Assembly (NCBI GenBank): GCA_041166745.1
Contig: JBEEGH010000002.1
Span: 151,837 to 215,836 of the forward strand
Source of the DNA: Acidimicrobiaceae bacterium
Lineage (GTDB): Bacteria > Actinomycetota > Acidimicrobiia > Acidimicrobiales > JACDCH01
Direction: 5' to 3'
Length of the DNA stretch: 64,000 nt
Positions 1 through 64,000 of this stretch are shown one piece after another. A program made the position numbers and the translations under genes. Position 1 is the stretch's first letter. Every line of letters begins with the position of its first letter. Under the pieces are notes generated by a model, which was given only the letters and a program-made list of their open reading frames with translations, was not told the origin of the DNA and searched no databases.

Positions 1-413
1 GACCGGTGCAGCTCGTCTTCGTCGAACGGGACCGCCTCGACCACCTCGGAGGGATGGGGATAGATGGCCATGCGCACGCCGAGCTCGTCGAGCGCGCTCA
101 TCGTGGCGGCATAGAAGCTCGCCACGGACCGCGGCTCGAGCGGAACGCGTCGCCGCGCGCCATCGGTGGTTCGAAGTTCGAGCACGTGGTCCACGAAATC
201 GAACTCGATCTCCAGGCCACGACCACCGGCGGGCATCAGCGAGGTCGTCAAACCTCGCGCCGACATGTACAGCGTGACCTGCCACCAATGATTGATCATC
301 GGCATCAGCGTCATGCGGACCTTGCCGACAACCTGCGTCCACATGTGCAGCGTGTCGCGAGTGTCCTCCCACTCCGACAATGTGAGCTCAGGCCAGTCCG
401 ACATGGCGCCCAT
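1..413 (-). CDS. DUF5996-like conserved hypothetical protein, partial (C-terminus lies beyond the window start)
   Basis: My own minus-strand translation from ATG at 413 (alternative ATG at 404) gives MGAMSDWPELTLSEWEDTRDTLHMWTQVVGKVRMTLMPMINHWWQVTLYMSARGLTTSLMP... and stays open to position 1. It is missing from the ORF track because there is no stop inside the window. Plus-strand ORF 6..476 is its antisense shadow. The family name is from memory of similar N-termini. Confidence 0.55.
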   Translation of the reverse strand, partial: MGAMSDWPELTLSEWEDTRDTLHMWTQVVGKVRMTLMPMINHWWQVTLYMSARGLTTSLMPAGGRGLEIEFDFVDHVLELRTTDGARRRVPLEPRSVASFYAATMSALDELGVRMAIYPHPSEVVEAVPFDEDELHR

Positions 414-472
414 TACAACACCTCGAGAACGCATCGGCGCGGGGCCAGGCGACTGAGCCGTACCCTCTTGGC

Positions 473-3400
473 GTGAAGCGGCTGCGCCTCGGACCGGGGT
501 CAGTCCCTCCTAGCCTCGTCGGGCTGGCGATCGCGGCCGCATTGCTGCTCGGGGCCACCATCGCACTCGACGCGCGCGTGCCGACCACCGAAGGGTGGCG
601 CAGGCTCTGGCTTGTCGTCACCTTCGGCATCACCGGTGTGCTCGCGCTGCTGCTGTCGCGCGAGGTCGCCAGACGGGCGAGCGGCGAGAGCTCGTTTGCT
701 CGGGCCACCGACGCACTACGCGAGCTGAACGTTCCTGCCGATGTCGACTTGGCGGATCGTCCGATCGGTGAACTGCTCGACGGCACCATGACACGGCTTC
801 GAGAGGTATTGCGGGCGCATTGGTCGGCGGTCGCGCTGACCGACGGAGACTCCGGCGTGCTGCGGGTCGCGGTGATCAGCGGCGAGGCGCCGTTCACGAT
901 CGGCGAGGAGCTCGACGCCGGCAACATTCCCGGCGACACGGCATCCGATCGCCTGGCGGTACCGCTCGTCCTCGGCAACGACCAGCTCGGCGTCATCGAA
1001 GTCGGCGCCGAGCCGGGCGCCACGTTCACCCGAAACGAGCACGATCTCCTGCGGATCCTCGCCGACAACCTGGCCAGCACCATCGAGCGCGCCCACCTCG
1101 CCGATGCCGAGCGCCGCTCGCGGCTCGGCATCTCTCAGGCCCGTGCGCACCTCGGGCTCATCGCCGACGTCTCCGCGATCCTTTCGCGGGCCTTGGAAGA
1201 CGCCCGGCCCGCGCTTCGAGCGACCGCCGACGTGATCGCCCGCTCGATCGGCGACAACTGCACCATCCACCTCACTCGGCCCGACGGCGCTCTCGAGCGC
1301 GTCGCCGCGCGGAACTACTACGAGCCCGCCGCGAGCCTTTCGATCGACGAGCTCCAGGCGCAGTTCTCCAAGGCGGGCGACGACCTGCGCCGCGTGATGT
1401 CTTCGGGTGTGTCCGAGCTCAGCTACATCACCCCCGACGGACGCGTGAACGGCACCGACGATCGTATGGCCGCGGCCTTTCGTTCGACCGGCCTCACGTC
1501 GTGGGTCGTCGCTCCCATCCGCCTGCGCGGCCTGTCGCTCGGCGCGATGACCGTCGCCACCGGACCGAACCGCCGCGGCCTACGGGCGTCCGACCAGGCG
1601 GCCATCGATGAAGTCGCGGGGCGCGTGGCCATCGCCATCGAGCGCGGCCTCCTGTACCGGGACACCCGGGAGGCCGCGGCCGCCGCCGAGCACCGAGCGC
1701 AGCAGCTGGCCAACCTGATCGAAGCGGCCATCGCGTTCAACCGCGCGTTGCAGCCGCAACAGCTCCTCGACGCACTGGTGTTGCAGGGGTCGAAGGTGCT
1801 GCGGGCCGCCCACTGCCATGCCTGGCTCACGGGCGACGCCGCCATCGAGGCCGAGGTCGGCCAACACGACGGTGGCGCGACCCGCACGGGCAGCGCGCTC
1901 GTCGACCCACAGGGTCGCGGCGTCGGCTTTCTCACCGTCGAGCGCGACGCCAACCATCCGTTCTCCGGCGATGAAGAGTCGCTCCTGCTCTTGCTCGCCC
2001 GGCTCGCGTCCGTCGCGCTGCAGAACGCGAAGCTCTACGACGACGTGCGCCTACGCGAGCAACGATTGGCCGCGCTGCTGGCGGCGTCGCCGTTGGCAAT
2101 CGTCGAGCTCGACCTCGACGGCAACATCCAAGACACGAACCCCGCCGCTCGCGAGTTGCTCGACGAGAGCGGGAGCCTTCCGCCCGCGCTCGCGGAGTGT
2201 CTCACCGGCCTGATGAGCACCGCGGTTGCCGGCGAACTCGCTGATCGCGAAGTCACCATTCCGACGGACGAGGGTGGCACCGACCTGTGGGTGTCCACCG
2301 CGCTGCTGCGAGGACGAACGGGCGCGCCCGCGGGTGTCTTGGCGCTGATGTCAGACATGACCGAACGCAACCGCCTCGAGGAACAGCTCATCGAGGCCCA
2401 CCGTTATGAAGCGATCGCGCAGCTGGCGGGCGGCGTCGCCCACGACTTCAACAACCTGCTCACGATCATCCTCGGGTACAGCGACCTGCTGCAGCAGACG
2501 TTGCCGGCCGACGCGTCCGAACGCAACGAGATCACCGCCATCCACGAGGCTGGACGGCACGCCGCGGTCATCACCAACCAGTTGTTGACGTTGAGTCGGA
2601 ATCAAGTGCTGCAACCGGTGATCGTTCCTGTGGCCGAAGCGTGCCGGTCGCTCGTACCCATGCTGCAACGACTCGCCGGCGAACGCGTCACCGTCGTGAC
2701 CAAATGCGAAGGTGACGCGACCGTACGCGTCGATCCGGGTCAACTCGAGCAAGTGCTGTTCAACCTCGTGCTCAACAGTCGCGACGCGCTGCCGTCGGGT
2801 GGATCGATCTACATCGACATCATCGAGCAGGTCGGCCCCGACAGTGGCGACGAGGTGGCCATCCGCGTGTCGGACACCGGCGAGGGCATGTCGGCCGAGA
2901 CACTCGCCCACTGCCTCGAGCCCTTCTACACCACGAAGGGCCGGCGTGGCATCGGGCTCGGGCTGGCCACCGTCTCGAGCATCGTGCAGCGATCCGGAGG
3001 CCGGCTCGAGATCACGAGCGAGCGCGCCGTCGGCACCACGGTGTCGGCCGTGTTCCCCCGCACCGCCGAGCGGGCGGCCCTCGTCGCCGTCAGCACCCAC
3101 GCGGTGCGGGCTCGAGTGCTACTCGTCGACGACGACGAGCTCATTCGGCGCTACGCGTCGCAGGTGCTCATCGGTGCCGGCTTCGAGGTTGCCGCCGTCG
3201 GCGACGCCGAGTCGGCGCTCGCCGAGATGGCCAACGACGGCGACTTCGACCTGCTCGTCTCCGACGTGGTGCTGCCGGCGATGAACGGCTTCGAACTGGC
3301 CCGACAGGTCGGCGCCCGCTGGCCGAGGACCGCTCGACTCCTCATGACCGGTTACGCGGGAACCGACACCGGCAACACCGGTCTCGAAGACGTCGCCGTG

Positions 3401-3478
3401 CTGGCCAAGCCGTTCGCGGGTGACGATCTCGTGCGCGCCGCGGGCGACGCGCTCGTCGGTCAGGATTCGAACCGGTAG
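473..3478 (+). CDS. Hybrid sensor histidine kinase / response regulator with N-terminal TM segments and GAF/PAS-like sensory regions
   Basis: 1001-aa ORF. H-box is GGVAHDFNNLLTIILGYSDLL. ATPase motifs are QLEQVLFNLVLNSRDA, VSDTGEGM and GIGLGLATVSSIV. The C-terminal receiver reads RVLLVDDDELIRRY...DLLVSDVVLPAMNG...LAKPF. Confidence 0.9.
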   Translation: MKRLRLGPGSVPPSLVGLAIAAALLLGATIALDARVPTTEGWRRLWLVVTFGITGVLALLLSREVARRASGESSFARATDALRELNVPADVDLADRPIGELLDGTMTRLREVLRAHWSAVALTDGDSGVLRVAVISGEAPFTIGEELDAGNIPGDTASDRLAVPLVLGNDQLGVIEVGAEPGATFTRNEHDLLRILADNLASTIERAHLADAERRSRLGISQARAHLGLIADVSAILSRALEDARPALRATADVIARSIGDNCTIHLTRPDGALERVAARNYYEPAASLSIDELQAQFSKAGDDLRRVMSSGVSELSYITPDGRVNGTDDRMAAAFRSTGLTSWVVAPIRLRGLSLGAMTVATGPNRRGLRASDQAAIDEVAGRVAIAIERGLLYRDTREAAAAAEHRAQQLANLIEAAIAFNRALQPQQLLDALVLQGSKVLRAAHCHAWLTGDAAIEAEVGQHDGGATRTGSALVDPQGRGVGFLTVERDANHPFSGDEESLLLLLARLASVALQNAKLYDDVRLREQRLAALLAASPLAIVELDLDGNIQDTNPAARELLDESGSLPPALAECLTGLMSTAVAGELADREVTIPTDEGGTDLWVSTALLRGRTGAPAGVLALMSDMTERNRLEEQLIEAHRYEAIAQLAGGVAHDFNNLLTIILGYSDLLQQTLPADASERNEITAIHEAGRHAAVITNQLLTLSRNQVLQPVIVPVAEACRSLVPMLQRLAGERVTVVTKCEGDATVRVDPGQLEQVLFNLVLNSRDALPSGGSIYIDIIEQVGPDSGDEVAIRVSDTGEGMSAETLAHCLEPFYTTKGRRGIGLGLATVSSIVQRSGGRLEITSERAVGTTVSAVFPRTAERAALVAVSTHAVRARVLLVDDDELIRRYASQVLIGAGFEVAAVGDAESALAEMANDGDFDLLVSDVVLPAMNGFELARQVGARWPRTARLLMTGYAGTDTGNTGLEDVAVLAKPFAGDDLVRAAGDALVGQDSNR

Positions 3479-4149
3479 CCGACCCCGCGGACGGTGGTGA
3501 GCCAGCGCGGAAGGTCAGGGTCGCTCTCGATCTTGCGGCGGATCCGGCGCACGTGCTCGGTGACGGTGGCGGGATCTTGCCAGTCGCCGGACGACGACCA
3601 CACCTGGGTCAAGAGTTGGTGCCGGTCGAACACCTGTCGAGGCGAACGCGCGAGGAAGGCGAGCAGGTCGAACTCCTTGGCCGTCAGCACCACCAACTTC
3701 CCGGAGACCGTGACGTCGCGTGTCGTGCAATCGATCTCGAGGTCGTCGAACCTCAGCACGTCGCTGTCGGTGGCGGGTCGGGTGCGGCGCAGCACCGACT
3801 CGATGCGCGCCGTCAACTCGCCCGGCGAGAACGGCTTGACCACGTAGTCGTCGGCTCCGGTGCGCAGCCCGAGAATGCGATCGGCCTCGTCGCCTCGACC
3901 GGTGAGCATGATCACCGGGATCGCGCTCTTCGTGCGGATATCGGCAAGAAGGTCGATTCCGTCCGTGTGCGGCATCATCACGTCGAGCAGGACCAGATCC
4001 GGGGGATCGTCCTGGAGCACGAGGCCCGCTTCCTCGGCATTGGACGCTTCGAGTGCGGTGTAACCCTCGTGCGTCAGCAGGCGTTTCACCAGCGTGCGAA
4101 TCTGCGGATCGTCATCGATCACGAGGACGCGCGTCTTCTTGTCGTCCAT
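3460..4149 (-). CDS. OmpR/PhoB-family response regulator (receiver plus winged-helix DNA-binding domain)
   Basis: I chose the internal ATG at 4149 of ORF 3460..4569. Sequence reads MDDKKTRVLVIDDDPQIRTLV...DLVLLDVMMPHTDG...VVKPFSPGEL...LTAKEFDLLAFLARSPRQVF...VRGVGYRF. The upstream 140 codons of the tracked ORF are Arg/Ser/Pro junk. Confidence 0.9.
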   Translation of the reverse strand: MDDKKTRVLVIDDDPQIRTLVKRLLTHEGYTALEASNAEEAGLVLQDDPPDLVLLDVMMPHTDGIDLLADIRTKSAIPVIMLTGRGDEADRILGLRTGADDYVVKPFSPGELTARIESVLRRTRPATDSDVLRFDDLEIDCTTRDVTVSGKLVVLTAKEFDLLAFLARSPRQVFDRHQLLTQVWSSSGDWQDPATVTEHVRRIRRKIESDPDLPRWLTTVRGVGYRFES

Positions 4150-4195
4150 TTCCTCTGCCTCTACACCGTGACCCCAGACGCCCACAGCCAGGGTA

Positions 4196-4714
4196 GTGCA
4201 GTGTTGGGAAAGCGTTGACCCGACGTGGGGTGCCCCATGGGTTCCGGGTAACAGGATCGTGGGCGTGGACCAGGCCCCCGGCAGCTGCACCGTCTTGGTG
4301 GTGGGCACCGACGACTGGGCCATCGAGCAGGCGGCCGACTCCCTGAAGGCCGTCGGCGTCGAGGTGTTGCGCTGCCACGAGCCGGGCGAGCCGGCCTTTC
4401 CGTGCAATGCCTTCATTCCTGGGCGACGCTGCCCGCTGTCGGATGGGTTCGATGTTGCACTCACCGCACGAGCCCGGCCGTCCAAGACCACCGAGCCGGG
4501 CGAGCTCGGGGTCATCTGTGCGTTGCGCTCGAACCGGCCCTTGGTGGTGGCCGGTGTCAGCGCCCACAACCCTTTTAGTCAGGTGGCGGCCGCGGTGGTG
4601 GCAGACGGGGGCGACGCCGCAAAGGCGTGCCGCCACGCCGCGGGAATGGCGGACGACGACAGCTTCGGCGGCGGAGCCGAAGCTGTCGTCGACCTTCGAT
4701 CATTGAGGCGGTAG
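4196..4714 (+). CDS. Hypothetical protein immediately upstream of pilT (start uncertain)
   Basis: 172-aa ORF ending 4 nt before the pilT start. I recognised no motif. Codon usage is consistent with its neighbours. Confidence 0.4.
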   Translation: MQCWESVDPTWGAPWVPGNRIVGVDQAPGSCTVLVVGTDDWAIEQAADSLKAVGVEVLRCHEPGEPAFPCNAFIPGRRCPLSDGFDVALTARARPSKTTEPGELGVICALRSNRPLVVAGVSAHNPFSQVAAAVVADGGDAAKACRHAAGMADDDSFGGGAEAVVDLRSLRR

Positions 4715-4717
4715 GAA

Positions 4718-5842
4718 ATGCCAGCACAGAACGACCCCACGGTCATCAGCGCGTGGATCGCGGCCGCATGGAAGGCGGGCGGCACCGACCTCCTGCTCAC
4801 CGCCGGCGTGCCGCCGCTCTCGAGAGTGGACGGTGATTACGCCCCGCTCGAAGACGAATCGGTGCTCAGCGCAGACGACACGGAGCGGCTGACCAAGAGC
4901 ATCCTGGCGCCGGAGCTGTATGCCCAGCTGCACGAGCGCCAACAGATCGACTTCTCGTTCACGTGGCGCGACGACGTGCGCGTGCGCGGCAACGCCTTCC
5001 AGCAACGTGGCTCGACGGCGATCGCCTTGCGCATCATCCCGTTGGTCATCCCGACGCTGAACGAGCTCGGGCTGCCTCCGGTCGTGGAACAGTTCGCCGA
5101 CGCGCCGTCTGGTCTCGTGCTGCTCACGGGCCCCACCGGTGCGGGCAAGTCGACGACGCTGGCGTCGCTCATCGACCACGTGAACTCCACCCGGCCCTGT
5201 CACATCCTCACCATCGAGGATCCGATCGAATATGTGCACAGCCACAAACGCGCCGTCGTCTCGCAGCGCGAGATCGGCATCGACGCCGCCGACTTCCACA
5301 GTGCCCTTCGGGCCGCATTGCGTGAAGATCCCGACGTGATTCTCGTGGGCGAGATGCGCGACCTCGAGAGCATCTCGGCCACGCTCACGCTGGCGGAGAC
5401 CGGCCACCTGGTGTTCGCGACGCTGCACACCAACGACACGGCCCAGGCGCTCGACCGCATCGTCGACGTGTTCCCGTCCGACCGTCGTGACCAGATCCAA
5501 GTACAGCTGTCCGCAACATTGCAGGGCGTGATCTATCAGCGACTCATCCCGAAGATCGAAGGCGGGATGGTCGGCGCATTCGAGATCATGGTCGCGACCA
5601 ACGCGGTGAAGAACCTCGTGCGAGAGGGTAAGACCCGCCAGCTGCGCAACGTCATCTCGACGCATCAGTCCGAGGGCATGATCACGCTCGAGTCGTCGCT
5701 GTCCGACCTGCTGGCCGAAGGGCTCATCAGCGAAGAGCACGCGGTCGCCGTGAGCCTGCATCCACGAGAAATCAAGCTGCCCCGACCGATTCTCCCCGAG
5801 CAGCCCGGCGAAGGGTCTCGGCGGCACCGTCTGCGCAAGTAG
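4718..5842 (+). CDS. pilT: Type IV pilus retraction ATPase PilT
   Basis: 374 aa. Walker A is LLTGPTGAGKSTTLASLI. Also present: ILTIEDPIEYVH, the Asp box/Walker B ALREDPDVILVGEMRDLESI, the His box TGHLVFATLHTNDTAQALDRIVDVFP, and the PilT-type AFEIMVATNAVKNLVREGK. Confidence 0.95.
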   Translation: MPAQNDPTVISAWIAAAWKAGGTDLLLTAGVPPLSRVDGDYAPLEDESVLSADDTERLTKSILAPELYAQLHERQQIDFSFTWRDDVRVRGNAFQQRGSTAIALRIIPLVIPTLNELGLPPVVEQFADAPSGLVLLTGPTGAGKSTTLASLIDHVNSTRPCHILTIEDPIEYVHSHKRAVVSQREIGIDAADFHSALRAALREDPDVILVGEMRDLESISATLTLAETGHLVFATLHTNDTAQALDRIVDVFPSDRRDQIQVQLSATLQGVIYQRLIPKIEGGMVGAFEIMVATNAVKNLVREGKTRQLRNVISTHQSEGMITLESSLSDLLAEGLISEEHAVAVSLHPREIKLPRPILPEQPGEGSRRHRLRK

Positions 5843-5851
5843 ACAGAGGGG

Positions 5852-6580
5852 GTGCCGCGTTCGACGCGAGGCCCCGCCCTCCCCTACCGCCCCCTCGCCG
5901 GCGTCGTGCCGTGCGGCACCAAGTGGCTCGTCGCCGCCGGACGGTTGCAAGGCGTCACGCTCTCGTGCGCTGATCCCGAGTTGTTCGGTTCGTTGATCGA
6001 GATCCTCGACTACCGGCCGTCGTTCGAGGTGATCGCGCTCGGGTGCAACATCGGGTTGCCGACCAAGCCGGGGCAGGGCGGACGCACGTGCGATCGCGAG
6101 GCCCGTCGCCTGCTCGGATTCTCACGCGGCGGCGCCATCTTCTCGGCCCCGGCCCGCGTCGCCATCAAGGCCACCACGTACGACGACGCCTACAGGCTCA
6201 ACGACGGCATGGGCAGCGCGGCGTACAACATCCTGCCCCGCATCGCCGAGGTCGACGATGCGATCGAGCCCTACTGGCAACGCACGGTGTTCGAAGTGCA
6301 TCCCGAGCTGAGCTTCTATCAACTCAACGACGACGTGCCAATGCACCACGCCAAGCGAACGCACCACGGCCAGAACGAGCGACGGGCGTTGCTCGAGCGG
6401 CGCATGCAAGGCGTGCGCCAGATCATCGACGCTCGCGTGCGAGGCGCTCGCCGCCATCACCTCTTCGACGCGGCCGCCACGCTGTGGACGGCCAGGCGCA
6501 TCGCCGGACGAGTCGTCAATCGCGTGCCCGAAGACCCCGAGTGGGACGACAAGGGTCTCCGTATGGAGATCGTGCGCTAA
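5852..6580 (+). CDS. DUF429-family protein (predicted RNase H-like fold)
   Basis: 242 aa with the pattern GV.PCGTKWLVA...CDREARRLLG.SRGGAIFSAPAR...FEVHPELSFYQLN...AKRTHHGQNERRALL, which is typical of DUF429 as I remember it. Confidence 0.65.
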   Translation: MPRSTRGPALPYRPLAGVVPCGTKWLVAAGRLQGVTLSCADPELFGSLIEILDYRPSFEVIALGCNIGLPTKPGQGGRTCDREARRLLGFSRGGAIFSAPARVAIKATTYDDAYRLNDGMGSAAYNILPRIAEVDDAIEPYWQRTVFEVHPELSFYQLNDDVPMHHAKRTHHGQNERRALLERRMQGVRQIIDARVRGARRHHLFDAAATLWTARRIAGRVVNRVPEDPEWDDKGLRMEIVR

Positions 6581-6589
6581 CGCCTTCGC

Positions 6590-6790
6590 TCAGCCGTTGT
6601 CGAGTCGGCGGGTGAGGGTCGCCATGCCGTCGTATTCGAGGGACTCGACGGCTTCCTCGGATCTGCCGGTCATGTAGGCGACCTCTTCCAGCGGCAGTTG
6701 GAAGACGAGCCGCAACACGACGACATCCCGCTGGTCTGGGGGCAACGAGAGAAACGCGGTCACGAGCCGGGGTTCGAGCGGTTCATCCAC
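6590..6790 (-). pseudogene. ECF sigma-factor remnant (region 4 only)
   Basis: The 66-aa ORF LSLPPDQRDVVVLRLVFQLPLEEVAYMTGRSEEAVESL aligns to the C-terminus of the intact sigma factor at 7927..8397 (WSLTDEQREVVVLRFVADLSVEAVARMTDRSEGAVKSLQHRA). No region 2 is present, and there are stops immediately upstream. Confidence 0.5.
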
Positions 6791-6893
6791 GCGGTGGTAC
6801 GCGCGCGACTAGCCGCCCTGGTTGCATAGCTCTAGAAGCGGTCCAACCGCACGGAGCGTTACAGGCAACGTCGCCAACGCCGCCCGGGTGCGC

Positions 6894-6947
6894 GGCGAAC
6901 TCAGAGCGCTACGTCGACCTCTGGGTCGGAGTTGCGCTCTCAGAACG
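6894..6947 (+). repeat. Copy A of a conserved 54-55 nt hairpin element, 57 nt upstream of the purU ATG
   Basis: Sequence is ggcgaactcagagcgctacgtcgacctctgggtcggagttgcgctctcagaacg. GAGCGC pairs with GCGCTC and CGACC pairs with GGTCG. The flanks ggcgaact and agaacg are conserved. There are four copies in the window (6894, 7859, 33497, 34823). Confidence 0.85.
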
Positions 6948-7004
6948 AATCGGGAGAGCCGCTACCCTTGTTGTCGCGACTGGTCACCTCTTGTTGACGC
7001 TCTG

Positions 7005-7859
7005 ATGCCTGGTACCGGCGTCTTGTTGGTCGCTTGTCCTGATCGACCGGGCATCGTGGCCGCGGTGGCATCGTTTGTCGCCAGCCATGGCGGCAACGTC
7101 ATCGACCTCCAGCAACACACCGATCACACCGATGCCGCCTTCTTCCAACGCGTCGAGTTCGAGCTCGACCGCTTCGACCTCGCGCCCGACATGATCGCCA
7201 GCGCGTTCACACCCGTTGCGGAGCAGTTCGCGATGCGCTGGGCACTGCGCTTCTCCGATCAACGCCCGCGCGTGGCGCTGCTCGCGTCGAAGGAGCCCCA
7301 CTGCCTGCACGATCTGCTGAATCGGTGGCGCACCGGCGAGCTCGGAGTCGACATCGCGCTACTGGCCAGCAACCACCCCGACCACGCCGACCTTGCCCGC
7401 TGGTTCGGCGTCGACCATCACCACCTCCCCGTCGTCGACGGGCACAAGGACGCGCAGGAGGCCGAACTCAGCCGGCTCCTCCGCGACAACGACGTCGACC
7501 TCGTCGTGCTGGCCCGTTACATGCAGATCCTGTCGCCGCAGTTCTGTGCGGAATGGGCGGAGCGGATCATCAATATCCACCACTCGTTCCTGCCGGCGTT
7601 CCAAGGAGCGCGGCCCTACCACCAAGCCCACGAACGGGGCGTGAAGCTCGTCGGCGTCACGGCCCACTACGTGACCGCCGAGCTGGACGATGGGCCGATT
7701 ATCGACCAGGACGTGATCCGCGTGACCCACCGTGACGACGTCGACGACCTCCGCCGCAAGGGCCGAGACCTCGAGGTCAGCGTGCTTGCGCGTGCCGTGC
7801 GAGCCCACGTCGGACACCGCGTGCTGGTCTACGGCCGCCGCACCGTCGTGTTCGATTAG
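7005..7859 (+). CDS. purU: Formyltetrahydrofolate deformylase
   Basis: I chose the internal ATG at 7005 of ORF 6822..7859. The N-terminal ACT-like region is MPGTGVLLVACPDRPGIVAAVASFVASHGGNVIDLQQH. The formyltransferase core is DLVVLARYMQILS...IINIHHSFLPAFQGARPYHQAHERGVKLVGVTAHYVTAELDDGPII. Confidence 0.9.
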   Translation: MPGTGVLLVACPDRPGIVAAVASFVASHGGNVIDLQQHTDHTDAAFFQRVEFELDRFDLAPDMIASAFTPVAEQFAMRWALRFSDQRPRVALLASKEPHCLHDLLNRWRTGELGVDIALLASNHPDHADLARWFGVDHHHLPVVDGHKDAQEAELSRLLRDNDVDLVVLARYMQILSPQFCAEWAERIINIHHSFLPAFQGARPYHQAHERGVKLVGVTAHYVTAELDDGPIIDQDVIRVTHRDDVDDLRRKGRDLEVSVLARAVRAHVGHRVLVYGRRTVVFD

Positions 7860-7912
7860 TTGAACTCCGAGCGCTGCGTCGACCCCTGGGTCGTAGTTGC
7901 GCTCGTAGAACG
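7859..7912 (+). repeat. Copy B of the 54-55 nt hairpin element, between the convergent stops of purU and the ECF sigma gene
   Basis: Sequence is gttgaactccgagcgctgcgtcgacccctgggtcgtagttgcgctcgtagaacg. By hand alignment 46 of 54 positions are identical to copy A, in the same orientation. Confidence 0.85.
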
Positions 7913-7926
7913 ATTTGGACGCGTGG

Positions 7927-8397
7927 TCAGGCGTCGTCGAGGAAGCGGCCGAGCGTCGCCAGCGCGCGGTGTTGGAGCGACTTGACGGCTCCCTCGGATC
8001 TGTCGGTCATCCGTGCGACGGCTTCGACCGACAGGTCGGCGACGAATCGCAACACGACCACCTCGCGCTGTTCGTCGGTCAACGACCACAGCGCGGTCAT
8101 GAGCGTGTCATCGAACGGTTCATCGGACGACGGCGCGATCTCCGGCGTGCGTCGCACCGGAAGGCTGCGCCGCGAACGCTGACGGAATTCGTCGCGCAAC
8201 CGATTGCGAGCGATGGCGAAGACCCAGGAACGAAGCTCGTCTTCGGTCCCCCGGAACTTGGGAACGGCGCGGGTGATCGACACGAACACGTCGCCCAACA
8301 GATCATCGGCGTCGGGGGCTCCCGCGGCCGACAGATACGCGCGCACTCGCGGCGCGTGCTGTCGGAACACCCATTCGGCGTCCCAGTTCTCTGACAC
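7927..8397 (-). CDS. ECF-type RNA polymerase sigma-70 family factor
   Basis: 156 aa. Region 2 is DDLLGDVFVSITRAVPKFRGTEDELRSWVFAIARNRLRDEFR. Region 4 is LTDEQREVVVLRFVADLSVEAVARMTDRSEGAVKSLQHRALATL. Confidence 0.9.
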   Translation of the reverse strand: MSENWDAEWVFRQHAPRVRAYLSAAGAPDADDLLGDVFVSITRAVPKFRGTEDELRSWVFAIARNRLRDEFRQRSRRSLPVRRTPEIAPSSDEPFDDTLMTALWSLTDEQREVVVLRFVADLSVEAVARMTDRSEGAVKSLQHRALATLGRFLDDA

Positions 8398-8417
8398 GAC
8401 GGAAGCCTCCCATCGGG

Positions 8418-9035
8418 TCAGGGTGAGCTGGAGGACTCCGTCGATTCGCTCGAGTCCGTCGATGACAACTCGTCCGCCGATGACTCGTCGTCCGTCGTGC
8501 CGTTCGACTTGGACTTGTCCTTCCCCTTGTCGCCGGGAGCCTCGGAGCTCTCACTGGCGTCATCGTCGGACTCCGGCGCCTCGGACTCCGGCGCCTCGGA
8601 CTCCGGCGCATCGGACGCATCGGATCCGTCACTCCCGCCGATGGACTGCACCGGCTTCCCGCACGGCGACTGCCCGGCCGTCGGATCGTCCTTGTGTGTG
8701 CGGACGTACTCGCCATGGTTCTTGTACGGGCCCTCTGGACACGCGGTCGGGTCGTTGTATCGGTCGTGGCCCGCGGGCACGTTCACCCCGACCCGATCGA
8801 GGACTTCCTGGGCCTTGTCCTGCAACGAGGCCGGCAATGCTCCGGCCGATGCCAACCCCAGGCTGCCGACGAAGAACCCCACCACGGCGGCGCCGGCGAT
8901 CTTCGTGCGGGTGCGGCGGCGATGGACCGACCGTTGCTCGGTGCTGATGGTGGTCTCGACCTGCCGGGTGAGATCCGCATCCAAGGGTTGCGCACCGAAC
9001 CGTTGCAGGCGATCAGCTACGTCACGTTCGTCCAT
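8418..9035 (-). CDS. Single-pass membrane protein with an acidic Ser/Asp/Glu-rich extracytoplasmic tail, 21 nt upstream of the ECF sigma gene
   Basis: I chose the internal ATG at 9035 (MDERDVADRLQRFG...). The TM segment is IAGAAVVGFFVGSLGLASAGAL. The tail contains DAPESEAPESEAPES. The tracked N-terminal extension overlaps the neighbouring gene and looks spurious. Confidence 0.55.
   Translation of the reverse strand: MDERDVADRLQRFGAQPLDADLTRQVETTISTEQRSVHRRRTRTKIAGAAVVGFFVGSLGLASAGALPASLQDKAQEVLDRVGVNVPAGHDRYNDPTACPEGPYKNHGEYVRTHKDDPTAGQSPCGKPVQSIGGSDGSDASDAPESEAPESEAPESDDDASESSEAPGDKGKDKSKSNGTTDDESSADELSSTDSSESTESSSSP
8566..8610. repeat. Three tandem 15-bp in-frame repeats (tcggactccggcgcc)
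   Basis: Read directly. Units lie at 8566-8580, 8581-8595 and 8596-8610, and the last differs at 1 nt. They encode the SEAPE repeats of CDS 8418..9035. Confidence 0.85.
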
Positions 9036-9093
9036 GTCTCTATCAACGACCGAGTGCCGCCTCAGGGTACGGGGTAGCGACAAATGCGATAGG

Positions 9094-10827
9094 TCAGCCA
9101 GAGCCTTGCCGTGCTTGGCCCAGAAACTCCAACGCAACGGCGTCGTCGGGTGACACAGCCAGCGCGCGCTCGAACCAACCGACCGCCTCTGCGGAATGGC
9201 CACGCTGGAACTCGACCAGCCCGAGGCCGGAGAGCGCGCGCGGGCTGAACGGGTCAAGCGCGAGACACCGCTGAAACGTTCGCTGCGCTCCGTCGAGATC
9301 GCCGGCAATGAGCTGGATGTACCCACCGCCGGCGACGGTGCCGGGGTCTCGATCGTCCCGTGCGACCGCTTCCGCCGCCCAGCGCTCCGACGCCGCGATC
9401 CGTTCATCCAATGACGCATGCTCGAGTGCAAGTGACGCAGTAGCCGCGTATTGCGCGCGACCGGGCCAGTGTGGGAGCGCGTCTGCGGCTCGAATCCGCT
9501 CCGACGTGTCGCCCCCCGCTCCGCGATAGGCGTGCCACATCCCCACCAAAACAACCGCGCTGACAGCGACGCCGAGTGCCAGGAACACGCCGCGTATCGA
9601 ACGCGACAGCACGGGTCGTGGCACAGACCTCGCTCCCGCCGCTCCCAACGCGAGTACCGCCAGTGCGGTCACCGTTACATCCTGAGGTTGGATGAGTTGC
9701 ACTACCCCCACACAAGCCGCAAACCCGAGCAGCGGGCCTCGCGCTGCTCGAGCCGCAAGAAACAACCATCCGCCGAGCGCGGCCACGCCGACCAGGCCGG
9801 TAGTCACCGCCCAATGAAGGGGCCAGTCGTGCGCATCGACGAAGTACTTGTCCGGGTACGCGCGGCCCAACTCCAGCGTCCGGGTCGGTGATGTCGCGGC
9901 GACGTATCGGCTCGGCCCCCACCCGAGCACCGGCCGGTCGGCGATGGCGTCGATGGCACCGACGTAGTTCTCGATCCGTGGGTTCTGCCCAACGGCTCCA
10001 ACGAGTCGGCTGGTCGCGGTCGACCGCGTCGTCGCGACGGTCCCCAGTACAGCTCCGCTGACCAGGCCCACGACAATGCACGCCTCGACGATCGCTCGAG
10101 TTCGAACATGCAGTCCTCTTGAGACAACGAGCCCGACGATCAAACAGAGAAGCAGCGGCACTCGCTCACCGGAGACTTCGATCGCGGCCGAGACGAGCAC
10201 GAGCGCAGCAAGCATCCAAGCTTGGCCCGCCACGGCACGCGCCGCCACGAGCCAGAGGCCGCCGAGCAAAAAGGCTCCAAGGAGGACCGGCTGACCGAGG
10301 AGCCCAGTGGACTGGCTTCCAAAGCCGATCGCCCCGAATCGCGTGAGATCGGCGAAGACCTGGAGGAGCGCGACCGCGGCATTGGCCAGCGTTCCGACGA
10401 CGAGGGCCCGCTCTATCGTCTGCGCTCCGTCGGCACCGGCGGACCTACCGATGGCCCACATGCCGGCCATGGCGAAGACAAACAGCAGACCCGTTCCCCA
10501 GTACTCATTGCCCCAGAACGACATGGCCGGGTTGTCGCTCAGCAGCGTGCTCAATGACGCGACGGCGACGAACGAAAGAGCCGCCAGGGCTGTCCTGCGA
10601 GCCGGTGTGGGCACGAGGGCGAGGAGCATCGGTAGACCGACCGCGGCCTCGACGGCGAGCAGCGCGTAGCGACCACCCCACGTAGGCAAGTCGGTCACCC
10701 GGACCACGAGTAGCGGCAGCACCAACGCAAAACCGCCGGCCGCGAGGCCGGCGGTTCCGCGAGGTATCCACGCCAGTGAACGACGAACCGGGTGAAGCCC
10801 AGCCTCGGACTCCACCCGGTCAGTCAC
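9094..10827 (-). CDS. O-antigen ligase (Wzy_C) family membrane protein with C-terminal TPR repeats; candidate pilin O-glycosylase (TfpO/PglL-like position)
   Basis: 577 aa and polytopic. Wzy_C-like hallmarks are SGERVPLLL, PRIENYVGAIDAIADRPVLGWGPSRY and DAHDWPLHWAVTTGLVGVAAL. The TPR-like C-terminus is FQRCLALDPFSPRALSGLGLVEFQRGHSAEAVGWFERALAVSPDD. It begins 29 nt downstream of the pilin gene. Confidence 0.75.
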   Translation of the reverse strand: MTDRVESEAGLHPVRRSLAWIPRGTAGLAAGGFALVLPLLVVRVTDLPTWGGRYALLAVEAAVGLPMLLALVPTPARRTALAALSFVAVASLSTLLSDNPAMSFWGNEYWGTGLLFVFAMAGMWAIGRSAGADGAQTIERALVVGTLANAAVALLQVFADLTRFGAIGFGSQSTGLLGQPVLLGAFLLGGLWLVAARAVAGQAWMLAALVLVSAAIEVSGERVPLLLCLIVGLVVSRGLHVRTRAIVEACIVVGLVSGAVLGTVATTRSTATSRLVGAVGQNPRIENYVGAIDAIADRPVLGWGPSRYVAATSPTRTLELGRAYPDKYFVDAHDWPLHWAVTTGLVGVAALGGWLFLAARAARGPLLGFAACVGVVQLIQPQDVTVTALAVLALGAAGARSVPRPVLSRSIRGVFLALGVAVSAVVLVGMWHAYRGAGGDTSERIRAADALPHWPGRAQYAATASLALEHASLDERIAASERWAAEAVARDDRDPGTVAGGGYIQLIAGDLDGAQRTFQRCLALDPFSPRALSGLGLVEFQRGHSAEAVGWFERALAVSPDDAVALEFLGQARQGSG

Positions 10828-10855
10828 AATCGCCAGGACAATTGCCGCCCTTGGA

Positions 10856-11209
10856 TCAGGTGCAGGGAGCGACTGCGCTGATCGAGTACGTGGCGGTATT
10901 GCCGCTACCGGACACCGCGACGTTGTGCAGTGTCGACTCCTGGGCCAGGTACTTCGGAACGAGGCTGGCCTCGGCGACGTACGTGGTGTTCTGCGCGTAA
11001 TAGGCCTCTTCTGCGGTCTGAAGTGTCCGCTTATCCGCCTGGCACGCGCTGGTCTGGCCCTTGTCCTGAATGCCGCCGACGGCGATCACCACGACTACGG
11101 CAAGGATGGCGAGGATGACGATCACAACGAGCAATTCGATGAGCGTGAAGCCGCCATCGCCGTGCCCGCCGCGCTTCTCCTCGTAACGCTCTTTCATGAG
11201 GTGCTTCAT
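10856..11209 (-). CDS. pilA: Type IV (major) pilin with prepilin-type N-terminal cleavage/methylation motif
   Basis: I chose the internal ATG at 11209. Sequence is MKHLMKERYEEKRGGHGDGG|FTLIELLVVIVILAILAVVVVIAVGG, with Glu at +5. Two Cys (SACQ and C-terminal APCT) could form a D-region disulfide. The mature protein is about 97 aa. The 5' 146 codons of the tracked ORF are junk. Confidence 0.85.
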   Translation of the reverse strand: MKHLMKERYEEKRGGHGDGGFTLIELLVVIVILAILAVVVVIAVGGIQDKGQTSACQADKRTLQTAEEAYYAQNTTYVAEASLVPKYLAQESTLHNVAVSGSGNTATYSISAVAPCT

Positions 11210-11285
11210 CGCTGGTTGTTGCCTTTCGTATGGGTAGTTGTATTGGTGGTCGTTCCTGCTGTTCGGGTGCCACCCCACCCGAGAT

Positions 11286-12689
11286 CTATGGACATGCTGG
11301 TAGCGGTAACGACGCGTCAGCCGCCTTGGTACACGTTCGCCACACCTGCACGACCATGGTCGGCGGCGCGGTGTCGTTACGGATCTCGGCTCGCGCGTCC
11401 GCGGCGACGTCGCCTTCGCCGGTGCTCGCCGCGGTAGCGGTGAGCAACACGGTCCTGGCGTGCACTGCGGTGTCGACGGTGATCGCGAGACCACTACCGA
11501 CATTGCTGGCTTGGAGGGCAATGTTGCGCCCGACCACTCCGTTCTGGAGCTGGGCGATCGTTCCGCTCGACGCGAAGAGGTTGATGTCCGCGTTCGGCGC
11601 GTAGACGAGCCCGTGCGAGGAAAAGCCGGCCCCACCAGTGGTGACATTCAGCAACAGCGTCCCAACGGTTTCCTGGAGGTAGCCGCCGCCAGTGGCAGGC
11701 ACGGCAAGCACGCTGATTCCGCCCGTCGACGTGTCGCCCGAGGCCGGCACCCGGGAGAAGAGTTCGACCCCCGTGTTGTTCTTCACCTCGATCGCCGAGT
11801 TGCCGCCGAAGATGAACTCAACACCGGAGCCCGTCGCGCCCGTTCCATTGGCGTCTGACACGGCCGAACACGCGCCGGGAAGACCCGGAACCTCATACCC
11901 AGGGGTCTGCGGCGTGCCGCCGATCACTTTCGTGTTGTTGTCGACGGTCCATAGACCGATGTTCTCGAAGTAGTACACGCCACTGACGAAGAAGTTGTCG
12001 TTGCCAAGCGTCGGTGCGGTCGTGTACTTGCCCGGCGAGAACACCTTGCAGCCTCCGACAGGAAGCGCGGGCGGGTCGATCACCACCGGCACCGCGGGCA
12101 AGACATGCGCCGGATCAGGAGCCGCAGTTGTCGTGCACTGCCAGCCGTACGGCGGAGTCGGGCTGATGCTCAACCCGCCGGGGGCCGATTTTCCCGCACA
12201 ACTCGAGTACTTGTCGACGACGTTGCCGTTCTTCACGATCAGGTTGCCGCCGCCCTGCACGGAGATGTCTCCGGTCGCGAATACCGGGCCGGTGATGGTG
12301 GGATCGCCGCCACTCTGCTTGGACAACGTTCCGGTGGCGATCACGGCCCATCCCGACGCGCCCAAGTCGGTGCCGAACGTAGGCGTGCACTTCAGCGTGA
12401 CATCGCGTCCGTTGAAGGTCGGCACGTTGGCGATCGTCGTCGGCCCACCTGCCGCGCTACAGATGGTTGGATCGAGCTTGAGCTTCTGAATCCCCCATTC
12501 GAGCGCGGCGTCCGCGGCGTACATCCGGTCGCCACGGCTCTTGACGATTCGCGTGGTCCGGAAGTTGGCGTCGACCTGACCGAGCAGGGCGAAGATCACG
12601 ATCGACATGAGGAACAGGAAGGCGAGGGCCATCACCATCACCATTCCCTCATCCCCCGCGGCGCGCTTGTGTCGTGCGAAGCGGGTCAT
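11286..12689 (-). CDS. PilX-like pilus-associated protein (hydrophobic N-terminus, large beta-rich body)
   Basis: I chose the internal ATG at 12689, which overlaps the upstream stop by 1 nt (TGATG). Sequence reads MTRFARHKRAAGDEGMVMVMALAFLFLMSIVIFALLGQVDANFRTTRIVKSRGDRMYAADAALEWGIQKL, a PilX_N-like N-terminus. It sits within the minor-pilin block. Confidence 0.6.
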   Translation of the reverse strand: MTRFARHKRAAGDEGMVMVMALAFLFLMSIVIFALLGQVDANFRTTRIVKSRGDRMYAADAALEWGIQKLKLDPTICSAAGGPTTIANVPTFNGRDVTLKCTPTFGTDLGASGWAVIATGTLSKQSGGDPTITGPVFATGDISVQGGGNLIVKNGNVVDKYSSCAGKSAPGGLSISPTPPYGWQCTTTAAPDPAHVLPAVPVVIDPPALPVGGCKVFSPGKYTTAPTLGNDNFFVSGVYYFENIGLWTVDNNTKVIGGTPQTPGYEVPGLPGACSAVSDANGTGATGSGVEFIFGGNSAIEVKNNTGVELFSRVPASGDTSTGGISVLAVPATGGGYLQETVGTLLLNVTTGGAGFSSHGLVYAPNADINLFASSGTIAQLQNGVVGRNIALQASNVGSGLAITVDTAVHARTVLLTATAASTGEGDVAADARAEIRNDTAPPTMVVQVWRTCTKAADASLPLPACP

Positions 12690-13666
12690 CAGTTCACCTG
12701 CAGACTGAAAGAACCGAGGGTCGTCGCGCCGCGTTGGATAGTCACGGTGTGAGGGCCCGTGCTCCACGAGGTGTTGTCGTTGGGGATGGTCGCTTTCCAA
12801 GTTCCCGTCGGGGACTCGATCATCGCGATTGGCGATGCAGCGCTGTTTTTCGGTGTGTAGTTGATGGTGAGTCCAGCACAGGAGCCGGACGTCAACGCCG
12901 TCACGACTACCGCATTGTCCAGCTTCCCGCCGCTGGTCGTAACTGGATTTGGGACGCCGCTTGGGTTGTTCGAGCCAGAGATCGTGCACGGAAGCGTGGT
13001 TGTCGTGGTCGAGCCGGTCGTCGTCGTGGTCGCACCGGTCGTCGTAGTGGTCACGCCGGTGGTCGTCGTCGATATAGCGAGCGCCGCCAGCGTCGTGCCC
13101 GTTCGACCGTTGTTGTCGTACGTCACGGTCTGACCAGTGCTCAAATGAATCAGGAGGCTTATCGAGAGTCGTCCGGTGCACGTCGGAAATCCCGGGCAAT
13201 CCAGCGTCGCTACGGCGGCGTTCGCGGTGTTCTCCAACGTGTTGGCGAGCACGATTCGGGAGGGAGCTCCGCCGGTGACGCACTGGTAGCGCACCAGATC
13301 CTTGGTCTCTCCGTCCTGTTCGAGGCGGTAGTTCGCTACTTGCGCGCTGTCGGCTGACGTCTTCGCGTACGGCAGCTTGAGCACGTTGGTGCCCAGCGAT
13401 GCCCCACCGCACGGATTCACAGTCGCAGGGGTCGTATCAAATCCCGATATGGCGGCACTCGCCGCGTCAACGGGAAGCCACGTGCCAACGAGCTGTGTGT
13501 CGTGGGAAGCGGCCAAGCGAGCCGCTGTCTCGTCCTGGGTCTTGAACGTGACGATCAGCACCGCGCTGAGCGCGATGACGACGATCGAACCGATCGAGAT
13601 CACCGCGAGCAATTCGATCAGTGTGAACCCCTGATCGGATCGCAGGTCTGCGCGACGCATCGTCAT
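12689..13666 (-). CDS. Prepilin-type minor pilin with a poly-Thr linker and an extra C-terminal domain
   Basis: ATG at 13666 overlaps the upstream stop (ATGA). The N-terminus is MTMRRADLRSDQG|FTLIELLAVISIGSIVVIAL. The internal linker is TTTTGVTTTTTGATTTTTGSTTTTT, encoded by 21-bp-periodic repeats at about 12995-13072. Confidence 0.75.
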   Translation of the reverse strand: MTMRRADLRSDQGFTLIELLAVISIGSIVVIALSAVLIVTFKTQDETAARLAASHDTQLVGTWLPVDAASAAISGFDTTPATVNPCGGASLGTNVLKLPYAKTSADSAQVANYRLEQDGETKDLVRYQCVTGGAPSRIVLANTLENTANAAVATLDCPGFPTCTGRLSISLLIHLSTGQTVTYDNNGRTGTTLAALAISTTTTGVTTTTTGATTTTTGSTTTTTLPCTISGSNNPSGVPNPVTTSGGKLDNAVVVTALTSGSCAGLTINYTPKNSAASPIAMIESPTGTWKATIPNDNTSWSTGPHTVTIQRGATTLGSFSLQVN

Positions 13667-14124
13667 TCCTTCACGAACGCGAGCGTCTGATCGGCTCGCG
13701 AACCGGGGCTGGTCACCGTGATGGTGATCTGTTGGAGCGCAAGGTTGCCGTGGGCGGCGTCGTCGTAACACGTCGCTCCGAACGCAGATCCGTCCCAATA
13801 CTTGACGTCGGTGATCTGCACTGACGAGGCCGGCCAGCTCAGCGCCAACGCCGCCGACTGTGCTGCCGTCACGTACGTGGCCTGGGAAGTCGTTGCGCAA
13901 TTCACGTGCACGACTCCAACCGGGTCCTTCACCTTCTCGACTGCGGAGTCGACAACGCTCTCGACCTTGGCCTGCTGGTTGTGGCGATCCGAGCCGGCGA
14001 TCGACGCGGCGAGCGCGCTCACCAGGGTCACGATCGATATCCCGAGAATCACGATCGCGACCAGAACTTCGATGAGGCTGAAGCCAGCATCGCCGAACGC
14101 CCCGTCGGAGGGCTCAGGGGTCAC
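13663..14124 (-). CDS. Prepilin-type minor pilin / pseudopilin
   Basis: 153 aa. The N-terminus is MTPEPSDGAFGDAG|FSLIEVLVAIVILGISIVTLV. It overlaps the pilC stop by 4 nt. Confidence 0.8.
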   Translation of the reverse strand: MTPEPSDGAFGDAGFSLIEVLVAIVILGISIVTLVSALAASIAGSDRHNQQAKVESVVDSAVEKVKDPVGVVHVNCATTSQATYVTAAQSAALALSWPASSVQITDVKYWDGSAFGATCYDDAAHGNLALQQITITVTSPGSRADQTLAFVKE

Positions 14125-15326
14125 ACGTTCACCTGGTTGTAGATGCCATACATGGCGGAGACCATGGCGATGGCAACGAATCCGACGACGACACCGATGA
14201 AGATGATGACGGCGGGCTCGAACAACGCAGTGAAGCGCTTGATCTTGTAGTCGAGTTCACGGTCGAAGAACGTCGCTGCGGTCGCGAGTTGTTGGTCGAG
14301 GGTGCCGGTCTCCTCACCCACTCGGAACATCTGGCGAGCCGATGACGGAAAGAGGTTGGTTGCGTTGAGCGGCTGCGCGAGCCCCCCACCTCGCATCATC
14401 TCGTCGCGCGCCGACATGATTCCATCGCGGAACACCGCGTTGTTCGTGGCGTCAGCCGTGATGGCCAGGGCTTCGGGCACGGCGACGCCGGCAACCAGCA
14501 TCGAACCGAAGATGCGACAGAAGCGCTCGACGATCGCGTGACGCATGAGGTCGCCCGCGGCCGGCAACCGCAGGATGATGGCGTCGCGCTTGCCCCGGCC
14601 GTTCGGCGTCCGGAAGTACGCCGTCAACCCGATGAGCCCACCGCCAAAGATGATCGCCACCAGCCATCCCCAACGGCCGGTGAACCGGGAAACAGACAGG
14701 AGCATGCGCGTCGCGAGCGGCAGCTTGGCGTGAAAGTCCTCAAAAAAGGTCTCGAAGCGCGGCAGCACGAAAACCGTGAGCACGATGACGACGACGATCG
14801 CCATTCCGAGTACCACGGCCGGGTACACGAGTGCGGCCTTGACCTTCTGACGCACGTCGATGTCGCGATCGAGGTAGTCCGCGAGCTCGTCGAGCACGAC
14901 ATCGAGGTTGCCGGTGACCTCAGCCGACCGGAGAATCCCCAAGTAGAACGGCGGAAAGATCTCCGGATGGCGCGCAGCGGCAGCCGTGAAGGTCGAGCCG
15001 CCGCGCAGCTGCTCGATGATCTCCTCCAACGCTGGTTTGAACAGCTTGTCTGACATCTCCGACGAGATCGCGTCGAGGGCGCTCACGATGGGGATGCCCG
15101 CTCGCATGAACACGCCGAGCTGACGGCTGAAGTGCATCAGGTCTCGGGGCTTGACCTTCTTCTTGGTGATCTCGTACTTCAGGACGCTCCGCTTCGGATG
15201 CACCTCGATCGGCAGGAGATCGCGCTCCGCCAGAACGTTGTGCACGTCGCCGATCGAGAGCTGGTCTTCGATGCCCGCGATCCGAGTGCCGTCCGGCGCA
15301 AGAGCGGTGAACTGAAACTTCGGCAT
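14121..15326 (-). CDS. pilC: Type IV pilus platform protein PilC (GspF family)
   Basis: I chose the internal ATG at 15326. Sequence reads MPKFQFTALAPDGTRIAGIEDQLSIGDVHNVLAERDLLPIEV. It has two T2SSF repeats (HFSRQLGVFMRAGIPIVSALD and CRIFGSMLVAGVAVPEALA) and three TM segments. Confidence 0.9.
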   Translation of the reverse strand: MPKFQFTALAPDGTRIAGIEDQLSIGDVHNVLAERDLLPIEVHPKRSVLKYEITKKKVKPRDLMHFSRQLGVFMRAGIPIVSALDAISSEMSDKLFKPALEEIIEQLRGGSTFTAAAARHPEIFPPFYLGILRSAEVTGNLDVVLDELADYLDRDIDVRQKVKAALVYPAVVLGMAIVVVIVLTVFVLPRFETFFEDFHAKLPLATRMLLSVSRFTGRWGWLVAIIFGGGLIGLTAYFRTPNGRGKRDAIILRLPAAGDLMRHAIVERFCRIFGSMLVAGVAVPEALAITADATNNAVFRDGIMSARDEMMRGGGLAQPLNATNLFPSSARQMFRVGEETGTLDQQLATAATFFDRELDYKIKRFTALFEPAVIIFIGVVVGFVAIAMVSAMYGIYNQVNV

Positions 15327-15342
15327 GATGTTGCCTTTCGCC

Positions 15343-17181
15343 TCAGAGGGCGTAGATCGTGCGGATGACTTCCGCGAGCGTGGTGACGTCGCGGTCGACC
15401 AACGCAACGGCTTCTTGTTGCAGGGTGCGCATCCCTTGCGACACCGCAAGGCGACGGAGCTCCTCTTGAGTGGCCCAGCCGACAACGAGGCGCTTGATCT
15501 CGGGCGTGATGCGCAGGAGCTCATAGACGCCGATGCGATCCTGATAGCCCGTGTCGGCGCAGAAGTTGCAGCCGGCACCGTGCCAGAAGGTGGTGCGCTT
15601 GATATCGGCGCCGCCAGCCTCCTTGTAGAACGCGATCTCTTCAGCGTTCGGCTTGTACGTCTCTTTGCAGTTGTCGCAGATGCGACGCACGAGACGCTGA
15701 CCGACCACGGCTTGCATCGAAGACGCTACGAGGAATGACTCGATGCCCATGTCGAGGAGGCGGTGCAGCGCGGCCACGGAGTCAGTCGCATGCAGGGTCG
15801 AGAGCACAAAGTGTCCTGTGAGCGCCGACTGAATGGCGATGCGCGCCGTTTCCGCGTCGCGACACTCGCCGACGAGGATGACGTCGGGGTCTTGGCGCAG
15901 GATCGACTTGAGGCCGGTGGCGAAGTTGACGCCGACCGCCTCGCTCACCTGGATCTGGTTGATCGACGGGAAGATGTACTCGACCGGATCCTCGACCGTC
16001 ATGATGTTGCGGTGGGGCTCGTTGATCTCGGCGAGCGTGGCGTAGAGCGTTGTGGTCTTCCCACTTCCGGTCGGGCCGGCGCACAACACCATCCCGAACG
16101 GCGCACGCACCATCTTCGAGAAGGTGGCGTGCGTGTCGGTCGGCATGCCGAGGTCGCCGAGACGGAAGAGCGACCGGCTCTTGTCGAGGAGTCGCAGCAC
16201 GCACTTCTCGCCCCAGATGGTGGCGACCGTGGCGACGCGGATGTCGACGTTGCGATCCTCGAGCGCCATCGTGAACTGGCCGTCCTGCGGGCGGCGTCGC
16301 TCGACGATGTTCATGTTGGCCATGATCTTCAGCCGGCTGATCAACGCCGGACCGATGCTCGCCGGCAACGACAGCGCGTCGTGTAATGCGCCGTCCACGC
16401 GATAGCGCACACGGATCTCGTTGTCCTGCGGCTCGATGTGCACGTCTGACGCGCGATCCCGCAACGCCTGGGTGACGATCGAGTTCACGACCTTCACCAC
16501 GGGCGCGTCGGCCCGCAGATCGGCGGCGTCGACCTCGGCCGTCGAGGCTCGCACCGACGTCGATGCTTCGAACGCCTGCACCAACCGGCTGACGTCTTCG
16601 GTGGCGCGATACGCGCCGTCGAGAGCGCGCCTCACCTGGCTGGCCGGTGCGAGGAGGAACTTCGCCTCGCGGCCGAGCGCGGCCTTCACCGCTTCGACCG
16701 CCTCGAGGGTGGGGTCGGCCATCGCCACCGCGATGGCGCCGCCCTCGTCGTGAATCGGAATCGCCTGCGCGGCCCGGGCCACTGCTTCGGGCAGCATGGC
16801 CACGGCTGCCGGATCCGGCTTGGACTGGCCGAGATCGGCCAGCTCCAGACCGAGCTGCGTAGCCAGGGCTTGGGCCAGAGCGGTGTCGCTGATGAGCCCG
16901 GTGTCGAGGAGGAGCTGACCTATGCGCTTGCCGCTCGCCGCCTGGTCCGCCAGCGCGGCGGCCAGCTCGTCGGGGTCGACTTGGTGCTCGCGCAGCAGGA
17001 GCTCGCCCAAGCGCGTGTGCTCCGGCGGGCTGCTGGGCGGTTGCGACGCGGGCACGTCGGCAGCCACAGCTGCGGGCGCCTCTTCCTGGGTTCCGGCGCG
17101 GCCGTCGAGAGGCCGCTTTCTACGCAGCACTTTTCCCGGCACGGGCGCGAGTTTGCTGCAGCCGCAACACGAACGGGGCAA
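15343..17181 (-). CDS. pilB: Type IV pilus assembly ATPase PilB (GspE family); start uncertain
   Basis: The N-terminal T2SSE_N-like region is LGELLLREHQVDPDELAAALADQAASGKRIGQLLLDTGLISD. Walker A is VLCAGPTGSGKTTTLYA. Also present are IMTVEDPVEYIF, ILRQDPDVILVGECRDAETA and TGHFVLSTLHA, plus a tetracysteine motif (CDNC...CNFC). The tracked start at 17181 is a TTG. In-frame GTGs further in, one preceded by AGGAGGAGG, are alternatives. Confidence 0.9.
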   Translation of the reverse strand: MPRSCCGCSKLAPVPGKVLRRKRPLDGRAGTQEEAPAAVAADVPASQPPSSPPEHTRLGELLLREHQVDPDELAAALADQAASGKRIGQLLLDTGLISDTALAQALATQLGLELADLGQSKPDPAAVAMLPEAVARAAQAIPIHDEGGAIAVAMADPTLEAVEAVKAALGREAKFLLAPASQVRRALDGAYRATEDVSRLVQAFEASTSVRASTAEVDAADLRADAPVVKVVNSIVTQALRDRASDVHIEPQDNEIRVRYRVDGALHDALSLPASIGPALISRLKIMANMNIVERRRPQDGQFTMALEDRNVDIRVATVATIWGEKCVLRLLDKSRSLFRLGDLGMPTDTHATFSKMVRAPFGMVLCAGPTGSGKTTTLYATLAEINEPHRNIMTVEDPVEYIFPSINQIQVSEAVGVNFATGLKSILRQDPDVILVGECRDAETARIAIQSALTGHFVLSTLHATDSVAALHRLLDMGIESFLVASSMQAVVGQRLVRRICDNCKETYKPNAEEIAFYKEAGGADIKRTTFWHGAGCNFCADTGYQDRIGVYELLRITPEIKRLVVGWATQEELRRLAVSQGMRTLQQEAVALVDRDVTTLAEVIRTIYAL

Positions 17182-17310
17182 CCGATCATCAACGCTTGCC
17201 CAACAGGGCTGGTTTGCGTGGTTCGTCCCCCTCGCGAATCGTGCCGAGCGAGCATGAATGCGCGTGAAGCGGTACCTTCCGATCGCCGCTCGGCGGCGAA
17301 GGGGTCGGGG

Positions 17311-18450
17311 ATGAGCGACGCGTCGCAGGGTTCAGGGTGGAAGCAGGCGTCGGACGGTAAGTGGTATCCCGCGGGCCCGGCGATCGAGGTGCCCGAGACA
17401 ACGGTGGAACCGTCAGCCCCGTCTCCGCCCACACGCCCGGAACCTGCGGCCAAGGCGCGCTCGTCCAAACTGCGCGTCCCGAAGTTGCGACGGGACCCGG
17501 CACCGGAACCGCGGCACGCCGCGAAGAAGACGGCTGCCGCGGTGCTGGAGGCCCCCACCGCGCCCCCTCCCTCTCCACCACCGACTCCGCCGCCGATTGC
17601 CGCGCCGCCGCCCGTCCCCGTCGTGGAACCACCGCCGCCCGTCCCCGTTGTGGAACTACCGGCTCCCGTTGTGGAACCACCCCCGCCCGCTCCCGTTGTG
17701 GAACCCACGCCCACTCCGGTTTTTGAAACGCCACCCGCCCCCGTGGTGGAGCCGGCGACCGCCTACGTGGCGGCCCCGCTACCGCTGCTGCCGCCCCTAC
17801 CGGAGATGGTGCCGGGCACCGAACCCAAGCCAGGGCCCGGCTGGAAGCGCGGCGTGGACACGAACTGGTATCCGCCCCGGCCACCACGCGTCCGCGTCGG
17901 CAGCATGTACGACGAGCGCCCCGCGCCGCCACCACCGAAACGAATCGGAGTCGGCGGTTTACTCGCAATCGTCGGCGTTCTCGCAATCGTCACAGCACTG
18001 ATCGTCGGCATCGTCGCCATCGTGCAGTCGCAGACGTCGAATGATCCGAGGAGACCCGCGTTGCCTCACAACGTCGGCGACACGGCGCAGACCGGCGATC
18101 TCGCGGTGACCATCGACCGTGCCACCGATCCCTACGTGCCAAGCAATCCGTTCGAGGCCGCGCCGGTTGGTGAGCATCTCGTGTCGATGGACATCACTGT
18201 CCGCAACATCCGCACCGACCGCGAGTTCACGATCTTGTCCGTGACGATGTTCGACCTCACCGACTCCAAAGGTGTTGTGCAGAAGCTGACGATCTCGAAT
18301 GACCTGGCGATGATCGACGGAGTGGTCCCCGCCGACGAAGCTCGGCGCGGCTTCCTCCTGTATCGCGTGACGGACACCGCGACGACTCCGCTCACCCTGC
18401 GCGTGAGAAGCGACTCGACCGCCGGCGGCATCACGTTCACCATTCCGTAG
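17311..18450 (+). CDS. Proline-rich single-pass membrane protein with a C-terminal DUF4352-like Ig-fold domain
   Basis: ATG at 17311 is preceded by GAAGGGG, and ATG at 17254 is an alternative. The N-terminal GWKQASDGKWYP motif is DUF2510-like. PVVEPPPP-type repeats lie at about 17590-17760. The TM segment is IGVGGLLAIVGVLAIVTALIVGIVAIV. The C-terminus VGDTAQTGDLAVTIDRATDP...MDITVRNI...GFLLYRV is typical of DUF4352. The first 187 codons of the tracked ORF overlap pilB and I rejected them. Confidence 0.6.
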   Translation: MSDASQGSGWKQASDGKWYPAGPAIEVPETTVEPSAPSPPTRPEPAAKARSSKLRVPKLRRDPAPEPRHAAKKTAAAVLEAPTAPPPSPPPTPPPIAAPPPVPVVEPPPPVPVVELPAPVVEPPPPAPVVEPTPTPVFETPPAPVVEPATAYVAAPLPLLPPLPEMVPGTEPKPGPGWKRGVDTNWYPPRPPRVRVGSMYDERPAPPPPKRIGVGGLLAIVGVLAIVTALIVGIVAIVQSQTSNDPRRPALPHNVGDTAQTGDLAVTIDRATDPYVPSNPFEAAPVGEHLVSMDITVRNIRTDREFTILSVTMFDLTDSKGVVQKLTISNDLAMIDGVVPADEARRGFLLYRVTDTATTPLTLRVRSDSTAGGITFTIP

Positions 18451-18464
18451 CCGGCGCTCGCGTA

Positions 18465-18507
18465 CTCGAGGCAATGGGCGGCGGTAACCGCCCCCTATTG
18501 CCTCGAG
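18465..18507. terminator. Long imperfect hairpin between convergent genes; conserved with the hairpin at 25159-25194
   Basis: Sequence is ctcgaggcaatgggcggcgg-taa-ccgccccctattgcctcgag. It lies 15 nt after the stop at 18450 (+) and 75 nt after the stop at 18582 (-). There is no clear U-tract. Confidence 0.5.
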
Positions 18508-18581
18508 AATGAGGGGGCAGAACGAGAAACGGCCTCGCCGCGACAACCGCCGCGACGAGGCCGAGCCTCAGAACGAAACCG

Positions 18582-21446
18582 TCAGCGCTTGCGCAGGCTG
18601 CGGGCCGTCAACCAGGTGGCCACCATGGTCACTTGACCGAACAGGAGCCACTTGCTCTTGCGGGCGGGTGTGGGCTTGCGACGACGACCAGAGCCGATCG
18701 ACGCGACGACCAGCACCGGCCGGGACAAGAGCTCGAACAACAAGCCCATCCCGAGCAGCACGATGGCCACGGTCACCCACTTCCCGACCAAGAAGCCGGT
18801 GCGGGCGAGCTTGGCAGGCGCAACGTCTTCCGGTGCGACTGCCACCGGCAAGATGTCGACGCTGTGGCTGTCGGAGTCGGAAGCCGTTTCACCCTCGATG
18901 TCGGTACCGGTGACCGTTGCGGTGTTCGGCAACGGATCGGGGTCGGTCGCCGTCACGACGTGGGTGCAGTTGTAGACCCACGTCTCGTCGACGGCCAACG
19001 TCGTGTCGCCGTTCCCGTCGTCGACGAGCACGACGGTGTTGGCATCGCACACCGGATCGCTGAAGACCACCGTGACCAAATCGTTGTTGCCGGTGTTCTT
19101 CACGCTCACCACGTACGTGATGGTGTCGCCCACCGATGCGGTGTCGGGGCCCGTCTTGGTGACGTCGACCCGATCACAACTGACGTGGATGGTGGCCGAG
19201 GAGCTGTCGTTGTTCTCCTGGTCGGCCGGCTTCTCGTTCGTGGCCGAGACCGTGGCCTTCGGGTTGACGATGTCGCCGCAGTTCTGCTCCGTGGTCGGCG
19301 CAGTGACCGTGACGGTCGCCGTGGTGCCCTTGGCCATGTCGCCGAAGTTGCAGCTCAGGTCGGTGCCGTTGGTGACGGTGCACGACGCGCTGTCGTCGGT
19401 CCAGGTGAGCCCTGACGGCAACGTGTCGGTGACCTGAACGCCGCGAGCGATGGCTCCGTCGTCACCACCGACGCTGGCCACGATCGTGAACGCTGCGTTG
19501 GTGCCGAAGCTGATGCTCGGATCGACGGCCGTCTTCGCCACCGTGACATCCGGATAGAGGATGTCGATCGACGCGTGGTCGGTCGAGCTGGTGTCGCGGC
19601 CGTAGTCGTCGGTACCGGTGACCTTGGCCGTGTTCAGCAGCGGATCGGTGTCTTGCATCGTGACGACGTGGCTGCACGTGTAGTGCCACGTCTCGCCGAC
19701 GGTGAGGTAGCCGTCGGAGCCGATGTCGCTGGCTCCTGGGCCCGTCGGGGCCGAGGCGCAGAGGGTGGTCTGCTCCTCGAGCGTGATGTCGTGCAACCGC
19801 GGACCGATGGTGGTCACGTCGAAGCTGTAGACGACGGTCTCACCGACGTTGGCGGTCGCACCCGCGCTCTTGTCCAGGCTGATGTTGATGGCCGAAAGGA
19901 TGTTGACGTAGTCGACAACGGCCGCTTCCGCGACGTTGCCCTGCGTGACCGTGACATTCACGTCGCCCGCCGAGTTGCTGTTCGGAGGGGCGACGGTCTC
20001 GGCAACGCGGTAGTCGCCGGTCGCGACCGGACCGATGTCGCAGGCCGCGTCACCGTTCTCGATCACACACGTGGCCGGGTCGCCGCTCGGCCAGAGCGTC
20101 GACTCTTCTCCGGCCTGCATCGAGCCGTTGTTGTTGGTGTCCTGATACAGCTGGAACGTCGTGCCGTCGAGCACGCTCGGGTCGCTCGGGTCGACGGTCT
20201 TGCCGTCGAGGTCATGCAGCACCTTGTCGATGTGCACGAATCCGGTTTGGCGCGGGTCGGTGAACGGCGCGCCCGTGAGATCGACGTCCTCACGGAACCC
20301 GACGGTCACCGGCCGGATCTCGGGATCCGGGTCGTAGCCGGTCGGAGCGGAGATCTCGTGGAGGAAGTAGTCGTCGGGTGCGACCATCGGGAACGAGCAG
20401 ATGCCTTGCGCGTTGCTCGTGCACGTGTAGACGGCCGTGCCGGTGGCGTTGGGGTCGTCGGAGGCGAACAGACCGAACTGCGCGCCCGGAAGCGGGTTGT
20501 CGGCGTCGTCGTTCTTCTGCAACTGCACCGAACCACAGGTCGAGACGTCGATGGTCGTCTGCGGCAGACGATCTTGCAGCGCCGAGTTGAACGACTCGCC
20601 GGACGAACGGCTGCGAATGTTGACGTGACCGAAGCCGGGACAGGCGAGCAAGCCGCCACCGGTGGCTTCGTCGAAGGCGACGAGGTCGACGGTGGCCTCA
20701 CCGAACTCGCGCACGCCGATCGGGTCGTTCGTGAACACGTCGGTGATCGGCTCGGCGTTCGTGCCACCGGCGGCGGAGCCGGCCGGGAGGGTGAAGCCCG
20801 CCCAGTTGCCCTTGCCGCTGTCGAGGGCCGCGTCCCACTGGAACGCGGTGATGTTGGCAACACCGCTTCCGCCGGGGAAGTCGAAGGTGATCAGGAGATC
20901 GCCGGTGGTGCGTCCGGTGAAGGGGCACGGGTTGGTGATGTTGTTGCGGTTGAACTCGAAGTTGACGTGGGCGTCGCCGGTGCCGGATTCGCGCACGAAG
21001 CCGAGATCGAGGAACGCGGTGGTCGGGTTGACGTCGGGCGGCCCGGTGATGCGGGTGTTCACGTAGGCGCGCAGGATGTTGTTCTTGCCGGGGTCAGCAC
21101 CGCCGGTGTTGCACACGAAAGTTTCCGGCGCGTTCTCTTTCGAGCTGCCCTTGTACCCAGAGTCGATGGTGTCGTCCGTGACTTGCGTGAGGACGCCCGT
21201 CGCGTTGTCCCAGTCCATCGTCCCGGTGACCGCGGGCTCTTCGACCATGTTGCCGTCGTCTTCGAACCCGCCGACGCTTCCGTTCGGCAGCGGTTGCGCG
21301 GCCGTTTGGAGCATGCCGAAGCCGGCGATCAACAACGTGGCTACTGCCGCGAGTCCGCCGAACCGGCGGCGCCGCTTCCTCGCCTTCGGTGTGCGTACAG
21401 CTGCATGACGTGCACGATGTGCAGGCTTCGCCATTTCTTTTCCCAC
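18582..21446 (-). CDS. Large LAXTG-anchored surface adhesin (N-terminal conserved domain, SpaA/Cna-B-like prealbumin-fold domains, DUF11-type repeats), paralog 1
   Basis: 954 aa. The signal peptide is RRRRFGGLAAVATLLIAGFGMLQTAAQP. A Cna-B-like segment reads GSVQLQKNDDADNPLPGAQFGLF...YFLHEISAPTGYDPD. DUF11-like repeats read DKSAGATANVGETVVYSFDV and VTKTGPDTASVGDTITYVVSVKNTGN. LARTG is encoded at 18795-18809 (ctcgcccgcaccggc on the coding strand), followed by a hydrophobic stretch and a basic cluster. Confidence 0.85.
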   Translation of the reverse strand: MGKEMAKPAHRARHAAVRTPKARKRRRRFGGLAAVATLLIAGFGMLQTAAQPLPNGSVGGFEDDGNMVEEPAVTGTMDWDNATGVLTQVTDDTIDSGYKGSSKENAPETFVCNTGGADPGKNNILRAYVNTRITGPPDVNPTTAFLDLGFVRESGTGDAHVNFEFNRNNITNPCPFTGRTTGDLLITFDFPGGSGVANITAFQWDAALDSGKGNWAGFTLPAGSAAGGTNAEPITDVFTNDPIGVREFGEATVDLVAFDEATGGGLLACPGFGHVNIRSRSSGESFNSALQDRLPQTTIDVSTCGSVQLQKNDDADNPLPGAQFGLFASDDPNATGTAVYTCTSNAQGICSFPMVAPDDYFLHEISAPTGYDPDPEIRPVTVGFREDVDLTGAPFTDPRQTGFVHIDKVLHDLDGKTVDPSDPSVLDGTTFQLYQDTNNNGSMQAGEESTLWPSGDPATCVIENGDAACDIGPVATGDYRVAETVAPPNSNSAGDVNVTVTQGNVAEAAVVDYVNILSAINISLDKSAGATANVGETVVYSFDVTTIGPRLHDITLEEQTTLCASAPTGPGASDIGSDGYLTVGETWHYTCSHVVTMQDTDPLLNTAKVTGTDDYGRDTSSTDHASIDILYPDVTVAKTAVDPSISFGTNAAFTIVASVGGDDGAIARGVQVTDTLPSGLTWTDDSASCTVTNGTDLSCNFGDMAKGTTATVTVTAPTTEQNCGDIVNPKATVSATNEKPADQENNDSSSATIHVSCDRVDVTKTGPDTASVGDTITYVVSVKNTGNNDLVTVVFSDPVCDANTVVLVDDGNGDTTLAVDETWVYNCTHVVTATDPDPLPNTATVTGTDIEGETASDSDSHSVDILPVAVAPEDVAPAKLARTGFLVGKWVTVAIVLLGMGLLFELLSRPVLVVASIGSGRRRKPTPARKSKWLLFGQVTMVATWLTARSLRKR

Positions 21447-21471
21447 CCGTCTCTTTTGTCCGCCGATTCGG

Positions 21472-21488
21472 CGCCGGATCAGATCCGG
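21472..21488. other. 17-bp perfect palindrome GCCGGATC-A-GATCCGGC between the poly-Ser gene stop and the adhesin-1 start
   Basis: Read directly from the sequence. It could be a protein-binding site or a small hairpin. There is no further support. Confidence 0.3.
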
Positions 21489-21496
21489 CTGTTCAA

Positions 21497-22339
21497 TCAG
21501 GTCTCCTTGGCGGAGTCCGGCTCCGCGTAACGCAGGATCAACACGCCCGTGACCACGAGGGCACCGCCGAGAAGAAGCAGCCGGCCGGGATCGAAGCCGG
21601 TGCGGGCCAGGCCCGTGCCGGCGACGGCGTTGGCTTGGCTCGTGTTCTCACCGAGCAAGGAGCCGGTGGACGAAGACGTCGAGCTGCCCGCGACCGACCC
21701 GGTCGACGAGCTGCTGAGCGAGCTGCGACTCGTCGACGACCCCAACACCGAGCTGCTGCTCGACGACGAGCTGCTGGACGACGACGAGCTGGACGACGAC
21801 GAGCTGCTGCTCGACGAGGAGCTGGACGACGACGAGGAGCTGGACGACGACGAGCTACCGCCGGGGTTGGGCCCGCAGGTGTGACTGAGGTTCATCACGA
21901 CCGGCGGATCGACATCGGGATCCGAGTACCCGTAGGCGTCGAGCAGCGTGTCGGCCGTCGCGGTGAAGAGGTACCAGCCCTTGCCGCTCTGCACGACCGT
22001 TCCGCCCGTGACCGCGCCGGCGGTGTCGAACGTGGCCTCGACCGAGGTGAGGTCGGGCGCGCCGTCAACCGGGAAGCTCGGCACCACGAAATGCCAGCCG
22101 TACGGCTCGCCCTCGGGGACGGTGACGCCGCTGCAACTGCCCTCGAAACCGGATGCATACGACGCGCCGTAGAACGAGCTCTTCAAGAACGTGTCGGCGC
22201 CGGGAGGCGGGGTGTTCTGCGGCGGCTTGGCCGCATGAGCAGCGTCGAGCGCGAAGCCTCCGAGGATGAGGAAGACACCGGCGCCCAGGACGCCCACGCC
22301 GATCTTGCGCGAGGGGCTGCGCCGCGCCTTCTTCTTCAT
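21497..22339 (-). CDS. LAXTG-anchored surface protein with about 36 consecutive Ser residues
   Basis: I chose the internal ATG at 22339. The signal peptide is MKKKARRSPSRKIGVGVLGAGVFLILGGFALDAAHA. A globular region of about 130 aa is followed by a poly-Ser run and an S/T/G-rich linker. LARTG is encoded at 21596-21610, then GFDPGRLLLLGGALVVTGVLILRY. It ends 51 nt upstream of adhesin 1 on the same strand. Confidence 0.75.
   Translation of the reverse strand: MKKKARRSPSRKIGVGVLGAGVFLILGGFALDAAHAAKPPQNTPPPGADTFLKSSFYGASYASGFEGSCSGVTVPEGEPYGWHFVVPSFPVDGAPDLTSVEATFDTAGAVTGGTVVQSGKGWYLFTATADTLLDAYGYSDPDVDPPVVMNLSHTCGPNPGGSSSSSSSSSSSSSSSSSSSSSSSSSSSSSSSSSSSSVLGSSTSRSSLSSSSTGSVAGSSTSSSTGSLLGENTSQANAVAGTGLARTGFDPGRLLLLGGALVVTGVLILRYAEPDSAKET
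21749..21856. repeat. Low-complexity poly-Ser coding tract (mixed AGC/TCG/TCC codons)
   Basis: The run of Ser codons was counted by subtraction from the 327-aa ORF translation (about 36 Ser). The 5' boundary was checked against the sequence at 21854-21862, and the 3' boundary follows from that count. Confidence 0.8.
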
Positions 22340-22682
22340 GTGCTGCGGGGCGCGCCGGCGCGGATGCCTGACGCTGCCTTCAGGGTCGGCCGCCTGCTCG
22401 CGTCGCGGTCCGAAGGCTCCGAGCCCGAGCACCACGAGAACGCTCATGGCCAGCAACATCGCCTTGCCGACTCGCCTCATCCCGCTGTTCCTCCTGTGAT
22501 CCAGTGCTGTCCGAGGTCAGGTGCTGCACCCCAACCCGTCTCTCGTTCGTTGTGGGACCGCCCCGCACAACCGGACCGATGGGTGCCTGACGTACTGTTC
22601 GACGCTTGGATGCCCTGGACCTGGCTGAGAACAGTACCTTTCAGCACAGAGCGTCGCCGCATTCGGCGGAGCCGCACGCTCC

Positions 22683-23930
22683 GTGACAGCCGGCGTCGGT
22701 GAGCGGGTGACGGTGACGCAGCGCTGGTGGCACCTGCTGCTGGTGTTGGGGGTCACCATCGCCGGCGCCATCCCCCGGGCCGCCCGCATCGCCGCCCAGG
22801 ACGGCTTCTCGTGGGACGAGTCCTATTACGTCCCCGCCGCTCGGGGCTACCTGCACGGCGACTTCACGAACAACTTCGAGCACCCGCCCCTCGGCAAGTG
22901 GGCCATCGCTGCCGGCATCCGCCTGGTGGGCGACCGACCGCTCGGCTGGCGGCTCGCCGCGCTCGTGGCCGGCATCCTCACCATCCCGCTCACCTGGCTG
23001 CTCGCCCGCCGCCTGTTCGGGTCGGTCTGGTGGGCCACGTTCGCCGCGTTCTTGGTGGCCACCGATGGTCTGCTCATCGTCCAGAGCCGCACCGCGCTCC
23101 TCGACAGCCTCCTGCCCCCGCTGGTCGTGGGGGCCGCGCTCTGCATCGTGCTGCACGTCGATCGCCGCGACGAGCGCCCGTTCTCGCCGTGGCTGATCGG
23201 GGCCGGCGTGCTGCTCGGCGCGGCGATGGCGGTGAAGTGGGAGGCCGGCGGTGCCCTCGTCGGCGTGCTCGTCGGGTTCGTGGTGATCGGGCGGCACGAC
23301 CGGCGCAAGGTCGGCGCCGCGTTGGTCGCGTTCCTCGCCGTGCCCGTGGTGGTCTACATGGCCAGCTACGCCGGACACTTCCAGCACGGGCTGAGCTTCA
23401 CCGACTTCTTCCGGCTCCAGAACAACATGCTCCGCTACCACCAGAATTTTCGACTCGATCATCCGAGCGACAGCTCGCCGTTGACGTGGCTGTGGCTGCA
23501 GCGCCCCGTCGCGTATGGCTCGCTCAATTCGTCCGACCGCATCTCCATCCACATGGCGTTGGGCAACCCCGCGTTGTGGTGGTCGTTCGTCGCGTCGCTG
23601 CCGTTGCTGCTGGTCGTGTGGTGGCGCGAGCGCGATCGCACCGTGGAGGTCGTGCTGTTCGCGTGGCTCGTGTTGCATCTCGTGTGGCTGGTCGTGCTGC
23701 GCCCCGGCTTCATCTACTACCTCACCCCGCTCGTGCCGTTCATGGCCATCGGGGTCACGTGGTCGGTGCGCTGGGTGGCGTTGCGCTGGCGGGTCGGTCG
23801 GCCACTGCCGATCGTGGTGGCCGCCGCCGTGCTCGTCGCCTTCCTGCTCTACCTACCCGTGTGGACCTACCACGACATGAGCCTGCGGCGGTTCCACTCC
23901 CTCATGCTCTTCGACGGCTGGGAGCCCTGA
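22683..23930 (+). CDS. PMT-family (GT39-like) dolichyl/polyprenyl-phosphate-mannose protein O-mannosyltransferase
   Basis: 415 aa and polytopic. The loop-1 signature reads FSWDESYYVPAARGYLHGDFTNNFEHPPLGKWAIAAG. LIVQSRTALLDS is also present, and the C-terminal half is membrane-embedded. It is divergent from the poly-Ser protein gene. Confidence 0.75.
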   Translation: MTAGVGERVTVTQRWWHLLLVLGVTIAGAIPRAARIAAQDGFSWDESYYVPAARGYLHGDFTNNFEHPPLGKWAIAAGIRLVGDRPLGWRLAALVAGILTIPLTWLLARRLFGSVWWATFAAFLVATDGLLIVQSRTALLDSLLPPLVVGAALCIVLHVDRRDERPFSPWLIGAGVLLGAAMAVKWEAGGALVGVLVGFVVIGRHDRRKVGAALVAFLAVPVVVYMASYAGHFQHGLSFTDFFRLQNNMLRYHQNFRLDHPSDSSPLTWLWLQRPVAYGSLNSSDRISIHMALGNPALWWSFVASLPLLLVVWWRERDRTVEVVLFAWLVLHLVWLVVLRPGFIYYLTPLVPFMAIGVTWSVRWVALRWRVGRPLPIVVAAAVLVAFLLYLPVWTYHDMSLRRFHSLMLFDGWEP

Positions 23931-25118
23931 CCCCGGGTACCGCCACGCGGCGCGCACGCCGAGCACCCCCGCGACGAGGAGCAGCACGTTGCGGCCGAGA
24001 GCGACGGCCAGCGCGTCGCCTTCGAGGTTGAAGTACTTGAAGTACATGGCCGGATAGAAGATGCCGCTCAGCAGCACCGAGCCCGCGAGGGCGAGCGCCG
24101 CGCCGCGCAGCAGGCGGGGCGCGAAGGCCAGGCCCGCGGCCATCGGCGCGACCAGCCAGACCAAGTACTGCGGCGAGAACACGCGCCCGACCGCGGTGAG
24201 CAGAACGAGGCTGCCGGCGATCACCACGCACAGGTGGCCACCGTCACCGCGCCGCACCCGGCGCAGCGTGGTGAGCGTGAGGTCGGCGAGCACGCCGAGC
24301 GCGGCGACGTTCGACAGCACCTTCAGTCGGTCGGCGAAGGTGCCCTGCACGTCGAACGCTCCGAACGCGCCGACGACCTTGATGTCGGAACCGAACAGCG
24401 ATTGCCACACCATCGCGAACGTGCCGTAGATGCTCTCGGCGTGCACGCCGCGATGCAGGTGGTACGCGGCGATGCTGTCGTACATCTCGGGCAGATCGAA
24501 CACGAACGGCGCGACGAACACGGCGACGACCAACGACGCGGCCGCGAACGGGCGCCAGCGCCGCGGGGCCACCGCCACGAGGCCGGGCAGGATCAGCACC
24601 GGCGTGAGCTTGGCGGCGATGCCGAGACCGAGCCACACCCCGCTCGCCGACCAGCGCCCGGCGGCGGCTCGTTCCAGCGACCACGCGATCGAGGCCGCGA
24701 CCACCAGGTCGAGCCGGGTGTAAGCGACAGGGCCGAGCAGCGGGATCAGCACCAGCCATGCACCGACGCCCCACCACGAGCCGGTCCGGCGGGCCAGCCG
24801 GTAGATGGCCACGAGCCCGAGCGCATCGAAGGCGATGCAGAGGATGATGAACTCGGTGCGGTACGTGAGCACGTCGACGGCGTACGGGGCGTTGGCGACC
24901 ACGAGCGCACCCGGCGGGTATTCCACGCCGAAGTCGCGGTACGGCCAGTGGTGAAAGTCCTGCATCTGGTTGCCCCAGACGATGTAGTTGGCCACATCGC
25001 TCGTCGGGTCCACGACCGATCCGGGTTGGCCGTACACCGTCGGATGGTCAGCGACGTAGCCGGCCACCAGGCGCGTGGCGGCAAAGGCCAGCAGCACGAT
25101 CAGCCACGGACGCCGCAC
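23853..25118 (-). CDS. GT87/DUF2029-like polyprenol-phosphate-sugar-dependent membrane glycosyltransferase
   Basis: 421 aa with about 10 TM segments. The N-terminal loop is YIVWGNQMQDFHHWPYRDFGVEYPPGALVV. The family call is by resemblance only. Its 3' end overlaps the convergent PMT gene by 78 nt. Confidence 0.6.
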   Translation of the reverse strand: MRRPWLIVLLAFAATRLVAGYVADHPTVYGQPGSVVDPTSDVANYIVWGNQMQDFHHWPYRDFGVEYPPGALVVANAPYAVDVLTYRTEFIILCIAFDALGLVAIYRLARRTGSWWGVGAWLVLIPLLGPVAYTRLDLVVAASIAWSLERAAAGRWSASGVWLGLGIAAKLTPVLILPGLVAVAPRRWRPFAAASLVVAVFVAPFVFDLPEMYDSIAAYHLHRGVHAESIYGTFAMVWQSLFGSDIKVVGAFGAFDVQGTFADRLKVLSNVAALGVLADLTLTTLRRVRRGDGGHLCVVIAGSLVLLTAVGRVFSPQYLVWLVAPMAAGLAFAPRLLRGAALALAGSVLLSGIFYPAMYFKYFNLEGDALAVALGRNVLLLVAGVLGVRAAWRYPGSGLPAVEEHEGVEPPQAHVVVGPHG

Positions 25119-25158
25119 TACGGCAGCGTACGGCGACCGCCGAAACGGGACCGTTCCG

Positions 25159-25194
25159 GAGGCAATAAGGAGCGTTACCGCTCCCTATTGCCTC
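25159..25194. terminator. Hairpin starting 5 nt after the adhesin-2 stop; conserved with 18465-18507
   Basis: Sequence is gaggcaataaggagcg-ttac-cgctccctattgcctc. The distal half (taccgc.ccctattgcctcgag.at) is shared with the hairpin downstream of paralog 1. Confidence 0.55.
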
Positions 25195-25199
25195 GAGTA

Positions 25200-28100
25200 T
25201 CAGGACGGACGGCGACGCAGGGCGGCGGGTGTGAGCTGCAAGGCGATGCCGATCGCGATGAACGCGAACCCGACGGCCACCCAATGCGACACGTCGAAGC
25301 CGGTGCGAGCGAGCAGTATCAACGGCAGCACGATGTCGATGTGCGCGGTGTCGGTGGCGCTGACCTGCTTGCCCAGCGGATCCGTAGCGGTGGCCGTGCC
25401 GAGGTTGTCGGTCGGTGAATCGCCGGTGATCGTGACCGTCTTGGTCAACGTCGCCGACGCACCAACCGCGAGCGATGCGATCGTGCCGATGTCGCCGAGC
25501 TTGTCGTCGGTCACCTTCACCGCGGTCAGCACACAGTCGCCGATGTTCTTCACGACATACGTGTAGGTCACGCTCTGCCCCGGCTCGACCGACACGGGGT
25601 TCGCTGTCTTGTCGATGGTGATGGCCGGATGGATGATGTCGACAGAGTGACTGGCTTCTCCGCCGGCGTCGCGACCGCGCACGTCCGTACCCGAGACCGT
25701 CGCGGTGTTGGGCAACGGGTCGGGATCGGATGCGGTCACGACGTGCGTGCAGTTGTACGTCCACGTCTCGCCGATCGCCAGCACGGAATCGCCGTTGCCG
25801 TCGTCGACGACGTGCAGGCTGTCGCCGTCACAGATCGGGTCGGAGAGATCGACGGTCACGAGATTGGCGAGGCCGTTGTTCTCCACGTCGATCACGTAGG
25901 TGATCGTGTCGCCGAGATGGGCGAACTGCGGTCCGTCCTTGATGATGCCGATGCTGATCGGGCAGAGCACGGTGATCTCCGCGGTGGAGGTGTTGTTCCC
26001 GGACTCACCCTCCGGCTCGTTCGACGACGAGACGTTGGCGGTGTTCGAGAGCACGCCGCAGTCGGCCACGTCGGTGAGCCCGGTCACGTGAATGGTGCGG
26101 GTGCTGCTCGGCGCCAGGTTGCCGAAGTCACAGGTGAGCAGCAGGCCGGTGATGCCGCAGTCCGCGCTGTCCTCGCTCCACGTGATACCCGCTGGCAGCG
26201 TGTCGGTCAGTTGCACGTCGTTCGACGTCTGCACGGCGTCGGTGCTCACCACGATGGTGAACGCCGCCGTGTCGCCGGCATCGATGATGTCGGTGTCGGC
26301 CGTCTTCAGCACCGACACGTCGCCACAGGTCACGTGCACCAGCACTTCGGCGCTGTCGTTGTTCGCCTGGGCCGACTGCCGCTCGTTCGTCGCGGTGATC
26401 GTCGCCTGGTTCACGATGTCGTCGCCGCAGTTCTCCGTCGACGTCGCGGCGCTGACGGTGACCGACGCGGTGGCGCCCTTGTTCATGTTGCCGAAGCTGC
26501 AATCGAGGTTGACGCCGCCGGTGATGAGGCAGTCGCCGTTGTTGCTCGACCACGTGAACCCGGCGGGCAGCGTGTCCGTCACGTGTACGTCTTGCGCAAT
26601 CGCGCCGTTGTCACCACCGACGTTCGCGGTGATCGTGAACGAAGCCGTCGCGCCCGCACTGATGGGGCTCGGGCCCGCCACCTTCGTCGAGGTCACGTCG
26701 GGGTACAGGATGTCGACCGACGCGTTGTCGGTGGACTCGACCGTCCGGCCGTAGTCGTCGGTGCCGGTGGCCTTGGCCGTGTTCACGAGCGGGTCGGTGT
26801 CCTGCATCGTGACCACGTGGCTGCACGAGTAATGCCACGTCTCGCCGACCTCGAGGAACCCGTTGCTGTTCGTGTCGCTGTTCGCCTGGAACACCGGGGC
26901 GGCGGCGCAGAGGGTGGTCTGCTCGTCGAGCGCGATGTTGTGCAGGCGCGGGCCGGTGGTGATCACGTTGAAGCTGTAGTTCACCGTGTCGCCCACGTTG
27001 GCCGTCGCGCCCGCGCTCTTGTCGAGCGCGATGTTGATCGCGTTGAGGATGTTCACGTAGTTGACGTTCACGGCTTGCTCGGCCGTGCCTTCGGTGACGG
27101 TCACGTTCACGTCGCCCGCCGACGCGCTGTTGGGCGGCGCCTGCGTCTCGGCCACGCGGTAGTTGCCGAGCTGGACGGGGCCGATCGTGCAGCCACTCGT
27201 CCCTCCGGCGATCGTGCACGTGGCCGCGTTGCCGCTGGGCCACAGGTGCGCGTCCTCGCCCGGGCTCTGGCGGGTGAGGTTGTTGTTCGCGTCCTTGTAC
27301 AGCGCGAACGCGGTGCCGTCGAGGATCGCAGCATTGCTGGGCGTCACCGTCTGGCCGTTGATGCCGTGCAGCACCTTGTTGATGTGCACGAAGCCGACCT
27401 TGGCCGGGTTCTCGTACGGCGTGGCGGTGAGGTCAACGGCCTGGCGGAAGCCGACCGTCACCTTCTGCGGTGCGCTCTCGTCGAGGTTGTAACCGGGTGG
27501 AGCCAAGGTCTCGGCGACCCAGTAGTCGGCCGGCGTCACGCTCGAGAACGTGCAAATGCCGAGGGCGTTGCTCGTGCAGGTGTAGATCGGGGCGCCGGTG
27601 GCATTGGCGTTGTCGAACAAACCGAACTGCGCGCCCGGGAGGGCGTGGCCGGCATCGTCGTTCTTCTTCAACTTCACCGAGCCGCACGTCGAGACGTCCA
27701 CGGTCGTCTGCGGCAGACGATCTTGCAGCGCGGCGTTGAACGATTCGCCGGACGAACGGCTGCGGATGTTCACATGGCCGAAGCCGGGGCAGGCGAGCAG
27801 CCCGCCGCCGATGGCGGTGTCGAACGCGACGAGGTCGACGGTGGCCTCACCGAACTCGCGCGAGCCGATGTTGCCGGTGGCGATGGTGTCGACGATCGTG
27901 CCGCTGTTGGTGTCGCCGGCCAACGAGCCGGCGGGAAGCAGCGACGTCGGAGACCAGTTCGACCCGTCCCACGAGAAGGTCGACAGGTCGGCGGTGCCAC
28001 CGCCGCCCGGGAAGTCGAACGTGATGAGGATGTCGTTGGGGCTGCGCCCCTCGAACGGACACTGATTGGTGATGTTGTTGCGGTTGAACTCGAAGTTGAT

Positions 28101-28526
28101 GTGCGCGTCACCGTTGCCGGCGGCGCGCACGAATGCGAGGTCGAGGAACGCGGTCGTCGGGTTGAGGTTGAGCGGGCCGGTGATGCGCGTGTTCACGTAG
28201 GCGCGCAGGATGTTGTTCTTGCCGGGGCTCGCCCCGCCGGTGTTGCAGGCGAAGTTCTCGGGCTCGTTCTCTTTCGACGAGCCCTGGTAGCCGCTGTCGA
28301 TGGAGTCGTCGGTCGCGGTGACGAGCGTGCCGGTGGCGTTGCTCCAGTCCATCGTCCCGGTGACCGCGGCCTGCTCGATCATGTTGCCGTCGTCCTCGAA
28401 GCCGCCGACGCTGCCGCTGCTGAGCGGCTGCCCGGTTGCTTGAAGTACGCCGATTGTGGCCAAAAGCACTGCAGTCATCGCCGCGACGCCGACCAGCCGC
28501 CGCGCACGCATCGTGCGCTTCTTCAT
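25200..28526 (-). CDS. Large LAXTG-anchored surface adhesin, paralog 2 (longer, with more DUF11-type repeats)
   Basis: I chose the internal ATG at 28526 (MKKRTMRARRLVGVAAMTAVLLATIGVLQATGQP). The N-terminal roughly 300 aa are collinear with paralog 1 (GSVGGFEDDGNM.E.AVTGTMDW.NATG...ILRAYVNTRITGP...FEFNRNNITN.CPF). LARTG is encoded at 25299-25313, followed by FDVSHWVAVGFAFIAIGIALQL and RRRPS. Confidence 0.85.
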   Translation of the reverse strand: MKKRTMRARRLVGVAAMTAVLLATIGVLQATGQPLSSGSVGGFEDDGNMIEQAAVTGTMDWSNATGTLVTATDDSIDSGYQGSSKENEPENFACNTGGASPGKNNILRAYVNTRITGPLNLNPTTAFLDLAFVRAAGNGDAHINFEFNRNNITNQCPFEGRSPNDILITFDFPGGGGTADLSTFSWDGSNWSPTSLLPAGSLAGDTNSGTIVDTIATGNIGSREFGEATVDLVAFDTAIGGGLLACPGFGHVNIRSRSSGESFNAALQDRLPQTTVDVSTCGSVKLKKNDDAGHALPGAQFGLFDNANATGAPIYTCTSNALGICTFSSVTPADYWVAETLAPPGYNLDESAPQKVTVGFRQAVDLTATPYENPAKVGFVHINKVLHGINGQTVTPSNAAILDGTAFALYKDANNNLTRQSPGEDAHLWPSGNAATCTIAGGTSGCTIGPVQLGNYRVAETQAPPNSASAGDVNVTVTEGTAEQAVNVNYVNILNAINIALDKSAGATANVGDTVNYSFNVITTGPRLHNIALDEQTTLCAAAPVFQANSDTNSNGFLEVGETWHYSCSHVVTMQDTDPLVNTAKATGTDDYGRTVESTDNASVDILYPDVTSTKVAGPSPISAGATASFTITANVGGDNGAIAQDVHVTDTLPAGFTWSSNNGDCLITGGVNLDCSFGNMNKGATASVTVSAATSTENCGDDIVNQATITATNERQSAQANNDSAEVLVHVTCGDVSVLKTADTDIIDAGDTAAFTIVVSTDAVQTSNDVQLTDTLPAGITWSEDSADCGITGLLLTCDFGNLAPSSTRTIHVTGLTDVADCGVLSNTANVSSSNEPEGESGNNTSTAEITVLCPISIGIIKDGPQFAHLGDTITYVIDVENNGLANLVTVDLSDPICDGDSLHVVDDGNGDSVLAIGETWTYNCTHVVTASDPDPLPNTATVSGTDVRGRDAGGEASHSVDIIHPAITIDKTANPVSVEPGQSVTYTYVVKNIGDCVLTAVKVTDDKLGDIGTIASLAVGASATLTKTVTITGDSPTDNLGTATATDPLGKQVSATDTAHIDIVLPLILLARTGFDVSHWVAVGFAFIAIGIALQLTPAALRRRPS

Positions 28527-28637
28527 CTGTTCCACCCGTCCGTTGACTGCTCTCACGCAGTGTGTTCTGGCCACTCACGTAGAGCAATCACTGACCGCCC
28601 AACTCTTCGCGGACGATTCGGACACAGAGGTCGAATC

Positions 28638-28976
28638 ATGACGTCGCTCGCCCAAACGGACGCGTCGGTTGGCGCCAAAGCACCGCGGGTACCGACGGCC
28701 CCAGTGATCGTCGCCTACCTGTTGCTCGCCGCGCCCATCGCCGCGGCCGCGCTCTGGTGGGGCAATTGGGTGTGGGTCGCGGTCGCGGCGGCGATCGCCG
28801 TCGTCGAGTACGCCACCCTTCAGCGCTCGCAACGCTTTTCGGCCCGGGTCTGGCGCAGTGTCGGCGTCGGGAAGCGCAGCCGCCGCGAGCACGGCACCGA
28901 AACGGTGTACGTCGCGACGGCCGTCGCCGGCGTTGCGCTCCTGGTCGCGGCGGTGCTCGCCAACTACGCGGTGTAG
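28638..28976 (+). CDS. Small membrane protein, hypothetical
   Basis: ATG at 28638 lies inside a long antisense ORF frame. The 112 aa contain three hydrophobic segments (VIVAYLLLAAPIAAAALWWGNWVWVAVAAAIAVV and VYVATAVAGVALLVAAVLANY). It is divergent from adhesin 2. Confidence 0.45.
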   Translation: MTSLAQTDASVGAKAPRVPTAPVIVAYLLLAAPIAAAALWWGNWVWVAVAAAIAVVEYATLQRSQRFSARVWRSVGVGKRSRREHGTETVYVATAVAGVALLVAAVLANYAV

Positions 28977-29000
28977 CGCAGCACCGATTCGCGTCGAGCG

Positions 29001-29303
29001 TTACGCGGGGACGTCGGGGTCGAGCTCGTCGGCCTTCATGCGCAGATCTTCGGCGGACGCCCGGTGGTCGTCGGCCTCGAGGCGCTGCTGCTCGGCGGCG
29101 ATGCCTTCACGCTTGGCGCGGGCGGCCCGCTCTTCGGCCTCAGCGGCTTTCCGCTGACCCTCGAGATCGGCGGCGTTCGCCATCTGGCGATGCGTGGCCG
29201 CTTGGTGCCGGCGCTCGTTGCTCTGCTTCTGCGCTCGAGCTCTCATCGCAACGACAGCGACGACGACAACAACGAGCACGACGAGGATGATCGCAATAGC
29301 CAT
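29001..29303 (-). CDS. Small N-terminally anchored coiled-coil protein, hypothetical
   Basis: 100 aa. MAIAIILVVLVVVVVAVVAM is followed by a charged helical region (QRKAAEAEERAARAKREGIAAEQQRLEADD). It lies directly downstream of the PBP gene. Confidence 0.45.
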   Translation of the reverse strand: MAIAIILVVLVVVVVAVVAMRARAQKQSNERRHQAATHRQMANAADLEGQRKAAEAEERAARAKREGIAAEQQRLEADDHRASAEDLRMKADELDPDVPA

Positions 29304-29344
29304 GCGTCGGGTTTCCCCGCATCACCGCGATCGACACCCGCAAA

Positions 29345-31684
29345 TCACGGACCCTTGGTCGTGGTCGTGGTGGTCGACGGTGCAGTGGTGGTGGTCGTCG
29401 GGTTCGGTTTCGTGGTGGTCGTCGGCGCGGGCGCAGTGGTGGGCGGCGCCGACGTCGACGTCGTCGTCGCGCCGTTGACGGTGAAGGTCGCCTCCGCCAC
29501 CGGCTGCGCGCCGGCACCGAGGTCGCAGAACGCCTGCACCTGTTGCGGGCCAGGCGCAGCGTCGGCCGGCACGGTCAACGTCGCGCTGCGTTGATCGTCT
29601 GTCGATCCCTTCTGGGGGGGCGACTGCACCGCGCCGATGGCCACGTACCAACCGGCGACGCATTGCGCGAAGCCGGTGCCCTTCGCCGTGATCGTCGCGC
29701 CCGGGTCGCCGCTCGGTGGGTCGACGGCGAGCTTCGCGTTGTTGACCGCGTCGGCCAGCAGCGCGGCGGGCGGGTCGGGGAACTTCACCACGGGCACGTC
29801 GGCGAGCGCGCCGGTCATGAACTTCTTCCAGATCTGAGCGGGGAACGTCCCGCCGGTCACGGCGATGCCGTGCACGTTGTCCATCGGCTTGCTGTTGCCT
29901 TCGGGATAACCCATCCACACCACGGCCGCGTAGTTCGGGGTGTAGCCCGCGAACCACGCGTCGCCGCTGTTCTCGGTCGTCCCCGTCTTGCCCGCCACCG
30001 GCCGGTCGAGCTTGGCCGCGGTTCCCGTCCCGCGCGCGACGACCTGCTGCAACACGAAGTCGACGAGATGGGCGGTGTCGGGCTTCATCGCCGGCGCGGT
30101 CTTCGGCTTCGCCTCGTAGATGGTGCGACCGTCGGGCGACTGCACCTTCGCGATCGCGAACGGTTCCACCCGCTGACCTTCACGGGCGAACGACAGGTAC
30201 GCGTCGGCCATCTCCAGCGGCGACACGTCACCGGTGCCGAGCGTGATCGACGGCTCGACGGGGAGGTCCGACGTGATGCCGGCGGCGTGGGCGAGCGCGA
30301 CGGCCTTGTCCGGGCCCACCTGCAACACCAGTTGCGCGTACACGGTGTTGACGGAGTGCACCGTGCCGTCGATCAGGTCGGTGGCGCCGAAGCTCTCGTT
30401 GCCGTAGTTCGACACCGTCCACGGTCCCGACGACGTCGGCAACGTGATCTGCGGTGGCGCGGGGAACATCTGCTTCACGGTGCGGCCCGCTTCCGCGTTG
30501 GCCGCGAGCACGAACGGCTTGAACGTCGATCCGGCTTGGCGTCCGCTGCCGCCGCCTTCCTTGCCGCGCGCCAGGTCGACCTTGAGCGCGGCGTAGTCGC
30601 GGCCCCCGACGTAGGCGCGAATGGCGCCGCTCTGGTCGAGGGCGACGAGGGCCGCTTGCGGGTCGTCGGGCTTGTCGAGCGTCGACGCGATCGCGTCCTC
30701 GGCCGCCTTCTGGTCGTCGAGGTCCAACGTGGTCGTGATCTGCAACCCGCCGCCGTAGACCGCGCTCTCACCGAACTGCGCGATCGCCTGCTGGCGCACG
30801 AGGTCGACGAACCACGGCGCGACCGACGCCACCACCTTGGTCTGCTCGTTGCGGTCGATGGCCCCGAGCGGCTGTTGCTTCGTCGCCGCCGCATCGTTCG
30901 CGCTCAACTTGCCGGCCGCGACCATGGCGTCGAGCACGTGGTCGCGTCGCAGCTTGGCTTCGTCCGGATGGGCCGTCGGCTCCGCGGTCTCCGGGCCGCG
31001 CAACATGCCGATCAGCAACGCCGCCTGGTTGGTGTTGAGCTGCGCGGCCGTGGTGTTGAAGTACACGTGCGCGGCCGCTTGGATGCCGTAGGCCCCGCGT
31101 CCGAAGTACACGATGTTCAAGTAGCGCTCCAAGATGTCGCGCTTGTCGTGGGTCTGCTCCAACTTGATGGAGAGCACGCCTTCCTTTGCCTTGCGCCACA
31201 GCGACCGATCGGACGTCAGGTAGCTGTTCTTCACGAGCTGCTGCGTGATCGTGCTGCCGCCTTGCAGCGATTCGCCCCGCACGTCGTGCCACAGCGCGCG
31301 GAGCGTGCCTCCCGGATCGATGCCGTGATGGTCGAAGAAGTGTCGGTCTTCGGCCGACACCAACGCGTCGGCGACCACCGGCGCCACCTGGTCGAGCTTC
31401 ACGGGCTCGCGCAGCCCGTTCTGTTCGAACACCGCGATCTGGCGACCCTTGGCGTCGAGCACCATCGACGAGCGCACGGGCGGCAGATCGTTCGGCAGCT
31501 TGACCGTGAACCACAGCGCCAGGAAGGCGATGAACCCGAGCAGCACCAGCCCGCCGAAGCCGCACACCGGCCATCTCGCCCAATGCCAGTGACGGCGGAA
31601 GCGGGCACGGAAACCGCTGGGCGCCGCCTCGCTGGTGGCAGGGTCGTGGGTCTCAGCGGCGGCGGGCTCGGTCATCGCCCGCAT
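29345..31684 (-). CDS. Class A penicillin-binding protein (GT51 transglycosylase plus transpeptidase) with an extra C-terminal domain and a Thr/Pro-rich tail
   Basis: 779 aa. GT51 motifs are SAEDRHFFDHHGIDP, GGSTITQQLVKN and RKAKEGVLSIKLEQ. Transpeptidase motifs are STFKPF, SVN and KTGTT. The tail is TTTSTSAPPTTAPAPTTTTKPNPTTTTTAPSTTTTTTKGP. Confidence 0.95.
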   Translation of the reverse strand: MRAMTEPAAAETHDPATSEAAPSGFRARFRRHWHWARWPVCGFGGLVLLGFIAFLALWFTVKLPNDLPPVRSSMVLDAKGRQIAVFEQNGLREPVKLDQVAPVVADALVSAEDRHFFDHHGIDPGGTLRALWHDVRGESLQGGSTITQQLVKNSYLTSDRSLWRKAKEGVLSIKLEQTHDKRDILERYLNIVYFGRGAYGIQAAAHVYFNTTAAQLNTNQAALLIGMLRGPETAEPTAHPDEAKLRRDHVLDAMVAAGKLSANDAAATKQQPLGAIDRNEQTKVVASVAPWFVDLVRQQAIAQFGESAVYGGGLQITTTLDLDDQKAAEDAIASTLDKPDDPQAALVALDQSGAIRAYVGGRDYAALKVDLARGKEGGGSGRQAGSTFKPFVLAANAEAGRTVKQMFPAPPQITLPTSSGPWTVSNYGNESFGATDLIDGTVHSVNTVYAQLVLQVGPDKAVALAHAAGITSDLPVEPSITLGTGDVSPLEMADAYLSFAREGQRVEPFAIAKVQSPDGRTIYEAKPKTAPAMKPDTAHLVDFVLQQVVARGTGTAAKLDRPVAGKTGTTENSGDAWFAGYTPNYAAVVWMGYPEGNSKPMDNVHGIAVTGGTFPAQIWKKFMTGALADVPVVKFPDPPAALLADAVNNAKLAVDPPSGDPGATITAKGTGFAQCVAGWYVAIGAVQSPPQKGSTDDQRSATLTVPADAAPGPQQVQAFCDLGAGAQPVAEATFTVNGATTTSTSAPPTTAPAPTTTTKPNPTTTTTAPSTTTTTTKGP

Positions 31685-31735
31685 CCCTTCCCCGGCGTCG
31701 CGCTTACGACACGCAGCGGGGTCAGACGGTCACAA

Positions 31736-32185
31736 TTACCAGTCGACGAGTTGGCGCGACCCGAGCAGCTCGTCGGTCTCGGAGATCGTGTCCTCTACGT
31801 GATGGCGCGTGAACGCCGACAAGTCCACGAAGCCCAGATCCGAGTCGCCCACGCCCGTGAGGTCCGTGCCCGACAGATCGATCACGTGCCGCTCCTCGCG
31901 CCGTTGCTCGGGCACGAGAACGAGCCGGTTCGACGTGGCGTCGTCGGCCAGGGCGAGATCCACGACCTTGGTCACGCCGGCCCGCTTGAAGATCAATCGC
32001 GTGCCGTCGCCCTGCCTGCCGGCCCCCGACAGCGGATCGACCGGCGTCAGCACGATCTGCTCGCCCACGATCTCGGTCGTCTCGCACCGGGTGAGGGCGA
32101 CGTCGTCAGGTCCGAATCGAACAACCACGGTCTGGCCTACCGCGGGGAGCGTTGCTGACATCATCGAGTCCCTTTCCATCGCCAC
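31736..32185 (-). CDS. Hypothetical protein (start uncertain)
   Basis: 149-aa ORF upstream of the PBP gene. No secure motif was recognised. See the rejected PilZ idea. Confidence 0.45.
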   Translation of the reverse strand: MAMERDSMMSATLPAVGQTVVVRFGPDDVALTRCETTEIVGEQIVLTPVDPLSGAGRQGDGTRLIFKRAGVTKVVDLALADDATSNRLVLVPEQRREERHVIDLSGTDLTGVGDSDLGFVDLSAFTRHHVEDTISETDELLGSRQLVDW

Positions 32186-32256
32186 TGGCCGCCCCAGGGC
32201 TCACTCCCCGAGAAGGTTCGCCAGCAACCGCGCCGCGACCTGCCGGCGGCGCGATG

Positions 32257-33366
32257 TCAGCCCGTGGGTGGCGGTTGGTCCGAACCCGCTCGCAACGCGC
32301 TGAAGAGTTGGACGAAGTCGGTTCGCACCGCCGCCTCGTGCAACGCCGGGTCGTAGGCCGGCGTGGCCAGTTGATCCTCGATGGCGTCGAGACGCTCGCT
32401 GAGCCGTTGCATCGCCGCCTCGACCGACTTGGACAGCTCCACGCTCACCATCGACAGCGCGTCGCGCATCACCGACTCGAATGCCGCAATTCGGGCGTCC
32501 ACGTCTGCCGCTGTCGTCGCGTCGACCTCGGCTGTCCTCGCTTCGACGCCGCGCAGAGCGGACTCGAACACCGCCAGCCTCGCGTCTACGTCTGCGGTCG
32601 CGGCCTCGGCGTCGCGCTCTCGCTCCGCGACCGCGATGGTCTCGCGCTCGTTGGCGGCCAGCGTGACCGTCTCGACGTCGAGCGACAAGCCGCTCATCGA
32701 CGCTTCGATGGCGGCGAGACGGCGCGTCAAGACGGCGAAGCGCTCGTCGAGCACAAACGTCGACGCTCCGGCCGTCGCCGTGGTCGGCTCGAGCCGCGCG
32801 ATCACGTCGGTGTCGAGCTCGCCGCCGCTATGTGCCGACCAGTCGGCCAAGCGTTTGCGCCACCGTCGCAACGCGGGCACATCGCCACCTGCATCCGAGC
32901 GGTCGGTGAAGGTCTCTGCGTTGGGAAGCTGGAAGAGCACACGGTCGTGCGTGCGCACGATCGCCGTCCATCGCAAACCTTGGGCCGTGCACGCGACGAG
33001 CTCCGACGCGGCGCGCTCCTCGTCCGAATGATCGGCCACTGCGGTGAGCGCTTCGACCGGATCGTCGAAGTCGCGCGTCGCGATCGGCGTCAGGTCGCCG
33101 GTCTGGAAGCAGTCGACCGTCCAGGTCACGGCGTGGTCGATCGGATCGGGGCTGAGGAGGCGGCGCAGTTCATCGGCGGAGCCGGCGAGCGCAAGACTGA
33201 ACAGCCACCGCGCCGCTTCGGCGCTCGCGTCGAGGAATCCTTCGGTTTCGGTTTTCTGCACGCTCAGCCGCACCGCGGCGACGCGGAACCCTCGCCCGGC
33301 GCGCGGATCGGCCGCGATGTCCGCCTGCATCACCCGCTCACTTGCGTCCAACGGTGATCCTCCCAC
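32257..33366 (-). CDS. Hypothetical protein with an internally repeated coiled-coil C-terminal half
   Basis: 369-aa ORF (GTG at 33366, with ATG at 33330 as an alternative). Repeated segments are ADVDARLAVFESALRGVEARTAEVD and ADVDARIAAFESVMRDA. Confidence 0.5.
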   Translation of the reverse strand: MGGSPLDASERVMQADIAADPRAGRGFRVAAVRLSVQKTETEGFLDASAEAARWLFSLALAGSADELRRLLSPDPIDHAVTWTVDCFQTGDLTPIATRDFDDPVEALTAVADHSDEERAASELVACTAQGLRWTAIVRTHDRVLFQLPNAETFTDRSDAGGDVPALRRWRKRLADWSAHSGGELDTDVIARLEPTTATAGASTFVLDERFAVLTRRLAAIEASMSGLSLDVETVTLAANERETIAVAERERDAEAATADVDARLAVFESALRGVEARTAEVDATTAADVDARIAAFESVMRDALSMVSVELSKSVEAAMQRLSERLDAIEDQLATPAYDPALHEAAVRTDFVQLFSALRAGSDQPPPTG

Positions 33367-33496
33367 CGGATCTGTCCGCCCAGACCGGCCGCAATGCTAG
33401 GACCGCGATCGCCGCAGAGGAACCCCTCGCCCGAAATGGGCGGAATGTCGGGTGGTCAGTGCGGCGCATGACTACGAGCGATTCGCAGCCCGCCGG

Positions 33497-33550
33497 CGTT
33501 CTCAGAGCGCAAACACGACCGGGGGGTCGACGGTGCGCTCCAAGTTCGCC
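33497..33550 (-). repeat. Copy C of the 54-55 nt hairpin element (A-orientation on the minus strand), 130 nt upstream of CDS 32257..33366
   Basis: The reverse complement is ggcgaacttggagcgcaccgtcgaccccccggtcgtgtttgcgctctgagaacg. By hand alignment 43 of 54 positions are identical to copy A. Confidence 0.85.
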
Positions 33551-33918
33551 GAAGGGCGGCGTGTCGTCCGCGTCGCTTGTGTCGTCTGGGTCAAGCGCCG
33601 CGCCACCAGCGAAGTGCGCGCCACCGTCCACTCGCCGCTGTCTCAAGCGGAGAACGCGGGCGAGATCATCTTCGGCCTCACCGTTGCGGTGGTTGCCGGG
33701 GCCGCATCAACCACCGTGGCCCTCTCGCCTCCGCCGAATTGGTTGCTGTCGCGGGTGCTCTCGTGATCGCGACGCGCGATGACCCATAGGTTCGGCGCGC
33801 TGGACGTGCTGGGTCAGCGGAGTGCTCCGGGAAGCTCGTCGATGGCGACGACGGACGCCGAGAGTCGCCATGGGAGCGCGCTACCCTTTTGCGAACCTCG
33901 ACGACACGGAGGCGGGCA

Positions 33919-34092
33919 ATGGCCACGGTTCCTGAGCGTCTCGGCAAGGCTCGTGATCCCGAAGACGATGCCCGCGCTCGGGCTTGGGCAGCCGAGGTTC
34001 GCCGCCAAGCCGAAGACGGAACGTTGCCTGACGAGGGTGAGCACCTCACAGAGAAGCTCGCTGAGGAGAAGGCGCGACTCGAGTGTTCGTGA
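33919..34092 (+). CDS. Possible small protein (57 aa), hypothetical
   Basis: ATG at 33919 is preceded by GGAGG at suitable spacing. Sequence is MATVPERLGKARDPEDDARARAWAAEVRRQAEDGTLPDEGEHLTEKLAEEKARLECS. No homology was recognised. Confidence 0.3.
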   Translation: MATVPERLGKARDPEDDARARAWAAEVRRQAEDGTLPDEGEHLTEKLAEEKARLECS

Positions 34093-34168
34093 CACGGGTT
34101 GTCATCGCCCGAGGCGCCCCTGATCGGTGGGAAGCGACGACGCACGTGCGCGGGTGAGAGGAGAGCCG

Positions 34169-34366
34169 ATGTACCAGACCGACGTGTCGTCGCTCGCAGC
34201 CGAGATGAAGTCGCTCCGTCGTCGAGTCGATGCGCTCGAGCGCATCGAGCGCGATCGAGAGTGGAAGGCACTTTGGCGGCGTTACTACCTCTCGCAGGTT
34301 CCTCTCGCGTTTGCCGTGGCCGCGTTGGCCCGGGCGGCCATGTGGTTCGGGCTCATACCGAAGTAG
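34169..34366 (+). CDS. Possible small membrane protein (65 aa), hypothetical
   Basis: ATG at 34169 is preceded by AGGAGA. A coiled-coil-like N-terminus (LAAEMKSLRRRVDALERIERDRE) is followed by a hydrophobic C-terminus (VPLAFAVAALARAAMWFGLI). Confidence 0.35.
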   Translation: MYQTDVSSLAAEMKSLRRRVDALERIERDREWKALWRRYYLSQVPLAFAVAALARAAMWFGLIPK

Positions 34367-34424
34367 TTCGCCCGTCCGTCGGCAAACGCCCCGCGCAACG
34401 CGTTGATCGCTTGAGTCCTCCGGG

Positions 34425-34757
34425 TCAGTGCGCGTCCTCGACCTTCAGCTGCGGTGGCGGCGAGAACGCAACGCCGCCCACGGCGACGAATCCCACCTCG
34501 GTGTACTGGATGCCGTCGTCGCTCCACGGCTGCACGTGTTCCACCGTCTGGCGGCTCGGCGACTCACCCGTGGCGGTAGCGCTGAGGTTGAGCATGAGCA
34601 TCTGCGGGTTGATGCCTTGTTCCTCGCGCGGTTCCAACCCGAGAGCGACGCCGCCACCCTCCACGATGCACGTTCCGGAGACGCGAAGCGTCTTGCCCAT
34701 GAAGTCGTGAACCGCGTGCCAGTCCTCGTACTCGACAGCAATCTCTGCTCTTGCCAT
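34425..34757 (-). CDS. Hypothetical protein (110 aa)
   Basis: I chose the internal ATG at 34757, preceded by GGGAGG. Sequence reads MARAEIAVEYEDWHAVHDFMGKTLRVSGTCIVEGGGVALGLEPREEQGINPQMLMLNL... Repeat copy D lies 65 nt upstream in the leader. Confidence 0.5.
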   Translation of the reverse strand: MARAEIAVEYEDWHAVHDFMGKTLRVSGTCIVEGGGVALGLEPREEQGINPQMLMLNLSATATGESPSRQTVEHVQPWSDDGIQYTEVGFVAVGGVAFSPPPQLKVEDAH

Positions 34758-34822
34758 GTCGGCCTCCCGATTGGCCACGCGCGACAGCCACCGTAGTGAT
34801 CCGGTTCTTTCGGGTGCGCCGA

Positions 34823-34877
34823 CGTTCTCAGAGCGCCAACCCGACCGATGGGTCGACTGTGCGCTCGGAGTTTCGCC
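34823..34877 (-). repeat. Copy D of the 54-55 nt hairpin element (A-orientation on the minus strand)
   Basis: The reverse complement is ggcgaaactccgagcgcacagtcgacccatcggtcgggttggcgctctgagaacg (55 nt, with one extra a). Confidence 0.85.
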
Positions 34878-35035
34878 AACCGGCGCTCGAAGCACTACCG
34901 GTACCCCGTGTTCGGCCGGGAGGCTTCAGCGCGCCGAGCGCCACCACAGCCGTCGAGCAAGTGCTGCCGTTTTTGGGCTTACGCGGGACGAGTACGATTG
35001 ATCAGTCGTAGCCACCTGAAGGGCAGATCCCGCTA

Positions 35036-36598
35036 GTGCAGCCACTCGACGACGTCAATCCGCTCGCCGACTACCTCGGAGTGATCCGCCGACGCTGGCC
35101 GATCCTGATCTTGGCCGCGCTCGTAGGCGCCGCATCGCTCGGCTTCCTTGGGCGCCCGACCGGCCCCGCCCACTACGTCGCGACCCATCGTCTCATCGTG
35201 AACCCGGGTCGCAACGACACCATCGGCTACTCGGTCAACCAGCTCGCAGTCCTGGCCTCCCAGGGCGACAATGCACGAGAGGCGACGGCCGAGCTCGGCG
35301 GCACGGTGCCGTGCGGCGTGTCGGCGAGCGGGAACCCCGACCTCGGCACATTGACTATTTCTGCCGTCGGAAGCGACCCTGACGCCTGCAAGCGTGTCGC
35401 GGACACCTTTGCAAATGTTCTGATCGACTCTCTCAGCTCCGAAGACAAGGCCGCGCTGCAGGCGCAACTCGACGGCGCTCATCAAGCGGTCGCGAATGCA
35501 AGCAGAGCCCTCGACGCAGCCCAGGTTGCTGTCGATCAAGACCCCAAGAACACACGTTTCATCGCTGAACGTGATGCGGCTCTGAGCCGCTACCGCGTGG
35601 CGATTGAGAATTCTCAAACAGCCGAGCAAAAGGAACTCCCAGCGGCGCCGATGCGATCGATTGAGCCCGCGACGGCAGGCGTTGCCGCTCCGGCTGGGCT
35701 CGGTGGGATGAGCGTGCCATCACGCTCCGGTCTCGGCGGTGCGCTCGGTGCGTTGGCCGGCTTTGCGATCGCCCTCGGCCTCGACGCCCTCGATCGGCGC
35801 ATCCGTACGTCCGCGAGGGCTGCTGAAGCCTTCGGCGTGCCAGTCGTCGGCGAGGTTCCCAAGCACCGGCTCGCGGCAGGCGACGCGCTCGCTCCTCGGG
35901 AATCCTCCGTCATGGAGGCGTACCGACGGGTGCGAACTGTCGTGTTGCTCTCCCGCGCCACCGCATACGACGCCGCCGAAGAAAACGGGGCGGTGAGCCA
36001 GCGCGGCCACGTCGTTCTTGTTGTGTCTCCTGGCCCGAAGGAGGGCAAGACCACCACCGTCGCTCACCTTGCCGCCTCTCTCGCCGAGAGCGGTCTGCGT
36101 GTCCTCGCGGTGGGTGGCGACTTCCGCCGCCCGCGGTTGGAGAAGGTGCTCGGACGCCCCGACAACGGAGACGCGCGAACTCCCGGCCCTTGGATCATCG
36201 GCCCGACGGACGTCCCTAACGTCGACATCGTGATGGCACGCGAGCGGACGCGTGAGCCGTCGCGTTTCATTCGCGATCTCGGGAGAATGCTCGATGCCGC
36301 CCGCGATGGTTATGACGTGATCGTGATCGATACCGCACCCATCCTCGTCGCGAACGATGCGCTCGAACTCGTCCCGAACGTCGACGACGTGATCCTTGTA
36401 GCCCGCAGTCGTACGACGACCACCAGCGCGGCCGCGAGGGCCAGTCAGCTGCTGTTGCAGGTCGAAGCCAATCTGGTGGGGGCGGTGCTGACCCAGGTGT
36501 CCACCGCAGAGACCTACGCCTACTACGGCTACCGCTACGGCTACTACGGCCCGAAGAAGGGCGACGATGAGCCGGTCGAAGCCGAGTCGACTCGCTAA
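35036..36598 (+). CDS. Polysaccharide co-polymerase / tyrosine autokinase (Wzz domain fused to a BY-kinase)
   Basis: 520 aa with a GTG start. The Wzz-like N-terminus is LADYLGVIRRRWPILILAALVGAASLGFLG. The second TM segment is GLGGALGALAGFAIALGL. Walker A is VVSPGPKEGKTTTVAHLA, and Walker A'/B are VIVIDTAPILVANDA. The C-terminal Tyr cluster is ETYAYYGYRYGYYG. Confidence 0.85.
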   Translation: MQPLDDVNPLADYLGVIRRRWPILILAALVGAASLGFLGRPTGPAHYVATHRLIVNPGRNDTIGYSVNQLAVLASQGDNAREATAELGGTVPCGVSASGNPDLGTLTISAVGSDPDACKRVADTFANVLIDSLSSEDKAALQAQLDGAHQAVANASRALDAAQVAVDQDPKNTRFIAERDAALSRYRVAIENSQTAEQKELPAAPMRSIEPATAGVAAPAGLGGMSVPSRSGLGGALGALAGFAIALGLDALDRRIRTSARAAEAFGVPVVGEVPKHRLAAGDALAPRESSVMEAYRRVRTVVLLSRATAYDAAEENGAVSQRGHVVLVVSPGPKEGKTTTVAHLAASLAESGLRVLAVGGDFRRPRLEKVLGRPDNGDARTPGPWIIGPTDVPNVDIVMARERTREPSRFIRDLGRMLDAARDGYDVIVIDTAPILVANDALELVPNVDDVILVARSRTTTTSAAARASQLLLQVEANLVGAVLTQVSTAETYAYYGYRYGYYGPKKGDDEPVEAESTR

Positions 36599-36608
36599 GC
36601 GCCGAGAG

Positions 36609-37661
36609 TCAGTCCCCACCGCGCTCAGTGGCGCTGCGGGCAGGTCGACCGAGTACCTCCTCGTACACGGCCAAGAGACGGTCGATGTGACGCTCGATGC
36701 CCAACTGGATCTGTTGGTGAGCACGCAACGCCTGGCCCTCCGCCCTGCGCCGCTCCTCATCGGTCGCAAGCACCCGCAACGCCTGACCCGCAGCGCCGGC
36801 GTCCTCGACCGGAAAGAGCGACTGCGGCGCGACGGCTCCGACAGTCTCGAGGTGGCCGCCTCCCGCCGCGGCCAGGACGGGAAGCCCACAGGCCATAGCT
36901 TCGACCACTGCAAGACCAAACGGCTCAGCGGGAGCGGTAGCGAAAAGCAGCGCGGCATCAGCCATCAGCGCGGGCAGGTCATTGACGAACCCGCGAAACT
37001 CCACCGATCCTTCGATCCCGAGCTGCCGCGACAGCCGCTCGAGATCGGCTCGACGCGCCCCGCGACCGGCGACGACCATGCGCCAGCCGTCCTCTCCAAG
37101 GCGCGACACGCGCCATGCACGCAATGCAGTCTCGGTGTCTTTTTCGACCTCGAGACGTTGGGCAACCAGGACGACGCGATCGCTGTGCGCCCCTTCGTCG
37201 GCGCGCGGTACGGCATTCGGGATCACGACAGACGGTCCGTCGATGTTGTCGGCCACGAACTGGCTGATCGCGACTTGCCGATCGATGTGGCGACCGACAC
37301 GGCGCCCAACGAGACGGCCTGCAGCGGTGCGTCCGCGTGGCTGTGCGAAATGGCGCGTGGCGACGATGGGGACCCGGGACCCAATGGTCGCCAGAGCGCA
37401 CGCGAGCTCGGCATGAGTCATGTGGGGGTGGAGGATCTCCGCTTCTCCGCGCCGCGCAGCGGCCAAGGCGCCGGCTCCTTCGCTTCGCGGCCGCCAACGC
37501 ACATCGGTGCCGCGCAAGGCAGCCGTCATCGAGGAAGGGTCACCGCCGATGACGGTGACCCTGACACCAGCCATCGCCAGGTGGAGGGCGACGTAGGTGA
37601 TGTAGCGCTCGACACCGGCAAAACTCTTTGTTGCCACCACATGGGTCACGCCAAGTTGCAT
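36609..37661 (-). CDS. GT4-family glycosyltransferase
   Basis: 350 aa. The N-terminus VVATKSFAGVERYITYVALHLAMAGVRV is followed by the EX7E-type region TAPAEPFGLAVVEAMACGLPVLAAAGGGHLETV. Confidence 0.85.
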   Translation of the reverse strand: MQLGVTHVVATKSFAGVERYITYVALHLAMAGVRVTVIGGDPSSMTAALRGTDVRWRPRSEGAGALAAARRGEAEILHPHMTHAELACALATIGSRVPIVATRHFAQPRGRTAAGRLVGRRVGRHIDRQVAISQFVADNIDGPSVVIPNAVPRADEGAHSDRVVLVAQRLEVEKDTETALRAWRVSRLGEDGWRMVVAGRGARRADLERLSRQLGIEGSVEFRGFVNDLPALMADAALLFATAPAEPFGLAVVEAMACGLPVLAAAGGGHLETVGAVAPQSLFPVEDAGAAGQALRVLATDEERRRAEGQALRAHQQIQLGIERHIDRLLAVYEEVLGRPARSATERGGD

Positions 37662-37738
37662 CGGACCCCAGTCGGCACGGGGGCTGACTTTACCGATGCT
37701 GAGGTGTACGAACGGCGTGTGTTCGGAACGCCACCGCC

Positions 37739-39019
37739 GTGCTGACCGTCCTCGAATCTCGACGTACCGGCACCGCCATCGCTGCGCTCGCCGCGCTGGC
37801 TATCGCCGTTCTGGCGTCCGTCGACCTCGCGTCCGCCACGGTCATGGCAGAAGCGACCGCTCTGATCGTCCTGGTCGTTTCCGCGCCGGCATTTGTCGTC
37901 TCGATGGCCTTGCCCCTGACATACGCGTTCGCTCGCGTCGGGCCGGCGAGTGTCGACGTCAGTGTCGCCGACGCATCGTTGCTGCTGGCGACGATCGTCG
38001 CTCTGCCGTTTGTGCCGTGGAACGCGCGTCGATTGCAGCGGGCGTTGCTCGCGCTGGGCGCGTACGAGCTTCTGCTCGGGATGCCCGTGCTGGCCCATCC
38101 AACGGGTCGAGCTCTCTTCGAGTGGGGCCACCGCGCCGTACTGATAGGCGGGTCACTCATTGTCGGCGCCGCCTTAGTCCGGATGGGATCCTTCCGCTTC
38201 GGCCTGCGCCTCTTCATTCTCGGCTCGGCGGCCGTGTCCGTGAACGCGATCATCCAAACGCTGGGGAATGGCTTCGAGCCGGCGTACCCGTTCGGCATGC
38301 AGAAGAACAGTGCAGGCAACATCCTTGCCTTCGCCGTCTTGCTGGTCGTGCTGGCCGGCTTCGAGACTGGTATTCGCCCCGTGCTGTTGATACCGACGCG
38401 GCTCCTCCTCATTGGAGGGCTCCTCGCCACGCAGTCCCGGGGCTCGATGCTGGCCGTCATCGTCGGTGTCGCCCTTTGGATCTTGCGGGGAGTCAATCAT
38501 CGCCGGAGCTCAACGGCCGCCGTACTGGTGGCGCTCGTCGCGCTCGGCACCACGGTGGTCCTGATCAACGACCGGGAGTCTCAGGCCGCCAGGAGCGATC
38601 CGAGCGCGGCGAAATTCCTACCGGACGCGCAGCGAAGGACGCTCAACGAATCCGGCCTCAACGAGTGGCGAGCAGAGCCGATCGCTGGGGCCGGACTGCG
38701 TTACTTCTACGCGCCGAATCGCGGTGGCGAGCCGCACAACCTGCTAGTAGCGGGCCTGGCCGAGACTGGGATCATCGGAATCGCCGCGTTGCTCGTGCTG
38801 ATCCGCGGCACGTTCGCCGCGCTGACTAGCCTCCGAAGCCCGATTGCTACGGTCGCTCGCCTGGCGATCCTGGTTCGGATGCTTACGGGATTTGTCGACA
38901 TCTTCTGGGTCGCGGGGCGGATGACACTGCCTTGGGTCCTCGTCGGCGCGGCGATCGCGATCGACCATTCGCAACAGATGGAGGAACGAACTTCAACACG
39001 GCCGCAGCACGCGTTGTGA
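37739..39019 (+). CDS. O-antigen ligase/polymerase (Wzy_C) family membrane protein
   Basis: 426 aa and polytopic. Hallmarks are LLATQSRGSMLAVIVGVALWIL, NEWRAEPIAGAGLRYFY and EPHNLLVAGLAETGIIGIAALLVL. Confidence 0.75.
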   Translation: MLTVLESRRTGTAIAALAALAIAVLASVDLASATVMAEATALIVLVVSAPAFVVSMALPLTYAFARVGPASVDVSVADASLLLATIVALPFVPWNARRLQRALLALGAYELLLGMPVLAHPTGRALFEWGHRAVLIGGSLIVGAALVRMGSFRFGLRLFILGSAAVSVNAIIQTLGNGFEPAYPFGMQKNSAGNILAFAVLLVVLAGFETGIRPVLLIPTRLLLIGGLLATQSRGSMLAVIVGVALWILRGVNHRRSSTAAVLVALVALGTTVVLINDRESQAARSDPSAAKFLPDAQRRTLNESGLNEWRAEPIAGAGLRYFYAPNRGGEPHNLLVAGLAETGIIGIAALLVLIRGTFAALTSLRSPIATVARLAILVRMLTGFVDIFWVAGRMTLPWVLVGAAIAIDHSQQMEERTSTRPQHAL

Positions 39020-40119
39020 CCGAGCTGCGGGCCCTGCGGATCTATCACTCCGCCGTGGTCAGTGATTGGCGACGCCGAGACCGCGAGCTGCGACGGCACG
39101 CGATCGATCTCGTGCTGTTGAGCCCTCGGCGTTGGAACGAGGGCGGCGAAGTCGTGGAGTTCGACTCGACCGGCGACGACTTTGTGCACGCCATCTCCAC
39201 TTTCGGACAGCACCCGTTCCGATTCGTGTATGCGCCGTGGTCGCTCTGGCGCGCGTTTCGTGAACGTCCGTTGGACATCATCGATACGCACGAGGAGCCA
39301 GCCAGCCTTGCGGTCGGCGAGGTGCTCGTGCTGCGACGGCTGCTACAACCTCGCGCCAAGCTGCTCCTTTACTGCGCGGAGAACATCCCGAAGCGCTATC
39401 CAGTTCCATTCCGTTGGATCGAGCGGTGGGCGCTGCGGTCCGCGTCGGCCGTTTACTGCTGCAATGAAGCCGCCGCGACGATCATCCGATCGAAAGGTTT
39501 CAGGGGCGAGATCGAAGTGCTGGGACTCGGCGTTGACGTCGACCAACTCGCCCCCGAGCCAGCGTCGCGTCAACGTGCGGGCTTGCACCTCGGGTACGTC
39601 GGCCGCCTCGATGAACGCAAAGGCGTCCAGGTTGTCCTGGATGCCTTGACGCAGTTGCCGGACTCGGTGACCTTCACCATTGCGGGTACCGGCCCGTATG
39701 CCGGCGCACTACAAGCCAAGGCGCGCGATACCGGCCTGGGCGATCGAGCCCGCTTCCTGAGCTACGTCGATCACGCGCAGGTCGCACAGCTGTACCGCAC
39801 CTTCGACGCGGTCGTTGTGCCTTCGTTGCCGACGAAGCGCTGGCACGAGCAGTTCTGTCGAGTGGCCGTCGAGGCCATGACCACCGGCGCGCCTGTCATC
39901 GCTTCGGATGACGGTGCGCTTCCTGAGGTGGTGGGCCCGGGCGGGGTGACGGTGCCAGCCGGAGATGTGCACGCCTGGGTCGAGGCGATCAAGTTGTTCG
40001 CCAATGACGCCGAACTCCGCGCGAGATACAGCGAACAGGCGCGGCAGTGGGCTGATCGTTACTCGTGGCCGGCGATTGCGGAACGACACGCAGAGCTCTA
40101 CGCGCGAGTCGCCCGGTGA
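39016..40119 (+). CDS. GT4-family glycosyltransferase
   Basis: GTG at 39016 overlaps the upstream stop (GTGA). Sequence reads VTELRALRIYHSAVVSDWRRRDREL... and HLGYVGRLDERKGVQVVLDA...WHEQFCRVAVEAMTTGAPVIASDDGALPEVV. Confidence 0.8.
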   Translation: MTELRALRIYHSAVVSDWRRRDRELRRHAIDLVLLSPRRWNEGGEVVEFDSTGDDFVHAISTFGQHPFRFVYAPWSLWRAFRERPLDIIDTHEEPASLAVGEVLVLRRLLQPRAKLLLYCAENIPKRYPVPFRWIERWALRSASAVYCCNEAAATIIRSKGFRGEIEVLGLGVDVDQLAPEPASRQRAGLHLGYVGRLDERKGVQVVLDALTQLPDSVTFTIAGTGPYAGALQAKARDTGLGDRARFLSYVDHAQVAQLYRTFDAVVVPSLPTKRWHEQFCRVAVEAMTTGAPVIASDDGALPEVVGPGGVTVPAGDVHAWVEAIKLFANDAELRARYSEQARQWADRYSWPAIAERHAELYARVAR

Positions 40120-43100
40120 ACCTCGACGTCGTGGTCGTGACGTTCGGATCGGCAAAGCACCTCGACAACTGCCTTTCCGCGCTGCCCCGCGAAGTGAACG
40201 TAACGGTCGTCGACAACGCCTCGGATGACTCGAGTCCAGAGATTGCACGCCTCTACGGAGCAACCGTCATCGAGAACGCCGACAATCGCGGGTTCGGCGC
40301 GGCCGCGAACCAAGGAGCGAAGCATGGCTCCGCGCCCTACATTCTGTTTCTCAACCCTGACGCGACCGTTGCGCCCGGTTGTGTTGAGGCGCTCGTTGCG
40401 GAGTTGGCGGCCGATGTCACGGTGGCATCGGCCGGGCCTCGGCTCATCACACCTGACGGGCGGCGTCAACGGCCATGGTGGCCGTTGCCCTCGGCGTCGC
40501 GCTCGTGGCAAGAAGCGCTCGGGCTGCATCGCCTAGTGCGCGCCGACCTCGATGAACCGCGTGATGTCCCGTTCATCGTCGGCGCCTGCCTGCTCGTCCG
40601 CCGGGACGCATTCGAAGCGGTTGGCGGCTTCGACGAGGCCTTCTGGCTGTACGGGGAGGAGGGGGATCTCGCGCAACGACTCGCGGGCGAAGGCTGGCGG
40701 GCCCGGTACGTGCCATCGGCCACCTGTGTCCACGTAGGAGGAGCCAGCGGCGGTGAGAGCGACCTCGCGTTCGAGCACTTCCAGCGCGGCACCGAACGCT
40801 TCATCCTCAAGCACAACGGTCGCGCCGCGTTGCTCAGCCATCGGCTCGCGCTGCTCTTCGGTTCTCTCGCGCGCTTGCTCATCCTGGTTCTCGGGGGACG
40901 GGGGCGAACCTCCACCGCCCGCACGAGAGCGCGCATCGGCCGACGACTCGCCAATGTCTTGCTTCGTTCACCGTTGTCGGTGCCCGGTGCGCCGCGGGCG
41001 TCGAGCGGGCCGCCGGATCACGACCTTGTGGTGCTGTCTCTGGAGCCCTGGGACGACGTCTGGCGACGCAATCAGTTCCTGGTGCGAGAGCTCCTCGCGC
41101 TCGATCCTGACCGGCGAGTCCTGTTCGTCGAACCTCCTATCGATGTGCCGCATCACTTGTTCACCACGCGGAAGTGGCCGCCGCGCGCCGGTTTGCGGGC
41201 AAGCGCGTCGAACGAGCGGATGCTGCTATACCGCCCGCTCAAGCTCGTGCCGCGAGTACTTGGCCCGGCCGCGGATCGGTTGCTGCTCCGCTCGCTGCGT
41301 CGCGCCATTGAGTCCGCGGGCCTGACTGGCCCGACGCTCTGGGTCAACGATCCGGCGTACGCCGCCGTAACTCGTTGGGGTGCGCCTGTCGTCTACGACC
41401 TCACGGATGACTGGACGAGGTCGAATGCCACGGCGCGGACCCGGCGGCGGCTGAAAGCTTGGGACGACGAGTTGAGCGCGGGCTCGCAACAGGTCGTGGC
41501 TTGCTCCGAAGACCTACGGAACAGTCATGCTCCCCGCGAAGTGCACGTGATCCCGAATGCGGTCGATGCCGAGCATTTCGCAACCCCGACAGCGCGACCC
41601 TCCGATCTCCCGGCTTCACCGACCGCCGTGTACGTCGGGACCCTTCACGAGGATCGCCTCGACGTCGGGCTCGTCGAAGACGTCGCACGCGCGCTGCCGG
41701 AGCTCAACGTGGCCTTGGTCGGACCCAACTCGTTGTCTGCCGATAGCACTCGGCGCCTGTCGACGCTTCCGAACGTTCACGTGCTGGGCGCCCGCCCCTA
41801 TGCCGTCATTCCTGGCTACCTGCAGCACGCCGAGGTGATCGTGGTGCCCCACGTCGTCTCTCCATTCACAGAGAGCCTCGATCCGATCAAGGCCTACGAG
41901 TGCCAGGTCGTCGGCCGCCCGACCGTGTCAACAGAAGTCGCCGGCTTTCGCGATCTCGAATGGCCGATCGTGAGCGTGGCGCGCGACGAATTCGCAATCG
42001 CGGTGGACAACGCATTGCACTGGAAGGCCGACGGCCACCAAGAACCACAAGTGCCGAGCTGGCACGAACGAGCAAAGGACTTCGCACGCGTGCTCGATAC
42101 CGCGCGACAAAAGGTAGAGCAGCAACGCTTGTTCGTCGTCTACATCGATCATTGCGCTGAGCTCTCCGGCGGAGAGCTCGCGCTGGCCCGACTGCTCGAG
42201 GCGCTCGACGTCCGGGCCCACGTGATCCTCGGCGAAGACGGCCCGCTCGTCGTGAAACTGCAGGCGTTGGGAGCCACCGTCGAAGTGTTGCGCATGCCGG
42301 GCGCAGCTCATTCGCTTCGACGCGGTCGAGTGCGGCTCCGTTCCCTGCCCATCGGCGCGATCGTGCAGAGCGCCGGCTACACCCTGCGGTTGTCTCGGCG
42401 GCTGCGCCAGCTGGCGCCGGATCTGGTGCACACGAATTCACTGAAGGCGGCCTTCTACGGCAGCATCGCCGCGCGTCTGGCGAGGCGGCCGGTGCTCGTG
42501 CACGCGCGGGATCGCATCTCCCCCGACTACCTGCCGTCGGCCGCCGTGCACTTGGTGCGACTTTTGCTGCGAGTCGTACCGACGGCGGTGATTGCCAACT
42601 CACAAGCGACGCTCGAGACGCTTCGGCTGCCGGGAGGCCACGCTGCGGTGGTGCCGAGCCCGGTCGTGTATGACGCGACGCCGGTGTTCAGCCAAGTACA
42701 GCGGCGCGACGATCCGCGATTCACGGTCGTGATGCTCGGCCGGATCGCCAGCTGGAAGGGCCAGGACGTGTTCCTCGAGGCCTTCGCGAGAACGTTTCCC
42801 GACGGAGAACAGCGCGCCCTCATCGTCGGGTCGGCCATGTTCGGCGAGGAAGCGTTCGAGCAGCAGTTGCGCGTGCAATGTGGCTCGCTCGGGCTCACGG
42901 ACCGCGTGCGGTTCGACGGGTTCCGCGAAGACATCTCCGCCGTGCTCCGACAGGCGGACGTCCTCGTGCACGCCTCGGTGATCCCCGAGCCTTTCGGCCA
43001 GGTTGTCCTGGAAGGAATGGCGGCCGGGGTTCCCGTCGTCGCGTCGAGCGCTGGGGGCCCGGCCGAGGTGATCACCGATGGAGAAAACGGACTGCTGGTG

Positions 43101-43277
43101 CCGCCTGGTGACGTCGCTGCTTTGGGGCAAGCGCTCCGGCGGCTCGAGGCCGATCCGAACTTACGTGAGCGCTTGGCCGAGGCCGGACGTCGACGCGCCA
43201 AGGACTTTGATCCGGCGGTGGTTGCGGACCAGATCGCGCAGGCGTACGCCGCGATGTGTAAGGAAGCGGCTCGCTAA
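40116..43277 (+). CDS. Three-domain glycosyltransferase fusion (GT2-like, TuaH-like GT-B, GT4)
   Basis: GTG at 40116 overlaps the upstream stop. Domain 1 is VNLDVVVVTFGSAKHLDNCLSAL...VVDNASDDSS...NRGFGAAANQG...FIVGACLLVRRDAFEAVGGFDE. Domain 2 is VVLSLEPWDDVWRRNQFLVREL...VYVGTLHEDRLD. Domain 3 is LFVVYIDHCAELSGGELALARLLEAL...SVIPEPFGQVVLEGMAAGVPVVASSAGGPAEVI. Confidence 0.85.
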   Translation: MNLDVVVVTFGSAKHLDNCLSALPREVNVTVVDNASDDSSPEIARLYGATVIENADNRGFGAAANQGAKHGSAPYILFLNPDATVAPGCVEALVAELAADVTVASAGPRLITPDGRRQRPWWPLPSASRSWQEALGLHRLVRADLDEPRDVPFIVGACLLVRRDAFEAVGGFDEAFWLYGEEGDLAQRLAGEGWRARYVPSATCVHVGGASGGESDLAFEHFQRGTERFILKHNGRAALLSHRLALLFGSLARLLILVLGGRGRTSTARTRARIGRRLANVLLRSPLSVPGAPRASSGPPDHDLVVLSLEPWDDVWRRNQFLVRELLALDPDRRVLFVEPPIDVPHHLFTTRKWPPRAGLRASASNERMLLYRPLKLVPRVLGPAADRLLLRSLRRAIESAGLTGPTLWVNDPAYAAVTRWGAPVVYDLTDDWTRSNATARTRRRLKAWDDELSAGSQQVVACSEDLRNSHAPREVHVIPNAVDAEHFATPTARPSDLPASPTAVYVGTLHEDRLDVGLVEDVARALPELNVALVGPNSLSADSTRRLSTLPNVHVLGARPYAVIPGYLQHAEVIVVPHVVSPFTESLDPIKAYECQVVGRPTVSTEVAGFRDLEWPIVSVARDEFAIAVDNALHWKADGHQEPQVPSWHERAKDFARVLDTARQKVEQQRLFVVYIDHCAELSGGELALARLLEALDVRAHVILGEDGPLVVKLQALGATVEVLRMPGAAHSLRRGRVRLRSLPIGAIVQSAGYTLRLSRRLRQLAPDLVHTNSLKAAFYGSIAARLARRPVLVHARDRISPDYLPSAAVHLVRLLLRVVPTAVIANSQATLETLRLPGGHAAVVPSPVVYDATPVFSQVQRRDDPRFTVVMLGRIASWKGQDVFLEAFARTFPDGEQRALIVGSAMFGEEAFEQQLRVQCGSLGLTDRVRFDGFREDISAVLRQADVLVHASVIPEPFGQVVLEGMAAGVPVVASSAGGPAEVITDGENGLLVPPGDVAALGQALRRLEADPNLRERLAEAGRRRAKDFDPAVVADQIAQAYAAMCKEAAR

Positions 43278-43292
43278 CTCGCGAGCAGAAGG

Positions 43293-44345
43293 TCAGCGGA
43301 ATTTGATTACGTCGGGCTGGGGCCGAGTGGACCGAAGCCACGCTCGCCCGCGTTCGCGAACCGGTTGCTCAATGAACCGAAACGAAAGCTCTGCAAACGC
43401 GCAGCTCAGCACAATCACGAGAGGACCCGCGTACCGAAGCGTGATGCCGCGCCAAATCAGCGGGATCAACTGCGCGAACGTCCGATGGTAGAGATAGAGG
43501 CCATAGGACCGTTGGCCTAGCCATCGCATTGGAGACGAAGACAACACGCGTGCCGCCACGCCTCCCTGCCCGATCGCCAGATTGAGGACGAGCAGAGCGG
43601 CTGCTACGCCCACGGCGAGTCTGACCCACGTTGTCGCGTTGCCGAAACGCAGCATCGTGGTGACGAACAAGCAAGGAGCCACGATCAGCCCGATGGCAGT
43701 TGTGGCAACTCGATCGCGAAACTTGTTCCGTCCAAAGAGAAACCACTCCGCGGCCAGAGCGCCGCCGGCCAGTGGCACCAAATGGGCGGTGGGCAGGAAA
43801 TAGTCGAGAGGGAAGAAGGCTTGCACAACGACAGCGAAACCAAGCGCACACGCGAGTGCGACTTGCCGCCCAGCATGTCCCAGACGGGCTAAGCCGACCG
43901 CCACCACAAATGGCCAAATGGCGTAGAACTGCTCCTCGATCGCCAGCGACCACGTATGTGCGTAAACACTGCCGATCAGCGATGTCTTGACGATTAGAAA
44001 GTCATTGACATAGAAGACCGTTCCGAGGGAACTGGGCACGATGGAGCCGCCCTCGTGGGCGAGAAGCGCGGTCGGGACGGCCACCACGGTGAGAAAGATC
44101 ACCATCGCCGGCGCGAGACGGAACACTCGCCGCAGATAGAAGGCAACGAAGTCGAGACGACCGAAGGTGTCGATCTCCTCCAATAGCAAAGTCGTGATCA
44201 GGAACGCCGACAGCGCGAAAAACACGTCGACGCCGAATTCCCCATTAGGGAACCTCGCCGACCATCCGTGCAGGAGCATGACCGCGGCAATTGCGATTGC
44301 CCGTACGCCATCTAGCGCTGGTCGGTTTCCCAGCCGGCGAGGCAC
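43293..44345 (-). CDS. Acyltransferase family 3 membrane O-acyltransferase
   Basis: 350 aa. The N-terminus is LGNRPALDGVRAIAIAAVMLLHG, with about 10 TM segments. HTWSLAIEEQFYAIWP is the family signature. Confidence 0.9.
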   Translation of the reverse strand: MPRRLGNRPALDGVRAIAIAAVMLLHGWSARFPNGEFGVDVFFALSAFLITTLLLEEIDTFGRLDFVAFYLRRVFRLAPAMVIFLTVVAVPTALLAHEGGSIVPSSLGTVFYVNDFLIVKTSLIGSVYAHTWSLAIEEQFYAIWPFVVAVGLARLGHAGRQVALACALGFAVVVQAFFPLDYFLPTAHLVPLAGGALAAEWFLFGRNKFRDRVATTAIGLIVAPCLFVTTMLRFGNATTWVRLAVGVAAALLVLNLAIGQGGVAARVLSSSPMRWLGQRSYGLYLYHRTFAQLIPLIWRGITLRYAGPLVIVLSCAFAELSFRFIEQPVRERGRAWLRSTRPQPDVIKFR

Positions 44346-44386
44346 GGCGCAGACTACCTGACTCGTTTCTGCGCGATCCGAGGGTC

Positions 44387-44653
44387 ATGGCGGCCGCGTC
44401 TGGATCAATCCGAGTACTGAGAGCCCGACCGAGGTCATCACCGATGGCCGAACGCGCGAGTGATGTCCCGGGTGATGTCGCGGCCTTAGAGGAGAGAGGC
44501 TCCGGCTGCTCGAGGCCGACCCGGGAATGCGCGAGCACCAGGCAGAACCGGGACGCCGCCGCCCCACGAACTTTGATCCAGCTGTAGCTCCGGAGCGGAT
44601 CACACCGGCGTACGCCGCGATCTGTAAGGACCGGCGCGCTAATTCACGAGCAG
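44387..44653 (+). pseudogene. Degenerate duplicate of the last ~270 nt of the GT fusion gene (GT4 C-terminus remnant)
   Basis: It aligns by eye with 43017-43288. For example, ccgaggtcatcaccgatgg matches ccgaggtgatcaccgatgg, ctcgaggccgacccg matches ctcgaggccgatccg, and gaactttgatcc...ggcgtacgccgcgatctgtaagga...cacgagcag matches ggactttgatcc...ggcgtacgccgcgatgtgtaagga...cgcgagcag. It contains in-frame stops (tactgagag, ccttagagg). Confidence 0.65.
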
Positions 44654-45358
44654 GATTGCAAGGGGCAACCCGGCCAGGCGCTCGACCGGTCGGCCAGCGG
44701 CGGCGTCCAAGATGCCGTTGATCAGTCCATGCCAGTACGGATCGAAGTCGTCCCAGAGCACGATGCCGCCCGGCTTGACGATTGCGAGCGCTGAGCGCGT
44801 GTCCGCGAACCCATGCTCGTAGTCGTGGCCACCGTCAACCAGCACGAGATCGGCCCACGCACGCCACGGGGTCGTATCGAGCACCAACGAATCCACCCTC
44901 AGCTGCTGCACTTTGTGCTTGGCCACGCTGGCTCGATGTACCGCGCCCACATCCTGAGCCGAGAACGCATCGGGATGCTGCGTGGCGCGAAAGTCGGTAT
45001 CGGGCAGATCGACAGTCACCACCCGACCTTCGTCCGGCAGCGCTTCCGCTATGAGCGCAGTCGTCGCACCGTTGAAGGTGCCGAACTCAAAGGCTGTGTG
45101 CACATTGCGGTCCGAGATGAGGAGCTGCAGCACGACCTGCTCGGCGGCGCCGAGGCTCCACGCGTGTCTCGACTGCGGGGCTGACAGGACTACGCGACGC
45201 TCGCCCGTGGCGACCAGATCGGACAGCTCCCGACGCGGCAACTCGGCGACGCGCCTACCCGCCGAAATGATGAATGGTTGCTTGAGCATCGCGCGACCGA
45301 ACGCGCGCGAATTTGATCGTGCGGCGCGCCACGCGAGCCTCAGCTCCGCCTTGTTCAT
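44639..45358 (-). CDS. Class I SAM-dependent methyltransferase
   Basis: ATG at 45358 overlaps the upstream stop (ATGA). Sequence reads TAFEFGTFNGATTALIAEALPDEGRVVTVDLPD...DLVLVDGGHDYEHGFADTRSALAIVKPGGIVLWDDF. Confidence 0.75.
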   Translation of the reverse strand: MNKAELRLAWRAARSNSRAFGRAMLKQPFIISAGRRVAELPRRELSDLVATGERRVVLSAPQSRHAWSLGAAEQVVLQLLISDRNVHTAFEFGTFNGATTALIAEALPDEGRVVTVDLPDTDFRATQHPDAFSAQDVGAVHRASVAKHKVQQLRVDSLVLDTTPWRAWADLVLVDGGHDYEHGFADTRSALAIVKPGGIVLWDDFDPYWHGLINGILDAAAGRPVERLAGLPLAILLVN

Positions 45359-46335
45359 CGCGGCGAACGTAGCGCCCGAGCCGCATGCCGCGGTCGGGGC
45401 GCTCTGAGCACCAGTCGAACCGTTGCGACCAAGGCTCGTATCGCGTGCCTCGAAAACGCCCCGAGTTGCCTCGATCTCAGGCTCCGCCACGACATCGTGA
45501 CGCGGGATACAACTTGGTCGCGCTGTATCGCACGCCAGCACTCAGCGACGAGGCGTCGCTGCTCGGCGTTGTTGTCCGGCGAGTAGTAGGCCTTGACGCG
45601 AACTCGATGGCATGCCTCGGCAACGCCGGGATACGTCCCTACGTTGGCATCGTGTCGTCGATACCCGAGGATCACCTTGTCGACGAATCGAAGCTCGCCC
45701 AGCCGCGCTGCTCTGATGAGCACGTCCCAGTCCTCAGCAAGTCGCGATTCGTCGTCGAATCCGCCGATCGCGTCGTACACGGATCGTCGCAGCAGGACAA
45801 CCCCCGGTGGGAACACGACACTCGAGGTGAAGACCGAGTCGAACGTGCTCGGTTCGGTGGGAGCACATTGTCGCAGGCGACCGCCGCGGCCGGTGATACG
45901 CGATCGTCCGAGTTCGGCGAACTCGCCGATCCGAAATGGCGAACCGGCCTCGTCGATGAACTCACCGAGACCGTGAGCCCCGATGATGCCGGGCTCCGAG
46001 TCCAATGCATCCGTAAGCGTTCGCAGGGCGTCGCTCTGCCACACGTCGTCGGCGTCCATGAACGTCACAAACTCCACCGACGCGGGCAGCTGCGCTAGAC
46101 CAACGTTTCGTGCAACGCACGGCCCTGAATTGGCGATCGTTCGAAGCATAAAGCGCGGATCCACTCGGGCCGCCTCCGCGGCGATGGCGGCGGTGTCGTC
46201 AGTGGAGCCATCGTCCACAACCAGGCATGTCCACCTCGCTTCACTCTGATTCAGGATCGACTCGAGGGCGGCGCGCAGAAATCGATCTGCGTTGTAGGCC
46301 GGCATGACGATGCCGATCCGCGGTTCGCCGGTCAT
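45355..46335 (-). CDS. GT2-family glycosyltransferase
   Basis: 326 aa. Sequence reads IGIVMPAYNADRFLRAALESILNQSEARWTCLVVDDGSTDDTAAIA...FMDADDVW... Confidence 0.9.
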   Translation of the reverse strand: MTGEPRIGIVMPAYNADRFLRAALESILNQSEARWTCLVVDDGSTDDTAAIAAEAARVDPRFMLRTIANSGPCVARNVGLAQLPASVEFVTFMDADDVWQSDALRTLTDALDSEPGIIGAHGLGEFIDEAGSPFRIGEFAELGRSRITGRGGRLRQCAPTEPSTFDSVFTSSVVFPPGVVLLRRSVYDAIGGFDDESRLAEDWDVLIRAARLGELRFVDKVILGYRRHDANVGTYPGVAEACHRVRVKAYYSPDNNAEQRRLVAECWRAIQRDQVVSRVTMSWRSLRSRQLGAFSRHAIRALVATVRLVLRAPRPRHAARALRSPR

Positions 46336-47273
46336 CGACCAATCGCTGCGATCCGACGCGACACCGCGTCGACCAGCACCGGATGTCTGTCGAACTGATG
46401 GATCACAGGAACTACCGCGCCGTCTTCGTTGAGGATCCTCTCGTCATCATCGAGCCGGTACCGAGTCATCGCGCCCATCGTGAGCACACGACCGTGCTCG
46501 TTGGCAACGATCGTTGCTCCCAGGCGGCCAGATCGAAGCAGCCAGTTGTGCACGCCCTGGTCGTGGCTGCCCATTGGTCGTCGACGCCATGTGATCGCCT
46601 GCGCCATTTCCTTGAGGTAGTGCAGAATTGCCGGTCGCGTGCCCACGACCGTGCCCGAGCACGACACGATTTCATCGTGCAGCGTGCGCAGTCCTTCATC
46701 GCCGTACAGGTCGCGGACCCAGCGGCCGTTGAACACGTCTCGACCAACCGTCGACAACGGATCCTCCAAGAAGCATTCAAGATGCGTGACTGGCTCACGG
46801 AACGGATCATCTTGGAAGACAACGTCGCGAAGGTCGCTAAGGAACACGTAGTCGGCTTCGGGTGCGTGGTCCCGCACGAAGTCGTAGTAGTGGGCGTACC
46901 GCAACGACTGCAGGCCCTCAAGGTGGAACTCGTAGGAGCGCCATCGGTCCGAACTGTCGATCTCGCGCCCTATCCGGACGATCGTCGAGAACAGCGCCGG
47001 GTACAGACGGCGCACCCCGCGTGTACGTCGAGCCATACCCAGTAGCCACAATGGCGCTGCGGCAGGTTGCCTGTAGTCGTCGTCGACCTGCACGATCACG
47101 TCCGCCATCCGTCGGAACGCGTCCACGGCAATCGGGTCGTCATACTGCGCGAGGATCAGCCCGAGCTTGCCCTGGTATCCGGTCGACCGCAGTGAGTTGA
47201 CAAACGGCTCGATGACTGAGGGCTCGAGCCGGGCGGTGAAGCCCAGTACCAATGACCGCTGCGTTGACGCCAT
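46332..47273 (-). CDS. Hypothetical protein, possibly GT-A-fold nucleotide-diphospho-sugar transferase
   Basis: I chose the internal ATG at 47273 (MASTQRSLVLGFTARLEP...). Weak GT-A-like cues are YVFLSDLRDVVFQDDPF and SHDQGVHNWLL. No secure family call is possible. Confidence 0.45.
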   Translation of the reverse strand: MASTQRSLVLGFTARLEPSVIEPFVNSLRSTGYQGKLGLILAQYDDPIAVDAFRRMADVIVQVDDDYRQPAAAPLWLLGMARRTRGVRRLYPALFSTIVRIGREIDSSDRWRSYEFHLEGLQSLRYAHYYDFVRDHAPEADYVFLSDLRDVVFQDDPFREPVTHLECFLEDPLSTVGRDVFNGRWVRDLYGDEGLRTLHDEIVSCSGTVVGTRPAILHYLKEMAQAITWRRRPMGSHDQGVHNWLLRSGRLGATIVANEHGRVLTMGAMTRYRLDDDERILNEDGAVVPVIHQFDRHPVLVDAVSRRIAAIGR

Positions 47274-47278
47274 GAAAC

Positions 47279-48265
47279 TCACACTCCGTCCGTGCCGCGC
47301 GCGCGGCGGCTTGCTACATGAACGATGCCGCGGGCGGCGCCGAGCGCGTGGGCCGCCGACAGCCGAAGCCATTCGCGGTCCCGTTGGCCGTGAAGCGGGA
47401 AGCTCGAGACGCCACCTTGCGCTCGAATCTCCACGCACCGCTCCACGATCTGATCAAACGTGACCTCTGGCCTGAAGTACGCGTCATACACCGCGGTCGC
47501 AGACCTAGACAGCGCGGCATAGTCCCTCTCACGTTCCTCGAGGAGAGCGGGCAGAGTGCTGAGCGAGTCCTCCCTGACACGGATGGCGCACCCATCCCAA
47601 TCGATGCCCGACGGAGCCACCCAGTCGTCGCTGATGATCACCGGTACGCGACCCGCTGCGAGGGTCTCGACTAGCCGGTAGGAGGTCACCCCGTGTCCGC
47701 GGGGGCAGATGACGAACTTCGAGCGGAACAGCAACTCGCGAAAGTGAAGCAGTCGGTGCTCGAAATCTCGTGACGTGGGATCGTGGAACATGAAGCCGGT
47801 CGAGTCGTCGACGAAGCCGCGGAGATGACGCAGGCGCAACAGCTGATCGCGGCATGGATGCGTCCGGCCACCGACAAACGAGAAGAGGAGATCTGGCTCC
47901 GACGGATGGTCGCAGCGATCGATCTCCACTGGAGTGGTGTGGTAAAGCCACGGGCGTTGCCATCGCTGTCGAAATGACCGGCTTGGCATGCTCACGTACA
48001 CGCCAGGCAGGACACACCATGGTCGATCTCGATCGCAGTACGCGAAGGCGCGATCGCGGCACGCGAGGCGAACAGGGTGCGCGGTCAGCTCCTTCATCCG
48101 CCAGGAGAGCAGGTGAAGGTCTACGAACAGCACAATGTCCGCGTCGGAGGTGACATCGGTCAACCTGTGGCGGCCGACCCGGTCGAGCTTCGCCAGCTCG
48201 AGAAACTTGTCGAGCTGCGTGGGGCCCACACGCTCGCTGACAGCTGACAGCAGCAGTACACGCAT
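47279..48265 (-). CDS. Exostosin-like (GT47) glycosyltransferase
   Basis: 328 aa. FSFVGGRTHPCRDQL and FRSKFVICPRGHGVTSYRLVETLAAGRVPVIISDDWVAPSGIDW match the exostosin C-terminal signature. Confidence 0.75.
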   Translation of the reverse strand: MRVLLLSAVSERVGPTQLDKFLELAKLDRVGRHRLTDVTSDADIVLFVDLHLLSWRMKELTAHPVRLACRDRAFAYCDRDRPWCVLPGVYVSMPSRSFRQRWQRPWLYHTTPVEIDRCDHPSEPDLLFSFVGGRTHPCRDQLLRLRHLRGFVDDSTGFMFHDPTSRDFEHRLLHFRELLFRSKFVICPRGHGVTSYRLVETLAAGRVPVIISDDWVAPSGIDWDGCAIRVREDSLSTLPALLEERERDYAALSRSATAVYDAYFRPEVTFDQIVERCVEIRAQGGVSSFPLHGQRDREWLRLSAAHALGAARGIVHVASRRARGTDGV

Positions 48266-49467
48266 CAGCCGGATCCATCGATAACGGGTATACGGGAGTC
48301 GAATCTGCCGAGATTCGGCTGGTCCAGGATGGCCTGGAGGTATCTAGCGACCCTCGCTGGCGCATGCGTCGCCTCGACGTGCGCGCGTGCAGCGACGGCA
48401 AGGCGATTGAGTCGCGAAGGATCGGCAAGCAGCTGTGCCAACTGCTCCGCAAAGGTGCCGTCCTCGCCTACGAGGTTTACGCCCGCGATATCGAGGCAGG
48501 CTGCCGAACCTCGTGCATCATTACTTGCGACCGCACACCCAGCCGCCAAGCCAGACAGGATCGGCCCGCTCGCCGCCGCCAAGTTAGCTGGGGAGCTCGT
48601 GCGCGAACGGAGCCGGATGACCGCGGTGGCGGTTGCATAGCTTCGGTCCAATCCTGCCTGATCGAGAAACCCGGTGAACTCAAGCCTGTGGCCTAGTCCA
48701 ACGGCCCGGAAACGTTGTTCTACTCGATGCCGTTCGCTCTCCGACAGATTCCCTACCCGCAATCTGAAGCGGGACGGGATCGAGCCCGTCTCAAATGCCG
48801 TGAGCACCGGATCGAGATCATCGGCGCTCAGCCTCGCCGGGCAGTAGACAGCGGGGTCTTTCGGCAGATCGGGCAAGCGATCGATCGGTAGCGGAATTGG
48901 TCGCACCCGAGAATGCGAACAGCGAGCGCTCAATGACTGTGCGCCCATGTTCGAGAATGTGAGCACCATGTCAGCGCTGCTCAGCAACCATCGTTCGACG
49001 CGCCGGCCGATCGAGCCCGAAAGCGCCATGCCCACGCGACGGCCACCGCGGCGATCGAAAATTGAGAAGAGCATGGACGCTCCGACGAGATCCGGAGCAT
49101 CGTGAGCGACCAGCCAGACCCTCGGGGCCCGGCGCGCGGCGCAGAGGAGGCAGGCTGCGTACAGCTCAGCGAGTGCGCGACCCGACAGATCAACGACAAC
49201 AAGATCGACATGACCAGACCGAACCCGGCGTCGAGCCGCTAGCGCAAGTTTCACGACCGACCTCAACCTCTGCGTCCCCGCTGCATCGACAGCGAGACCG
49301 AGCGTCTCGCGCGGACCTATCTGGTCGAGCGCACGATCGAAAGCCCCTGCGTGCCGCGCGATGCCACTATCTGACGGCGGCACCTTGGTTATGTGCAAGA
49401 TGCGAGGCGGGTTGTTACGAGCAACCGCGGATGGCCCGGGTTCCCACTCAATACAGGTTCGGGCCAT
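48265..49467 (-). CDS. Probable GT-B (GT1/GT4-like) glycosyltransferase
   Basis: I chose the internal ATG at 49467. Sequence reads RILHITKVPPSDSGIARHAGAFDRAL and LEFTGFLDQAGLDRSYATATAVI. The similarity is weak. Confidence 0.45.
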   Translation of the reverse strand: MARTCIEWEPGPSAVARNNPPRILHITKVPPSDSGIARHAGAFDRALDQIGPRETLGLAVDAAGTQRLRSVVKLALAARRRVRSGHVDLVVVDLSGRALAELYAACLLCAARRAPRVWLVAHDAPDLVGASMLFSIFDRRGGRRVGMALSGSIGRRVERWLLSSADMVLTFSNMGAQSLSARCSHSRVRPIPLPIDRLPDLPKDPAVYCPARLSADDLDPVLTAFETGSIPSRFRLRVGNLSESERHRVEQRFRAVGLGHRLEFTGFLDQAGLDRSYATATAVIRLRSRTSSPANLAAASGPILSGLAAGCAVASNDARGSAACLDIAGVNLVGEDGTFAEQLAQLLADPSRLNRLAVAARAHVEATHAPARVARYLQAILDQPNLGRFDSRIPVIDGSG

Positions 49468-49993
49468 AGTCGATCTCGTAGTTCTGGAGCTGACTTCGGT
49501 TGCCGATGGGCCGCGCCGGCACGCCGCCCACGACCGTCCACGCGGGGACATCGTCAACCACGACTGCGCCGGCGGAAACCACAGCTCCCGTGCCTAGGGT
49601 CACACCCTTAAGGATTGTGGCTCGGCTTCCGATCCAGACCCGATCGCCGATCGTGATCGGTGCGAGGCGACCGAGGAAACCTGGGTCGTCGATGTCGTGA
49701 TCGGCTGTGATCACGAGCGTGTGACTCGCGATCACGACGTTGCGGCCGATGTCGATGTCGCCTCGGGCATCGATCTGGCACAGCCGACCGACGTGCACCT
49801 GACCAGCGATCCGCAGTCGCTCAGGCGCGATGAACTCAGAGCCGCCGAACAGGTATGTATGCGGTCCGAGCCGAGCCCCAAGGAACCGCAGGCAGGCAAC
49901 GCGAAGTTGATTGCTCGGGAGGTGCGTGACCAAGCGATTGAACACGAGTTCGGCGATCGGACGCAGACCATGGCACCGGGGCGAGATCCTCAC
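49448..49993 (-). CDS. Hexapeptide-repeat (LbH) O-acetyltransferase
   Basis: 181 aa. Sequence reads IGRNVVIASHTLVITADHD...PITIGDRVWIGSRATILKGVTLGTGAVVSAGAVVVDDVPAWTVVGGVPARPI. Confidence 0.85.
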   Translation of the reverse strand: MRISPRCHGLRPIAELVFNRLVTHLPSNQLRVACLRFLGARLGPHTYLFGGSEFIAPERLRIAGQVHVGRLCQIDARGDIDIGRNVVIASHTLVITADHDIDDPGFLGRLAPITIGDRVWIGSRATILKGVTLGTGAVVSAGAVVVDDVPAWTVVGGVPARPIGNRSQLQNYEIDYGPNLY

Positions 49994-49996
49994 GTC

Positions 49997-50884
49997 TTAC
50001 GCTCCTCGCGCCTGCTCGTCGCTTGACCGAAGCCGATCCGGATCACCGAGAAGGGTCTGCTCCGCAACCATCTCGTTGCCATACATCGCGGGAAGACGTA
50101 CGGGACGGTAGGAGCCGAAGCGCGGCGCAATGACAGAACGAAGAACCGCTCGCGTCGGATGGGCACAAGCTTCTTCCCACAGTGCGAGCCGTGCTCCCCA
50201 ATCTAGGTCCGGTGCATGACTGGATATGTCGGCCTTCCAACGCATCGAAGCACTCGAGCGGACCATCGAGAAATGCAATATCGCTTCGATTGGTCGCACC
50301 CGACCACCGCCCTCGCTCCCGAACCGCAATTGGCGCATCTTGACTTCGACTTGGCGCGCACGGCGAAGGGTCGTGCCCGCGCGGACTGCGACGGGTCCGG
50401 GGATGGCACTCCAAATTGACATACGTCGAGTGGCGGCCTCGAGAAACCAATTCCTGGAGATGTGCGTGTAAATCCAACGCGCCGGATACTCGAGCCCTGC
50501 GCAGCCGTCCCGGTCAGCCGCCTTGATCTCGACGACGATCCGTTCTGGTTGATGTGCGATCTCGTCGGTATCGAGCTGCACCACCCACTCGCCGAAGTCA
50601 GCTGCGGCGACAAGAGACGCCTGGCGCTGACGAGTCTCACCAAGCTGCGGGTGTTCGCCAGGACAGGAAAACGGCCCCGGCAGCAGGGTCACCTTGCCGG
50701 CGGGATCGTTCTCCTGGAGCAGCCGGATGCAGCCCCGCATCTCCGGGCCCATGTCCAGACCAGACCACGAGTGGAAGTCCTGGTCGTACGAGGCCACGAT
50801 TTGGTCGACATGGTCGTAGTAAGAGCGGATGCTTGGCACCAGCCACGAGGGATCGCCAAGCAGCACGTACGCAGCGAGCCTCAT
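49997..50884 (-). CDS. Hypothetical protein, possibly a GT-A-like transferase
   Basis: 295 aa. The only cue is a DxD-like QLDTDEI following a beta-strand-like stretch. It lies inside the polysaccharide locus. Confidence 0.4.
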   Translation of the reverse strand: MRLAAYVLLGDPSWLVPSIRSYYDHVDQIVASYDQDFHSWSGLDMGPEMRGCIRLLQENDPAGKVTLLPGPFSCPGEHPQLGETRQRQASLVAAADFGEWVVQLDTDEIAHQPERIVVEIKAADRDGCAGLEYPARWIYTHISRNWFLEAATRRMSIWSAIPGPVAVRAGTTLRRARQVEVKMRQLRFGSEGGGRVRPIEAILHFSMVRSSASMRWKADISSHAPDLDWGARLALWEEACAHPTRAVLRSVIAPRFGSYRPVRLPAMYGNEMVAEQTLLGDPDRLRSSDEQARGA

Positions 50885-51126
50885 CGCTTGCCCGTAAGGC
50901 TCGACGGCCTGCTCACGATCGTTGCAAGGTCACACTTCCGTAGATCTTGATGAGGATCGGCTCGCTTTGCCCTTCGACCGCGCCGAACACGCCCGAGGCG
51001 AAGGCGGCTCAGCGGAGGCACGATCCCACGGATCTCCCGGGACGACACCTCCGGGCTCGCCATGCGTGGCGAGGCTACCGCCTGCTTCACCGTGCCGATC
51101 CATAGTCGGCCCGCGAGGTAGTCGAC

Positions 51127-51837
51127 GTGGTCGGGCAAGATGGACGCGTGCTGCACCCGGTCCGAAGCCGGTTTTCGCTCAGCCAACGCGCCCGGCTACG
51201 ACGTCTCGGCGCGCTGCCACTGTCTCGAAGCCTTGGACTGCTCGCGACGTGGTACGGAACAGATAAGGGGCCCCGGGACCACGGGTACACGGCGCACTAC
51301 ACGCAGCATCTGCGGCGACGGCGACGAGACCGGCTCACCGTTCTGGAAATTGGAATAGGCGGTCGCGAGACGAACAGCGGTGGGGCTTCCCTTCGGATGT
51401 GGCGCTCGTTCTTCCCCTACGCGGAAATCATCGGCGTCGACCTGTACGAGAAGCGACTGCCTGCGGAGGACCGAATCTCGATGCTGGTGGGCGACCAGGG
51501 CGACAGGAATTTTTTGGAACGGCTGGGTGCCGAGCGAGGGCCATTCGGCCTTGTCATCGACGATGGAAGCCACCGCGGGGATCACATCAACCTAACGTTC
51601 GAGACACTGTGGCCTCATGTCGGCCCGGGCGGTCTGTACGTCATCGAAGATCTGGTTACGGCGTACGAACCCGACTACGGCGGCGGCCCACCCGGGGCTA
51701 CCGGCACTTCGATGTCCCTAATCAAGGCGCTCGTCGACGGGGTCCAGCATCAATCAGACGTGAAGCCCTGTGCCGTCCATGTCTATCCGAACATCGTCTT
51801 CATCGAGATGCCACCTGGGAAAGGCGAAGTGCGGTAG
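51127..51837 (+). CDS. Class I SAM-dependent methyltransferase (sugar O-methyltransferase-like)
   Basis: WYGTDKGPRDHGYTAHYTQHL, LTVLEIGIGG and LVIDDGSHRGDHI resemble the GTDK...HxY-type methyltransferases of deoxysugar pathways. The start is uncertain. Confidence 0.7.
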   Translation: MVGQDGRVLHPVRSRFSLSQRARLRRLGALPLSRSLGLLATWYGTDKGPRDHGYTAHYTQHLRRRRRDRLTVLEIGIGGRETNSGGASLRMWRSFFPYAEIIGVDLYEKRLPAEDRISMLVGDQGDRNFLERLGAERGPFGLVIDDGSHRGDHINLTFETLWPHVGPGGLYVIEDLVTAYEPDYGGGPPGATGTSMSLIKALVDGVQHQSDVKPCAVHVYPNIVFIEMPPGKGEVR

Positions 51838-51838
51838 C

Positions 51839-52876
51839 TCAGTTACCTCCCGCCAGCAGCTCCGCGTACAGCGACTCGTAGGAGGCCGCTACGGCGTGCC
51901 AATCGAAGTCGTGCGCTCGTTGCAAACCGGCTCTTGAAAGCGAGGCCCGAACTGCCGGCTCGGTCATGATCCGCACGAGTTCGGGGCCGAGAGCGGAGTC
52001 GTCAACGATCACACCGGCCCGCCCACCGTCGAGTACCTCGAACGCGCCGGGGTTTGCGGTCGCCACCACCGGCGTACCTGAAGCCATCGCCTCGATGTAC
52101 GGCACTCCGAATCCCTCGTACGAGCTCGGCAAGCAGAACACCCACGCCCGGCGATAACGGTCGGCGAGCTGGCCGTCGTCCAACCGTCCAAGGCGCTCCA
52201 CATTCGGCGCCTCTGGCGCGTCAGAACAGACCATCCATAGACGGGCCGATGGAAGAATTGGCAGGACGCTGGAGCTGAACGCTTCCATCAACAGGCGACC
52301 GCGCTTGCGCCGCTCGTACGTGCCAACGAAGAGGATCGTTGGCGTTGGTTCCTTGTCGCCGGGATGGAAGCTCTGAAGGTCGACCCCGTTTGGAATGACT
52401 CGCCTCACCCAGGGAAAAGACCTTCGCGTGTTCTGCGAAACGGCGACCGCAGCATCTGCCCTCAGACTCGCTACAACCTCGGTGAGACCAAGAAGGAACA
52501 TCCGCAGCCGGTCTTTGACGCCCTTGATGTGCAGCGCCTCCGAGAAGCACGAGCCGTGCAATGTTCGGACATGCGCCGGTGTGTTACGGCGGGCACGAAG
52601 GTGGTCGTCGCCGTGCGCGTGATACACGTCAAAATCAGAGAGATCCAGACCACGTAGGCGAAATCCCCAACGGAACGTTCGCAAAGACCCGGCCATCGGG
52701 ACAGCAACGTGGTCATAGCGCGCATCAGCCGGCCGGCGGCAGGGACTGAACATCGTCACGCTATTGCCTCGATCGACCATGACCTGGGCCAGCCGATGAG
52801 CGACGTACCCAGCACCGATCTTGCTCTCGCTCGGAAGGTAGTAGGACGACATGGCAATCCGGCGCGTTTCAGGCAT
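51839..52876 (-). CDS. GT4-family glycosyltransferase
   Basis: ATG at 52876 is preceded by GGGGAAA. Sequence reads MPETRRIAMSSYYLPSESKIGAGYVAHRLAQVM...CLPSSYEGFGVPYIEAMASGTPVVATANPGAFEVL. Confidence 0.85.
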   Translation of the reverse strand: MPETRRIAMSSYYLPSESKIGAGYVAHRLAQVMVDRGNSVTMFSPCRRPADARYDHVAVPMAGSLRTFRWGFRLRGLDLSDFDVYHAHGDDHLRARRNTPAHVRTLHGSCFSEALHIKGVKDRLRMFLLGLTEVVASLRADAAVAVSQNTRRSFPWVRRVIPNGVDLQSFHPGDKEPTPTILFVGTYERRKRGRLLMEAFSSSVLPILPSARLWMVCSDAPEAPNVERLGRLDDGQLADRYRRAWVFCLPSSYEGFGVPYIEAMASGTPVVATANPGAFEVLDGGRAGVIVDDSALGPELVRIMTEPAVRASLSRAGLQRAHDFDWHAVAASYESLYAELLAGGN

Positions 52877-54008
52877 CGCGTTTCCCCGGAGCGCGCTGCG
52901 CTCGGACAAGCTCGTCGCGCAGCGCCTCGAGGTAGCGCTGCCCGTGTCGAAGATCGGGCTCGAGATGGTTGCCTTCAGCCCACTCGTTCCAGGACTTCAC
53001 GAACAGCAGACGATTGTCTGGCGGAAGCGGTTCCAATCGATGAACCGCGTCGCGCACGTGAACACCGAACAGTTCAGGCGTCGAGCCGTGCGCCACGAGG
53101 CCGCGCGAGCCAGCGCGCGGACTGTTGTCCCAGCCGGGGTAGACGCAAGGGTAGACGGGTCGCGACGGCGTGGATCGGGGCCGATCGACTGGGTCCTTCG
53201 CGTAGGGATAGATCTCGGGCAATCCCAGCTTGCGCATCACGCGCATTCGAAGCGTCGTCCACCGGTCGATCCGGACTGGGATACGCACATGAACGCCCGC
53301 GTCGAAACCGTCGCGAAACGGATCGTCGTAGATTGGGCCCGCGCCAAGAAGGTCGGACATCTCCGCAACCAAATGAAGTCCCGGAAGGCCGGCCGCGTAT
53401 GCCATCTGCTGCCACCGGTCAACCCACTGCGCTGGCTCTGGTAGTTGCTCTGGCCGGAAGACATAAAACAGCGGCTTGCCGTCGACGCGCACGTACCGAT
53501 CGTCGAGAAACGCGGGCAGGACCGCATCGAAGTGATTTTGATCATCTTGCTCGCCGCCGTAGGTCTGCTCGATGAGAACGCGACCAGGCGTACCGTGCCA
53601 GATACCGGTCCACGACTGGTTCGCCCAGGCGAGACAAAAAGGGAGATCCGGCGAGCCGCTCCAAAGAACCTCCCGGAACGGCCGATCGAGCATTCGCCGC
53701 CCTGCGAACCAGTAGTGCCAGTAGACAAAACCCTCGATGCCATACTCCCGAGCAAGTTCGGCTTGAGCAACCCGCGTTTCGGGGGTGCGCAGATCGTAGA
53801 AACCGAGATCAGCAGGAATATGCGGTTGATAGTGGCCGGGGAAGCGACGGCTTGCTTTCGCGGTGTTGGTCCACTCGGTGAACCCACGGCCCCACCATGT
53901 GTCGTTCTCCACAATGGGATGGAACTGGGGCAAGTAGAAGGTCAGAGTGCGCAAGGTCGACTCGTTAGAGCCGACTGCACCAAGTCGGCTGATCGGGCCC
54001 GCGGTCAC
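52869..54008 (-). CDS. WbsX-family glycosyltransferase-like protein (GH99-like fold)
   Basis: 379 aa. The family signature is FYLPQFHPIVENDTWWGRGFTEWTNTAKA...GHYQPHIPADLGFYDLR...EYGIEGFVYWHYWF. Confidence 0.85.
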   Translation of the reverse strand: MTAGPISRLGAVGSNESTLRTLTFYLPQFHPIVENDTWWGRGFTEWTNTAKASRRFPGHYQPHIPADLGFYDLRTPETRVAQAELAREYGIEGFVYWHYWFAGRRMLDRPFREVLWSGSPDLPFCLAWANQSWTGIWHGTPGRVLIEQTYGGEQDDQNHFDAVLPAFLDDRYVRVDGKPLFYVFRPEQLPEPAQWVDRWQQMAYAAGLPGLHLVAEMSDLLGAGPIYDDPFRDGFDAGVHVRIPVRIDRWTTLRMRVMRKLGLPEIYPYAKDPVDRPRSTPSRPVYPCVYPGWDNSPRAGSRGLVAHGSTPELFGVHVRDAVHRLEPLPPDNRLLFVKSWNEWAEGNHLEPDLRHGQRYLEALRDELVRAQRAPGKRDA

Positions 54009-54820
54009 GGCTTCGCAAGTACCAGCGCTTGGGCGCAGACCGGGTAGCCGTATCCCATGTAGAACTCCCCCAAGTTGCGAAGGATCCCGTTGGGATCGCA
54101 GTCGTCAAACCCGAGCAACTCGGATCTGTCACCCATGACGAGCTCCAAGCCGGTGGCGTCAACCAGCGCACGGACGTCGATGTTGCGACCGTACGGGTTC
54201 TCGAGCTTGTCGGTAAACGGTTGCAGGTCGAGAAACATGTCGATCGTTAGAACGCAAAGACCCCCCGGGCGGAGAACTCTTCCAATCTCCTTACCAAGGT
54301 CGGGCAGGTGGCTCGGCAAGATGTGCTCGATCGTCGAGATCGAGATGACTCGGTCGACCGAGTTGCTAGCGAGTCGTGCTTGCGCCAGCGTCGATCCGAC
54401 GAGAACGACGTCGGTACGAAAAAGCCGGTTGAGGCGCGCCATTGTGTCGTCGTCCAACCGGATCGCCAGCTCCCAATAGGCTTGGTCTTCCTCGCCCGGA
54501 TCGACGTTCATCACATGGCAACCTTGTTTGGACAGAACAAACTGAAACCCAGCAAGCGCCCCGCCGAGTTCGACGACCTCAAGGCCCGGCTCTAAACGAG
54601 ATTCGAAATAGGCCCACGGATATTCGACCTCGCGAGTGTTGCTATTGCCTTGCACACAGAAGGGCCCGCCTACCCTGATCGCTAGATCGCTCTGTCCAAG
54701 ACCCACACGGGTGAGGGCCTTCCGCGCGTCACGAGCCCACCAGAAATTGCGCCCAAACGGCGCTCCCCAGCGGTCATTCCACGCAACAAAATCCTCGGGC
54801 ATCCGACGGCGTAGCAGCAC
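54005..54820 (-). CDS. Class I SAM-dependent methyltransferase
   Basis: 271 aa. Sequence reads LEVVELGGALAGFQFVLSKQGCHVMNVD...NSVDRVISISTIEHI...LRPGGLCVLTID. Confidence 0.8.
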   Translation of the reverse strand: MLLRRRMPEDFVAWNDRWGAPFGRNFWWARDARKALTRVGLGQSDLAIRVGGPFCVQGNSNTREVEYPWAYFESRLEPGLEVVELGGALAGFQFVLSKQGCHVMNVDPGEEDQAYWELAIRLDDDTMARLNRLFRTDVVLVGSTLAQARLASNSVDRVISISTIEHILPSHLPDLGKEIGRVLRPGGLCVLTIDMFLDLQPFTDKLENPYGRNIDVRALVDATGLELVMGDRSELLGFDDCDPNGILRNLGEFYMGYGYPVCAQALVLAKP

Positions 54821-54831
54821 GTACGTTTGCG

Positions 54832-56103
54832 TCAGCTTTGAGGCGCAATGTGCGCCGATATTGTCGGTCCCACCTGCATATCTCGTGGCTCGTCCTGAAC
54901 GTCATAGGAGAACGACGCCAGCGTCTTGGAATTTGCGACCGACTCGCCCACCGCTGGGACCTCATAGGGAAAGATAGGTGATACCGAAAATCGGCAGGCT
55001 GATTCGACCGCGTCCAGAACTCCCGCGTTGCACACAAATACATCGACCCGATACTCGCCGGGCAGCAGCCACGGATGGTGCAAGCGAAGCTCAAACGAGG
55101 ACTCCTCTCCCGAGCCACCCCACGTGTTCTGCAATCGGGAGTCACACTGAGCCACGATCACACCATCGCTTTCGTTAACGACGTGTGCTGCCACAAAGTA
55201 CGGCATCGCGTAACCGCTTGAGCGGGAAGTGACGAACCGTACGATCTTCTCTTCGGCACACCCGTACGACGCGTGCCTCGGCGAGACGTCGACCACACGA
55301 ACCTCGCCCGTCCCAGATCGGCGCCCGCCCTGAGCGCCTGGCCCTGATCGTGCGGCCTCGAGGTAGGCCACAACAGCTTCGGAGGTTGCGCCTACCGTGA
55401 GCACCGCACCATTCGCGAGTACGAGACAACGATGGCAGAGGCTCTCGATAGAGGCCATCTGGTGGCTTACAAACAGCACCGTTCGGCCGTCCGCCGCAAC
55501 CTCGCGCATCTTGCTCAGGCACTTCTTCTGAAACTCCTGATCGCCGACAGCTAACACCTCGTCGACCAGGAGGATCTCGGTCTCAAGGTGTGCGGCAACG
55601 GCAAACGCAAGGCGCACGTACATACCGCTCGAGAATCTCTTCACTGGCGTGTCGAGGAACCGTTCGACGCCGGCGAAATCGACGATGGCATCGAACTGTT
55701 TGGCGATCTCCTTTCGGGTCATGCCGAGGATCGACCCATTGAGGTAGACGTTCTCTCGGCCGGTGAGTTCAGGGTGGAAGCCTGTCCCGACCTCCAGTAG
55801 CGACCCAACCCGGCCCCAAACGTCAATTCGACCGGTCGTGGGTTCGGTGATTCGGGTGAGCACCTTTAGGAGGGTGCTCTTGCCGGCGCCGTTGCGCCCG
55901 ATGACGCCGAGGACCTCACCCTTGTGCACGTCGACGTCGATGTCCTTCAGCGCCCAGAACTCCTCCTTCGGAGCCCGGCGTAGCGGGTGCCGAATTCGGT
56001 CGAGCGCGAGCTCGGCAACCGTGATGTGATCAGTTGTGTTGTGACGAATGATGTAGCTCTTCGAAAGGCCCCGAACAGATATAGCGAGCTCGCTAGATGA
56101 CAT
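54832..56103 (-). CDS. Polysaccharide/O-antigen ABC exporter ATP-binding protein (Wzt/TagH-like) with a C-terminal extension
   Basis: I chose the internal ATG at 56103. Sequence reads GVIGRNGAGKSTLLKVL, ELTGRENVYLNGSILGM, FSSGMYVRLAFAVAAH and ILLVDEVLAVGD. A C-terminal domain of about 170 aa sits in the position of the Wzt glycan-binding domain. Confidence 0.9.
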   Translation of the reverse strand: MSSSELAISVRGLSKSYIIRHNTTDHITVAELALDRIRHPLRRAPKEEFWALKDIDVDVHKGEVLGVIGRNGAGKSTLLKVLTRITEPTTGRIDVWGRVGSLLEVGTGFHPELTGRENVYLNGSILGMTRKEIAKQFDAIVDFAGVERFLDTPVKRFSSGMYVRLAFAVAAHLETEILLVDEVLAVGDQEFQKKCLSKMREVAADGRTVLFVSHQMASIESLCHRCLVLANGAVLTVGATSEAVVAYLEAARSGPGAQGGRRSGTGEVRVVDVSPRHASYGCAEEKIVRFVTSRSSGYAMPYFVAAHVVNESDGVIVAQCDSRLQNTWGGSGEESSFELRLHHPWLLPGEYRVDVFVCNAGVLDAVESACRFSVSPIFPYEVPAVGESVANSKTLASFSYDVQDEPRDMQVGPTISAHIAPQS

Positions 56104-56944
56104 CTGCGAAACGTCTCTCTGCCCGGGTGAAGAACAACAGGCCAACGATGAGGAGCAGCACGGAAGTCGCTACCGAGTAAAGCAGCAGCCCGCTTGATGG
56201 GCGAGTCGAGTCGAGCACGCTCCACCGGACACCTTCGAGTAAGCCGGTGAGTGGATTGAGCTCGTAGACCCGCCGCGCACTTGCCGGTACGGCACTCAGC
56301 GCGTAAGCCACCGGACTCGCGTAGAGCAAGAACTGCACGGCAACCGGCAGCAGGTACTGAACGTCGCGGTATCGGACCATTAGAGCCCCCGCCCCCATGC
56401 CGATGCCAAGCGACGCGGAGACCAGCAGCAGTAGCCACACCGGCAAGAGAACCAAGGCTGGGCCTGGGTGCACTCCGTAAAGGAGCATCAACACGCCCAA
56501 CAGGCCCAGTGAGACACCCACGTCAATCAACGTCGAGAGCACGGTCGACAGGGGCAAGAGCAGCCGCGGGAAGTAGACCTTTGAGACCAGCTGGGCGTTT
56601 CCCACGAGTGAGCTGCTGGCTCGCGTAGTTATCTGGCTGAAGGTTGTCCAGGCGACCATCCCGGTGAGGCTGAAGACGAAGTAGGGCACGCCGGCGGGGC
56701 CTGGCAGATGGGCAACGCTACCGAAAACAAAGGACAGTATCCCCGCGCCCAGCAGCGGTTGAAGGACTACCCAGGCGACACCCAGGGCGGTCTGCCGGTA
56801 CCGCAACGTCACGTCGCGCGCCGCGAACCGAGACAACAATGATCGAAACTCAAGGAGCTCCGCGAGGTTGATTGCAAGCCAACGTCTTCGGGGGGTGATT
56901 GTGAGCCGAGGCTTCATGCTGGCAGGAGTTCGCACGTCGGCCAT
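56093..56944 (-). CDS. ABC-2 type polysaccharide exporter permease (Wzm/TagG-like)
   Basis: 283 aa. Sequence reads ELLEFRSLLSRFAARDVTLRYRQTALGVAWVVLQPLL, with six TM segments. It overlaps the ATPase gene start. Confidence 0.9.
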   Translation of the reverse strand: MADVRTPASMKPRLTITPRRRWLAINLAELLEFRSLLSRFAARDVTLRYRQTALGVAWVVLQPLLGAGILSFVFGSVAHLPGPAGVPYFVFSLTGMVAWTTFSQITTRASSSLVGNAQLVSKVYFPRLLLPLSTVLSTLIDVGVSLGLLGVLMLLYGVHPGPALVLLPVWLLLLVSASLGIGMGAGALMVRYRDVQYLLPVAVQFLLYASPVAYALSAVPASARRVYELNPLTGLLEGVRWSVLDSTRPSSGLLLYSVATSVLLLIVGLLFFTRAERRFADVI

Positions 56945-57034
56945 TACACCGTGACAGCCGCGCTTTGTTGTTCGAACGCTGCTAGCACCATAATTTTGAC
57001 GAACTCGACTTCACTAGATCTCGTTGCATGGCTC

Positions 57035-58132
57035 CTACGCTGCGACAGCGGACCGTTGCCCGCGAACCAGAGCCTGCAGCGAGGTTTCGAACTCCGCACC
57101 GGTGTAGGTCGAGGCATGGGCGCGAAGCGTGACGCTGTCCCAACGCGCGGCCAACAGGTAGCGGATCGCAATGACAATGGCAGGTGCGGTCGCGGTGTCG
57201 AAGAACACCCCCGTCTCGCCGTCCAGCACCGTGTCGACGAACCCGCCACCGCGAAGCACCACCGCGGGCTTGCCGAATGCGTTCGCCTCGAGGGGGGTGA
57301 GTCCATAGTCCTCGTAGGAGGAAGCCACGAGCCCCGCGCTGTTGGCGTAGAGCCAACGAAGCTCGTCGTCGTCGACGCGGCCCAACAAGGTTGTGTTGCT
57401 CCGCGCCAGGTGTTCAAGACGCTCGTGTTCAGGGCCTTCGCCCACGACCACGAGACGCTCGCCGGGCAGTTGACCGAACGCGTCCATGATCACGTCGACG
57501 TTCTTGTAGGGCAGTAGCCGACCGACGCAGAGCACGAAGCCGGGCGCGAGGTCGGCAATCGGCGTCGCGTGGCCTTGCGTCAGGTCGGGCACGGGCGCGG
57601 GCAGGATCTCGGCGTTGATGCCGTACACGTCGCGGATTCGACGCGCGACTGCGGTCGAGCTCGTGAGGAAGCGGTCAGCGGTACCGGCGGCATGGCGATC
57701 CCACCGCCGTAGTGCGGGTGCCGCTGTCTTGAGTCCGGCCTTGACGAGGGTGGAGGCGTTGGCCAGGTAGGTAGTCGCCTCGTCATAGAGCCAGCGGGCC
57801 GGGGTGTAGCAGTAGACGACCTTGCGTCCCGTGGTGCGGGCACCGTGGGCGAAGCCGCTGGAGGAACAGATCGTGACGTCGGCGTCGACGTTGAGGTTCG
57901 AGAACGCGGCCGGATACAGCAGCAGGCCCTTCCGGTGATCCTTCCTTAGCGCTGCGATGCGATTGGTCCAGAGCGGGCGCACGTCGGCATCGCGAAATTC
58001 GGGGAAGGTGGTGTCGGGGTCGTAGAGCGACGTGTACAGCGGCGCGTCAGGAAAGGCGCGCAGCATCGAGAGCACCACTCGCTCGGCTCCGCCCCGCTGG
58101 GTGAGGTAGTCGTGGACGATCGCAACTCTCGT
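57035..58132 (-). CDS. GT4-family glycosyltransferase; conserved N-terminus lacks a canonical start codon (ACG at 58130-58132 where Met is expected; first GTG at 58078)
   Basis: The tracked ORF 57035..58078 begins VVLSMLRAFPDAPLYTSLYDP and contains YEDYGLTPLEANAFGKPAVVLRGGGFVDTV. My own in-frame upstream translation gives T-RVAIVHDYLTQRGGAER, which is the usual GT4 N-terminal Gly-rich motif. No ATG, GTG or TTG occurs between the in-frame stop at 58208-58210 and 58078. Confidence 0.7.
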   Translation of the reverse strand, partial: TRVAIVHDYLTQRGGAERVVLSMLRAFPDAPLYTSLYDPDTTFPEFRDADVRPLWTNRIAALRKDHRKGLLLYPAAFSNLNVDADVTICSSSGFAHGARTTGRKVVYCYTPARWLYDEATTYLANASTLVKAGLKTAAPALRRWDRHAAGTADRFLTSSTAVARRIRDVYGINAEILPAPVPDLTQGHATPIADLAPGFVLCVGRLLPYKNVDVIMDAFGQLPGERLVVVGEGPEHERLEHLARSNTTLLGRVDDDELRWLYANSAGLVASSYEDYGLTPLEANAFGKPAVVLRGGGFVDTVLDGETGVFFDTATAPAIVIAIRYLLAARWDSVTLRAHASTYTGAEFETSLQALVRGQRSAVAA

Positions 58133-58359
58133 CAGCGGGGCCAGCTTCCCGCGGTCACAATTCCTCCCGATGACATCGTCACCGTTCTGCCTCCGCTCCC
58201 AGTAGTCCTACTGCTGGTCCGCCCCTCGCCAAAAGAGTACCAGCGAGCCTTAATACCCCTGAACTCGACGGTGGCGATGCCGATCATTCGCCCAGGGATG
58301 GCTACGTCTACGCTCGTGATGCGGGCCAGAACGGCATTTGCGGCAGGGAAGGCAAGAAG

Positions 58360-58821
58360 TTGGCCGAGGACCCCAACGCTCGTGACGAGGATCGAGGACG
58401 GCTGCTCGACGCCTTGAACGACGAGGACACGTGGACCGCGCCGCCCCGGCGCCCGCAGACCCGTTCTTTGGGCTCGCCGTCGAGCTTGCCTCGGGAGCAG
58501 ATCTCGCAGACCGATCACGGCCTGCTGCTCGAGGTCTACGACCTGGTCCGCAAGCTGGTCGCCGCCAACGACGCATCGGGCACCGATGGGGCCGATCGGC
58601 AGTACGAGCGGCTCAGTTCCGCGCTACTCCTCTTTGGGCGGCGCGTCGACGCCCGGCTGGGAACCTTCGAGGAGCGACTCGACGGCATCCAAGCCCACCC
58701 GGATGCGTTTCCCGGCGATCTCCTTCGAACGCTCGCACGGGAGCAGGCGCAACTGCGCGACGACGTGACGGCGATGAAAGACGCCATCGAGCAGCTTCGT
58801 CGCGGCGTGCTCGGTTTGTAG
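58360..58821 (+). CDS. Hypothetical protein with a helical C-terminal half
   Basis: 153-aa ORF ending 4 nt before the nucleotidyltransferase gene start. No motif was recognised and the start is uncertain. Confidence 0.4.
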   Translation: MAEDPNARDEDRGRLLDALNDEDTWTAPPRRPQTRSLGSPSSLPREQISQTDHGLLLEVYDLVRKLVAANDASGTDGADRQYERLSSALLLFGRRVDARLGTFEERLDGIQAHPDAFPGDLLRTLAREQAQLRDDVTAMKDAIEQLRRGVLGL

Positions 58822-58825
58822 ACGC

Positions 58826-59812
58826 GTGACGCGCAACTCCGGACGCTCGGTTGACAAGTCCGCGGTTGCAGACCGAGGGGCGGCGTTGTTCAACGCCGCA
58901 CTCGCCCGAGAGGTTCTCGCGGTGTTGCAACGTGCGGGAGTCGACGGTCTCCTGCTGAAGGGCCCGACGACATCGCAGCTGCTCGCCGAGCCTGGCCGCA
59001 CCCGCTCATACGGAGACGTTGACGTTCTCGTTCGGCTGGACGACCTCGTTGCGGCACAAGAGGTGCTTCGACACGCTGGCTTTCATTCGATGTGGGAAGG
59101 TGCGGCCCTCGACGAGCTGAGTGGTCACGCGGTCGACCTCGTGCGCGGTCGAGCGCAGGTAGACCTCCACTGGCGCATTGCCGGCATTCGCCTTCCACCG
59201 GAGCCGGCCTGGCAAGTGCTCTGGGCGCATCGCATTGAGCGCTCGATCCCCGGCGGGGGAACCGCGGTGAGCCTCGACGACCGAGCTGCGCTGTTGCTCA
59301 TCGGCCTGCACGCGGCCGCAGATCCGCATCAGCATCCGAAGGTGATGGACGATCTCACTCGAGCAGTGCGTCTCCACGGGATCGACCGCTGGCGTGAGGC
59401 CGCAAGGTTGGCACAGCAACTCGAGGCTTCTGACTTCTTGGCCAGCGGCCTGCTTCTCGTCGCTGGCGGCGACTCGGTCGTTGACGCCCTAGACCTTCGG
59501 AGGTTCGTCTCCACCGAATCTGTGCTCCGTTCGCACAATCCCCCGCCGCTGGCGCTCGGCATCGAACGACTCGTTCACACGCAAGGTGCGTGGCCCAAGG
59601 TGAAGATCCTCGCCCGCGAACTCGTGCCCACGCCCAGCGGCCTCAGGTACTGGCGACCGAACACGGGTCGCTCGAAATGGGCGCTCGCGCTCGCATACCT
59701 CCAACGGCCGGTGTTCCTTCTTCGATCCCTCCGCCCTGCACTCGCCGCGATACGCCGCGCCCGCCGGACGGCCGCCGCCTCACGCGGCTGCACGTCGTCG
59801 AGCCCCTCTTAG
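58826..59812 (+). CDS. Uncharacterised nucleotidyltransferase family protein (NTP_transf_5-like)
   Basis: 328 aa. Sequence reads LQRAGVDGLLLKGPTTSQLL...RSYGDVDVLVRLDDLVAAQEVLRHAGF...VDLHWRI. The GxxDxD nucleotidyltransferase core and overall pattern match PF14907-type proteins as I recall them. Confidence 0.65.
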   Translation: MTRNSGRSVDKSAVADRGAALFNAALAREVLAVLQRAGVDGLLLKGPTTSQLLAEPGRTRSYGDVDVLVRLDDLVAAQEVLRHAGFHSMWEGAALDELSGHAVDLVRGRAQVDLHWRIAGIRLPPEPAWQVLWAHRIERSIPGGGTAVSLDDRAALLLIGLHAAADPHQHPKVMDDLTRAVRLHGIDRWREAARLAQQLEASDFLASGLLLVAGGDSVVDALDLRRFVSTESVLRSHNPPPLALGIERLVHTQGAWPKVKILARELVPTPSGLRYWRPNTGRSKWALALAYLQRPVFLLRSLRPALAAIRRARRTAAASRGCTSSSPS

Positions 59813-61275
59813 GACCACTCGGCAGGAACGATCTGAGGCGTCGTTAGTCCTTGGATGCGCCGCGCCGCGGAGGTCAAGGCGGTGGCGCGGCTCGCCAGGC
59901 CCATCGTCGCGTCAGCCCCGGCGACTACGGGAGACGCGACACGACCGCTGGCGTCGACGAGAACAGCCGACGGCGTGCCGCGGATTCCGTATGCCCTCCG
60001 TGTGAGCGAGCCGTTGTCGACCCCGATCATCGAGAAGCCAACAGCTCGGTTAGCCTCGACAGGACCGTGCGACACCACGAACAAGCTCGGTCCGTCCTCG
60101 GTCTGCATCTGCTCCCACTCACGCAACCGCGGGAGCAAGGCGCGGCAGAACTCGCACGTCGGGCTCCAGAAAACAAGCAACACCAGGCGACCGCGGAGCG
60201 CCAGGAGCGAGAGCTGTTGTTCTTCACCGTTCACATTCTCAATCGCGATGAGCGGCGCTTCAGCTCCCACCGCGGGGGTCATGCCGACGCCGTCGCCGGC
60301 TTCCAACCCCGCGACTGCGCCTTCAACGAGGTGGCGTATTGCATGCGCGCCGGCCGCGGTCGAGCCGACTCGTCCCGACGGAAAGATCAACACGGCACTA
60401 GGCGTTGCGAGTGCTGCATAGGCGGCCGCCACCTCGTCGCCCCCCTGAAGAAGCACTGGTGCAAGTTCGAACTCTGCGACCTTCCGTTGGTTCTCCTCGA
60501 CGGAGCCGCTACTGACGAGGGCAATCGATAAGACGTCGCCATAAGTCGACTGCCAGTCGGCCAACTCTGGGAGTAACGCACCACAGGGCTCACAGTCCGG
60601 GTCGATGAAAGCGAGCAGAAGCGGTCGGTCGGCGCGCAGCAGCGAGGCCAGATTCGTGTCGGCGCCGGCAAGGTCGGGCAACACGAACGCCGGTGCCCGT
60701 GTCCCGATGGGCAACCCGAACGCGCCCTCTATGAACGGCATCACCTGGGACGGTCGTCGAAGGAGGAAATGAACGACGGCGAGGCCTTCGACGCCGATCG
60801 TCGCTAGCAGCACAACGACCACGGTTCGGGGTGTCTCGTGCGAGAGCGCATAGTCAGCGACGGCCGTGCCGACTCCTGGCGCCTTCGGGCCGAACACGAC
60901 CACCACAAACCCCGCGATCAAAACGAGATTTCGGACAATGGACCGACCGCTGATCGGCGCTTGGCTGAGCGTGCCGAAACAGTTGCAGTTTGGGCGTTTG
61001 CCTTTCCGCAGGTTCACGGCAAGGAGGACCGTGAAGGCGCTCGTCACGGCGAATCCACTTATCGCCGCTGCGCGCGCTGAGCTCTCGAACAGAAGCCCTA
61101 GGACGATCGCCAACTCGATGAACGGGAGGCTGGTTGCGACGGCGCCAGCCATGCGCGTCGGTACGCCCAGGCCGGCCGCGGCCTGCCGAGTGGCACCACG
61201 ATCGGCGAGCTTCGCGAGTGCAGCCGTGGCAAACACTGTCGCGGCCACCACACGAATTACGACAACTGCGGCCAC
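59809..61275 (-). CDS. MauE/DoxX-like membrane domain fused to two thioredoxin-fold (TlpA/MauD-like) CxxC domains
   Basis: 488 aa. The N-terminus has four TM helices ending in KRPNCNCFG, a MauE-type motif. Domain 2 is LLAFIDPDCEPCGALLPELADW. Domain 3 is LLVFWSPTCEFCRALLPRLREW. Confidence 0.8.
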   Translation of the reverse strand: MAAVVVIRVVAATVFATAALAKLADRGATRQAAAGLGVPTRMAGAVATSLPFIELAIVLGLLFESSARAAAISGFAVTSAFTVLLAVNLRKGKRPNCNCFGTLSQAPISGRSIVRNLVLIAGFVVVVFGPKAPGVGTAVADYALSHETPRTVVVVLLATIGVEGLAVVHFLLRRPSQVMPFIEGAFGLPIGTRAPAFVLPDLAGADTNLASLLRADRPLLLAFIDPDCEPCGALLPELADWQSTYGDVLSIALVSSGSVEENQRKVAEFELAPVLLQGGDEVAAAYAALATPSAVLIFPSGRVGSTAAGAHAIRHLVEGAVAGLEAGDGVGMTPAVGAEAPLIAIENVNGEEQQLSLLALRGRLVLLVFWSPTCEFCRALLPRLREWEQMQTEDGPSLFVVSHGPVEANRAVGFSMIGVDNGSLTRRAYGIRGTPSAVLVDASGRVASPVVAGADATMGLASRATALTSAARRIQGLTTPQIVPAEWS

Positions 61276-61285
61276 CGAAATGAAG

Positions 61286-62032
61286 TTACCCGGCCAAGCG
61301 GTCGACGATCATCGACGCGGTCTCCCTCGCATCGCCGCGCGCCCCGCTGTAGGACGTCGCCGACGACACGAGGGTGCGCAGCGCGCGAAGCGTCACCGCA
61401 GGGCGGCTCCGGATGGTCAGGCTATGAGCCAACACGGCCATGAGGGCGTCCGCCGGCCGGATGCGTTGTGGCCGCCAGCTCGCGCCAGATTCGAACGACG
61501 TCAGCACCACCATGTGCGCCTTCACTGCGTCAATCCCCACTTTGAACCCGTCGTACGGATCCGCAAAATACAACGGATCTCGAAACAGCAGTGGCCTCGG
61601 GAACGGATCGATGCGGCCATCGGCGCCAACTACCGCATGTTCGTCTGAGTAGTACGTCCCGCCTGCCTCGACGAGCGCGGCTACAAGCGTCGTCTTTCCT
61701 GAGTGCGATGCCCCAGGGATGACCACCGCCCGGTTTGCGAACGCGACAACCCCAGCGTGGACCATCGCATGGTCGGTTGCGACCTCGACGAGCTGCGTTT
61801 GGAGATCCTCGAAGAACGCGTGCCGCAGCGACTCAGGGCTCTCGGCTGAGGACAGCACGACCCCGTTCCGTCGCAACGAATGAAGCGAACCGCTAGTTAC
61901 GACTGAGTACGAGACGTCCGACACGTGGCAATCCGCGGCGGCGCGCCGAAGATTTCGGCCGAGGGTTGTTAGAACGGGCTCGGGACCGAGCAGCGCGATG
62001 CGGAGAGGACCAACTTGGACGACGTGCTCCAC
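61286..62032 (-). CDS. HPr-kinase-related P-loop protein
   Basis: 248 aa. VHAGVVAFANRAVVIPGASHSGKTTLVAALVEAGGTYYSDEHAVV matches the HprK C-terminal domain P-loop context. It starts 10 nt after the upstream stop. Confidence 0.7.
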   Translation of the reverse strand: MEHVVQVGPLRIALLGPEPVLTTLGRNLRRAAADCHVSDVSYSVVTSGSLHSLRRNGVVLSSAESPESLRHAFFEDLQTQLVEVATDHAMVHAGVVAFANRAVVIPGASHSGKTTLVAALVEAGGTYYSDEHAVVGADGRIDPFPRPLLFRDPLYFADPYDGFKVGIDAVKAHMVVLTSFESGASWRPQRIRPADALMAVLAHSLTIRSRPAVTLRALRTLVSSATSYSGARGDARETASMIVDRLAG

Positions 62033-62042
62033 CGCACCAGAG

Positions 62043-62693
62043 CTAGGCAGGTGCCTTGCACTTACCGGAACCGTTCACGCCGTTGAGGCTGCAGCACAGG
62101 TGTGCGTCTGCCACCGTGACGCCGTCGGCGATGCAAGCAACGCATGTTCCAGTGTCAGGGCTTGGGACGTTGCACCGGCAGTTGCCTGTCCCTGCCGTGT
62201 TCTCGCCTGTACACGGAGAGTTGACCCGATTGCAGGTGCCAGCGCATGTAGCCGCGGCTGCGGGTGTTGGGGCGACGATGGTAGTAATGACCGGAATCGT
62301 GGCTGCCGCCACGCCCATCCGAATGAGGAGCTGCCGCCGGGACAACCGCCGCACTCCCTCTTGTGATTGCTCGGCATCGGACGGCGGGCCCAACAGTAGG
62401 GAGGCGGCGTCCAGCAGCGCGATGGCTTCGACAACGATCTCCAGGGGAAGGTCGCTCTTGGAGTCTCGGGACACCTCCTGTCGGAGCGCTTCGATATCGC
62501 GTGACCCGTCGCAAAGGCGCCACACGGCGGCCGTGGTCTCGTTCAAGTGGTGAACGGTGTCATCTCTCTCGTCGTAAACCACGAGCTCGTCGTCCATCGG
62601 TTCGACCAGAAGCCGTTCTGATCGAGCAGTCGGCCGGTCCGCAGTCATACGCGCATCGTACACCGCGGCATCTTTGCCCTGCACCAGGGGCAT
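62043..62693 (-). CDS. PqqD-like (RRE) domain protein fused to a twin-arginine/TM segment and a C-terminal 10-Cys module
   Basis: 216 aa, with ATG at 62693 preceded by GGGAG. The PqqD-like core is LLVEPMDDELVVYDERDDTVHHLNETTAAVWRLCDGSRDIEALRQEV...IVVEAIALLDAASLL. This is followed by RRLSRRQLLIRMGVAAATIPVITTIVAPTPAAAA. The C-terminal module is TCAGTCNRVNSPCTGENTAGTGNCRCNVPSPDTGTCVACIADGVTVADAHLCCSLNGVNGSGKCKAPA. Confidence 0.7.
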   Translation of the reverse strand: MPLVQGKDAAVYDARMTADRPTARSERLLVEPMDDELVVYDERDDTVHHLNETTAAVWRLCDGSRDIEALRQEVSRDSKSDLPLEIVVEAIALLDAASLLLGPPSDAEQSQEGVRRLSRRQLLIRMGVAAATIPVITTIVAPTPAAAATCAGTCNRVNSPCTGENTAGTGNCRCNVPSPDTGTCVACIADGVTVADAHLCCSLNGVNGSGKCKAPA

Positions 62694-62787
62694 ACAGACG
62701 CTCCCTGCGGATCAGATGGCGAATGACTAGCCCATCGTGACTGGGACGTCATATCCCGTAGAGGTCATTTTGCCGATGTGCCTACAG

Positions 62788-62833
62788 CCGCTCTTGCGGA
62801 ACGTCGAACCCATGAGCAATCCCGCAAGAGCGG
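62788..62833. other. 12-bp perfect stem (CCGCTCTTGCGG / CCGCAAGAGCGG) with a 22-nt loop in the divergent intergenic region upstream of the WxL-like gene
   Basis: Read directly. The left arm is 62788-62799 and the right arm is 62822-62833. It ends 28 nt before the ATG at 62862. Confidence 0.4.
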
Positions 62834-62861
62834 GTTCGATCCCAGCCCAAAGGTGTTTCAC

Positions 62862-63395
62862 ATGAACAAGAAAATGCTCGGAGCGGGCCTGGTCATCGCC
62901 ACCTCGCTTCTCGCCAGTATCAGCCCAGCTTTCGGCGACATCGGCGTCACCGTCGTTCCGGGGACTCGTGCCGCGAGCGCCACCGACCTCGTACTTCCGG
63001 AGGTGAACTCGGAACACGTGTCGCGCTACACGTCCGGCGCCGTGACACTTTGGGCCGACGACAGCACAGGATCCGGCGCAGGGTGGGCCGTCACCGTTCA
63101 GGCTGACGACTTCACCGGTCCCGGAGCCATTCCGGCCGCAAACCTGTCCGCCTATTGGGCAGCCCCGGTCGCGACCATTGCCGGCCAGCCCGTGGACGCG
63201 GACGGCGGGCCTGACATTCAGAGCAGTCTTGCTCTGGGGCCGCTCGACCAGCCGCGGACGCTCATGCAGGCCTTCGAGGGCTTCGGCATGGGGACCTACT
63301 CGCAGCAAGTCGGTCTTCTGCTCAAGGTGCCAGCCGACACATTGGCCGGCAGCTACACGACGGAGTTGACCGTCAGCATCACCGCCGCACCGTAA
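62862..63395 (+). CDS. Secreted WxL-domain-like surface protein
   Basis: I chose the internal ATG at 62862. The signal peptide is MNKKMLGAGLVIATSLLASISPAFG. Also present are GAGWAVTVQADDFTG and the C-terminal GSYTTELTVSITAAP, which resemble WxL-domain proteins. Confidence 0.55.
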   Translation: MNKKMLGAGLVIATSLLASISPAFGDIGVTVVPGTRAASATDLVLPEVNSEHVSRYTSGAVTLWADDSTGSGAGWAVTVQADDFTGPGAIPAANLSAYWAAPVATIAGQPVDADGGPDIQSSLALGPLDQPRTLMQAFEGFGMGTYSQQVGLLLKVPADTLAGSYTTELTVSITAAP

Positions 63396-63410
63396 ACAGA
63401 TGTCACTCTC

Positions 63411-63443
63411 AGGAGCGGGTCGCGCGAAGCGCGGCCCGCTCCT
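63411..63443 (+). terminator. GC-rich hairpin after the WxL-like gene
   Basis: Sequence is aggagcggg-tcgcgcgaagcgcgg-cccgctcct followed by ctaattct. It begins 16 nt after the stop at 63395. Confidence 0.55.
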
Positions 63444-63466
63444 CTAATTCTGGAAGGCTTTCGTCA

Positions 63467-64000
63467 ATGTCTCGCATCGGTCGTGCGCTGATCTGCACCG
63501 TCGTGATGGTGCTCGCGCTCGGAGCGACGGCGGCAACGCCGTCGCTTGCCACGACCGGTCAGGCCGAGGCACCGAAGCTCACAATCTCACCTGCGGACGG
63601 CAGCGGTTCCTTCTTCACCGTGACGGGGGCGCCAGGTGAGACAAAGCCGCTAACTGCGAGCCTGCGCAACCCGGGAACACAGTCGGTCCCCGCCCGCACC
63701 TATGCCGCCGACGCCTTCACCGTCGTGAATGGTGGTCTCGGCGCTCGAACGTGGGGCGATGCGAAGTCAGCGCCCACGACATGGCTCGACTACCCCGATG
63801 AGAACCTCAACCTCGGCGCGGGCGAGGCCGTGCAACGCAACTTCAATGTGGCGATTCCTGCCGACGCGAGCGCTGGCCAGCACATCGCCGCCTTGGTGAT
63901 CGAGAACCAGGACCTATTCAGCACCGGATCGGACGCCCCGGCGCAGCAGCGCCTGCGGCAGGTGATCGCGGTGCTGGTGACCGTTTCCGGTCCGCTTGCA
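63467..64000 (+). CDS. Secreted DUF916-like cell-surface protein, partial (runs off window end)
   Basis: My own translation from ATG at 63467 (preceded by GGAAGG) gives MSRIGRALICTVVMVLALGATAATPSLATTGQAEAPKLTISPADGSGSFFTVTGAPGETKPLTASLRNPGTQSVPARTYAADAFTVVNGG... It is open to position 64000. The pattern resembles the DUF916 partners found in WxL loci. Confidence 0.5.
   Translation, partial: MSRIGRALICTVVMVLALGATAATPSLATTGQAEAPKLTISPADGSGSFFTVTGAPGETKPLTASLRNPGTQSVPARTYAADAFTVVNGGLGARTWGDAKSAPTTWLDYPDENLNLGAGEAVQRNFNVAIPADASAGQHIAALVIENQDLFSTGSDAPAQQRLRQVIAVLVTVSGPLA

What the first reader, a model, noticed from the sequence alone, without database searches (positions are those of the whole stretch)
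6894..7912. Conserved 54-nt hairpin element flanks purU on both sides (two of four copies in the window)
- **Seen in sequence.** Copy A (6894-6947) and copy B (7859-7912) have the same orientation and are 46/54 identical by hand alignment. Reverse complements of two more copies occur at 33497-33550 and 34823-34877.
- The consensus is ggcGAACTy.GAGCGC...GTCGACC(3-4 nt)GGTCG...TTGCGCTC..AGAACG.
- Two helices (GAGCGC/GCGCTC and CGACC/GGTCG) are invariant. The internal and apical loops vary. The unpaired flanks GAACT and AGAACG are also conserved, which a plain terminator would not need.
- Copy A lies 57 nt upstream of the purU ATG. Copy B starts at the last base of the purU stop codon and ends 15 nt from the stop of the convergent ECF sigma gene.
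- **Inference.** The element could be a cis-regulatory leader RNA, a protein-binding palindrome, a REP-like intergenic repeat or a small mobile hairpin. I do not recognise it as a named RNA family.
Basis: seen in the sequence. Interest (0 to 1): 0.65.

Follow-up and report, generated by a model that had tools for sequence, protein, structure and literature searches.

The report
Lineage-specific repeated hairpin element, REP-like
The 54-nt hairpin on both sides of purU is real, but it is one copy-family of a short palindromic repeat scattered through the intergenic DNA of one uncultured Acidimicrobiaceae genome, not a purU-specific regulatory RNA.

Summary
Four copies of a ~54-nt imperfect palindrome sit at the stated coordinates, where none is expected by chance. 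Three more diverged copies lie 8-9 kb beyond the window's right end on the same contig, a 994-kb JGI metagenome contig of an Acidimicrobiaceae MAG.

The seven copies neighbour unrelated genes: purU, hypothetical genes and an AbiEi-DUF559 nuclease-like gene. They lie in divergent, convergent and co-directional gaps, and three sit at or over a stop codon.

There is no Rfam match and no covariation. The outer stem GAGCGC/GCGCTC is invariant, and variation falls in the loops. The more diverged copies carry uncompensated stem mismatches, and one (E2) no longer folds into the hairpin.

The element is absent from purU loci of relatives (88/85/82% PurU identity) and from the closest syntenic relative. 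It is also absent from 185,579 species-representative genomes and from the metagenome, viral, plasmid and phage collections.

The best reading is a young, lineage-restricted REP/MITE-like hairpin repeat. It resembles the mycobacterial TRIT motif and proteobacterial REPs but belongs to neither. A leader RNA or riboswitch is not supported.

One oddity remains. All seven copies occur in same-orientation clusters bracketing genes (P about 0.02), which leaves a small chance of a recombination or cassette role.

The parts
6894..6947 (+). Copy A of the hairpin repeat. It lies in the divergent gap between a 66-aa sigma region-4 fragment (6590-6790, -) and purU (7005-7859, +).
   Evidence: 80 bits, E 7e-23.
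7859..7912 (+). Copy B. It starts on the last base of the purU stop codon and ends 14 nt from the stop of the convergent ECF sigma gene.
   Evidence: 79.8 bits.
33497..33550 (-). Copy C. It lies in the divergent gap between the 357-aa hypothetical gene (32257-33330, -) and a called 77-aa ORF whose GTG start (33533) lies inside the element.
   Evidence: (79.3 bits).
34823..34877 (-). Copy D (AAACT instead of GAACT, with one extra base). It lies in the divergent gap between the 111/117-aa hypothetical gene (34425-34778, -) and the CbiA/ParA-like gene (35036-36598, +).
   Evidence: 2 mismatches; 71.5 bits.
48914..48957 (-). Doubtful relic copy. It has a CGAAC..GGGCGCACAGTC / GAGCGCTC..TGTTCG outline but lacks the inner stem-loop.
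   Evidence: (15.9 bits, E about 0.05) and the sequence. Not reliable.
6590..6787 (-). Diverged duplicate (73% nt, 54% aa) of the 3' end of the ECF sigma gene (7927-8124). Together the two duplicates bracket the A-purU-B segment. This is context, not part of the repeat itself.
   Evidence: (D6).

Best explanation
The element is a short interspersed palindromic repeat of the REP/MITE kind, private to this Acidimicrobiaceae lineage.

Its consensus is (c)GGC-GAACT-NN-GAGCGC-NNNGT-CGACC-N4-GGTCG-NNNTN-GCGCTC-NN-AGAACG. As single-stranded DNA or RNA it folds into one hairpin. That hairpin has two G+C-rich stems, a 5x5 internal loop and a conserved AA/AA mismatch near its foot.

Copies arose recently from a common source and landed in intergenic DNA or right at the 3' ends of genes. 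They are now decaying slowly.

The most likely mode of spread is a trans-acting enzyme, encoded elsewhere in the genome, that recognises the folded hairpin together with its conserved foot sequence. That would explain why stem sequences are held constant while loops drift. This step is inferred, not shown.

When a copy lies behind a gene (B, E1, E3) it will be transcribed as a stable 3' stem-loop. There it may incidentally stop or stabilise transcripts, as REPs and the mycobacterial TRIT motif are thought to do. It is not a purU-specific regulator.
For: Shown:
- Seven copies occur in about 76 kb of one contig, four in the window and three in L067. The window is 100% identical to that contig.
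- The neighbouring genes are unrelated: purU, an ECF sigma, hypothetical proteins and an AbiEi+DUF559 protein.
- The gaps occupied are 3 divergent, 2 convergent and 1 co-directional. Three copies abut or overlap a stop codon.
- There is no Rfam family.
- Covariation is no better than shuffled controls: 1 pair with a double change, matched by 308/500 shuffles.
- The more diverged copies show uncompensated stem mismatches, and E2 no longer folds (z +0.87).
- Variation avoids the stems: 4 of 22 core-stem columns vary against 26 of 52 overall (P about 1e-4). The outer stem is unchanged in 84/84 cells.
- The element is absent at purU in relatives with 88, 85 and 82% PurU identity. It is absent at the sigma/T2SSE junction of the closest syntenic relative and from 20 kb around it.
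- It is absent from the GTDB species representatives, both metagenome scans, viral contigs, plasmids and phages.
- Both DNA strands fold about equally well.
Against: - No transposase, RAYT or other recombinase lies in the about 76 kb examined, so mobility is inferred only.
- No empty site or target-site duplication could be demonstrated.
- The genome-wide copy number is unknown, because only 8% of the contig could be read.
- Three of six occupied gaps are divergent promoter regions, which classical REPs tend to avoid.
- All copies sit in same-orientation clusters bracketing genes (P about 0.02), which a purely random scatter does not predict.
- Strong sequence constraint on the stems would also fit a protein-binding site with a host function.
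Confidence: 0.6

Rival explanations
1. The element has a host function as a conserved-sequence stem-loop at transcript ends. It would act as a factor-assisted or bidirectional terminator, an insulator or an mRNA 3'-end stabiliser, like the mycobacterial TRIT motif, and is kept by selection rather than spread selfishly.
For: - B lies exactly between the convergent purU and sigma genes. E1 starts 5 nt after a stop codon, and E3 overlaps a stop codon.
- TRIT is likewise a sequence-conserved, palindromic, lineage-restricted hairpin placed on stop codons (PMC3152330).
- The stems are under sequence constraint.
- G.U outnumbers A.C 9:3 on the strand that is sense to the neighbouring genes.
Against: - No copy has a U-tract on either strand, and the terminator scan finds nothing at the elements.
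- A, C and D lie in divergent promoter gaps, where no transcript end is expected.
- The syntenic relative manages the sigma/T2SSE convergence with 5 nt and no hairpin.
- Diverged copies decay without compensation.
Confidence: 0.17
2. The element is a recombination site that bounds mobile gene cassettes. Genes flanked by two direct copies (A-purU-B; D-ORF111/117...-C; E2-AbiEi/DUF559-E3) would be excised and inserted by a hairpin-recognising recombinase or nuclease, in an integron-attC-like or novel way.
For: - All seven copies are in clusters. Within each cluster the copies share one orientation, which is also that of the bracketed gene. The clustering has P about 0.02.
- The layout is compact and cassette-like, with the element at the stop codon and the next element 44-82 nt before a start.
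- purU with A and B lies in a spot that is rearranged relative to the closest syntenic relative, which has neither purU nor the element there.
- An AbiEi-DUF559 (PD-(D/E)XK-type) gene is itself bracketed by copies.
- Conserved unpaired bases in a folded hairpin recall attC sites.
Against: - No integrase or other recombinase lies within about 76 kb.
- The R''/R' consensus (RYYYAAC / GTTRRRY) is not present at the foot of the hairpin, by inspection.
- The extra DNA relative to the syntenic relative is not bounded by A and B: it also contains DUF429 and a sigma fragment.
- A second gene insertion in the window with the same duplicated-flank signature has no hairpins.
- The orientation and clustering statistics are weak, resting on three clusters.
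Confidence: 0.08
3. The element is a double-stranded DNA operator for a transcription factor or nucleoid protein, bound as nested palindromes (GAGCGC-N24-GCGCTC and CGACC-N4-GGTCG), that co-regulates the neighbouring genes.
For: - Four copies (A, C, D, E2) lie 44-166 nt upstream of start codons.
- The stem sequences are constrained.
- The gene next to E2 carries an AbiEi-type DNA-binding domain. From general knowledge, members of that family autoregulate through inverted repeats.
Against: - Three copies sit at gene 3' ends or inside a coding end.
- The genes have no common function.
- A 54-bp site with conserved non-palindromic positions and a hairpin-optimised layout is atypical for operators.
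- The element is not conserved in relatives.
Confidence: 0.08
4. The element is a cis-regulatory leader RNA or riboswitch controlling purU and other genes.
For: A, D and E2 are in the sense orientation 44-82 nt upstream of start codons, and the hairpin is stable.
Against: - No Rfam hit and no covariation.
- The same element follows purU as well as preceding it.
- The neighbouring genes are unrelated.
- It is absent upstream of purU in every relative examined.
- The structure is a single simple hairpin with no ligand-pocket-like architecture.
Confidence: 0.03

Closest known systems
REP / REPIN elements of Proteobacteria (with RAYT transposases)
   Same: Both are short imperfect palindromes repeated many times in extragenic DNA. 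Both are often clustered and often lie immediately downstream of genes. In both, stems are conserved in sequence within a genome and the family is lineage-specific (PMC2817692).
   Different: - There is no GT(A/G)G head.
- The unit is 54 nt with two stems and a 5x5 internal loop, rather than 20-40 nt.
- Clustered copies are in direct, not alternating or inverted, orientation.
- No RAYT (Y1 transposase) lies in the 76 kb examined.
- The host is an actinobacterium, whereas RAYT/REP systems were described from Proteobacteria.
- Half of the occupied gaps are divergent promoter regions.
TRIT (Tuberculosis Rho-independent terminator) motif of Mycobacterium
   Same: Both are sequence-conserved, palindromic, genus- or lineage-restricted hairpins in a high-G+C actinobacterium. 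Both have many copies, and both place copies on or next to stop codons. TRIT has 147 copies, centred around -8 from the stop (PMC3152330).
   Different: The sequence is different. Only 3 (4 counting the tandem E2) of 7 copies here are at gene ends, and the others lie in divergent promoter gaps. No termination evidence exists for either strand here.
Integron attC sites / CALIN clusters
   Same: Both are imperfect palindromes of similar minimal length (about 55-60 nt) with conserved unpaired positions. Copies are in direct orientation bracketing single genes, with the site directly after the stop codon.
   Different: There are no RYYYAAC/GTTRRRY core sites at the foot of the hairpin. No integrase is nearby. 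There is no array: the clusters are 26 and 37 kb apart. The bracketed purU is a housekeeping-type gene.
Bacterial MITEs (e.g. Correia/NEMIS, ERIC, RUP)
   Same: Both are non-coding, repeated, hairpin-forming, intergenic and lineage-restricted. Copies sometimes extend or truncate neighbouring ORFs (E3 supplies the last 13 codons and the stop of a gene).
   Different: This element is much shorter than typical MITEs (100-400 bp). No terminal inverted repeats of a known IS and no variable target-site duplications are seen. The GAAC at both ends is the same in nearly every copy.

Membership tests
REP/REPIN-RAYT system | Short (20-40 nt) imperfect palindrome with a conserved GT(A/G)G head. | tested here: not met
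   The consensus from 7 copies starts (c)GGCGAACT and has no GTAG/GTGG head. The unit is 54 nt.
REP/REPIN-RAYT system | A RAYT (IS200/IS605-like Y1 transposase) gene flanked by two inverted REPs in the same genome. | not testable with these tools
   No Y1_Tnp-like gene appears in the gene tables or Pfam scans of about 76 kb. The remaining >900 kb of the contig and the rest of the MAG could not be read.
REP/REPIN-RAYT system | High copy number (>100 per genome), extragenic, mostly clustered. | tested here: inconclusive
   There are 7 copies in about 76 kb (about 1 per 11 kb), all extragenic or at gene ends and all clustered. The genome-wide number is unknown.
TRIT-type conserved terminator hairpin | Copies concentrated at gene termini, overlapping or next to stop codons. 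| tested here: inconclusive
   B, E1 and E3 are at stop codons. A, C and D are in divergent gaps.
TRIT-type conserved terminator hairpin | Match to the TRIT sequence or covariance model, with distribution within Mycobacterium. | not tested
   I had no TRIT model or TRIT sequence to compare against, and I did not check whether Rfam 15 contains one, so the lack of Rfam matches does not settle this. The host is Acidimicrobiaceae, outside the reported Mycobacterium-only distribution.
Canonical intrinsic terminator | G+C-rich hairpin followed by a U-tract. | tested here: not met
   No T-run follows any copy on either strand, and the terminator scan finds none at the elements.
Integron attC site | R''(RYYYAAC)/R'(GTTRRRY) core sites forming the outer stem, L''/L' boxes with an extrahelical base, and an intI integrase or an attC array nearby. 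| tested here: not met
   The outermost paired bases are CGAACT/AGAACG. GTT occurs only inside the 3' internal loop and cannot pair with the 5' AAC without crossing the outer stem. No integrase lies in 76 kb. No attC covariance model was available, so this is a test by inspection.
Riboswitch / cis-regulatory leader RNA | Conserved upstream of functionally related genes across species, with covariation supporting the fold. | tested here: not met
   no covariation; absent in relatives; unrelated genes; no Rfam family.

The most novel reading that the evidence does not exclude
The hairpins are the recognition sites of an undescribed hairpin-directed gene-insertion system in Acidimicrobiia. Single genes bracketed by two direct copies (purU; the ORF111/117 block; the AbiEi-DUF559 gene) would be mobile cassettes. 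The bracketed AbiEi-DUF559 PD-(D/E)XK protein, or another enzyme elsewhere in the genome, would be the hairpin-specific nuclease or recombinase. That would make it a functional analogue of integron attC/IntI or REP/RAYT built from different parts.
Probability: 0.07. Interest if true: 0.75.

Novelty: new member of a known kind. Interest (0 to 1): 0.3.

Why it matters
This gives a concrete, well-delimited example of a REP-like hairpin repeat in Acidimicrobiia, a poorly studied and mostly uncultured actinobacterial class in which I know of no described repeat family of this kind.

Such repeats matter in practice. They mislead gene callers: two ORF calls here start or stop inside the element. They mimic regulatory RNAs, they mark recently rearranged DNA, and they can serve as strain markers.

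The same-orientation bracketing of genes and the strict sequence conservation of the stems point to a hairpin-recognising protein. Identifying it would be of real interest, but nothing in the present evidence requires more than an ordinary selfish or neutral repeat.

Tried and rejected
1. Rfam at gathering thresholds and permissively at all three clusters. Only noise appeared: Ms_AS-4 at 20 bits against a gathering score of 50, and mir-9191 at 21.6 against 100.

2. A genome-contig scan with the two-stem core returned 42 single hits in unrelated phyla. None had the GAACT/AGAACG flanks, so I treated them as chance or coding palindromes.

3. Two metagenome scans. With flanks and inner stem fixed and the outer stem free there were 0 hits. 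With flanks and outer stem fixed and the centre free there were 10 unrelated hits. The source contig itself is evidently not in that collection.

4. A viral-contig scan and plasmid and phage BLAST found nothing relevant.

5. Conservation with purU. Loci of PurU homologues at 88, 85 and 82% identity have different neighbours and no element. L046 has an unrelated perfect hairpin upstream of purU.

6. A test of whether the C-D segment is an insertion failed. Homologues of ORF357 in relatives lie in non-syntenic (eCIS) contexts.

7. One contig look-up was wasted on ORF111 with a start codon that is not the one on record.

8. Extended-flank alignment of the four copies showed no conserved promoter or other motif beyond the element. 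The sigma-70 promoter scan found nothing.

9. I tried reading the GAAC direct repeats at both ends as a target-site duplication. This could not be tested without an empty site. E1 has GGTTCG instead, which gives a fully paired foot.

10. I first thought the window differed from the JGI contig (strain variation). BLAST showed 100% identity; only the gene callers differ.

11. A search for an equivalent repeat family in the relatives' loci by self-BLAST found none.

Full report
**Observation.** A full-length degenerate pattern with up to 3 mismatches finds exactly these four and none in 100 shuffles. A and B are 46/54 identical. The two helices GAGCGC/GCGCTC and CGACC/GGTCG are invariant in the window, the apical loop is 4 nt, and a 5x5 internal loop separates the helices.

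The 'unpaired' flanks are in fact a continuation of the palindrome. CGAACT and AGAACG give four pairs around a conserved AA/AA mismatch. Each copy folds far better than shuffles, and about equally well on both strands (z -2.6 to -4.4). The gene identifications hold: purU 7005-7859 has ACT + Formyl_trans_N, and the convergent ECF sigma gene is 7927-8397.

**Source and further copies.** The window is 100% identical to part of a 994-kb JGI metagenome contig (3300044807, Ga0467037_0000001). NCBI holds it as an Acidimicrobiaceae MAG.

A covariance model built from the four copies finds nothing more in the window. In the 9.4 kb just beyond the right end it finds three further, more diverged copies, all on the + strand:
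- E1, L067 18980-19037, 5 nt after the stop of a 415-aa gene.
- E2, L067 19098-19156, 82 nt before a 318-aa gene.
- E3, L067 20153-20209, which overlaps that gene's end and supplies its last 13 codons and its stop codon.

The 318-aa protein is an AbiEi-type N-terminal domain fused to a DUF559 nuclease-like domain. That makes seven copies in about 76 kb, roughly one per 11 kb. A weak eighth candidate at 48914-48957 lacks the inner stem-loop.

**What the copies tell.** The neighbouring genes have nothing in common: purU, an ECF sigma and a sigma fragment, hypothetical proteins with no Pfam or NCBIfam family, a ParA/CbiA-like protein and the AbiEi-DUF559 protein.
- A, C and D lie in divergent gaps.
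- B and E3 lie in convergent gaps.
- E1 and E2 share one co-directional gap.

In divergent and convergent gaps every orientation is 'sense' to one neighbour. The apparent rule that all copies are sense to an adjacent gene therefore carries almost no information.

On the seven-copy alignment there is no covariation beyond shuffled controls. Variation is strongly non-random. Half of all columns vary, but only 4 of 22 core-stem columns do (P about 1e-4), and the outer stem is unchanged in all 84 cells. The stem changes that do occur in E1-E3 are one wobble and two uncompensated mismatches. E2 has lost the fold altogether.

E1 carries GGTTCG instead of AGAACG, which turns the mismatched foot into a perfect stem. 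The left half of E3 looks like the reverse complement of a right half. This points to a basically symmetric element that occasionally re-symmetrises, not to selection on an RNA.

G.U outnumbers A.C 9:3 on the reference strand, which is too few to decide strand-specific folding.

**Comparative evidence.** purU loci of relatives with 88, 85 and 82% PurU identity have other neighbours and no element.

The closest syntenic relative is L059, with 68% sigma identity and the same pilus/Wzy/sigma/T2SSE neighbourhood. There the sigma and T2SSE stop codons are 5 nt apart, with no element and no purU, and no copy occurs in 20 kb. In our genome that junction holds DUF429, a diverged duplicate of the sigma 3' end, then A, purU and B. 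The A-purU-B segment therefore sits in a rearranged spot, but the extra DNA is not bounded by the hairpins.

No related element exists in the 185,579 species-representative genomes, in two differently designed metagenome scans, in viral contigs, or in plasmids and phages. No equivalent repeat family turned up in the relatives' loci. The family is thus young and narrowly distributed.

**Interpretation.** These properties are those of a REP/MITE-like interspersed palindromic repeat:
- many copies in one genome;
- unrelated neighbours;
- extragenic or gene-end positions;
- no covariation, and decay of older copies;
- absence from close relatives.

The sequence constraint on the stems suggests the folded hairpin is recognised by a protein, either the enzyme that spreads it or a host factor. 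That step is inferred. Copies behind genes will be transcribed as stable 3' stem-loops and may incidentally affect transcript ends. None has a U-tract, however, and the terminator scan finds nothing. A purU leader RNA or riboswitch is not supported.

**Comparison with known families.** It works most like proteobacterial REPs and the mycobacterial TRIT motif, but it is a member of neither.
- Against REPs: it lacks the GT(A/G)G head, the 20-40-nt size and the inverted arrangement, and no RAYT was seen in the region I could read (PMC2817692).
- Against TRIT: TRIT is a Mycobacterium-restricted hairpin concentrated on stop codons (PMC3152330). Only three or four of the seven copies here are at gene ends. 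I had no TRIT model or sequence for a direct comparison.
- Against integron attC sites: length, conserved unpaired bases and direct-orientation bracketing of single genes recall attC. The R''/R' core sites and any integrase are missing.

**Residual oddity.** All seven copies have a neighbour within 1.5 kb (P about 0.02 against random placement in intergenic DNA). Within each of the three clusters the copies share the orientation of the bracketed gene. With three clusters this is weak evidence. It still keeps a small probability for a recombination or cassette role, and makes the AbiEi-DUF559 gene between E2 and E3 worth a look.

**Limits.** Only about 8% of the contig could be read, and all protein-search and contig look-up quotas were used. 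Genome-wide copy number, the presence of a cognate enzyme and empty sites remain untested.

**Verdict.** It is a new, lineage-private member of the known class of short palindromic interspersed repeats, of modest interest.

Noticed in passing
window 6590-6787 vs 7927-8124; and 43100-43290 vs 44470-44650: Two single genes are each bracketed by diverged direct duplicates of the 3' end (including the stop codon) of the neighbouring gene. purU is bracketed by the sigma region-4 end (73% nt). An Acyl_transf_3 gene (43293-44345, -) is bracketed by the last ~190 nt of the glycosyltransferase 40065-43277 (~78%). This looks like a recurrent signature of gene insertion carrying a partial flank. Only the purU case has hairpins.
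   Followed up: partly
L067 19238-20194 (window-equivalent 72099-73055, beyond the window): A 318-aa AbiEi (PADLOC E 4e-27) + DUF559 nuclease-like gene is bracketed by hairpin copies E2 and E3. E3 encodes its last 13 codons and its stop codon. It is a candidate hairpin-binding or hairpin-cutting protein, but the association may be chance.
   Followed up: partly
window 33533-33766 (+) and L067 20153-20194: Gene callers start or end ORFs inside the element. The JGI 77-aa ORF starts at a GTG inside copy C, and the same element frame gives '..SQSANTT.GS..' peptides in two unrelated ORFs. These are likely annotation artefacts caused by the repeat.
   Followed up: partly
window 18582-21446 (-) and 25200-28574 (-): Two large paralogous SpaA/DUF11/DUF7507 surface proteins (954 and 1124 aa) share 71-82% nucleotide identity over most of their length, 7.1 kb apart. 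Glycosyltransferase (PMT, GT87) genes lie between them.
   Followed up: no
window 45542-47278 and 48266-49447: Two unusually long stretches (1.7 and 1.2 kb) without a convincing gene call lie inside a polysaccharide-biosynthesis cluster of lower G+C. The second holds the doubtful relic hairpin at 48914-48957.
   Followed up: no
L059 8477-10483 vs window 5852-9035: In the closest syntenic relative the DUF429 gene lies between the Wzy/TPR gene and the gene upstream of sigma. Here it lies between T2SSE and the sigma fragment. The locus has been reshuffled around the sigma gene.
   Followed up: partly
L063, L065 (relatives) vs window 32257-33330: Homologues of the 357-aa hypothetical protein next to copy C sit, in relatives, directly upstream of Septum_form/DUF4280 genes and an extracellular contractile injection system (eCIS) locus. 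In this genome the gene is next to a class A penicillin-binding protein instead.
   Followed up: no
window 21659-21865: An acidic Asp/Glu/Leu-rich tandem-repeat coding stretch (15-18-nt period) lies in a small ORF between the surface-protein genes.
   Followed up: no

Follow-up and report, generated by a model that had tools for sequence, protein, structure and literature searches.

A conserved family of PqqD-fused, cysteine-rich bacterial proteins: candidate exported peptide precursors with a built-in recognition element

Introduction

What might be produced by adjoining genes for a PqqD domain fused to a cysteine-rich module, a P-loop kinase, a MauE-thioredoxin protein and a nucleotidyltransferase? 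The question is raised by a 64,000-nucleotide stretch of DNA (the window) from an Acidimicrobiaceae MAG, whose host is an uncultured soil actinobacterium. In lasso peptide clusters, a PqqD-type RiPP recognition element (RRE), an HPr-kinase homolog (PadeK, PsmK) and a nucleotidyltransferase (PsmN) are encoded together; the kinase homolog phosphorylates the precursor and the nucleotidyltransferase adds a hexose onto the phosphate. The residue targeted by lasso kinases is a C-terminal serine. Below we describe the locus and its relatives, and weigh what the fused protein may be.

Organization and conservation of the locus

Three genes lie on the minus strand with gaps of 10 nt: gene A (62043..62693; longest ORF 216 aa), the putative precursor; gene B (61286..62032; 248 aa), a predicted P-loop kinase of the PEPCK/HprK fold; and gene C (59809..61275; 488 aa), a MauE protein with two thioredoxin-like domains. 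On the plus strand, gene E (58360..58821; 153 aa), a hypothetical protein, sits 4 nt upstream of gene D (58826..59812; 328 aa), an NTP_transf_5 nucleotidyltransferase of the pol-beta type, and the convergent stops of C and D overlap by 4 nt (59809..59812). These ORFs, spacings and overlap are as reported in an initial annotation made from the sequence alone, and its domain assignments for A to D were upheld by Pfam and NCBIfam profile searches. GC1/GC2/GC3 profiles are of the coding type in all five ORFs, including gene E (GC3 0.81, GC2 0.46), which gave no family match in the Pfam and NCBIfam scans and had no homolog at any of the loci retrieved for comparison. Gene E is probably lineage-specific and therefore likely outside the core set.

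The module is embedded in a polysaccharide locus of >35 kb. As had been noted before, no lasso cyclase, radical-SAM enzyme, YcaO or protease was matched, either among the window ORFs scanned or among gene calls reaching 8.6 kb beyond the window; the Asn-synthetase-like cyclase (C) and transglutaminase-like protease (B2) were both absent from the same ORFs (Pfam) and gene calls. Likewise, no transporter or core-modifying enzyme had a family match among the window ORFs scanned.

Three other actinobacterial-type lineages retain the four-gene set of fusion, kinase, MauE-thioredoxin protein and NTP_transf_5 protein. L088/L089 and L090/L091 preserve the order A, B, C, a C homolog lies beside A and B in L088, L090 and L007, and D homologs are convergent in L007 and L090; all four genes are present at L007, a locus in a Solirubrobacterales MAG. 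The recurrence of this gene order in independent metagenomes, where the proteins are 46-54% identical, and in this MAG puts the co-occurrence of the set far beyond chance. The conserved set first envisaged had five members; four of them are borne out, whereas the 153-aa gene E is without a counterpart elsewhere. A polysaccharide or cell-surface context is shared by the window, L007 and L001-L004, across phyla, which strengthens the proposed tie to the polysaccharide locus.

Architecture of gene A and its family

Gene A (NCBI MEY2420255.1) carries the annotation 'hypothetical'. Judged from alignment with homologs, its real start is probably M16 at nt 62648, which would give a protein of 201 aa. 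The PqqD/RRE domain (62379..62648, minus strand) scores 29.5 bits for PF05402, above the gathering score (23.4), confirming the earlier PqqD call. In the AlphaFold2 (AF2) model, residues 1-90 (pLDDT >90) form three strands and then three helices, a winged-helix fold. The best PDB folds found with Foldseek were the lasso B1 RREs TbiB1 (5v1u) and TfuB1 (6jx3) (TMt 0.72-0.75), both solved as leader-bound lasso B1 proteins, followed by PqqD itself (5sxy; TMt range over the three 0.60-0.75). This domain presumably stays in the cytoplasm.

A search of 50%-identity clusters with a profile of the A family returned 2,115 cluster representatives at E<=1e-30, a number that rises to 6,547 at E<=1e-10. The shared layout consists of a PqqD/RRE domain, a twin-arginine signal-like segment that closes with APTPA-x-A, and a tail; across 32 aligned members, leader-like conservation contrasts with hypervariability of the tail. 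In sequence and gene context, A shows the general pattern of a RiPP precursor, namely a conserved leader, a hypervariable core and adjoining candidate RRE-dependent enzymes. The family is large and unnamed, and in the literature consulted we found no description of a precursor in which an RRE is fused ahead of a putative export signal and Cys-rich cargo. That separate PqqD and Cys-rich genes were merely joined by an assembly or frameshift artefact is refuted by the same single-ORF layout in >100 homologs at 90% clustering and in thousands of 50% clusters, and by an identical gene A in two JGI assemblies and one NCBI MAG; we assign this explanation a negligible probability. The PqqD-Cys-module fusion is real and conserved throughout a large family.

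The initial annotation described A correctly as a PqqD domain plus a Cys module and overlooked what lies between them, the twin-arginine signal-like segment (LSRRQLLIRMGVAAATIPVITTIVAPTPAAA; 62253..62345, minus strand). No other part of the family is as strongly conserved: its invariant alignment columns are R104, R105, P119, A126-A130 and A132. The segment is internal, not N-terminal. Set beside the Tat pattern of S/T-R-R-x-F/L-L, a moderately hydrophobic h-region and an AxA c-region, it reads LSRRQLL ... APTPAAA: the invariant RR is followed by a hydrophobic stretch of about 20 residues and, directly after that, by a near-invariant A-x-A, such that APTPA-x-A resembles an AxA signal-peptidase site, with 27 residues from RR to A132 of this site. 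Of 77 homologs, 35 have a Met two residues ahead of RR, the place it would take in a free-standing Tat signal. Pfam TAT_signal matched the same segment in Chloroflexi homologs (L005, L006; 23.8 bits, gathering score 22.7) and gave no match to window protein A at E<=0.1. In the AF2 model the hydrophobic segment is not one long helix, and residues 121-125 (TTIVA), flanked by the invariant Pro and by APTPA, are predicted as a beta-strand with a pLDDT of about 76, above its surroundings. Sequence-specific conservation of the hydrophobic segment is atypical of a simple signal peptide; a membrane anchor, or a motif that serves recognition alone, could explain it equally well.

The tail, the putative cargo or 'core' (62046..62252, minus strand; 69 aa, 10 Cys), is the hypervariable part of the family, although all ten cysteines are invariant in the two closest homologs (P0002 and P0003). 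Cys counts per tail, mostly 6 or 8, are even in 121 family members, odd in 6 and zero in 13. A knottin-like spacing, C-x6-C-x5-6-CC-x3-C-xn-C, is common among homolog tails, and there is a weak Omega-toxin match in L006; in the AF2 model the tail of A has a pLDDT <55. Family tails seldom end in Ser, no conserved Ser or Thr stands out in them, and some are of low complexity or almost missing.

These features bear on whether the tail is released. A might instead be an uncleaved single-pass signal-anchor protein, with its PqqD domain on the cytoplasmic side and a Cys-rich ectodomain stabilised by C. Rather than yielding a free peptide, it would then serve as scaffold, sensor or regulator in the assembly of polysaccharide or the cell surface. 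The hydrophobic segment after RR would fit an N-in, C-out topology, its conservation far exceeds that of usual cleaved signal peptides, and both the low-complexity or nearly absent tails and the position of the module within polysaccharide loci (window, L007, L001-L004) accord with such a role. Set against this, a near-invariant A-x-A comes directly after the hydrophobic stretch, the knottin-like tails are hypervariable in a manner typical of released peptides, and AF2 gives no single long helix, so that we consider an anchored protein unlikely.

Kinase and nucleotidyltransferase

Gene B carries a P-loop, GASHSGKT, at residue 107, and its AF2 model (pLDDT 89) retrieved PEPCK (E ~5e-6) and HprK/P C-terminal domains (E 2e-4 to 2e-3) in Foldseek. 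From motif and modelled fold, B is predicted to be an HprK/P-like (PEPCK-like) P-loop kinase. Among protein families it is nearest to TIGR04352 (HprK-related kinase A; E=2e-16), which was again the best match for kinases adjoining homologous fusions; Pfam Hpr_kinase_C (PF07475) did not match B and gave only 14 bits for homolog P0283. The earlier kinase assignment is thus backed by TIGR04352 and by the fold, but not by PF07475 or by a score above the family cutoff. Gene D scores 70.2 bits for PF14907 NTP_transf_5 (gathering score 31.2) and has an acidic GDVDVLV motif.

That PqqD, kinase and nucleotidyltransferase form a recognised but uncharacterised trio, as had been suggested earlier, proved correct: besides occurring in lasso clusters, the trio is catalogued by NCBIfam as the 'HPr-rel-A system'. 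TIGR04352 and TIGR04353 (PqqD family peptide chaperone; E=1.6e-4) are the best NCBIfam matches for B and A, albeit with scores far under the curated cutoffs (59.9 vs 200 and 22.6 vs 35 bits, respectively), and the TIGR04353 profile has only 74 positions, whereas A adds the signal-like segment and cargo. With the lasso tailoring set the module shares the same three protein families, an RRE fold nearest TbiB1 and TfuB1 and a kinase of the PEPCK/HprK fold; the likeness to PadeK, PsmK and PsmN is one of protein family and, for the kinase, of fold. It differs in that no cyclase or B2 protease was matched (ORFs scanned and 8.6 kb beyond), the RRE is fused to the presumed substrate itself, a twin-arginine signal-like segment and Cys-rich cargo are present, and tails rarely end in Ser.

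In order to place both enzymes in the wider family, we counted neighbours at 21 well-flanked fusion loci. A kinase homolog adjoins 13 of the 21 fusions and is absent near 8, a D homolog adjoins 11 and is absent near 10, and at least one of the two lies within 2.5 kb in 16/21. Kinase and nucleotidyltransferase are therefore frequent but accessory. Near-identical tails occur with both enzymes, with one or with neither, which implies that the pathway is not defined by B and D, the part once given to them; tails are alike at loci with and without the two, and since the enzymes are absent from many loci while tails stay unchanged, their substrate may not be the tail of A. Phosphorylation or nucleotidylation of the tail would be pure analogy.

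One possibility is that B and D act not on A but on a polysaccharide, a lipid carrier or another envelope protein, their adjacency reflecting a shared role in the envelope. Their absence from many fusion loci with the same tails, the >35 kb polysaccharide locus around the window module and the lack of a standout conserved Ser or Thr in the tails would all suit this explanation. However, the genes are tightly spaced (10 nt in the window, and 4-nt kinase/fusion overlaps at L001 and L004), at least one enzyme is close by in most well-flanked fusions, and the same three families accompany one another both in lasso clusters and in the 'HPr-rel-A system', whose PqqD member is a peptide chaperone; we regard action elsewhere as unlikely.

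A MauE-thioredoxin protein and the case for export

Gene C encodes a MauE part (PF07291; 60886..61275), a first thioredoxin-like domain (60367..60708) and a second (59935..60270), all on the minus strand, with a fifth transmembrane segment between MauE and the thioredoxin-like domains. Profile scores uphold the MauE and AhpC-TSA assignments (79.6 bits against a threshold of 27, and 65.9 bits), with Thioredoxin_2 at 43.7 bits and MauD (TIGR02661) at 62.2 bits (E=4e-17), below its 188.6-bit cutoff. A CNC motif at residue 97 falls in the TM3-TM4 loop of the MauE part, and the thioredoxin-fold CxxC motifs are CEPC at residue 228 in the first thioredoxin-like domain and CEFC at residue 374 in the second.

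[quoted passage not shown] Like the MauE/MauD-MauA system, our locus places MauE and a MauD-like thioredoxin beside a small, putatively disulfide-dense polypeptide with a twin-arginine signal-like segment; it differs in having no mau genes, MauG or TTQ chemistry, and in uniting MauE with two thioredoxin domains in one protein whose MauD score is below cutoff. VKOR-thioredoxin fusions and DsbB/DsbA share with C a quinone-linked membrane oxidase joined to thioredoxin-fold domains via an extra transmembrane segment, whereas here the oxidase is of the MauE family with a CXC motif, the thioredoxin domains are two in tandem, and the operon holds one specific candidate substrate. A 2026 preprint draws the analogy of MauE with DsbB and VKOR and reports that MauE is a DsbB-like disulfide generator, complementing an E. 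coli dsbB mutant via a periplasmic CXC active site. By sequence and analogy, C may thus be a fused DsbB-like/DsbA-like oxidative-folding protein. The dedicated disulfide partner proposed in the initial annotation gains from this result, which also supports export and then oxidative folding of the A tail.

A positive-inside count over 34 MauE-Trx proteins (8.2 vs 1.35 K+R) predicts that the CxC loop and thioredoxin domains are cytoplasmic, in conflict with the periplasmic CXC implied by the preprint's dsbB complementation. MauE-Trx proteins occur near fusions only in actinobacterial-type versions of the set. A further MauE-Trx gene, found at an Acidobacteriia locus, comes immediately after the gene for a 33-Cys protein that bears an RR signal.

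A further alternative makes A a conventional cytoplasmic RiPP, in which the RRE reads the RR-hydrophobic-APTPA region purely as a leader motif and the product exits by another route. Consistent with it are the RRE fold, whose nearest solved structures are lasso B1 proteins with bound leader, the strand that AF2 predicts at residues 121-125, and the high sequence conservation of the motif. We find it very unlikely, given TAT_signal matches in homologs and no transporter, protease or core-modifying family match among the window ORFs scanned. Even Cys counts and a dedicated, presumably extracytoplasmic MauE-Trx oxidase also argue for export of the tail.

The pairing of such oxidases with Cys-rich precursors has a precedent. 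Among decRiPPter candidate RiPP families of Streptomyces, mauE (plus mauD) lies beside precursors with at least 8 Cys, on which it was proposed to act (PMC7794033). MauE/MauD beside small, Cys-rich predicted precursors is common to both, those families being uncharacterised and likened here by description; the term PqqD does not appear in the main text of that paper. The combination had been put forward as new: this may hold for the fusion design, and does not for MauE/MauD with precursors of at least 8 Cys, already flagged there.

Proposed maturation of the precursor

From the observed domain identities, conserved architecture, gene linkage and genomic context of the module, and from the published function of MauE, we infer how A may be exported, cleaved and docked in cis, and what B and D may do chemically, as follows. 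A would have three parts: a cytoplasmic N-terminal RRE, a Tat-type signal-like segment with an AxA-like site, and the 69-residue, 10-Cys cargo. The cargo would be exported, probably cleaved after APTPA-x-A, and oxidatively folded outside the membrane by C. The built-in RRE would act in cis, docking a short conserved strand of its own signal/leader (candidate docking peptide PVITTIVAPTPA) and/or recruiting partner enzymes; the one pointer to leader binding is the AF2 strand at residues 121-125. Optionally, and by analogy with PadeK/PsmK and PsmN, B would phosphorylate a hydroxyl of the precursor and D would add a group onto the phosphate. What results would be a cysteine-knot mini-protein, either secreted or associated with the surface, and linked to the envelope polysaccharide locus that houses the module. 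Overall, we see about an even chance that A is such a leader-guided, Tat-like-routed precursor of a knottin-type peptide, with a cis RRE, oxidative folding by C and optional phospho- or nucleotidyl-type tailoring.

Each element has parallels. Bufferins are signal-peptide-bearing RiPPs and a precedent for an exported RiPP precursor, borosins such as OphMA are a precedent for a precursor fused to its own maturation domain, and TorD, DmsD and NapD are cytoplasmic chaperones that bind a Tat signal before export. To our knowledge, none of these systems combines all three features or puts a PqqD domain upstream of the signal.

More specifically, the fused PqqD domain might be a built-in signal-peptide chaperone on the P-x-VTSIV-APTPA strand, holding the knottin-type precursor export-incompetent until partners act on it or release it; this partner role would fall to the kinase and nucleotidyltransferase at loci that carry them, and to other enzymes, DUF4915 for example, at the rest. 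We think this improbable as it stands. If true, it would mark out Tat-routed ribosomal peptides with an RRE in cis as a class not recognised before, and the peptide might be fastened to the envelope polysaccharide of the surrounding locus through a phosphodiester-linked decoration, should it carry one.

Organization of the locus and gene calls

All five open reading frames proposed in the initial annotation lie in the window as described: A (62043..62693, minus strand), a PqqD-type recognition element followed by a twin-arginine signal-like segment and a Cys-rich tail; B (61286..62032, minus), an HprK-related kinase; C (59809..61275, minus), a MauE fusion with two thioredoxin-like (Trx) domains; D (58826..59812, plus), an NTP_transf_5 nucleotidyltransferase; and E (58360..58821, plus), a 153-aa ORF. 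Gaps of 10 nt separate A from B and B from C, E and D are 4 nt apart, and the stops of C and D converge with a 4-nt overlap. The codon-position GC profile is of the coding type in all five ORFs. The window falls within a JGI metagenome contig of 994 kb and is nearly identical to an NCBI Acidimicrobiaceae MAG, where A, B, C and E are annotated as ‘hypothetical protein’ (MEY2420251, MEY2420253-55) and where the sequence of D was absent among our protein matches. JGI gene calls at 12786..13592 of the corresponding locus (L092) break D into a fragment of 155 aa plus an ORF of 109 aa on the opposite strand, and also truncate the 5′ ends of B and C; the full Pfam match of D is borne by the intact 328-aa ORF. 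As a five-gene set the proposal stood only in part: A to D are conserved, but E gave no family match in Pfam or NCBIfam and was ruled out as a fifth member, its homologs being absent from every related locus.

A conserved fusion of recognition element, signal-like segment and tail

The PqqD domain of A scored above the gathering threshold in our Pfam/NCBIfam check. Through a search of 5.8 billion proteins, we were able to collect more than 100 homolog clusters of A (140-220 aa), which share one order of PqqD domain, short linker, twin-arginine segment, APTPA-x-A and tail. Searching 1.84 billion cluster representatives with a profile, we obtained 2,115 matches at E<=1e-30; relaxing the cutoff to E<=1e-10 raised the number to 6,547. 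The 150 top-scoring ones are nearly all 125-325 aa long and cover most of the profile. Scanning metagenomes with the single pattern [VI][TA][ST][IV][VL]APTPA gave 309 confirmed loci, mainly from soil, while a narrower genome scan for related loci gave 3. In all, the family comprises thousands of sequence clusters and spans Actinomycetota and Chloroflexota.

The tail shows no sequence conservation across the family. Its Cys count is even in 121 of 140 parseable tails (mainly 6 or 8), odd in 6 and zero in 13, and many tails display the inhibitor cystine knot spacing C-x6-C-x5-6-CC-x3-C-xn-C, starting directly after ‘APTPA-Q-A’. Ten Cys are invariant between the window tail and those of the two closest relatives. 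RiPP recognition elements (RREs) are familiar on their own or within modifying enzymes. To a frameshift or misassembly as the source of the fusion we give practically no credence, as the same fusion recurs in more than 100 homolog clusters. The shared architecture, the even-Cys tails and the conserved Cys of the window tail thus mark the fusion as a conserved design. In A the recognition element is joined to its own presumed substrate, immediately ahead of an export signal-like segment. The family is unnamed; our literature search found no published account of it and no paper in which a precursor with a signal carries a fused PqqD domain.

The twin-arginine segment and its possible binding in cis

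The initial annotation overlooked the middle segment of A, which is the most conserved portion of the family. Its twin arginine is invariant, usually in the form S/T-R-R-x-L/M-hydrophobic, and is followed by ~20 moderately hydrophobic residues that include an invariant Pro, then by the near-invariant ‘APTPA-x-A’. P119, T128 and P129 of A are invariant, and A132 in the A-x-A-like site follows RR at a distance of 27 residues. Pfam TAT_signal scores above gathering on the corresponding segment of two Chloroflexi homologs; the Pfam scan gave no TAT_signal match in A of the window. The invariant RR, the RR-AxA distance and the TAT_signal matches agree with a Tat-type signal peptide, and we regard this Tat-like segment as central to the module. 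The same hydrophobic stretch might instead hold A uncleaved in the membrane as a scaffold or sensor, for which the unusually strong conservation of this stretch could be cited and against which the near-invariant A-x-A-like site speaks; we consider this unlikely, if deserving attention.

Met occurs two positions ahead of RR in 35 of 77 distinct homologs, resembling a free-standing ‘M-S/T/N-R-R’ signal. In the window (~62343..62369, minus strand) the residue two ahead of RR is a Leu encoded by TTG, with GAGGGAG 8 nt upstream, and an internal start there would yield a free-standing signal-plus-cargo protein. We rejected such a start as unconserved: a Shine-Dalgarno-like sequence accompanies the Met/Leu position in 8 of 77 homologs, and the position is Tyr in L007, a Solirubrobacterales locus. 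Given the rarity of Shine-Dalgarno-like sequences at this site, the Met is better explained as left over from a free-standing signal peptide than as a second start.

In the AF2 model of A, built with the family alignment, the PqqD domain reaches pLDDT >90, RRQLLIRM folds as a short helix, a beta-strand (pLDDT about 76) covers TTIVA at residues 121-125, past the invariant Pro and ahead of APTPA, and the tail is modelled without confidence. Among solved structures, TbiB1 and TfuB1, lasso B1 RREs crystallized with their leader peptides, come nearest in fold, and PqqD follows. RREs take up the leader as an extra strand. The model therefore hints that the PqqD domain of A (residues 1-90) may bind its own signal/leader segment, with the peptide PVITTIVAPTPAAA as candidate ligand. 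A purely cytoplasmic RiPP, in which the stretch would serve only as the leader motif read by the RRE, would share these features; given the even Cys counts and the TAT_signal matches in homologs, we consider it quite improbable.

The MauE-thioredoxin fusion as putative folding partner

Pfam and NCBIfam confirmed the MauE and two thioredoxin-like domains of C, whose sequence carries the motifs CNC, CEPC and CEFC and which belongs to a large set of MauE-(Trx)2-4 fusions. A March 2026 preprint reports that MauE homologs substitute for DsbB in E. coli and that the MauE active site is a periplasmic CXC between transmembrane segments 3 and 4, with a quinone link proposed by docking. Based on this substitution, we favour reading C as an oxidative-folding machine that fuses DsbB-like and DsbA-like parts. 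Our positive-inside count for C and 34 homologs (P0367-P0486) gave 8.2 versus 1.35 K+R, which would place the CXC loop and Trx domains in the cytoplasm and conflicts with the dsbB complementation. As the latter is experimental we gave it priority, and set aside cytoplasm-facing Trx domains and oxidative folding ahead of Tat export.

Among the compared fusion loci, MauE-Trx was seen only in four actinobacterial-type groups, which may reflect a need of monoderms for a dedicated oxidase where diderms use periplasmic Dsb proteins. In an Acidobacteriia MAG (L096 2067..3065), a 332-aa, 33-Cys protein with a weak PLA2G12 match and an RR-containing signal after a ~40-aa extension is encoded directly upstream of a MauE-Trx gene; two other MauE-Trx loci examined had no comparable Cys-rich neighbour.

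Kinase and nucleotidyltransferase as frequent accessories

The HprK-like assignment of B holds at the level of the fold. Its P-loop reads GASHSGKT, and its AF2 model (pLDDT 89) resembles PEP carboxykinases and the HprK/P C-terminal domain, on which basis a PEPCK/HprK P-loop kinase fold is assigned; Pfam gave no match, and the best family, TIGR04352 (HprK-related kinase A, E=2e-16), fell far short of its curated cutoff. B has more than 2,700 homologs, also in Acidobacteriota and Gemmatimonadota MAGs, some of which (e.g. P0248, P0283, P0350) carry the newer Pfam family PF27840 in precomputed annotation. D was confirmed by Pfam as a pol-beta-type NTP_transf_5 protein with a GDVDVLV motif. A sequence search of the PDB gave no significant match for B or D.

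The two closest relatives (51-56% identity) retain the operon A, B, C, with a convergent D on one contig. L007 has the kinase, a MauE with one thioredoxin domain, the fusion, whose Cys-rich tail is 125 aa long, and a nucleotidyltransferase in convergent orientation; the 4-nt stop overlap of the D-type gene is there with the fusion gene (10756..10759), and in the window with the MauE-Trx gene (59809..59812). Of the 71 non-redundant fusions, 21 are flanked by 2 kb or more in both directions; neighbours of these include the kinase in 13, the nucleotidyltransferase in 11, both in 8, DUF4915 instead in 2, and none of these in 3. Near-identical knottin-type tails occur with both enzymes, with one and with neither, and our comparison revealed no tail difference that follows their presence. 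B and D, first proposed as integral, are thus frequent yet optional neighbours, accessories rather than defining enzymes. They might modify something other than A, as the unchanged tails would allow; considering how often they adjoin the fusion, we find this distinctly unlikely.

At L005 10648..11826 and L006 10573..11757 (Chloroflexi), the fusion precedes a DUF4915 (PF16261) gene and, after it, one for a beta-helix/PMP-repeat protein, with neither kinase nor nucleotidyltransferase; a literature search on DUF4915 found nothing. The fusions of L029, L040, L042 and L015, a subgroup likewise without either enzyme, adjoin several small unknown genes and a Ser/Thr kinase of the Hanks type that bears zinc ribbons.

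Comparison with known systems

PqqD, kinase and ‘uncharacterized nucleotidyltransferase’ are found together in lasso-peptide clusters, where the C-terminal Ser of the precursor is phosphorylated by an HPr-kinase homolog and the nucleotidyltransferase PsmN then adds a hexose to the phosphate. The module shares this tailoring trio, but neither of the enzymes that define a lasso cluster, cyclase and B2 protease, gave a match among the window ORFs scanned or in gene calls covering 8.6 kb outside it, and a hidden lasso cluster was rejected on this ground. Radical-SAM enzyme and YcaO likewise gave no match among the ORFs scanned, in line with the initial annotation. In its MauE/MauD logic the module also resembles the maturation of the methylamine dehydrogenase small subunit, yet C scores under the curated MauD cutoff, as do A and B under those of the HPr-rel-A equivalogs. 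We therefore consider the module akin to leader-guided peptide maturation while belonging to none of the lasso, HPr-rel-A and MauD systems. For Streptomyces, a 2020 paper (PMC7794033) put forward MauE beside precursors having 8 or more Cys as a candidate RiPP class, uncharacterised; the term PqqD does not occur in its main text. No description of the present system was found in the literature searched (kinase family, PF14907, PqqD or RRE with twin-arginine).

Envelope context

The supposed adjacent polysaccharide locus in fact encloses the module, as polysaccharide genes flank it in and past the window. At 35-58 kb the window encodes a Wzc-like ATPase, a Wzy_C protein, several glycosyltransferases, an acyltransferase, methyltransferases, a GT47 enzyme and a Wzm/Wzt ABC transporter, and further along the contig, outside the window, are genes for WxL proteins, a DUF4012-Glycos_transf_4 protein and a Bac_transf priming transferase. 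Wzy_C-TPR and Wzz/GNVR genes flank L007, and L001-L004 adjoin Wza-like, Wzc-like and BBP2_2 genes.

The remainder of the window holds further envelope functions. Wzy_C-TPR recurs in a second gene at 9094..10827, genes for an ATPase and a platform protein of the type IV pilus type are found at 14.1-17.2 kb, and two SpaA/DUF11/DUF7507 surface proteins (954 and 1,124 aa) surround a PMT O-mannosyltransferase and a GT87 glycosyltransferase at 18582..28574. Divergent from A (62778..64000, plus strand, extending beyond the window; L092 8094..9736) are genes for a 205-aa WxL-domain protein and, beside it, a protein with a WxL-interacting-protein peptidoglycan-binding domain. WxL-type surface-complex clusters are chiefly known in Firmicutes; the present one is in an Acidimicrobiaceae MAG.

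Many soil fusion loci have giant secreted proteins nearby instead, with C-terminal Peptidase_C25 in 18 and CarboxypepD_reg/DUF4214 in 10, and TPR proteins lie near the fusion in 16. The Peptidase_C25 (gingipain-type) giants, ~700-2,150 aa where complete, are encoded just downstream of the fusion/nucleotidyltransferase in 18 loci, including L001, L017, L019, L024, L026, L029, L040, L042, L057, L061, L062 and L083; CarboxypepD_reg/DUF4214 giants occur on both sides of the fusion in other loci. As knottins often inhibit proteases, it is conceivable that knottin tail and Peptidase_C25 form a protease-inhibitor pair.

Proposed route and significance

With the architecture, conservation, linkage, folds and context established here, and MauE function and lasso precedents taken from the literature, we propose the following route, whose export, cleavage, cis docking and B/D substrates we infer. 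The cargo of A would leave via the twin-arginine-type signal and probably be freed at the AxA-like site, with C folding it oxidatively. Remaining inside, the N-terminal RRE would act in cis on the leader/signal and/or recruit B and D; where present, these may attach first a phosphate and then a group linked through it. We hold this overall picture of an RRE-guided, exported, C-folded precursor with B/D tailoring with middling confidence, and the specific chemistry with much less. The self-contained route to an extracytoplasmic disulfide-knotted peptide put forward initially survives in outline, with gene E removed and B and D not integral.

In all, the module is real, conserved and widespread, is of the leader-/RRE-guided ribosomal peptide kind, and was not found described in the literature searched. 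If the proposed route is true, it would define a new precursor logic overlooked by current genome mining for RiPPs and secreted peptides and a natural source of bacterial knottin-like peptides. MauE-thioredoxin fusions would gain a concrete substrate class, and the long-orphan pair of HprK-related kinase and NTP_transf_5 a candidate substrate, with a possible tie of peptide maturation to cell-envelope polysaccharide biology.

Follow-up and report, generated by a model that had tools for sequence, protein, structure and literature searches.

A MauE membrane domain fused to two thioredoxin domains, a probable disulfide relay with a dedicated cysteine-rich client

A gene on the minus strand of the window (the whole stretch of 64,000 nucleotides analyzed here) joins a MauE-type membrane domain to two thioredoxin (Trx) domains, and it probably encodes a self-contained MauE/MauD-type disulfide relay with a dedicated client. 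The product may be a dedicated disulfide-folding module, perhaps acting before export, and the idea of dedicated oxidative folding is supported by a family-wide gene neighbourhood of leader-bearing Cys-rich genes. The locus contains the following features:

59809..61275, minus strand: MauE-TM5-Trx-Trx fusion protein, an ORF of 488 aa with a GTG start (Pfam, AlphaFold2, homologs)
60871..61275, minus strand: MauE four-helix membrane domain, aa 1-135 (PF07291, E 3e-22), with K22 in helix 1 and E54 in helix 2
60973..60987, minus strand: CNCFG, the CXC active-site motif, aa 97-101, in the loop between helices 3 and 4
60757..60831, minus strand: fifth membrane helix (TM5), aa 149-173, from hydropathy and the AlphaFold2 (AF2) model, equivalent to the N-terminal anchor of MauD
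60301..60720, minus strand: Trx domain 1, aa 186-325, with CEPC at 60583..60594 and a cis-Pro at T291-P292
59926..60270, minus strand: Trx domain 2, aa 336-450, with CEFC at 60145..60156 and a cis-Pro at T434-P435
61286..62032, minus strand: HprK-related P-loop kinase-like protein, 248 aa (TIGR04352, E 2e-16), with the P-loop GASHSGKT at 61691..61714
62043..62693, minus strand: candidate substrate or precursor, 216 aa, comprising a PqqD (RRE) domain (PF05402, E 1e-6), a twin-arginine signal-like segment and a 10-Cys peptide
62250..62357, minus strand: twin-arginine signal-like segment GVRRLSRRQLLIRMGVAAATIPVITTIVAPTPAAAA, aa 113-148, with a probable signal-peptidase site past AAA
62046..62249, minus strand: candidate mature peptide, 68 aa with 10 Cys, aa 149-216
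58826..59812, plus strand: NTP_transf_5 nucleotidyltransferase, 328 aa (PF14907, E 3e-19)

The MauE domain was matched by Pfam at aa 3-128 (79.6 bits against a cut-off of 27, for a model of 128 positions). The MauE signature K/E/CXCFG has been described previously (bioRxiv 10.64898/2026.03.05.709764), and the fusion contains all of it: a four-helix core whose third and fourth helices flank CXC-F-G, with the Lys in helix 1 and the Glu in helix 2. Residues K22, E54, C97, C99, F100 and G101 were invariant in 41 homologs, which also kept the CxxC and the cis-Pro of both Trx domains. In the JGI annotation the protein (P0001) is 447 aa long, its start being set 41 residues too far in, so that helix 1 is lost; we favour the longer form from the GTG because the Pfam match begins at residue 3 and K22 is invariant. 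In the AF2 model (mean pLDDT 86.9) helices span residues 2-24, 40-62, 64-90, 110-128 and 149-173, and two separate Trx folds follow the last of these. The sequence-only reading had ended the four-helix domain at NCNCFG, but this motif belongs to the loop that joins helices 3 and 4, and there is a fifth membrane helix further on, owing to which the Trx domains and the CXC loop share one side of the membrane. MauE-less relatives begin with the TM5-type anchor.

The fusion contains six cysteines only, C97/C99 (C-N-C, then FG), C228-E-P-C231 and C374-E-F-C377. Together with Pfam and AF2, their positions confirmed two redoxin-like domains, each with its own CxxC, while the ORF and the Pfam matches bore out the proposal of a single polypeptide in which a MauE membrane redox domain precedes two CxxC Trx domains. 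Trx domain 1 matched AhpC-TSA (aa 190-303, E 4e-18) and is also MauD-like; Trx domain 2 matched Redoxin/Thioredoxin_2 (aa 336-447, E 4e-11 to 9e-11) and is ResA-like, its best Foldseek match being ResA 2f9s (E 4e-9, target TM-score 0.81, rmsd 2.3), indicative of a TlpA-like Trx fold. Compared with Paracoccus MauD, the fusion has the same layout of an anchor (TM5, 149-173) and then a Trx domain with CEPC, and the MauD model TIGR02661 matched from aa 172 (model positions 30-172). Family-level scores for ResA (NF002854, 67 bits vs 170) and TlpA (NF047696, 22.7 vs 230) were not reached, and Pfam and NCBIfam returned no VKOR or DsbB match in the fusion protein.

The MauE-Trx fusion is a large family of soil bacteria. 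The architecture was shared by at least 1,395 protein clusters (50% identity, E<=1e-30), a word-index search returned 751 homologs, and a single-protein scan of genome contigs returned one distant cyanobacterial MauE fusion. Moreover, fusions with Trx-superfamily domains account for 8.2% of the MauE entries in InterPro (bioRxiv 10.64898/2026.03.05.709764). By these figures the fusion is not exceptional. Family members carry two to four Trx domains, the first with CxPC and the later ones with CxFC; the first motif is CEPC in the fusion studied here and CGPC in most relatives.

The fusion gene was confirmed to be co-operonic with a 10-Cys substrate candidate, as the sequence-only reading had claimed, the ORF at 62043..62693 (minus strand) containing the 68-aa 10-Cys module. 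Gaps between the genes of the operon (PqqD-peptide, HprK-like, fusion) are 10 bp, and the nucleotidyltransferase gene on the plus strand is convergent with the fusion gene, overlapping its end by 4 bp. The AF2 model of the PqqD-peptide protein contains a PqqD fold at aa 20-100 (pLDDT > 93) and a Cys-rich tail for which it is uninformative (pLDDT < 55). Among homologs, an RR/KR motif precedes a hydrophobic segment in 98 of 100 and a Cys-rich tail is present in 91 of 100, the tail being hypervariable and the leader part conserved. The family signal has the consensus LSRRxxxRR..LLPxVxSIVAPTPAEAAA, with TC directly after it. By eye, the protein in the window has LSRRQLLIR, an h-region and AAA, with no match to TIGR01409 TAT_signal; its closest homolog (P0122, 51% identity) scored 17.2 bits against a cut-off of 16.7.

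The HprK-like protein aligned with the gene (A2) found beside every PqqD-RR-peptide gene examined. Neither it nor the PqqD protein reached equivalog-level scores for the HPr-rel-A system (TIGR04352, 59.9 bits vs 200; TIGR04353, 22.6 vs 35). The operon is conserved, the arrangement PqqD-peptide / HprK-like / MauE-Trx2 recurring at L102 and L103 (a homolog with 48% identity), L005, L025 and L075; members of the NTP_transf_5 family also lie beside PqqD/HprK modules at L016, L028 and L075. The PqqD/HprK module is present at only ~5 of the 80 MauE-Trx loci, and no MauE-Trx gene was found within 7 kb of three PqqD-peptide loci (L014, L015, L016); the pairing is thus facultative, which counts against a dedicated relay. 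Membership of a lasso peptide cluster was rejected because neither an Asn-synthetase-like cyclase nor a transglutaminase-like B2 protease was present within 10 kb on each side in the source contig. Scans of the 64-kb window for tRNA genes and Rfam families gave no matches.

To characterize the family-wide neighbourhood, an HMM of the leader was built from 14 neighbours of MauE-Trx genes and 80 related metagenome loci were scanned. The model matched 44 ORFs in 39 of the 80 loci; 41 of these ORFs lie on the same strand as MauE-Trx, the gap has a median of 170 bp, and Cys makes up 16% (median) of the mature parts. Where both flanks were at least 700 bp, a leader-bearing neighbour was present at 27 of 40 loci (about 68-73% of well-flanked loci); the ~30% without one weigh against the relay. 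The conserved leader (FDELTKALA…SRRxALK) is followed by a Cys-rich mature part, and the domains recognized in these neighbours were Disintegrin (E 3e-57), Stig1, EB and PLA2G12. The leader of Paracoccus MauA, the classical client of MauE and MauD, from the mauE-mauD-mauA cluster (NC_008688.1), also matched the model (E 7e-4 among 12,903 ORFs). Within the 64-kb window the model gave no matches and no obvious false positives; a regular-expression scan of the window for RR-signal and Cys-rich ORFs had given four spurious alternative-frame matches, and the HMM was used instead. Beside homologs at L004, L011 and L012, no Cys-rich ORFs overlooked by gene callers were found. The candidate client of this operon, with its PqqD domain, twin-arginine signal-like segment and 10-Cys peptide, is a variant of the family's leader-bearing Cys-rich neighbours.

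Taken together, the link between the fusion and Cys-rich proteins proposed by the sequence-only reading holds family-wide. Its dedicated oxidative-folding machine gains support from the neighbourhood of these 39 loci. It had named as adverse a fusion that is common beside unrelated genes, for example those of cytochrome c maturation, with no link to Cys-rich proteins. The fusion is indeed common, but at these 39 of 80 loci it has a leader-bearing neighbour, and no cytochrome c maturation genes were found in the operon or at the eight homolog loci with gene annotation.

On the membrane side of the CXC loop and the Trx domains there are 10.3 K+R residues, compared with 0.85 on the other side, a bias present in all 41 sequences. 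Paracoccus MauD has the charge pattern of a reverse signal anchor, as do tandem-Trx relatives that lack MauE. By eye, Paracoccus MauE has a charge bias of the same sense. Two natural fusions from independent lineages run enzyme–leader–substrate (Trx–leader–Cys-rich domain), such that the Trx side precedes a complete twin-arginine leader, and among the family's neighbours such leaders sit on disulfide-dependent folds. The charge bias and the natural fusions would place the Trx domains in the cytoplasm, and judged from these sequence features we lean, at about even odds, to a cytoplasmic face, which would mean oxidation before Tat export. This orientation conflicts with the preprint on stand-alone MauE, where the CXC motif is periplasmic by TOPCONS and the protein complements dsbB (bioRxiv 10.64898/2026.03.05.709764). 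The earlier premise of extracytoplasmic Trx domains is opposed by the two features of the fusion family and favoured by the results for stand-alone MauE. Because the clients carry twin-arginine leaders, cytoplasmic Trx domains would alter the mechanism and would not refute oxidative folding.

A wider proposal, which we hold tentatively and a shade below evens, is that MauE/MauD-type modules, the fusion included, drive oxidative folding of Cys-rich clients with quinone at the cytoplasmic face, followed by Tat export through a MauA-type leader (FDELxKxLA…SRRxALK) or, in this operon, through the PqqD-fused twin-arginine signal. The cytoplasm is reducing, which counts against this proposal; engineered systems that combine cytoplasmic disulfide formation with Tat export do exist, and the proposed modules would be their natural counterpart. 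A literature search on Tat export of MauA, and on Tat and Cys-rich proteins in Actinobacteria, found nothing usable.

Orientation also bears on an unlikely alternative, that the fusion is a general housekeeping disulfide oxidase, in function comparable to VKOR-Trx or DsbB-DsbA fusions, working outside the cytoplasm on the whole secretome after Sec export, with the Cys-rich neighbour incidental. MauE has been proposed as a generalist replacement for DsbB, on the basis of the periplasmic CXC and the dsbB complementation (bioRxiv 10.64898/2026.03.05.709764). Consistent with such a role, the nearest solved folds found by Foldseek are all extracytoplasmic (ResA, Etrx, SdbA, CcmG, DipZ-C), the layout of four TM helices, TM5 and Trx parallels that of VKOR-Trx fusions, and the well-flanked loci without a leader-bearing neighbour have no obvious adjoining client. 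Against it stand the proportion of well-flanked loci that have such a neighbour, which almost always shares the strand and lies no more than a few hundred bp away, and the enzymes fused to leader and client in two independent lineages; the charge bias speaks against an outward orientation.

Still less probable is a pathway of the ResA/TlpA/CcmG type in which the fusion reduces or isomerises (e.g. during the maturation of cytochrome c or of copper proteins) and MauE donates the electrons. CEPC and CGPC are typical of reducing thioredoxins and ResA, and an oxidase cannot be read from the Trx motifs alone, which counts against the relay. In NCBIfam and in fold searches the fusion indeed matches ResA best, and according to an earlier report cited in the preprint MauE might be a reductase (bioRxiv 10.64898/2026.03.05.709764). 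In contrast, the NCBIfam scores are far under the ResA, MauD and TlpA cut-offs and neither CcdA/DsbD nor copper-chaperone genes were found in the operon or at the eight annotated homolog loci. On these scores and the missing cytochrome c genes, a cytochrome c maturation reductase was rejected. Furthermore, the neighbours have disulfide-dependent folds (disintegrin, PLA2), and a quinone-linked CXC would thermodynamically be a sink, not a source, of electrons for thiols. A membrane-anchored peroxiredoxin-type antioxidant enzyme is very improbable, and this auto-annotation (JGI), given to many homologs and in line with AhpC-TSA as top Pfam match of Trx domain 1, was rejected because both domains have a Trx-type CxxC at the N-terminus of helix 1 and a cis-Pro, align to MauD, ResA and TlpA rather than to peroxiredoxins, and lie in a context of Cys-rich secreted proteins.

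In the preferred reading, a self-contained relay with its own client, the MauE domain would pass electrons from the CXC pair (C97/C99) to membrane quinone, with K22 and E54 as proposed quinone ligands. The re-oxidised CXC would then oxidise the fused Trx domains, held on the same membrane face by the fifth helix, and these (CEPC, then CEFC) would introduce, and probably shuffle, disulfides in the client. We infer that this client is the product of the operon's first gene, from which cleavage past AAA would release the 68-aa peptide outside the cell. The direction of electron flow is likewise inferred, from thermodynamics and by analogy with the complementation of dsbB by MauE; for two stand-alone MauE proteins the CXC motif was required for this complementation in E. 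coli (bioRxiv 10.64898/2026.03.05.709764). If lasso-peptide tailoring is a guide, modification of the precursor in the cytoplasm may fall to the HprK-like kinase and the nucleotidyltransferase, possibly with docking through its PqqD domain. A division into oxidase and isomerase between the Trx domains is a candidate idea; what the family shows is a motif pattern that depends on position, CxPC first and CxFC later.

Only recently was MauE put forward as a third enzyme of disulfide formation in bacteria. The locus and the family survey indicate that a large soil-bacterial branch is fused to MauD-like domains and tied to eukaryote-like Cys-rich secreted proteins (disintegrin-, STIG1-, EB- and PLA2-like) and to peptides, and the leader that these share with MauA is a candidate search handle for further clients and for disulfide-rich peptide natural products. 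The findings raise the question of whether disulfides can form at the cytoplasmic face ahead of export through Tat, which bears on Tat quality control, methylamine dehydrogenase biogenesis and the production of disulfide-rich proteins. If true, oxidation at the cytoplasmic face would explain both the twin-arginine leader of the six-disulfide methylamine dehydrogenase small subunit and its need for MauE/MauD. The PqqD–twin-arginine–peptide precursor, always found with an HprK-like kinase, represents an unexplored kind of ribosomal peptide system.

Among known systems, VKOR-Trx and DsbB-DsbA fusions resemble the MauE fusion in architecture only: each joins a quinone-linked core of four helices to one further membrane helix and a carrier with a Trx fold. 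There is no sequence relationship, and the MauE fusions differ in having a CXC pair in place of CxxC loop pairs, two to four Trx domains rather than one, and dedicated neighbours. Stand-alone MauE shares the domain itself with its CXC-F-G/K/E signature, and it too is proposed to be a quinone-linked thiol oxidase working through a Trx-fold partner; the preprint names Trx fusions as a class (the 8.2%). In contrast to the fusion subfamily, it describes generalist, periplasm-facing enzymes, and tandem Trx arrays, dedicated neighbours and a shared leader are not part of its description (bioRxiv 10.64898/2026.03.05.709764); for the fusion subfamily, charge bias and natural fusions favour an orientation opposite to that one.

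The HPr-rel-A system (TIGR04352/TIGR04353) and lasso tailoring enzymes likewise bring together a PqqD-type chaperone, an HprK-like P-loop protein and a PF14907 nucleotidyltransferase, and paeninodin and pseudomycoidin are lasso peptides with such HPr-kinase/nucleotidyltransferase tailoring enzymes. At the fusion locus, however, both NCBIfam matches are far under the cut-offs, PqqD is fused to the presumed substrate, and no phosphorylation site can be named. DoxX and Trx genes also occur in class I lasso peptide clusters (SviE/SviF) (PMC9266682), and mauE/mauD homologs adjoin precursors with at least 8 Cys in candidate RiPP clusters of Streptomyces (decRiPPter) (PMC7794033). Both place a DoxX/MauE-clan membrane protein and a CxxC Trx protein beside a Cys-rich ribosomal peptide, with a PqqD/RRE domain in the cluster. 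Unlike these, the fusion locus has no lasso cyclase or B2 protease, its enzymes are fused, and its precursor bears its own PqqD domain and a twin-arginine signal-like segment. In the lasso clusters the DoxX/Trx pair, SviF included, is dispensable for disulfide formation (PMC9266682), which counts against the relay.

Finally, the mau cluster of Paracoccus denitrificans differs in that MauE and two MauD-like domains form one polypeptide in the fusion, whose Trx domains are not MauD equivalogs (TIGR02661, 62.2 bits vs 188.6). In addition, the other mau genes are absent at the fusion locus, and the candidate client is not MADH but a PqqD-fused 10-Cys peptide accompanied by an HprK-like kinase and a nucleotidyltransferase. 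The two systems nevertheless share the MauE family (PF07291; K, E and CXC motif) and MauD-like Trx domains, with an anchor helix and then an 'RQxGxL'-type flank. Moreover, the client MauA is small, very Cys-rich and equipped with a long twin-arginine leader, which the leaders of the fusion family's Cys-rich neighbours match.

The gene at 59809..61275 had been described, in a sequence-only reading, as a fusion of a MauE/DoxX membrane domain with two tandem CxxC thioredoxin-fold (Trx) domains, and Pfam domains, cysteine count and an AlphaFold2 model all bear this out; the feature is real. It lies in a tightly packed minus-strand operon with 10-bp gaps between genes:

62043..62693, minus strand: PqqD-peptide protein of 216 aa in three parts (Pfam, AlphaFold2 and sequence reading)
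61286..62032, minus strand: HprK-related P-loop protein (TIGR04352, E 2e-16, under the cut-off)
59809..61275, minus strand: MauE-Trx-Trx gene (ORF, 488 aa)
58826..59812, plus strand: PF14907 nucleotidyltransferase, convergent on the operon end (Pfam)

The fusion protein comprises MauE (aa 3-128; Pfam, E 3e-22), an AhpC-TSA-type Trx fold (aa 190-303; Pfam) and a Redoxin/Thioredoxin_2 fold (aa 336-447; Pfam), and its only six cysteines form C97-N-C99-F-G, C228-E-P-C231 and C374-E-F-C377. In the AlphaFold2 model (41 homologs, pLDDT 86.9) membrane helices span residues 2-24, 40-62, 64-90, 110-128 and 149-173, after which come the two Trx folds and, at the C-terminus, one more helix. NCNCFG, earlier taken as the end of a four-helix domain, sits instead in the loop joining helix 3 to helix 4, with a fifth helix further on. 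ResA and MauD were the nearest NCBIfam models to the Trx domains, with scores far under the cut-offs, and the best superposition was with ResA and other TlpA-like proteins. A shorter JGI start for the gene (P0001) was rejected; the GTG start is favoured because the MauE profile and the invariant K22 fall upstream of that call. JGI annotation of the source contig (L002), a 994-kb contig of JGI metagenome 3300044807, shortens MauE-Trx to 447 aa rather than 488, the PqqD gene to 184 aa rather than 216, and the 328-aa NTP_transf_5 ORF at 58826..59812 to 155 aa.

A word-index search returned 751 homologs of the fusion protein, of which the best 120 all combine MauE with two, three or four Trx domains, with lengths of ~490, ~660 and ~820 aa, respectively. 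An exhaustive search of 1.84 billion cluster representatives yielded 1,395 at E<=1e-30. Named family members derive from MAGs of Thermomicrobiales, Actinomycetota and Acidobacteriia. Motif order is regular: CxCFG near residue 98, CxPC (mostly CGPC) in the first Trx domain and CxFC (mostly CGFC) in all later ones. Little or no variation occurs at K22, at E54, in the CXC-F-G residues, in either CxxC site or in either cis-proline. Many relatives (P0086, P0088, P0090 and many three-Trx members) bear an extra CPNC/CPHC between Trx1 and Trx2, ~110 residues past the first CxxC, which the window protein lacks. A different MauE-like fusion from a cyanobacterial MAG (L001:5596-6936) starts with a glutaredoxin-like domain and ends with a histidine-rich repeat domain; between them, its MauE-like membrane domain has CAC rather than the usual CXC-F-G context.

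Gene neighbourhoods were sampled in 80 metagenome loci fetched with the family alignment, plus eight loci found by exact protein look-up. At many loci, among them L019, L024, L031, L036, L043, L045, L068 and L091, the ORF directly adjoining the enzyme gene opens with the conserved leader sequence M..(S/T)RFDE(L/F)TKALA…SRRQALKTLAA, then a hydrophobic region, an AxA-type site and a very Cys-rich mature part. An HMM of 14 such leaders detected 44 ORFs at E<=1e-3, spread over 39 of the 80 loci; 41 of the 44 lie on the enzyme gene's strand, the median gap to that gene is 170 bp, and the median Cys content of the mature parts is 16%. A leader ORF was present in 27 of 40 loci with both flanks at least 700 bp, and in 11 of 15 with both flanks at least 3 kb. 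Mature parts match Disintegrin (ten repeats, E 3e-57), Stig1, group XII PLA2, the EB module and Cys-rich families of the MXAN_6577 type. Two of the leaders score above the NCBIfam TAT_signal cut-off; for the n-region motif of the leader FDE(L/F)TKALA…SRRxALKxL there is no Pfam or NCBIfam model. In the archetypal mau genes (mauE-mauD-mauA) from Paracoccus denitrificans, MauA (mauA, L097:10116-10682), whose N-terminus reads MLGNFRFDDMVEKLSRRVAGQTSRRSVIGKLGTAMLG…, was matched by the leader HMM with E 7e-4 in a set of 12,903 ORFs. The leaders of the family's neighbours are thus of the MauA type. This gene context supports well the earlier proposal of dedicated oxidative folding: the fusion is common, and many of its loci have a Cys-rich neighbour.

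The window's substrate candidate, unlike these MauA-type-leader neighbours, belongs to a second precursor class. Its PqqD/RRE domain (aa 20-100) folds confidently (pLDDT above 93), the part between PqqD and tail reads GVRRLSRRQLLIRMGVAAATIPVITTIVAPTPAAAA, and the C-terminal tail has 68 aa with 10 Cys. The PqqD domain is common to 100 homologs and is followed by the consensus LSRRxxxRR–h-region–PTPAEAAA|TC and a hypervariable tail. An RR/KR motif precedes the hydrophobic segment in 98 of the 100; 91 have tails with at least four Cys (typically 6-10, in one case 52), and in about nine the tail is of low complexity and has no Cys. The TAT_signal cut-off is passed by the closest homolog, not by the window protein. 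Cys-free precursors (P0124, P0134, P0135, P0138, P0141, P0156, P0191, P0192 and L015:7001-7522) have N-, G-, K- or S-rich tails; at L015, the sole locus of this kind that was inspected, the HprK-like neighbour is retained and there is no MauE-Trx nearby.

The PqqD-peptide gene abuts an HprK-like gene in all five loci examined. In two soil assemblies the three-gene operon, with order kept and spacing similar, surrounds the closest homolog (48% identity), rearranged forms occur in L005, L025 and L075, and PF14907 recurs at L016, L028 and L075. MauE-Trx is absent within 7 kb of the PqqD-peptide gene in L014, L015 and L016. Since only some PqqD-module loci have MauE-Trx, the fusion is an accessory of this module, and the module in turn accompanies only a minority of the enzyme family (about 5 of 80 loci). 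Cell-wall polysaccharide genes flank the operon, as does a gene for a WxL surface protein. This protein (62778..63395, plus strand, divergent) is predicted to be secreted, scores 24.5 bits for PF13731, just below the cut-off of 25, and adjoins a DUF4012/Glycos_transf_4 protein in the source contig. Polysaccharide export and cell-wall glycan genes (Wzz, Poly_export, glycosyltransferases, ABC-2 exporter) repeatedly adjoin PqqD/HprK-like modules (L014, L015, L016 and window 54832..58078).

Anatomy, conservation and neighbourhood statistics were observed directly, and a dedicated disulfide relay is the best-supported reading of the fusion gene. Electrons would pass from client thiols to the Trx domains, to CXC and on to quinone, with the 68-aa 10-Cys peptide as the probable client in the window. 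The CxPC and CxFC domains may divide the labour, and kinase, nucleotidyltransferase and PqqD may act in peptide maturation; lasso precursors are phosphorylated by HPr-kinase homologs, and PF14907 enzymes then glycosylate that phosphate.

The five-helix topology places the CXC loop and the Trx domains on one and the same side of the membrane. Across a 41-sequence alignment, this side (loop 1, CXC loop and the flank past helix 5) has a mean of 10.3 K+R versus 0.85 opposite, a bias present in all 41 sequences (smallest difference 4) and seen by eye in MauE of Paracoccus and in one from Bacillus thuringiensis. Anchors of Paracoccus MauD, a B. thuringiensis Trx-like protein and three tandem-Trx relatives without MauE (P0244, P0278, P0319) lack positive charge on the N-terminal flank and are Arg-rich on the C-terminal one. 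Additionally, in two independent natural fusions the Trx part leads straight into a full leader (n-region motif, RR, h-region, AxA), which a Cys-rich domain follows: three genes on Streptomyces plasmids with products of 509-510 aa (L099:3935-5467, L100:2935-4464, L101:2935-4467) and P0301 (leader E 1.6e-6). The n-region of an export signal remains cytoplasmic. From this and the positive-inside rule, the Trx domains are predicted to be cytoplasmic. These fusions encode MauE, TM5, one or two Trx domains, twin-arginine leader and Cys-rich domain in one ORF, placing enzyme and presumed client in a single chain.

An extracytoplasmic placement is favoured by the reducing cytoplasm, by the nearest solved Trx folds, which are all extracytoplasmic, and by stand-alone MauE, two of which substitute for DsbB in E. 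coli in a CXC-dependent manner and whose CXC loop TOPCONS puts in the periplasm (bioRxiv 10.64898/2026.03.05.709764); the charge bias, reverse anchors and natural fusions speak against it, and we give the cytoplasmic-face model close to an even chance. Cytoplasmic Trx domains had been named as grounds for abandoning the folding proposal; with Tat-type client leaders, the predicted topology would instead shift the timing of oxidation. Together with twin-arginine leaders on disulfide-requiring folds, this topology suggests inner-face oxidation, then Tat export.

As a class, the dedicated MauE-Trx module has precedents in recent publications. In MauE, conserved Lys, Glu and Phe-Gly lie near docked quinone, and Trx-superfamily fusions make up 8.2% of InterPro MauE entries (bioRxiv 10.64898/2026.03.05.709764); mauE, once with mauD, occurs in three Streptomyces candidate RiPP families with predicted precursors of at least 8 Cys (decRiPPter, PMC7794033); and class I lasso clusters contain DoxX and Trx proteins (SviE/SviF) dispensable for disulfide formation (PMC9266682). 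A MauE-plus-Trx disulfide module, sometimes dedicated to Cys-rich peptides, is therefore a known idea. A lasso cluster on B. thuringiensis pBT62A (L098:2471-8279) has stand-alone MauE with an upstream membrane-anchored CxxC Trx-like gene, ABC transporter, PqqD, B2 and Asn-synthetase-like cyclase. Beyond the descriptions found are the tandem MauD-like arrays, the MauA-type leader common to Cys-rich clients of diverse kinds, the twin-arginine precursors that are fused to PqqD and pair with an HprK-like protein, and the orientation paradox of the family. Limited literature searches found no description of a leader common to MauA and MauE-Trx neighbours; the MauA-type leader was reportedly termed an 'unusual leader' in 1991 and listed in 1996 as a twin-arginine signal. 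The fusion proteins correspond to MauE plus MauD(n), and MauA of the P. denitrificans mau system has a leader like those of the family's Cys-rich neighbours.
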